In this document: piece by piece, positions 1-17,984 of the stretch
How positions within the stretch are numbered: the stretch's first letter is position 1
Layout: each line of letters starts with the position of its first letter
Origin: Thermoplasmatales archaeon SW_10_69_26
GTDB taxonomy: Archaea; Thermoplasmatota; SW-10-69-26
Length of the DNA stretch: 17,984 bases
Assembly (NCBI GenBank): GCA_003009755.1
Contig: PXUB01000013.1
Span: 1-17,984 of the forward strand
Direction of reading: 5' to 3'
Made by a program: the position numbers and the translations under genes
The notes under the pieces: model-generated
The model's database searches: none
What the model was told of the DNA's origin: nothing
Seen by the model: the letters and a program-made list of their open reading frames with translations, nothing else

Positions 1-95
1 CGTCCGTCGCAAACCATCCAGGTTTGCTTCCTCACGCTCCGCGACCTTGACCGCTCACGCCGGCGCGAGATCTTGCGCACATCGAGTCCGGCAGG

Positions 96-2300
96 CTAGA
101 CCTGGAAGTCCACGGGCGTCGGAACGTCGGGCTTCATGCCCTTGCGCTCGCGGATCTCGGTGGTGATCTCGTCGAGCAGGTTGGCGGGCACGGGCGCGAA
201 GCCGGCCTGCTCGGTGCTCCAGAGGGCGCGGCCGCCGGTGGCCGAGCGGATCGCCGCGCTGAAGCCGAACATCTCGTCGACCGGCGCCTCGGCGTTGACG
301 ACCACGCTTTCGCCCTCGGACTCGATCTCGGCGATCGTGGAGCGGCGCTGCTGCAGCTCGCGGGTCACGTCGCCCATGATGTCCTGCGGGACGTTCACGT
401 AGACCTTCTGCCGCGGCTCGAGCAGGTCGACGCCGACGGCGGTCATCGCGCCGAAGATGGCGTTGCGGACCGCCGGGATCGTCTGCGAGGGGCCGCGGTG
501 GATGGCGTCCTCGTGGAGCTTGGCGTCCTTGAGGCGCACCTTGAGACCCATGCAGGGCTCGTCGGCGCGGGGGCCGCCGTCCATGGCTTCCTGGAAGCCC
601 TCCATGACGAGGTCCATCGTCTCGTAGAGGTACTGGACCCCCTTCGTGTCGTCGATGAACATGTTCGTCCCCTCGATCCACGACACGCTGCGAGCGTCGT
701 CGCGCTCCCAGCCGAGCTCGGTGAGGACCTCGCGGACCTCCTTCTCGTCCTGGTCGCGGATCTTGCCGTCCGGCAGCTCGCCTTCCCGGATCGCTTCCAT
801 GACCTCGGGCTCGAGGGGTTCGACCTCGAAGAACAGCCGGTTGTGGCGGTTCGGCGAGCGACCCTCGAACTCGGGCGTGGCCTCCGAGATCGACTCGCGG
901 TAGACCACGATCGGTTCGCTGGTCTGGATCTCGATGCCGTGCTCTTCCTTGATCCGGTGCTCGGTGACCTCCAGGTGGAGCTCCCCCATGCCGGACATCA
1001 GGTTCTCGCCCGTCTCCTGGTCGATCGACACCTGGATCGACGGGTCGGCCTTGGAGACCGAGCGCAGCGCCTTGACGAGCTTGGGCAGCTCGGCGACGTT
1101 CTTGGCTTCGACGCTGACCGTCACGACCGGTTCGCTGACGTGGACGATCCGCTCGAAGGGCTCGACCTCCTTCTCCTCGGTGACGGTGCTGCCGGCGATG
1201 GCCTCGTCGAGACCGACGACGGCCGCCAGGTTCCCGGCGTCCACGCTGTCGACGTTGACGCGGTCGGCGCCGACCATGACTCCGACGTCCTGGATGCGGT
1301 GCTCGCCGGCCACGCCGGAGATGTAGACCTGTTGGCCGCGTTCGATCTGACCGGAGAACATCCGGCCCACGGCGACCTCGCCGGCGTGCTCGTCCATCAC
1401 GATCTTGGTGACCATGAAGGACAGCGGGCCCTGCTCGTCGCAGTTGACGAGGCTCTGGCCGTACTCGCTTTCGGGATCGCCGCGCCAGATGTGCGGGATC
1501 CGGTACTTCTGGGCCTCGTCCGGCGGCGGCATGTGCTTGACGACGATGTTCAACATGACGTCCGCCAGCGGGCACTCCTTGATCAGCTCGCGAACCTCGT
1601 CGTTCTCCAGCCGGTTGTAGACGTGCTCCATCGAGTAGCCCGTCTGCTGGATCCAGGGGATCGAGACCGCCCAGTTGTACAGCGCCGATCCGAAGGCGAC
1701 GGTGCCGTCGTCGGGGCTGACCTGCCACTCCTCGGCCAGCTCGTCGTTGGGCGCGTACTTGCGGATGAGCTCGTTGACCTCCCGGATGATCTTGAAGAAC
1801 TTCTGCTGCATCTCATCCGGGCCGATCTTCACCTCGTTGATGAGGCGGTCGACCTTGTTGATGAACAGGATCGGCTTGCCCTTCTCGCGGAGCGCCTGCC
1901 GGATGACGGTCTCCGTCTGCGGCATGACGCTCTCGACCGCGTCGACCACGACCACGGCGCCGTCGATGGCGCGCATGGCGCGGGTCACGTCCCCGCCGAA
2001 GTCCACGTGGCCGGGCGTGTCGAAGAGGTTGATGAGGTAGTCGTCCTCCTCGTACTCGTGCACCATCGACAGCGCCGCGCTGTCGATCGTGATGCCTCGC
2101 TCCTGCTCCTGCTCGTCGAAGTCCATGACGAGCTGCTCGCCCGCCAGCTCTTCCGACATCATGCCGGCGCCCGCGATCAGGTTGTCCGAGAAGGTGGTCT
2201 TCCCGTGGTCGATGTGGGCCGCCGTCCCGATGTTGCGGATGAACTCGGGATTGTCCATGATGTCTCGTGCGCGCTTGATGTTCTCCTCTTTCCGGCCCAT
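96..2300 (-). CDS. fusA: Archaeal translation elongation factor EF-2 (734 aa)
   Basis: G1 AHIDHGKTT, RGITI, DTPGHVDF, NKVD and the diphthamide loop HEDAIHRG are present. Start moved from 2492 to ATG 2300 (MGRKEENIKR), which follows an AGGTGG SD-like sequence at 2305-2310. Confidence 0.98.
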   Translation of the reverse strand: MGRKEENIKRARDIMDNPEFIRNIGTAAHIDHGKTTFSDNLIAGAGMMSEELAGEQLVMDFDEQEQERGITIDSAALSMVHEYEEDDYLINLFDTPGHVDFGGDVTRAMRAIDGAVVVVDAVESVMPQTETVIRQALREKGKPILFINKVDRLINEVKIGPDEMQQKFFKIIREVNELIRKYAPNDELAEEWQVSPDDGTVAFGSALYNWAVSIPWIQQTGYSMEHVYNRLENDEVRELIKECPLADVMLNIVVKHMPPPDEAQKYRIPHIWRGDPESEYGQSLVNCDEQGPLSFMVTKIVMDEHAGEVAVGRMFSGQIERGQQVYISGVAGEHRIQDVGVMVGADRVNVDSVDAGNLAAVVGLDEAIAGSTVTEEKEVEPFERIVHVSEPVVTVSVEAKNVAELPKLVKALRSVSKADPSIQVSIDQETGENLMSGMGELHLEVTEHRIKEEHGIEIQTSEPIVVYRESISEATPEFEGRSPNRHNRLFFEVEPLEPEVMEAIREGELPDGKIRDQDEKEVREVLTELGWERDDARSVSWIEGTNMFIDDTKGVQYLYETMDLVMEGFQEAMDGGPRADEPCMGLKVRLKDAKLHEDAIHRGPSQTIPAVRNAIFGAMTAVGVDLLEPRQKVYVNVPQDIMGDVTRELQQRRSTIAEIESEGESVVVNAEAPVDEMFGFSAAIRSATGGRALWSTEQAGFAPVPANLLDEITTEIRERKGMKPDVPTPVDFQV

Positions 2301-2374
2301 GAATCCACCTTGTGCGTCGGATCCGGGTCGAAGGAAGCTCGAGCCCGGCGTCGTCCTTGACCAAGGAAGCGTGG

Positions 2375-2381
2375 TATAAAA
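2375..2381 (-). promoter_or_regulatory. Putative archaeal TATA box (TTTTATA) for EF-2
   Basis: AT-rich TTTTATA in a GC-rich context about 75 nt upstream of the EF-2 start. Confidence 0.65.
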
Positions 2382-2449
2382 CTGTGACGAGGGTGACCGA
2401 GGATCTGGGCCGAGCGAGGCCAGCCGTGCACGTGGGGGCGGGTCGGGTG

Positions 2450-2643
2450 CCACGCGGTCGAGGCGCACGAGCTGCTCGACGCTGACGCGCAACCGCAGCG
2501 GCCCCCGGCCGCGTCCGGCTGGCGGGCCCCACGGCCCGCGCCGGGTCCCCGTCCTCGGCTTGCTCGTCGCCGGCCTCGGTGAGCGGCTTGGCGACCCGCC
2601 GCCGCGCCAGGCGGCCCTCGTCCATGACGAGCCCCCAGGTCAG
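2450..2643 (-). pseudogene. Probable decayed receiver-domain (CheY/CheB-REC-like) gene remnant
   Basis: The frame beginning CTG 2643, in the classic 4-bp NTGA overlap with the cheA stop, reads LTWGLVMDEGRLARRRVAKPLTEAGDEQAEDG. This resembles a REC N-terminus (VLVVDD..RR.L...L..AG.EV.EAEDG). Similarity is lost afterwards, so the left boundary is approximate. Confidence 0.4.
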
Positions 2644-4838
2644 GCGATCAGCTCCTCGATGGTGTCCGCCAGGCGAGCCGGATCGAACTCCTTCTTGGGC
2701 ATGTAGGCGTCGGCTCCCGCCTCCAGGGCCTGGCGAGCCGGACCGCTCCGCTCGGAGGTGGTCACGAGCACGATCGGGACGTCCATGGCGGAGGCGCGGA
2801 TCCGCTCGGTGAGCTCGATGCCGTCCACCTCAGGCATCAGGACGTCGGTCACGACGGCGTCGACGTCCTCGTCCCGCAGACGCGCCCACCCCTCCTCGCC
2901 GTCCGGGGCTTCCAGCACGCTGAAGCCTGCGGTCTCGAGACCGCGTCGGATCTGTCGGCGGGTCACGTCGGTGTCCTCGACGAGCAACAGTCGCGGCTCG
3001 GCGCTGGGCTGGGGCTCGGCCGAGGGGAGCTCGAGCGGGCCCGCCTCGCGGATCGCGTCCGCCATCTCGCGCGGGTCCAAGATGACGCACACGGCCCCGT
3101 CGGAGAGGACCGTGGCTCCCGCCACCATGCGGACCGAACCGAGGATCGCGCCCAGCGGTTCGACGACGATCTCGGTCTCGCCCACCAGGTCGTCCACGAG
3201 CAACCCGACGCGTTCACCGCGGTCGAGCAGGACCACGCAGGGGCTCTCGCCCGACGCGAAGGGAGCCCGGGCTGGCGAGTCGACCTCCAGGGCCTCGGCG
3301 ATGTCCGCGACCGGCACCGGCTGCCCGTCCATCTCGACCGTCGTCACCTCGCCGTGATGGTCGACGTCCTCCAGGGCGACGTTCAACACGCGCAACAACG
3401 CGTCGGTCGGCACCGCGAACCTGTGCTCGCCGAGGCAGACGAGCATGACCCGCGCCGTCGACAGCGCCACGGGGACCTCGATCCGCACCAGGGTGCCCTC
3501 GTTCAGCGTGGACGAGACGTCCACCGTCCCCCGCAGCTCGTCCACGCCGCGAGCCACCGTCCCCAATCCGATGCCGCGTCCGGACACCTCGCCGGGGGCC
3601 TCCCGCGTGGTGAACCCGGCGTCGAACACGAGATCGATCACCGCCTCGTCGTCGAGCCGGTCGACCTCCGGGATCGCGCCCCGGCGGCGAGCCACCTCCC
3701 GCACCTCGTCGGGATCGATCCCTCGTCCGTCGTCCTCCACCTCGACGACGAGGCTGTGCGCCGTCCGGCGGGCCGCCAGCCGGACCCGAGCGACCGGGTC
3801 CTTGCCTTGCTCGCGTCGTTCCTCTGGGGGTTCGATGCCGTGGTCGACGGCGTTGCGGACCAGATGCATGATCGGGTCTTTGAGCTCCTCGAGCACGCGT
3901 TTGTCGGCTCGAACCCGATCGCCCTCGATCTCGAGCTCCACCTGCTTGCCCTGGTCGCGAGCGAGGTCGCGGACCGCCCGGCTGAACAGGTCGAAGATCT
4001 CCGCCATCGGGAGCAGCCGGCTCTCCTGGATGCCTTCCGAGAGCGCCTCAGCCAGCGACGCCAACCGTTCGGTGTCGTTCTCGGCCCGGTCGGCCATCTG
4101 GTCGAGTCGCTCGGCCAGGTCCTTGGTCGTCCGCCGCAGCTTGCGTTCGACGTCGGGCTCGGTCTCGCCCACGACCTCCTCGCGGATCGTCTGGGCGATC
4201 TCGGCCACCAGCTGTTGCCCCCTCGCCAGCTCTCGGCGACCCTCGTCCAACCGCTGGACCGTGGCCGTGAGCTCGCTCGCTCGACGCATCAGTCGGTCGA
4301 GCTGGCCAGGGTCCACCCGGATCGTCTCGATCCGGTGTGCGCGGGCCCGGCCCAGCGGGTCACGGGTGCCCTCCCCCGGCTCGTCCCCGCGCTCGTCCTG
4401 CCCCTCGGGCTGCCCGCCCGCGCCCTCGTCGACGGAGGGCTCACCAGCCTCCCCGGCGGCCTCGAGCTCGGCGACGAGGTCCTCCACGGGGACGTCCTCG
4501 GCGCCGGGTTGACCCTGGGTGGCCGCGTCGACCAGCGCCCGCAGCCCGTCGAGCGCGTCCACCAGCACGGCGACCTCCTCGGCCTGGAGCCCGCCCTCAT
4601 GGGGCCCCCGTTGGAGGACGCCCTCGCTCACGTGGGCGAGGGTCTCGATCCCCTCGAACCCCATGATCCGCGCGGCGCCTTTCAGGTTGTGCGTCTGGCG
4701 GGCGGCCGCCGCCAGGGCCTCCTCGTCGTCCGGTGCCTGGTCGAGCTGCATCAGCGCCTGCTCGAGCTCGGCCAGGTGCTCGCGGCTCTCGGTGCGGAAG
4801 AGGTCGAGCATCTCGTCGTCGGTGTCGTCGCTTGCCAT
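2640..4838 (-). CDS. cheA: Hybrid chemosensory histidine kinase CheA with C-terminal receiver (Hpt-dimerisation-HATPase-CheW-REC), 732 aa
   Basis: Hpt motif HNLKGAARIMG; TIRVD..LD.L; HLVRNAVDHGIE; EDDGRGID; SGRGIGL; a CheW-like P5 domain; REC with LLVED, TDVLMP, TT and K. True start is ATG 4838 (MASDDTDD) with SD GTGAGGAGG; the longer 1215-aa ORF is a spurious extension. Confidence 0.95.
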   Translation of the reverse strand: MASDDTDDEMLDLFRTESREHLAELEQALMQLDQAPDDEEALAAAARQTHNLKGAARIMGFEGIETLAHVSEGVLQRGPHEGGLQAEEVAVLVDALDGLRALVDAATQGQPGAEDVPVEDLVAELEAAGEAGEPSVDEGAGGQPEGQDERGDEPGEGTRDPLGRARAHRIETIRVDPGQLDRLMRRASELTATVQRLDEGRRELARGQQLVAEIAQTIREEVVGETEPDVERKLRRTTKDLAERLDQMADRAENDTERLASLAEALSEGIQESRLLPMAEIFDLFSRAVRDLARDQGKQVELEIEGDRVRADKRVLEELKDPIMHLVRNAVDHGIEPPEERREQGKDPVARVRLAARRTAHSLVVEVEDDGRGIDPDEVREVARRRGAIPEVDRLDDEAVIDLVFDAGFTTREAPGEVSGRGIGLGTVARGVDELRGTVDVSSTLNEGTLVRIEVPVALSTARVMLVCLGEHRFAVPTDALLRVLNVALEDVDHHGEVTTVEMDGQPVPVADIAEALEVDSPARAPFASGESPCVVLLDRGERVGLLVDDLVGETEIVVEPLGAILGSVRMVAGATVLSDGAVCVILDPREMADAIREAGPLELPSAEPQPSAEPRLLLVEDTDVTRRQIRRGLETAGFSVLEAPDGEEGWARLRDEDVDAVVTDVLMPEVDGIELTERIRASAMDVPIVLVTTSERSGPARQALEAGADAYMPKKEFDPARLADTIEELIA

Positions 4839-4846
4839 CGTCCTCC

Positions 4847-6328
4847 TCACCTCATCGCATCCAAGCTGTCCGCGACCGCCTGCAGCTCGTCGACGAGCTG
4901 TTGGGCCCGCTCGTGGCGGTCGGCGGCCACGGTCACGCGCTCGCGGGTGCCCTCGATGTCGTCCTCGACGGCGTCCAACGCCTGAGCCTGATCGGCGGCG
5001 GCTTCCCGGACGGTGGCCGTCTGCTGTTGGGAATCCGCCAACCGATCGACGATCTGCTCCAGCCAGTCGTCGACGTCGTCGGCGCTCGTGCGGGTCTCCT
5101 CGATCGCTTTCCGCGTCCGCTCGATCACGACGGCCGCGGTCTCCGAGGACTCGTGGGCTTCGTCGGCGATCGCCTCCAGGGCCTGGGCTTCCGTCTTGGC
5201 TTGCTCGGCCAGGTCGCGGATCTCGGTGAGCTCGCCCGTGTCGGCGCCGGACCGGGAGGCGGCCACCGAGGCGTTGAGGGCGAGCACGTCGATCCGGTCC
5301 GCGGTGTCCGCCAACGTGTCCGCGGACCGCTCCAGGTGGTCGACCTCCTCGCTGACGTCGAGGATCTGCTCGGTGAACTCGCCCACGCCGTCCTCGACGT
5401 TCCCCAACCGTTCTCGGGTGCGGTCCACCCGGCGGCGGCCGTCCTCGGCCCAGCTTTCGACGGTGGTGGCCACCTGGCCTAAGGCGTCGACCTTCGCGTG
5501 GACGTCCCGGGCTTGGGCTTGCAACTGCGCCAGGTGGTCCTCGATCGCTAGGGTGGTCTCCTGCTCGGCGTTCACCCGCCCCCTTGCGTCCTCGAGGACC
5601 GTCTCGAGATCCGCCAACCGTTCCTCGAGGGTCCCCGCATCGCGCTCCAGGTCGCGGTCGATCGTGTTCACCGTCCGATACCCGACCACCGCGGACGTCA
5701 GCGCGGCCGCCAGCGACCCCCACAGGATCGCCTGATCCAGGTCGCTGTGCTGCTCGTGGATGGCCTCCCGCTGGTCGTTGAGGATCTGGCGTTCGCGATC
5801 GACCAACCGTCCCAGGGCGGCTTCGGTCCTCGTCCGCGCCTGGCTGGCCTGCGAGCCCGTCAGCCGGGCCTGGGCTGCGGTCTCGTTGCCGGCCTCCATG
5901 TCGTCTTGGGCTCGCCGCACGAGCTCGATGTAGGCGGTCGCGTTCTCCTGCATCTCGACGAACGTCGACTGCCGTTCGGGATCGTCGAAGGGTTGGTCGA
6001 CCTCGTCGACCTGCATCTGGAAGGTCGTGATCTGGGACTCCAACCGGCTCCGGTTCTGCGTCTCGCCCGTCATGACGTACGTGTGGCTGGCCTCCACGAC
6101 CCCCAAGAACGCCCGTTTGAGCTCGATCATCCCGGTCAAGCTGCGACGCTGCTCCTCCACGCGGTCCTCGGCCTCCCCGATCTGGTCCGTCTGCGCGTTC
6201 ATCAGGATCGCGCCGGCGAGGAGGAAGACGATCGGCAACCCGACCGCCACGGCCATCTGCCGGTCGAACGACCACCCTTCGAGCCAACCGCTCCCGTCGC
6301 GACCGCTGGCGCGATCGTCACTGGCCAC
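4847..6328 (-). CDS. Methyl-accepting chemotaxis-like membrane receptor (2 TM, CHASE3/4-helix-like sensor, degenerate signalling tip), about 493 aa
   Basis: TM1 MAVAVGLPIVFLLAGAILM and TM2 AILWGSLAAALTSAVVGY flank a helical extracellular region. A long acidic coiled coil carries IDVLALNASVAASRSG. Probable GTG start at 6328, 4 nt after the cheW stop. Confidence 0.88.
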   Translation of the reverse strand: MASDDRASGRDGSGWLEGWSFDRQMAVAVGLPIVFLLAGAILMNAQTDQIGEAEDRVEEQRRSLTGMIELKRAFLGVVEASHTYVMTGETQNRSRLESQITTFQMQVDEVDQPFDDPERQSTFVEMQENATAYIELVRRAQDDMEAGNETAAQARLTGSQASQARTRTEAALGRLVDRERQILNDQREAIHEQHSDLDQAILWGSLAAALTSAVVGYRTVNTIDRDLERDAGTLEERLADLETVLEDARGRVNAEQETTLAIEDHLAQLQAQARDVHAKVDALGQVATTVESWAEDGRRRVDRTRERLGNVEDGVGEFTEQILDVSEEVDHLERSADTLADTADRIDVLALNASVAASRSGADTGELTEIRDLAEQAKTEAQALEAIADEAHESSETAAVVIERTRKAIEETRTSADDVDDWLEQIVDRLADSQQQTATVREAAADQAQALDAVEDDIEGTRERVTVAADRHERAQQLVDELQAVADSLDAMR

Positions 6329-6332
6329 GGTG

Positions 6333-7328
6333 TCAGGCCCCCCGGATCCGCACCATGGTTCTCGCGGCCAACACCTGGAGAGGGTCGACGAGCGGCACCG
6401 CCTGGCCGTCGCGATCGAGCTGCCCCAACACCCCGGGCTGGTCCGGTGAGCCATCGATGCTCCCCTCGTCGAGGGGGACCGTCTGCCGGACCTCGTCGAC
6501 GGCCACCGCGGCGGGCTCCGAGGGGGGGTCGACCAAGGCCGCCAGAGCCACGTCGCGTCGGTCGACGGGGGAGAACCCCAACAGCGGGGCCAGGTCCACG
6601 ACGCCCACGATCTCCCCCCGGTGGTTGGCCAGGCCGAGCACGTGGTCGGGGGTCGTCGGGACCGGCGTCAACCGACCCAACCGGACGAACTCCTGCACGG
6701 GATCGACCAAGAGCGCGACCGTGTTGCCCGCCAGGCTGGCCAGCACCGCCAGCCGCTCCGGCTCGACCGGCGGGGCCATCGGGGCCACGGTCGGGTCCCG
6801 GCGGCGACCCAGCTCGGCCAGCTCCGCCTCGTCGAACCCGCTGAACAGGTCCTCGACGGAGACGGTCGGCTCGACGCTGTCGGCCCGGGCGGCCAACGCC
6901 TCCAGCTCGAGGACGTCGGCCGAGCGCTCCCCGAGGCGGATCGCGCCTCGGATCGGAGCCTCGTGCGAGGCCTCGATCGCCGTGTCCTCCGGGGCCGACA
7001 CGATGGTGTGAACCTCGGTGGCCACGAGGGCGAAGCGCCGGTCGCCGGCCTCCACGTCGACGAGGCGATGGTCGAGCGTGTAGGCCTCGGGTCGTCGGCC
7101 GAAGCACAGATCGACGTCGAGCACGGGGACCACCTCCTCGCCCACGTGCGCGTCCCCGATCCAGCCGCCGTGGCCGTTACCCGCTCCCGAAAACACCACC
7201 AGCCCCAGAACCTGACGGACGTGTCGTGCCGGCACCGCGTAGCGCCCCTCGCTCGTGCCGAACACGAGCAACGGTCCGAGGTCGTTCACCCCCCGTCCCT
7301 CCCGCGGCGTGAGGCCGTCCCAGGCCAT
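6333..7328 (-). CDS. cheW: Tandem (two-domain) CheW-like coupling protein
   Basis: Domain 1: LLVFG...YAVP...V..VL...GEEVVPVLDV. Domain 2: LTPVPTTPDHVLGLANHRGEIVGVVDL. It lies directly upstream of the MCP and CheA. An alternative GTG start exists at 7289. Confidence 0.88.
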   Translation of the reverse strand: MAWDGLTPREGRGVNDLGPLLVFGTSEGRYAVPARHVRQVLGLVVFSGAGNGHGGWIGDAHVGEEVVPVLDVDLCFGRRPEAYTLDHRLVDVEAGDRRFALVATEVHTIVSAPEDTAIEASHEAPIRGAIRLGERSADVLELEALAARADSVEPTVSVEDLFSGFDEAELAELGRRRDPTVAPMAPPVEPERLAVLASLAGNTVALLVDPVQEFVRLGRLTPVPTTPDHVLGLANHRGEIVGVVDLAPLLGFSPVDRRDVALAALVDPPSEPAAVAVDEVRQTVPLDEGSIDGSPDQPGVLGQLDRDGQAVPLVDPLQVLAARTMVRIRGA

Positions 7329-7559
7329 CCGTCCCGGCGGTCCAGCAGCCTGTGGTCTCCCACCCCGAACGCCTGCGCAGAGCCCATCGGTACCGCCACA
7401 AGGCTACGAGCCGCCGTGCAGCTGAAAAGCCTGGAGGGACGAAGTTGGTGGAGTCGACCAGCCTCCAGAGGCCAGAGGGGTCCACGGGGGACGATCGGAC
7501 GGCAGCCGAGACCTCGCAGGGGTGGATGTCGCCAAATCGGAGGTCCCGGATCGGAGATC

Positions 7560-8048
7560 CGGTCTCTCGCGGGCTCCCTCTCTGCGATGACCGAGCGGAG
7601 CCAGACAGAGCATCGATCTCGCGCGGTACGCGCCGGGCTAGCGACGCGGTGGTCGCGACTCGTGCTCTCGCTGGGTCCTTCTCTGCGATCAGCGCGCGGA
7701 GGCTTTCGAGCGTCGAGCTCGTGTGGTATACGCCGAGCTAACGACGCTCGCGATTCAACCGAACCGGGCGGTGGTTGTCGGTTCGGGTTCTCGCGAACGT
7801 CGAGCTCGCGTGGTGTTCGCCGAGCTAGCGACGTTCGCGATCCGGACGAGGCGGCGATGCGTTAGACGAGTCTCGTCCTCTCGCTGGATCGGCTTGACCC
7901 AGCTAGCGCGCCGATCGGGGGGGTTTTCGACCATCGGCCCCGCGAAGTCTACGTCGGGGCAGCGATGGTCGAGATGCGCACGGCTCGGTCGATGCAGTCG
8001 ACGAGAGCCGTGCTCTCGCTGGGTCCTTCTCTGCAATCAGCGCGCGGA
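7560..8048. repeat. Repeat X: about 40-bp copies of the rps7 3' end and flank at 8009-8048, 7661-7700, 7560-7599 and a partial copy at 7874-7914
   Basis: 7661-7700 and 8009-8048 match 39/40 (cgtgctctcgctgggtccttctctgc[g/a]atcagcgcgcgga). 7560-7599 matches the 7661 copy 32/40. 7874-7914 matches at both ends (15/17 and 9/10) with a diverged middle. Confidence 0.9.
7610..7972. repeat. Repeat Y: four bulged hairpins of identical architecture at 7610-7647, 7707-7750, 7791-7840 and 7927-7972
   Basis: Each has outer stem / 6-bp inner stem / 12-nt core / inner stem' / 2-nt A(G/A) bulge / outer stem'. 7711-7754 and 7798-7841 match 39/44. The first copy has a mismatch in each stem. Confidence 0.85.
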
Positions 8049-8699
8049 CCCAGCGACCCGCTCGACCTCGTTCTTCTTGTTGACCGCGTAGCTGTCCTGG
8101 GAGTCGTTGGCTGCGTCGAGCAGCTCCTGAGCCAGGCAGAGGTGCACCGGCGTCTTGTTCTTGTAGCTGGTCTGCATGACGCCCTTCGTCAGGTTGCGCA
8201 GCGCCCAGTCGACGCGGCGGGAGGGAGCGGTGTCGACGGCCTTGGGCACGCTGATGCCGCCGTAGCGCAGACGGGTGACCTCCTCGCGCGGCGCCGCGTT
8301 CTGCAGCGCGTCGACGAGGATCTGCAGCGGGTTCGTGTCGGTCTCCTCCGCGATGTGGGCAAAGGCGTCCTCGATGACGCCGATCGCCTTCGTCTTCTTG
8401 CCCGTGTACTCCTCGGTGCGCATCAGCTGGTTGGCGAACCGCTCGACGATGTTGACCTCGGACTTTCCGAACCACTCGTTCGCGTGGCGGGCGCCCGTGT
8501 GGACGCTGAACTGGCCGCTGAGGTTGACGTAGCGGGCCAGCCCGCGATCCTCGATCACGACGTCGCTGGGGTCCCAGCGGTCGAAGAGGTAGTCACCGAT
8601 GGCCGATCCCTCGGTGTCGGGACCCATCGGGACGACGGGGTCGGGTTCTTCGTGGGCGAGTTCCTCGGTTTCCTCGGTCTCGGCTTCTTCCTCGGCCAC
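8037..8699 (-). CDS. rps7: 30S ribosomal protein S7 (uS7), archaeal type, with acidic N-terminal extension
   Basis: IVERFAN.LMR, NPLQILVDAL.NAAPREE, PKAVDTAPSRRVD, ELLDAAN, KKNEVERVA.SAR. GTG start at 8699 follows GGTGA, which overlaps the rps12 stop. Confidence 0.97.
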   Translation of the reverse strand: MAEEEAETEETEELAHEEPDPVVPMGPDTEGSAIGDYLFDRWDPSDVVIEDRGLARYVNLSGQFSVHTGARHANEWFGKSEVNIVERFANQLMRTEEYTGKKTKAIGVIEDAFAHIAEETDTNPLQILVDALQNAAPREEVTRLRYGGISVPKAVDTAPSRRVDWALRNLTKGVMQTSYKNKTPVHLCLAQELLDAANDSQDSYAVNKKNEVERVAGSAR

Positions 8700-8703
8700 G
8701 CGA

Positions 8704-9132
8704 TCACCGCATCGGTTTCTCCTTCTTCCCGAGCACGAGCTCCTCGAGGGAGACACCGTTGACCTTGACGACCTTGAACCGCACGCCCGGGATGTCCCCG
8801 TACGAGCGACCCATGGCGCCGCCGATGCCCTCGATGAGGACCTCGTCGTGCTCGTCGATGAAGTTGATGGCGCCGTCACCCACGCAGAAGGCGGTGACTT
8901 GACGCCCGTTCTTGATGAGTTGGACCTTCACGCACTTCCGGATGGCGGAGTTCGGCTGCTTGGCCTCGATCCCGACCTTCTCGATCACGATACCCCGGCC
9001 TTGGGGCGCGCCACCGAGCGGGTCAGCCTTGTCGCGGAGGTTCTCCGCGCGGCGTTTGTAGTGTCGGTCGGACCAGCGGAACTTCTTCCGGTCCTTCTTC
9101 AGCTTGCGTGCAGCGTTCAATCCGTTCGCCAT
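8704..9132 (-). CDS. rps12: 30S ribosomal protein S12 (uS12), archaeal type, 142 aa
   Basis: [23 protein letters not shown] and [13 protein letters not shown] are present. Start ATG 9132 ([11 protein letters not shown]) with a GGTGA SD. Confidence 0.98.
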
Positions 9133-9205
9133 CGGATGGTCACCCTCGCCCCGGGTGGACAGACGTCCCTCGGGGCCATCGTGGAACCAGGCAAAGAAGG
9201 TCCTG

Positions 9206-9211
9206 TATAAA
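9206..9211 (-). promoter_or_regulatory. Putative TATA box (TTTATA) with BRE-like CGCAAA upstream, for rps12-rps7
   Basis: The minus strand reads cgcaaaccTTTATAcagg, about 75 nt upstream of the rps12 start, the same spacing as for EF-2. Confidence 0.7.
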
Positions 9212-9419
9212 GGTTTGCGGGTGGGTTCCTGGCGGGCTGTCTCGTTAAGCAGGGGCCGCGAAGGACACGAAGGATCGCCAAGGCCACGAAGGGCCTGTGA
9301 CTCGCCGCCGGGCGGCTTTGTCACGGCAGCTGCTCGCCTTTGTGCCCTGGCGTCCCTTCGCGTACTTGGTGGTCCCCCCCCCGTTTCTTATCCTTACAGC
9401 GCGGGTGCGGGCCGACCTG

Positions 9420-10037
9420 TCACGGGTCCTCCCCGTGCTCGGCGATCAGCTGGCGCCCCCGGTCGGCGCACTCGGGGTACGCCTCGGCCAGCTCGGTGCC
9501 GAGGAACGCCTCGATCTCCTCCAACCGCTCTCGCGTGCGCTTGACCGCGTGGTCGTCGTCGGCCGGGGCGTTGCCCTGCACCTTCTCGTGGCCTTCCCGC
9601 CATCCCTCTGGGAAGTACCACACTTTGTACCAGCGGGCGCCGGCTCGCCACAACAGGTACCCCAGGGCCGTGCAGGCCGGGGGCACGTCCACGCTCAGGG
9701 CTCGCAGCGAGGCCGGATGCCCGTCGCAGGACACCATCACGTAGCTGCCGGGCAACAGCACGGTGCCCAGCTCCTCGAACAGCTCGATCTGCTCCTCCCA
9801 CGTGAGCGCCTCGCCGTCGGTCTCGCCCCCGACCCAGGGCCGGTAGCGGACCTCCAGCCACGGATGCCGCCAGGCGGTCCCGGGGTTCGTCTGCCCCTCG
9901 AAGAGCCGCCATCGGGCGCCCGCACGGTGGGCCTCCACTCGCACGGGATGGGGGCTGGACTCGTCGCTTTCCTCCTCCACGCTCAGATCCATGCCAGCGA
10001 CGGTCACGCCATCGAGCTTGTCGAGGGGAAGGCGCAC
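9420..10037 (-). CDS. DUF1122-like protein (about 205 aa)
   Basis: PWLEV, T.LG.LL..AG.RWYK.WYFPEG.REG..KVQG resembles the DUF1122 signature. Probable GTG start at 10037 with GTGAGG upstream. Confidence 0.75.
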   Translation of the reverse strand: MRLPLDKLDGVTVAGMDLSVEEESDESSPHPVRVEAHRAGARWRLFEGQTNPGTAWRHPWLEVRYRPWVGGETDGEALTWEEQIELFEELGTVLLPGSYVMVSCDGHPASLRALSVDVPPACTALGYLLWRAGARWYKVWYFPEGWREGHEKVQGNAPADDDHAVKRTRERLEEIEAFLGTELAEAYPECADRGRQLIAEHGEDP

Positions 10038-10186
10038 GTCGCCCTCACGTGCGCGCGGCGAAAGAAGTTTGGCCCCCGCCCAAGCCGACGCTTGGCGAGC
10101 CCAACCGCGGCCGTGCCACGGAATCCCCCGCGGATGTGAGCAGGAGGTCACCCGGAGGAGGCAGGACGTGCGGTATCGGGCCCGTC

Positions 10187-10192
10187 TTTTAT
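10187..10192 (+). promoter_or_regulatory. Putative TATA box (TTTTAT) for fbp, probably a leaderless transcript
   Basis: Lies about 28 nt upstream of ATG 10220, with no SD between. Confidence 0.55.
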
Positions 10193-10219
10193 CTACCGCC
10201 GGTCTATGTCCGGTCAACC

Positions 10220-11389
10220 ATGACGGAGGTCACCGCCAGCATCATCAAGTGCGACGTCGGGGGATGGCCGGGCCATTCGACGACGCACCCGGACCTCGAG
10301 GAGACCGCCCGCGAGCAGTTGGCCGACGCCAGCAACGCCGGCGCGATCGAGGACTTCCACGTCACGCACGTGGGCGACGATCTGAACCTGATCATGCTCC
10401 ACCGCGAGGGTGCGGACGCCGAGGCCGTCCACAGCCTCGCCTACGACGTCTTCGAGGAGGCGACCGAGGTCGCCAAGGAACTGGGCCTGTACGGCGCCGG
10501 CCAGGACCTGCTCTCCGACGCGTTCAGCGGCAACGTCCGCGGCATGGGTCCCGGCGTCGCCGAGATGTCGTTCACCAAGCGCACCAGCGAGCCGATCCTC
10601 GCCTTCCTGATGGACAAGACGGAGCCGGGCGCGTTCAACCTGCCCATCTACAAGATGTTCGCCGACCCGTTCAGCACGGCCGGGCTCGTCATCGATCCCA
10701 ACCTCCACCAGGGCTTCCGCTTCGAGGTCTGGGACATCCAGGAGCACGAGCGCGTGTTCCTCGAGACGCCCGAGGACAGCTACAAGCTGCTGGCCCTCAT
10801 CGGCGCCAAGGAGCGCTTCGTGATCAAGCGCGTCTACCCCAAGGAGGCGCACAAGCTGCCCAGCGACGAACCGGTCGTCGCCGTCAGCACGGAGAAGCTC
10901 GTCGACGTCGCCGGCGAGTACGTCGGCAAGGACGATCCGGTCGCGCTCGTCCGCGCGCAATCGGGCCTGCCCGCCGTCGGCGAGGTCCTCGAACCGTTCA
11001 GCTTCCCCCACCTCGTCAGCGGGTGGATGCGCGGCTCGCACAACGGTCCGATCATGCCCGTCGGCGTCGAGGACGCGGACTGCACCCGCTTCGACGGTCC
11101 GCCCCGCGTCGTCGGCCTCGGCTTCAACGTCCACAACGAGCTCGAGCTCACCGGTCCCGTCGACCACTTCGACGACCCGGCCTTCGACAACGCTCGCGAG
11201 AAGGCCAACGAGGTGACCGACTACATGCGCCAGCACGGCCCCTTCGAGCCGCATCGGCTCCCGCTCGAGGAGATGGAGTACACGACGCTGCCCGGCATCC
11301 TCGAGTCCCTCGAGGGCCAGTGGCACTCCGTCGACGCGGAGGCCTCCGAGGTCGACGCCGAGACCGTCACCGTCGGCGAGGTCGAGTGA
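10220..11389 (+). CDS. fbp: Bifunctional fructose-1,6-bisphosphate aldolase/phosphatase (class V FBPase), 389 aa
   Basis: IKCDVGG.PGH, GDD, LYGAGQDLLSDAFSGNVRGMGPG.AE, DKTEPGAFN, YVGKDDP (Schiff-base Lys), GWMRGSH, GPFEPHRL and EYT are all present. Confidence 0.97.
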   Translation: MTEVTASIIKCDVGGWPGHSTTHPDLEETAREQLADASNAGAIEDFHVTHVGDDLNLIMLHREGADAEAVHSLAYDVFEEATEVAKELGLYGAGQDLLSDAFSGNVRGMGPGVAEMSFTKRTSEPILAFLMDKTEPGAFNLPIYKMFADPFSTAGLVIDPNLHQGFRFEVWDIQEHERVFLETPEDSYKLLALIGAKERFVIKRVYPKEAHKLPSDEPVVAVSTEKLVDVAGEYVGKDDPVALVRAQSGLPAVGEVLEPFSFPHLVSGWMRGSHNGPIMPVGVEDADCTRFDGPPRVVGLGFNVHNELELTGPVDHFDDPAFDNAREKANEVTDYMRQHGPFEPHRLPLEEMEYTTLPGILESLEGQWHSVDAEASEVDAETVTVGEVE

Positions 11390-11421
11390 CGAACGGCATC
11401 CAGAGCGCGTTCGTCACTCGA
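11382..11421 (+). terminator. Perfect 14-bp inverted repeat spanning the fbp stop codon (possible 3'-end structure)
   Basis: tcgagtgacgaacg (11382-11395) pairs with cgttcgtcactcga (11408-11421). There is no U-tract, so terminator function is uncertain. Confidence 0.4.
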
Positions 11422-11464
11422 GACCGCGGCCGGGCGCCTACGTGCGGCGAGCGGCCGTGCGAAT

Positions 11465-11510
11465 CACGAGCATCCCTGGCCCGGTGAAGACCGCGGGCCG
11501 GATGCTCGTG
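11465..11510. repeat. Fifth Y-type bulged hairpin, inverted relative to the rps7 array
   Basis: cacgagcatcc-CT-ggcccg-gtgaagaccg-cgggcc-ggatgctcgtg. The reverse complement has the same outer stem, 6-bp stem and AG bulge, with a 10-nt core. Confidence 0.65.
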
Positions 11511-11735
11511 GTCGAGGGATGCCCGAGGTCGAGTAACAGCCGACGACCCACGCATGGCTCGCACTCGTGAGACCGAGTCTCCTCAACCCAGCCCCGCCTC
11601 GGTCGGACCGCGAGGATCGCTCGTCCGGCGTCCACCGCTCGGCCTCGATGGTCGCGAGATCCCGAACCGACCGCGAGCCGCGTGTGGCGTGCCTGGGCCT
11701 TGGTCGGGTGTCCGCGGTCGGCCCAGGCTCGACGA

Positions 11736-11981
11736 TCAGGCCGAGCTCGTGTCCGTCTCGTCGATGACCTCCTCACCGAGATCCTCACCTAACGGCTCCT
11801 CGCCCCCCTCCTCGTCGGCTCGCTCCTCGAAGTAGGCCACCACCGCCTCCTCCACCATCTCGGAGACCGTGGTCCCGGTGAGGATCTTCAGGCTGTGGAG
11901 CTTGAGGTGCAACCGCTTCGGCAGCGACACCTTCATCGTCTTGTCCTCGTCGAGATCCATGTCGTCGTCGCGAATGTCCAT
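11736..11981 (-). CDS. Small ribbon-helix-helix (CopG/ParG-like) DNA-binding protein with acidic tails, 81 aa
   Basis: KTMKVSLPKRLHLKLHSLKILTGTTVSEMVEEAVVAYFE fits a beta-alpha-alpha pattern. SD GGAGG(GTG) lies upstream. Confidence 0.7.
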   Translation of the reverse strand: MDIRDDDMDLDEDKTMKVSLPKRLHLKLHSLKILTGTTVSEMVEEAVVAYFEERADEEGGEEPLGEDLGEEVIDETDTSSA

Positions 11982-12154
11982 GTAACACCCTCCACGGGAG
12001 GTCCGGGCGACGGGCCCAGCGGATGCCTATCCTCCTGTGTCAGTACAGTCCAGTTACCGCCAACGACGGCCGAACATCTCCCCAGGCCATCGTCCCTCCG
12101 ACCGAGCCGGACCCACACCCCACGCCGGCCCCCACCTGCCAGTGCACGACGGGG

Positions 12155-12625
12155 TCAGTCCAGGTTCGGGAGCTTGACGACCTGAACCCAGTAGAGGCCC
12201 AGCTCGTGGATCGTCGCGATGAACGTCTTCACGTCCATCGGTTTCGTGATGAACCCGGCGGCCTGGAGCTCGTAGCTTTTGCGGAGATCGTCCTCGTCGT
12301 CGGAGGTGGTGAGGATGACCACGGGGATCTCCTGTAGCTCGGGATCGTCCTTGACGCGAGCCAACAGCTCGTGGCCACCCACGCGGGGCAGGTTGAGATC
12401 GAGCAAGATCAGCTCGGGACGGCTGGCCTCCTCGTAGCCGTCCTCGCGATGGAGGTAAGCCAAGGCCTCGTCCCCGTCGCGGAGCACGGTCACGTCGTTG
12501 GCGATCCGCATCGTCGCCAGCCCCTCCTCGACCAGGCGCACGTCGCCGGGGTTGTCCTCGACGAGGAGGATCTCGATCGGTTCGGAGCCGGTGAGCTCGT
12601 CCTCGACGTCCAGGTCACCGGTCAC
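12155..12625 (-). CDS. Single-domain response regulator (Rcp1-like receiver), 156 aa
   Basis: ILLVEDNPGD, ILLDLNLPRVGG, IPVVILTTS and ITKP are present. The GTG start at 12625 overlaps the kinase stop (GTGA). Confidence 0.93.
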   Translation of the reverse strand: MTGDLDVEDELTGSEPIEILLVEDNPGDVRLVEEGLATMRIANDVTVLRDGDEALAYLHREDGYEEASRPELILLDLNLPRVGGHELLARVKDDPELQEIPVVILTTSDDEDDLRKSYELQAAGFITKPMDVKTFIATIHELGLYWVQVVKLPNLD

Positions 12626-14376
12626 GTCGACGCCCCCTCGGCGGCTGGCATCGTGAAGTGGAACGCCGAGCCCTCGCCCGGCTCGCTGTCGACCCAGATC
12701 TCGCCACCGTGGCGGTCGACGATCTGTTCGCAGATCGCCAGCCCGATCCCGGTGCCGCCGGTCCCGTCGCCGATGCGATGGAACACCTCGAAGATCTCCT
12801 CGGTGGCCTCGCTCGGGATGCCGACGCCCTCGTCGTCGACGGTGAACCGCCACCGTTGTTCCTCGCGGACGGCGTGGACGTGGATGCACGGGGCCTGGTC
12901 GCCGCTGTACTCCAGCGCGTTGGAGACGAGGTTGCGGAACACCTGGGCCAGCTGGTCGGGGTCGGCTTGCACGGTCGGCAGGTCCTCGACGGTGAGGCGC
13001 GCCCCGGTCTCCTCGATCTTGACCTCGAGGTCGGCGAGGGCGTCCTCGAGGACCCCGTGGGCGTCCACGGGCTGGGGCTCGCGGCTCTCGGTCTGCACGC
13101 GGGCGTACGTCAGCAGGCTGTCGATCAGGCGCTTCATGCGGTGGGCGCCCTCGCGAGCCTGACCGAGCAGGTCGCGGCCGTCCGGGTCCAAGTCCTCACC
13201 GTGGCGGTCGTCGAGAAGCTGCAGGTAGCTGGTGATCGTGCGCAGGGGCTCTTGCAGGTCGTGGCTGGCGGCGTAGGCGAACTGCTCGAGGCGACGGTTG
13301 GTGGCTTCGAGCCGTTGCTCGTACCGTCGGCGATCCGTCAGGTCCCGGATGACCTTCGAGAACCCCTGCAGCTCTCCGTCCTCGTCGTGGAGGGCCGTCA
13401 TCGTCATCTTGGCCCAGAACCGCGAGCCGTCCTTGCGCACCTGCCAGGCTTCCTCCTCGACGCTGCCCCGGTCTTCAGCTTCGCGGATCGAGCGCTCGGG
13501 GCGGCCCGCCCGACGGTCCTCCTCTGTGAAGAACGTCGAGAAGTGCTCGCCGAGGATCTGATCCTCGGTGTAGCCGATCATCGTCTCGGCGCCGACGTTC
13601 CACGTCTGGATATGGCCCTCGGGATCGCAGCTGAAGATCGCGTACTCCTCGACCTGCTGGACGAGGGTCTCGAAGCGGCGCTTCTCCTCCTCGAGCTGGC
13701 GTTGGCTGCGTTGGCGGTGGACCGCCTGACTCAGCACGCGAGCCATCGCCTGCACGAACCTGGCGTCGTGTCGGTCGAAGGAACGCGGCTCGCGCGCTCG
13801 GACGCTGAAGATCCCCCAGGCGTCCTCGGGCGCGGGGACGACGACGGCGATGCTGCTCTGCACGTCGAGCTCCGCGAACAACGGCGGTCGACGGAACCGA
13901 TCCTCTTGCTCGTAGTCGTCGACGATCGTGGCGTCCCAGTTGCGGATCGTGTGCCCGGCCTGGGTCCCAGCGTCGACCGAGAGGTGCGCCTGGCCGACCT
14001 GTGCCGACGGCCAGCCGGTGCCCGCCGCCAACACGAGGTCTCCGGTCTCGGGATCGAGCTGGAACACGTCGCTGTAGTCGGCCTCGAGAACGGCCGCGGT
14101 CCGCCGGCACAGCTCCTCGGCGAGGTCCGGGAGGCCGCGGCGCTGGAGCGCGAACCGGCTGATCTCCTGCAAGGCCGACTGCTGGGCCAGCCGATCCTCC
14201 AGTTCGGCGGTCCGCTGCTCGACGCGGTGCTCGAGCTCGGCGGCGAGCTGCTCGAGCTCCTGCTGACGGTCGTAGAGATCCCGGGTCGAGGCCTCGGCGA
14301 TGCGTTCGGCCTCCTTGCGGCGCTGGCTTTCGCGCTCGGCCCGCCGCTGCAGCCGGGACATCGTCTCCTCAGCCAC
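12622..14376 (-). CDS. Cytoplasmic sensor histidine kinase (coiled coil-GAF-PAS-HisKA-HATPase), 584 aa
   Basis: H-box ASHDLQEPLR, N-box NLVSNA, DEGVGI and GTGIGLAIC are present. PAS: WNVGAE..GY...I.G, RKDGSRFWA. A GAF-like segment precedes it. No TM segment. The start overlaps the H-NOX 3' end. Confidence 0.95.
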   Translation of the reverse strand: MAEETMSRLQRRAERESQRRKEAERIAEASTRDLYDRQQELEQLAAELEHRVEQRTAELEDRLAQQSALQEISRFALQRRGLPDLAEELCRRTAAVLEADYSDVFQLDPETGDLVLAAGTGWPSAQVGQAHLSVDAGTQAGHTIRNWDATIVDDYEQEDRFRRPPLFAELDVQSSIAVVVPAPEDAWGIFSVRAREPRSFDRHDARFVQAMARVLSQAVHRQRSQRQLEEEKRRFETLVQQVEEYAIFSCDPEGHIQTWNVGAETMIGYTEDQILGEHFSTFFTEEDRRAGRPERSIREAEDRGSVEEEAWQVRKDGSRFWAKMTMTALHDEDGELQGFSKVIRDLTDRRRYEQRLEATNRRLEQFAYAASHDLQEPLRTITSYLQLLDDRHGEDLDPDGRDLLGQAREGAHRMKRLIDSLLTYARVQTESREPQPVDAHGVLEDALADLEVKIEETGARLTVEDLPTVQADPDQLAQVFRNLVSNALEYSGDQAPCIHVHAVREEQRWRFTVDDEGVGIPSEATEEIFEVFHRIGDGTGGTGIGLAICEQIVDRHGGEIWVDSEPGEGSAFHFTMPAAEGAST

Positions 14377-14941
14377 GGGCGTGGGCCTCCCGGCTCGTCG
14401 ATGCCTCGACCGTCAGCACGAGGTCACAGTAGCTGTCCCCCTCGTGCACGCAGCGGGGTTGCTGGACGCCGATCTCCTCCCCGTAGCGGTCGCCGGTGCC
14501 CAACAACAGACCCTCGGCGAACGAGCACAGGCCCCGCTCGGACTCGTAGCGCAGCGAGAGATCCCCGTCCTCGGGGTCCTCATCGAGGGCGAAGGTCGGG
14601 ACCTCGGCGCCCGGGTACAGCTTGCGGACCTCGGGGTGGATCACGTCGTTCAGCGTCAACGCGAACTCCCGCGTCGAGGTGTGAGGCTCGAACAGCTCGG
14701 GGTAGCGGTCCGCCAGCCGATGCAGCGCCCGGCGGCCGAACCACTGCTGGGCTCGCCGGCCGCTGTACCCGACGACGGGCTCGGCGGCTTGCAACAAGGT
14801 GACCAGCTGCTCGTAGGGATAGTTGCCCAGCGTCGTGTAGACGCCGTCGAGGCCCGCCTCCTCGAGGATCCGATCCCACGCGTCCATGCCGTGCTCGTCG
14901 ACGATCGTCTCCTCGAGCAACGTGAACACGATGCCCTTCAC
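14369..14941 (-). CDS. Heme nitric oxide/oxygen-binding (H-NOX/HNOB) protein, 190 aa
   Basis: MKGIVF start, G...W..I, Y...G.Y, FG, proximal His102 in IHPEVRKLYP, Pro115, YxSxR (YESER, 132-136), G144 and Cys139/164/172. GTG start with GAGGTGAG SD. Confidence 0.93.
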   Translation of the reverse strand: MKGIVFTLLEETIVDEHGMDAWDRILEEAGLDGVYTTLGNYPYEQLVTLLQAAEPVVGYSGRRAQQWFGRRALHRLADRYPELFEPHTSTREFALTLNDVIHPEVRKLYPGAEVPTFALDEDPEDGDLSLRYESERGLCSFAEGLLLGTGDRYGEEIGVQQPRCVHEGDSYCDLVLTVEASTSREAHARG

Positions 14942-15050
14942 TGGGTCTCACCTCGTCGAGCAGGCTCCCAGTGAACCGAGATGCCCTCGGCCATCGTGGG
15001 AAGTTGGCCCTCGCTGCCGTATCCCGGTTGGGCCGGGCGCACATCTGGGC

Positions 15051-16088
15051 CTAAGCGGTCAGCTCGGTCCCGCAGGCCGGGCAAAAGGTCCCGTCGGCGG
15101 GCGCTTGAGCCTCGCAGCCATCGCACGTCACCGTCGCCTGCGGGGTGTCGTCCGAGGAGAAGGCACAAGCCAGCGGGGTGGCCCTCGCGCTGGTCCACGC
15201 CGAGCAGGCGCCCAGCACGGCCAACCCGCCGACCACGGTCGCGATGCCGCCGGCGAGCACGAACGCGTACCCGACCGAGGCGCCGGCGCCCAGGCTAGAG
15301 AACAGCGTCCAGGGCGTCGTGCCCAGCCACCAGGCGGCGAACACGACCTCGCCCAAGCCCCACACGAGGCCGCCCAGCGCCACGCCCAACGCCACCCCGG
15401 CGCGGCCACGGGCATCCCCGCGCACGAACGGTAAGACGGTGGCGGCCAAGGTCGCGACGAGGTAGCCGCTGACGTGCACCGCCTCCCCGTACCGGAAGAC
15501 GATCTCGGCCCCGAACCGCGAGGCGTTCGTGATCGAGCCGGGGACGGTGGCCACGCCTCCGAGCAGCAACCCGCTGGCGACCAGGCCCAACACGCCGGCC
15601 GACAACGAGGGCCCGGTGCGGTCCGGGCGGTACAGGTTCAACGCCAGCAGGCCGAACAGGCCCGCGAGGACGAGGACCACGCCGCCGCCGATCGCTTGCC
15701 CCGAGCCGCCGCCGGTCATCATCTGGAAGATCCCGATGACGAGCCACAGCGTCGCGAACAGCGTTGCGGGCTTCGCCAGCGAGACCGGTTCGTCCTCGGA
15801 GAAGAGGTGCAAGGCCAGCGGCAGCAGGGAGGCGCCGAGCACGACGAGCGTCGACGCCGTCGCCAGGTGGAACAGGAACGAGAACACGCCGCGGGGGTCG
15901 TCGAGCCCGCCCAGCGCCGTTAGCCGCCAGATGCCGTTGCCCGTGCCCACGAGGATCAGGCCAAGTCCGACCGCGAACGCCGCAACCGCGCCCAACCGGC
16001 GGGCCAGATCCCGCGAGCGGTCCACCCAAGCCTGCTCGTCGCTCGACAGCTCCACGCTCGCGGGGTCCCCAGCCTCGACTGCCATCAC
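15051..16088 (-). CDS. Multi-pass membrane protein with C-terminal zinc ribbon
   Basis: Roughly nine to ten hydrophobic Gly/Ala/Leu-rich segments, then CDGC...FCPACG. A TTTATC box at 16111-16116 lies about 25 nt upstream. Confidence 0.8.
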   Translation of the reverse strand: MMAVEAGDPASVELSSDEQAWVDRSRDLARRLGAVAAFAVGLGLILVGTGNGIWRLTALGGLDDPRGVFSFLFHLATASTLVVLGASLLPLALHLFSEDEPVSLAKPATLFATLWLVIGIFQMMTGGGSGQAIGGGVVLVLAGLFGLLALNLYRPDRTGPSLSAGVLGLVASGLLLGGVATVPGSITNASRFGAEIVFRYGEAVHVSGYLVATLAATVLPFVRGDARGRAGVALGVALGGLVWGLGEVVFAAWWLGTTPWTLFSSLGAGASVGYAFVLAGGIATVVGGLAVLGACSAWTSARATPLACAFSSDDTPQATVTCDGCEAQAPADGTFCPACGTELTA

Positions 16089-16201
16089 GCCCCGAACATC
16101 GCCCGGTGAGGATAAAGGCCCGGGATGCCGGATCGCGCCCTCCGCGGCGAAGATGTTCCCTCGCCAGGCAACCTAACCACCGGAGGCGGGCTGACCCGTT
16201 C

Positions 16202-16549
16202 ATGGCCTTGACCGAGCTCCAGATGGGGTCCGAGATCGAAAGCTGCCTCGACAACTGCTTCGAAGCCTCGCAAGCGGCCGAGAAGTGCGCCAACCACTGC
16301 ATCGAGATGGGCGAAGCCGACCGGTCTCGCTGCATCGAGCTCTGCCAGGACGTCGCCGACCTCACCAGCCTCCACGCCCGCATGATGGCCCGCGACTCCG
16401 AGTACCACAACGAGATGGCCGCCGTGTGCGCAGACCTGTGCGAGACCTGCGCCGACGAGTGCGAGCAGTTCGACGGCCCGATCCCGCAGACGTGCGCCCA
16501 GGCCTGCCGCACGTGCGCCGCGTCCTGCCGGCAGATGGCGGGGGCTTGA
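16202..16549 (+). CDS. Cys-rich four-helix-bundle copper-binding/storage protein (Csp3/DUF326-like), 115 aa
   Basis: 14 Cys in CxxxC/CxxC repeats (CLDNC, CANHC, CIELC, CADLCETCADEC, CAQACRTCAASC). No signal peptide. Start ATG 16202. Confidence 0.88.
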   Translation: MALTELQMGSEIESCLDNCFEASQAAEKCANHCIEMGEADRSRCIELCQDVADLTSLHARMMARDSEYHNEMAAVCADLCETCADECEQFDGPIPQTCAQACRTCAASCRQMAGA

Positions 16550-16641
16550 TCGGGGGCCGAGACCAGCTGGCCCCTGCGCGGAAACGTGAAATGTCTAATC
16601 AGCGTAGACGTGCTTCGAGGACATGCAGCTGACCGATGGCG

Positions 16642-16981
16642 TCAGAACACGAGCCCGGAGGGAGAGCACCCCAGGCGCTCCATGACAGCGAAGCTGGTCG
16701 CATCGACGTAGGAGTAGGACTTGTCGTCGTGTTCGAGGAGGATCTCCTCCGCCCGCTCCTCGTCCTCTGGTGTCACCCGCTCGACCGGCATCGTGTTCTC
16801 CCGCAACCAGGTCCGGGCGTGGTGGGCGCCAAGGCGGACGTTGAGGAGACCGTAGGTTTCCGCGACGAGGAAGTTCGTCACGAAGAGACGGTCATCCCGG
16901 TCTCTCGTGGCTTCGAGGGTCTCCCGGGCATGCTGGTGGTGGTCGTCCGTCTTGTTCAGGACGGCTGCGATCGCCGAGGTG
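16642..16981 (-). pseudogene. vapC: VapC/PIN-domain toxin remnant lacking its start, first catalytic Asp and normal C-terminus
   Basis: The frame reads TSAIAAVLNKTDDHHQHA...TNFLVAETY...YSYVDATSFAVMERLG, then unrelated sequence and a stop. No start codon lies between the upstream in-frame TAG and TSAI. Confidence 0.8.
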
Positions 16982-17170
16982 CTCGTCGTGGCTGGACGAC
17001 AGATCCTCTGGACCCTCGGCGCTCCCCGCTAGCGCCAGCAGACCCTCACCAGACCACGTCTCGTCCGCTTCCGACTCCTGTCCGGCTTCGAGGAGCTGCT
17101 GGAGGTGTCGGGCGGCTTCAGATCGGAGCTCATCGACGAGCCGGTGGAGATCGTCGGAAGACGCGGTCAT
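16892..17170 (-). CDS. Putative antitoxin of the PIN toxin; native stop apparently lost, so it reads into out-of-frame toxin sequence
   Basis: Small acidic ORF with LLALAGSAEGPEDLSSSHDEHL, typical of the C-termini of antitoxins found upstream of PIN genes. The residues after HDEHL come from the toxin region in another frame. Confidence 0.65.
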   Translation of the reverse strand: MTASSDDLHRLVDELRSEAARHLQQLLEAGQESEADETWSGEGLLALAGSAEGPEDLSSSHDEHLGDRSRPEQDGRPPPACPGDPRSHERPG

Positions 17171-17522
17171 GGCCCTTGTTCTCTGCTTTTTGGTTGTTCA
17201 GAACCACGAAATACCTTGCGGTCCTTCAGGTCGCTCCGGGTGTCCGTGCAGGACCCATAGATCCAGACGTGGGGACGGGGAAGCCTGAATCCGCGGAACC
17301 CGTGTGCAGGAGGGGCTGAGGATCGGGCCCGGGGACAGCCATTCGAGGCTCAACACGAACACGTCTGTGTAGGTGCCAGGCATGGCCGGTGGGAAAAGTG
17401 ACGTGGAACTGCGCCGGGTCCCGGCCTTGACCAAGACCGACCGAGCTAAGCGGGGCCCCGTCCGGGCGCTGGCGGTCCATCTCTGGGCGGAGGTTGGATG
17501 TGGGTGGCACGCTGTCGCGTAT

Positions 17523-17982
17523 CGAGACCGACCGTGGGCCGGTGGGTGAGGTCGGTCTCGTGATCCGGCCAGAGCGGTGCGTTGGCCTCTCCGGAGACCG
17601 TGCGAGTCCGTCGGTCTCCGGATTCGTACGAACGCCATCAGACTCGGACGAGAGGCGTTGTCGAGGGACTCACCGCATCCGGTCGCGGAGCGGGTGCTTC
17701 CAGCTGCGGATGCGCTGGCGTGCCTTGCGAGTGTGGGCGCAACGGGTCGGTCGTGGAGTCTGAGGGAGTGTTGATGACGAAGACCGGGGCGAGCCGCTCG
17801 CCACGTGCCGAGACCGCGGCGCCCTCCGCCCTTCAGGGGTCGGGCTTGCGGTCTCGGATTTCGGACGAAGACCGACGCTCGCTCGCGTGACCGGTCCGGC
17901 GTCGGTCTTCGTCCTCATCCTGCCCTCCGCACGACTAGCTGTGACCCGGTGGGGGACTGTTGAGAAGTGCGGAGGGCAGGAT
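17523..17982. repeat. Cluster of serial inverted repeats in non-coding DNA
   Basis: Perfect stems: 17523-17533/17550-17560 (11 bp), 17590-17600/17612-17622 (11 bp), 17808-17817/17848-17857 (10 bp), 17863-17878/17899-17914 (16 bp) and 17917-17932/17967-17982 (16 bp). Confidence 0.8.
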
Positions 17983-17984
17983 TT

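Follow-up and report, generated by a model that had tools for sequence, protein, structure and literature searches.

Signalling by H-NOX proteins has been studied in bacteria and in animals, and the locus analysed here raises the question of whether an archaeon holds an intact system of this kind and, if so, what signal it would detect. The window, that is the whole stretch of DNA that was analysed, comprises positions 1-17,984 of contig PXUB01000013.1 (assembly GCA_003009755.1, Thermoplasmatales archaeon SW_10_69_26); the genome is metagenome-assembled (a MAG), with an estimated completeness of 95% and an estimated contamination of 2.19%, and the runs containing this stretch carry the label halite metagenome, with no RNA run listed among them. 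A preliminary description had recognized in the window three overlapping, translationally coupled genes for what it inferred to be an intact nitric oxide (NO)-selective pathway, set among unambiguous archaeal genes, and had asked for a profile search, a phylogeny, a survey of gene neighbourhoods and a check of the assembly. The reading that we favour, and to which we give a fair though not a commanding probability, is that the operon represents a genuine archaeal copy of the two-component system in which bacteria use a stand-alone H-NOX, that an ancestor of this halophile family most probably acquired it from bacteria as a cassette, and that it would sense NO with scavenged haem. As read from the open reading frames of the window, the operon lies on the minus strand, in the order H-NOX, histidine kinase, receiver:

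14948..14954, minus strand: Shine-Dalgarno-like GAGGTGA, 6 nt upstream of the H-NOX GTG (sequence reading; putative function)
14369..14941, minus strand: H-NOX, 190 aa, GTG start (HNOB, 118.8 bits)
12622..14376, minus strand: sensor histidine kinase, 584 aa, GTG start, alternative ATG at 14361 (Pfam domains)
12155..12625, minus strand: stand-alone receiver, 156 aa, RcpA/Rcp1 type (Response_reg 71.1 bits, residues 19-139)

The kinase gene is adjacent to and co-oriented with the H-NOX gene; when the GTG start is taken, the two reading frames share 8 nt (the alternative ATG falls 7 nt past the H-NOX stop), and the kinase and the receiver are joined by a GTGA start/stop overlap of 4 nt, so that the three genes do overlap as described. 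The following genes of the same contig identify its origin:

96..2492, minus strand: aEF-2, archaeal elongation factor, listed ORF 5'-extended (TIGR00490 1056.9 bits, cut-off 738)
8037..9324, minus strand: uS12 and uS7, archaeal-type, listed ORFs 5'-extended (NF003254 257.3 bits, NF003106 253.8 bits)
10049..11389, plus strand: fructose-1,6-bisphosphate aldolase/phosphatase (FBPase), left neighbour of the operon (NF041126 562 bits; PF01950 578.8 bits)

These profile scores bear out the archaeal character of the flanks; the uS12 and uS7 genes pass the cut-offs of the archaeal/eukaryotic models and score under those of the bacterial ones. It could still be argued that the operon is bacterial DNA misjoined to an archaeal contig, or misbinned, as the nearest non-archaeal relatives of its H-NOX are bacterial (45-56% identity) and the genome is a MAG with some estimated contamination. 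We consider this extremely improbable. The archaeal marker genes share the same 17,984-base contig with the operon, whose codon-position GC values (GC1/GC2/GC3 of 0.71/0.43/0.93 for the H-NOX and 0.74/0.43/0.91 for the kinase) match those of the archaeal neighbours (0.67/0.38/0.94 for aEF-2, 0.69/0.43/0.93 for the FBPase), and the overall GC content stays between 0.65 and 0.73 along the whole length. Logan contigs from the run that may be the source cover the region without a single difference. Contigs from a second halite-metagenome study bridge the 3' end of the receiver gene and the kinase/receiver, H-NOX/kinase and H-NOX/upstream-gene junctions, and differ at about 0-5 letters in every 100 among the pieces listed; this second set answers the call for an assembly check, and the suspicion of a chimera is rejected. 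Furthermore, the closest homologues of both the H-NOX and the kinase occur in other archaeal MAGs of the same family (two MAGs, with H-NOX identities of 62, 59 and 56%), and one of these relatives adjoins Gins51 and the primase PriS on a 154.8-kb contig. The contig is genuinely archaeal and carries the operon. A separate scan of metagenome contigs yielded 60 loci, none above 55% identity, in a set that may omit records near the window's own genome.

The product of the first gene, the only HNOB copy that a profile search recovers in the genome, matches Pfam HNOB (PF07700) well over the cut-off of 25.5 bits and along profile positions 1-162 of 163. Among solved structures it matches H-NOX proteins 6ocv, 4u9b and 4u99 with E values of 2e-24 to 8e-24, and the H-NOX of Shewanella oneidensis (So) is found among the solved matches at E~1e-24. 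In the alignment with So H-NOX, H102 falls on the proximal His103, and P115 and the YxSxR residues Y132, S134 and R136 fall on their So counterparts; these five positions, the hinge glycines G69 and G144, and F141 are all invariant among the 22 relatives aligned, in agreement with what the preliminary description had claimed for each of them. F141 stands five residues past the Arg of YxSxR, and the distal position has no Tyr. Residues 1-163 align with residues 1-162 of Tt H-NOX, which places F141 opposite residue 140 of that protein; we take Tyr140 to be the distal tyrosine of Tt H-NOX, an equivalence that depends on the alignment ranges and on the Tt numbering. By these alignments the protein is a full HNOB member with all the haem-pocket residues and no distal Tyr, from which we infer haem binding and NO selectivity.

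The pocket also bears on whether O2 or CO might be the signal, with haem oxidation by O2, or CO binding, taking place in an oxic, light-exposed salt rock. An aerobic terminal oxidase is encoded in the genome, and, according to PMC7108781, Vibrio cholerae (Vc) H-NOX reacts with O2 in its Fe(II) form and inhibits the kinase HnoK in its Fe(III) form as well. However, the distal Tyr is absent and F141 is invariant; moreover, the closest solved relatives are of the NO type, from facultative aerobes, while the O2-binding Tt H-NOX is a far weaker match (E 1e-5). We regard an O2 or CO sensor as quite unlikely.

The second and third genes provide what would be required to transmit a signal. The domains recognized in the kinase are:

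13717..14133, minus strand: GAF, kinase residues 82-220 (GAF_2 36.9 bits, GAF 36.4 bits)
13333..13641, minus strand: PAS, kinase residues 246-348 (PAS_9 68.4 bits)
13090..13290, minus strand: HisKA, kinase residues 363-429 (48.6 bits; the genome search gives the same coordinates)
12640..12963, minus strand: HATPase_c, kinase residues 472-579 (103.6 bits)

All catalytic motifs are present in both proteins: the phospho-acceptor His372 of the kinase lies within an SHDLQEPL box, which we take to be typical of the Cph1 type, and the receiver has E23/D24, D76, T106/T107 and K128. The receiver is most similar to RcpA (1k68, E 4.4e-36, residues 18-153) and Rcp1 (1i3c, E 1.9e-35), and Pfam recognizes in its 156 residues Response_reg only, with no output domain. 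The presence of GAF and PAS, together with a partner of the Rcp type, suggests that the kinase belongs to a lineage different from that of HnoK. These two domains may provide extra inputs beside the H-NOX, and they could even be the real sensors in its place.

What would connect the kinase to the H-NOX, other than the position of their genes, is a short segment that precedes the GAF domain:

14251..14373, minus strand: H-NOX-partner motif, kinase residues ~2-42 (motif profile 54.7 bits, E 2.4e-14)

The resemblance of this N-terminus to bacterial H-NOX partners, noticed in the preliminary description, holds up in both the profile score and the conservation of individual positions. The consensus is RER..R.EAE.IAE...R.LY, with R15, E16, R17, R20, E22, A23, E24, I26, E28, R32 and L34 conserved, and the kinase is the sole match to the profile in its genome. 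In 75 of 77 bacterial loci the gene bearing the motif follows the H-NOX gene on the same strand, at -3 to +125 nt, a count made on loci of which 56 had also served to build the profile; the six translated frames of those 77 loci contain no other match. Among the genomes of the host's class, G000, G001 and G020 each have a single match to the motif, next to their H-NOX genes or close by; G004 has a weak one, and the other 17 have none. The outputs attached to it are varied: the 83 genes downstream of an H-NOX gene, the window kinase included, comprise 40 with GGDEF, 36 with EAL and 33 with HisKA and HATPase_c. On this evidence the motif specifically marks the partner proteins of H-NOX, and it offers a handle on how H-NOX proteins recognize their partners, a question also in the bacterial systems. 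All but two (P0275 and P0174) of the best 150 motif matches start near the N-terminus; these two were considered as H-NOX fusions, and a Pfam search gave no family for either. A bolder proposal, which we advance tentatively and think doubtful as a whole, is that this helix of ~40 residues would serve as a portable module, for docking or for coupling, by which the stand-alone H-NOX proteins of a large clade, mainly from uncultured organisms, recognize their kinase, GGDEF-EAL or HD-GYP outputs, that sensor and partner would have been captured jointly by hypersaline archaea, and that the H-NOX would report scavenged haem, oxidants and NO. If true, this would amount to an archaeal gas/redox sensor and to a mode of partner recognition of which no description was found in print. 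A complex prediction for the H-NOX with kinase residues 1-75 gave a score of 0.16, against a mark of 0.32.

The distribution of related genes was examined in two sets of archaeal genomes. A profile search finds HNOB genes in 7 of the 21 genomes of the host's class; of the 401 genomes sampled from the phylum Thermoplasmatota, 22 have them. In a tree, the HNOB genes of these archaea form at least three groups that differ in sequence. Together with the operon, these genes show that archaea hold intact versions of H-NOX, which belong to more than one sequence type and have a variety of partners. The suggestion that the system might be new to archaea therefore stands in part: literature searches, within a scope that ended short of the supplementary lists of PMC5847659, returned no described archaeal H-NOX system, but the operon is not a lone occurrence in its phylum. 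The phylogeny was a quick search of 184 columns with a midpoint root, and its bacterial rows had been selected because they matched the archaeal query best. In it the window's H-NOX falls in a small clade of four archaeal rows (SH-aLRT 90), which lies within a group of 83 rows that includes 77 bacterial ones from about ten phyla. Because the archaeal clade is nested among bacterial sequences, a bacterial origin of this H-NOX is likely. The whole order of H-NOX, kinase and Rcp-type receiver recurs in 5 of the 77 bacterial loci, with receivers 44-52% identical.

A further set of conserved residues raises the possibility of a different signal. C139, C164, C172 and Q161 align with the zinc ligands Cys139, Cys164, Cys172 and His161 of So H-NOX and are invariant in the 22 relatives; according to PMC7108781, His or Gln is conserved at the position of the fourth ligand, which is Gln171 in Vc H-NOX. 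The protein is predicted to bind zinc, having kept a Cys3/Gln site of the Vibrio type. It might then act as a haem-independent redox sensor, in which a mostly haem-free H-NOX would control the kinase through a disulfide at the zinc site; such is the case in Vibrio cholerae, where the haem-free protein shows a reversible response to oxidation and inhibits HnoK (PMC7108781). The inventory of haem genes fits this alternative: a search limited to PF00762, PF06778, PF00490 and PF01379 found no match for HemB, HemC, ferrochelatase or ChdC in the 95%-complete assembly, and ALAD is present in only 9 of the 21 class genomes, being missing even from some that are 97-99% complete. On the other hand, the invariance of H102, P115 and YxSxR argues for selection on haem binding, and genes missing from a MAG are no proof of absence. 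The genome also encodes the heme-copper oxidase subunit COX1 (538.9 bits), so the cell needs haem in any case and must obtain it somehow. On balance we think a purely redox function improbable, though less so than O2 or CO sensing, and we treat it as a serious rival of the preferred reading. The haem-based and redox modes of H-NOX are mutually compatible.

As none of these haem-synthesis genes was found in the assembly, haem would be scavenged, unless they fall within the ~5% of the genome that the assembly lacks. The host is probably a haem auxotroph, as judged from its gene content, which raises the puzzle of a haem-needing sensor in a cell apparently unable to make haem. The claim of an intact NO-selective pathway in an archaeon consequently survives as regards the cassette, the haem-pocket residues and the archaeal contig, and is tempered by the haem genes that were not found and by the zinc site that was kept. 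As for the source of NO, a copper nitrite reductase (NirK) was considered as an internal one and rejected: the best match in the genome reaches 94 bits, where the cut-off is 296, and stops interrupt one of the matches. With no NirK above the cut-off, any NO would be exogenous. Denitrification is called prevalent among haloarchaea of hypersaline systems in the abstract of PMC11218638, and denitrifying haloarchaea are a possible environmental source.

Under the preferred reading, that of a bacterial-type cassette sensing NO in an archaeal host, we infer by analogy a mechanism with the following steps. Scavenged haem b would be bound by the H-NOX through His102; with Phe141 in place of the distal Tyr, the ferrous haem would take NO, and possibly CO, and form no stable complex with O2. 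Binding of NO would break the Fe-His102 bond, the haem strained by Pro115 would relax, and the subdomains would pivot about Gly69 and Gly144. The altered surface of the H-NOX would then act on the co-translated kinase, with the N-terminal helix as a candidate contact or coupling element, and both the autophosphorylation of His372 and the phosphotransfer to Asp76 of the receiver would change; in bacterial precedents the Fe(II)-NO form of H-NOX inhibits the kinase (PMC7108781). Finally, the Rcp1-type receiver would act through protein-protein contact with its target. A second, oxidant-sensing mode may come from the Cys139/Gln161/Cys164/Cys172 zinc site.

These results can be compared with the systems already known. 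As in the H-NOX/HnoK pairs of Shewanella oneidensis and Vibrio cholerae, a stand-alone H-NOX of ~180-190 aa is encoded beside a cytoplasmic histidine kinase, and the three H-NOX proteins have in common the proximal His, the Pro that strains the haem, YxSxR, the hinge glycines, the lack of a distal Tyr, and the Cys3 plus His/Gln residues of the zinc site. The window differs from these pairs in its archaeal host, in a modest identity to So H-NOX, in a kinase with partner motif, GAF and PAS, and in its output, a single-domain receiver of the Rcp1 type instead of the HnoB/C/D set. HnoB, HnoC and HnoD are REC-EAL, REC-HTH and REC-HD-GYP proteins, respectively. The assignment to an H-NOX/HnoK-type system is thus sustained by the adjacent kinase gene and the partner motif, and has to be qualified for the GAF/PAS kinase and the RcpA/Rcp1-like receiver. 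Closer counterparts are provided by uncharacterised operons of Thermoleophilia, Chloroflexota, Acidobacteriota and further bacteria, uncultured for the most part, in which an H-NOX of the same clade is accompanied by a GAF-GGDEF-EAL or kinase partner with the same N-terminal motif. Most of these bacterial partners are GGDEF-EAL enzymes; the window kinase is set apart by an additional coiled-coil stretch that follows the motif, by the divergence of its GAF and by its PAS domain. With the cyanobacterial pairs Cph1/Rcp1 and CphA/RcpA the window shares the type of receiver and, in the kinase, the layout of sensor, HisKA and HATPase_c; in contrast to Cph1 and CphA, Pfam finds neither a PHY nor a bilin-lyase domain in the kinase, whose input is a separate H-NOX protein. 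The operon provides a compact, three-protein halophile system for asking whether archaea sense NO. As to archaeal precedents, the sole HNOB-like element found in the available part of a census of archaeal two-component systems (Galperin et al. 2018, PMC5847659) is MetOD1, a response-regulator output domain of methanogens; MetOD1 is fused to REC and distantly similar to HNOB/V4R, whereas the window protein is a full HNOB member with all the haem residues.

The window is a complete contig (17,984 bases) from a metagenome-assembled genome (MAG) of 2.82 Mb in 49 contigs, with an estimated completeness of 95% and contamination of 2.19%. It contains three densely packed minus-strand genes from 14941 to 12155:

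14941..14369, minus strand: H-NOX gene, 190 aa, GTG start; Pfam HNOB 118.8 bits, cut-off 25.5
14376..12622, minus strand: histidine kinase gene, 584 aa, GTG start, 8-nt overlap with the H-NOX gene; Pfam domains at residues 82-220 (GAF), 246-348 (PAS), 363-429 (HisKA) and 472-579 (HATPase_c)
12625..12155, minus strand: receiver gene, 156 aa, single Pfam receiver domain, GTGA start/stop overlap with the kinase gene

The HNOB score upholds the identification of the first gene made in the preliminary description. A GAGGTGA word lies six bases before its GTG, and this start can be regarded as fixed because every relative in the alignment opens with MKGI(V/I)F; an alternative ATG for the kinase, at 14361, would place its start 7 nt past the H-NOX stop. 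The SHDLQEPL box with His372 and the N, G1 and G2 boxes are all found in the kinase, one of 13 HisKA matches in the genome. The receiver (motif residues E23/D24, D76, T106/T107, K128) is of the phytochrome-partner type, matching RcpA (1k68, E 4.4e-36) and Rcp1 (1i3c, 1.9e-35) over residues 15-153. Immediately upstream, likewise on the minus strand and 109 nt from the H-NOX gene, 15051-16088 encodes a multi-pass membrane protein with a C-terminal CxxC...CxxC zinc-ribbon-like tail, for which no confident Pfam family was found.

By analogy with known systems, the best reading of this operon, and one we consider fairly probable, is that the bacterial H-NOX paradigm of NO sensing has been transplanted into an archaeon. 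Of the solved structures, 6ocv (E 1.9e-24) matches the H-NOX best, together with the Shewanella oneidensis NO sensor (4u9b/4u99/2kii, E 3e-24 to 8e-24); Nostoc H-NOX and sGC beta-1 come next (~1e-10 to 1e-8). His102 aligns with His103 of the S. oneidensis protein, and Pro115, Tyr132, Ser134 and Arg136 likewise face their counterparts; together with Gly69, Gly144 and Phe141 these residues are invariant in an alignment of the window's H-NOX with 21 relatives (51-75% identical), so that each residue named in the preliminary description is present and conserved. That the protein senses O2 or CO we judge very unlikely: the O2-binding Tt H-NOX does match, at a far weaker ~1e-5, and Phe141, five residues past the YxSxR Arg, faces Tt residue 140 (aligned ranges 1-163 and 1-162), which we take to be the distal Tyr that stabilises O2.

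A further site, absent from the preliminary description, bears on a different alternative. The zinc-binding cysteines of S. oneidensis H-NOX align with Cys139, Cys164 and Cys172, so that the two proteins share the same three Cys, whereas its fourth ligand, His161, is replaced by Gln161; all four positions are invariant among the relatives. According to PMC7108781, either His or Gln is conserved as the fourth ligand, Gln171 fills this place in Vibrio cholerae H-NOX, and in the haem-free V. cholerae protein oxidation is sensed at the zinc site, with inhibition of the kinase. That the window's H-NOX, with its invariant haem pocket, is a haem-free zinc/thiol redox sensor is a rather doubtful alternative, compatible with NO sensing. 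In the NO-sensing scheme, binding of NO to the ferrous haem would break the Fe-His102 bond and let the subdomains pivot; the pivoted H-NOX would alter autophosphorylation of the kinase (inhibited in the S. oneidensis and V. cholerae systems, according to PMC7108781), and the Rcp1-type receiver would then be less phosphorylated and act on some target.

The protein database contains 2,095 relatives of the H-NOX at E <= 1e-5, from 2,545 candidates. In one-genome-per-species contigs a relative is encoded on 209 stretches; ranked first among the best 80 loci, at 62, 59 and 56% identity, are three from two MAGs whose titles name a Thermoplasmatales or Thermoplasmata archaeon, and which by identical matches are G001 and G004 of the window's own family. 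The other 77 are bacterial (45-56% identity), from Thermoleophilia and other Actinomycetota, Chloroflexota, Acidobacteriota, Planctomycetota, Pseudomonadota, Verrucomicrobiota, Myxococcota, Rhodothermota, Nitrospirota and Armatimonadota. We scanned the gene directly downstream of H-NOX in 82 loci which, with the window's kinase, gave 83 proteins, with GAF_2 in 55, GGDEF in 40, EAL in 36, HisKA and HATPase_c in 33 each, REC in 19 and Hpt in 9. GGDEF-EAL enzymes and histidine kinases are the two classical classes of H-NOX partner. The window's gene order recurs in 5 of the 77 bacterial loci (L051, L068, L072, L077, L078), with receivers 44-52% and kinase cores 42-47% identical to the window's.

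The aspect with the greatest upside is the N-terminus of the kinase, whose likeness to bacterial H-NOX partners, remarked upon in the preliminary description, was borne out and is the richest lead. An iterative search from residues 1-62 recovers the same stretch in 59 of the 82 downstream proteins, GGDEF-EAL and kinase types alike, the misses being mostly mis-called gene starts. In alignments of 57-58 sequences (consensus RL.RRL.RER.AR.EAE.IAER.TR.LY), R20 is invariant, and conservation is 90% or more at R15, E16, R17, E22, A23, E24, I26, E28, R32 and L34. A 43-position profile, run over the 77 bacterial loci in six frames, gives exactly one match in 75 of them, a partly circular count since 56 of the 77 also built the profile; each match lies on the same strand as H-NOX and begins -3 to +125 nt (median 42) from the end of the H-NOX match, and no second copy occurs elsewhere in these loci. 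One of the two motif-less loci stops 31 nt past H-NOX.

Across 21 genomes of the class, whose kinship deprives the comparison of statistical weight, the motif occurs once in the window's genome (its kinase, E 2.4e-14), once in G001 (the kinase adjoining H-NOX, 1.5e-13) and once in G020 of the same class (~90 nt downstream of H-NOX, 9.1e-11), with a weak match in G004 (0.006); none was found in the other 17, which comprise three with a divergent H-NOX type and all 14 without H-NOX. Among 1.84 billion representative proteins, 899 match the profile with E <= 0.001, 78 of them with E <= 1e-10; of the best 150, 148 have a match that begins within the first 40 residues, and the outputs of eight full-length examples are kinase, hybrid-kinase, HD-GYP-type or GGDEF. 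No Pfam family spans kinase residues 1-80, and nothing on the motif was found in titles and abstracts of the literature on H-NOX kinases and N-terminal coiled coils. From these sequence patterns we take the motif to mark H-NOX partners, its helix being a candidate contact or coupling element toward H-NOX.

The survey of archaeal neighbourhoods envisaged in the preliminary description revealed arrangements that differ among themselves. In G001 a kinase 44-47% identical to the window's lies upstream of H-NOX; the two share motif, GAF, HisKA and HATPase, but PAS is found only in the window's. H-NOX is followed by a PAS kinase in G020 and by a PAS-kinase-REC hybrid in G015, and two archaeal copies are orphans. 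By HNOB profile, 7 of the 21 class genomes are positive, the window's included, as are, in the phylum, 22 of 401 sampled genomes (9 of 262 high-quality genomes; 14 of 162 genera); among 14 control genomes only Caulobacter was, with none in Haloferax volcanii, Methanosarcina acetivorans, Sulfolobus acidocaldarius or Methanocaldococcus jannaschii. Because of these other genomes, and because one G001 copy is flanked, on a contig of 154.8 kb, by a malate/lactate dehydrogenase gene on one side and the Gins51 and primase PriS genes on the other, an artefact of the window's contig does not account for archaeal H-NOX genes.

In a quick maximum-likelihood tree (95 rows, 184 columns), the window's H-NOX clusters with three same-family copies (SH-aLRT 90), joined by a very long-branched third G001 copy (88); this small archaeal clade is nested in an 83-row group, 77 of them bacterial (85). 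The G020 copy pairs with a bacterial one (81), and the copies of family f28 of the same phylum (8 rows, 100) and of G012, G015 and G017 (99) form separate distant groups. On this tree the archaeal label changes at least three times. With midpoint rooting, no bootstraps, and bacterial rows that are the best matches to the window's clade, a bacterial origin of the window's clade would be the economical reading, because this clade covers about ten bacterial phyla but, among archaea, just three of the six genomes in a single family. The f28 type (L092-L100) was found in 9 of the 58 genomes, of ~1.7-2.0 Mb, sampled from family f28; the one copy tested, L095, is closest to 6bde (E 1.7e-38) and 6ocv. 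In both f28 loci examined a ~205-aa gene without a Pfam family follows H-NOX (L095:794-1411, L099:2056-2682) and may be an unrecognised partner. The G012/G015/G017 type (L083, L085, L087), 28-31% identical to the window's, still has the His, Pro, YxSxR and Cys motifs and precedes PAS-HisKA-HATPase kinases, one receiver-fused, that lack the N-terminal motif.

That the operon is a mis-assembly is extremely improbable. The window encodes aEF-2 (TIGR00490, 1056.9 bits; cut-off 738), uS7 and uS12 that passed archaeal/eukaryotic and failed bacterial models and, immediately left of the operon, an FBP aldolase/phosphatase (562 bits). GC is 0.65-0.73 along the whole length, and by codon position (GC1/2/3) 0.71/0.43/0.93 in H-NOX, 0.74/0.43/0.91 in the kinase, 0.67/0.38/0.94 in aEF-2 and 0.69/0.43/0.93 in FBPase. 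Five public runs from two studies, all labelled halite metagenome, contain the stretch. Logan contigs of X1, possibly the source run, tile 10800-16600 with zero differences, breaking only at conserved receiver/H-box words. Contigs of the second study (~0-5 differences per 100 letters) bridge four junctions:

11949-12570 (X3), 12122-12570 (X4): receiver 3' end
12542-13279 (X2), 12542-13142 (X3): kinase/receiver
14289-14550 (X2), 14314-14642 (X4): H-NOX/kinase
14646-16024 (X3), 14676-15280 (X4): H-NOX/upstream gene

The archaeal genes, uniform GC and these junction contigs place the operon within a genuine archaeal contig. Where the preliminary description had been wary of a chimeric join (11.4-12.2 and 15-16 kb), X1 covers both stretches and the second study bridges the right side, but from the FBPase gene as far as 11.5 kb the listed pieces that make the link come from X1 only. 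The window's proteins are acidic (D+E 18-23%, K+R 8-12%), as would be expected of a salt-in halophile.

One heme-copper oxidase subunit I (538.9 bits) is encoded in the genome, which, at 95% completeness, gives zero matches to ALAD/HemB, PBG deaminase/HemC, ferrochelatase or ChdC, the archaeal Ahb route being outside this search; these results point to an aerobic or microaerobic host auxotrophic for haem, whose oxidase and H-NOX would both have to be loaded with scavenged haem. A missing contig could explain the gap instead. ALAD is patchy across the class (9 of 21 genomes), missing even from 97-99% complete ones, and auxotrophy for haem or tetrapyrroles could be widespread in the lineage. No copper nitrite reductase reached the cut-off in the genome, and NO would be supplied by neighbours; denitrification is prevalent among haloarchaea in hypersaline systems, according to the abstract of PMC11218638. 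A multicopper/nitrite-reductase-like fragment of the window's genome (L101, G000:C1:44354-44869; TIGR02376 94 bits, below cut-off) has four in-frame stops and may be a pseudogene.

A stand-alone H-NOX with a kinase is an already known kind of system. We found no described archaeal H-NOX system in the literature, and the accessible part of a 2018 archaeal two-component census has no HNOB-like element but the distant MetOD1 domain; the novelty surmised in the preliminary description stands in this respect, but the window is not a lone case in its phylum, and such genes in archaeal MAGs, including the window's very protein at NCBI, are already public. The new elements are the host domain and the joint occurrence of H-NOX, motif-GAF-PAS kinase, Rcp-type receiver, probable haem auxotroph and halite.

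Elsewhere in the window, 9420-10217 (minus), between the uS12 and FBP aldolase/phosphatase genes, encodes a DUF1122 protein (87.5 bits), and the C-terminal part (~16240-16549) of the plus-strand ORF 15764-16549 weakly matches the Csp1-family four-helix-bundle copper storage proteins (TIGR04401 38.7 bits, cut-off 100). A chemosensory cluster, only a contig neighbour of the operon, lies at 2640-7328 (minus) between the uS7 gene and aEF-2:

6333-7328, minus strand: protein with two CheW domains
4847-6454, minus strand: soluble MCP-like protein (MCPsignal 38.3 bits)
2640-6287, minus strand: CheA (Hpt, HATPase_c, CheW, C-terminal receiver), listed as a 1215-aa ORF

The 5' end of the CheA ORF is over-extended: Hpt starts from residue 492, and the GC3 signal there is that of the MCP frame.
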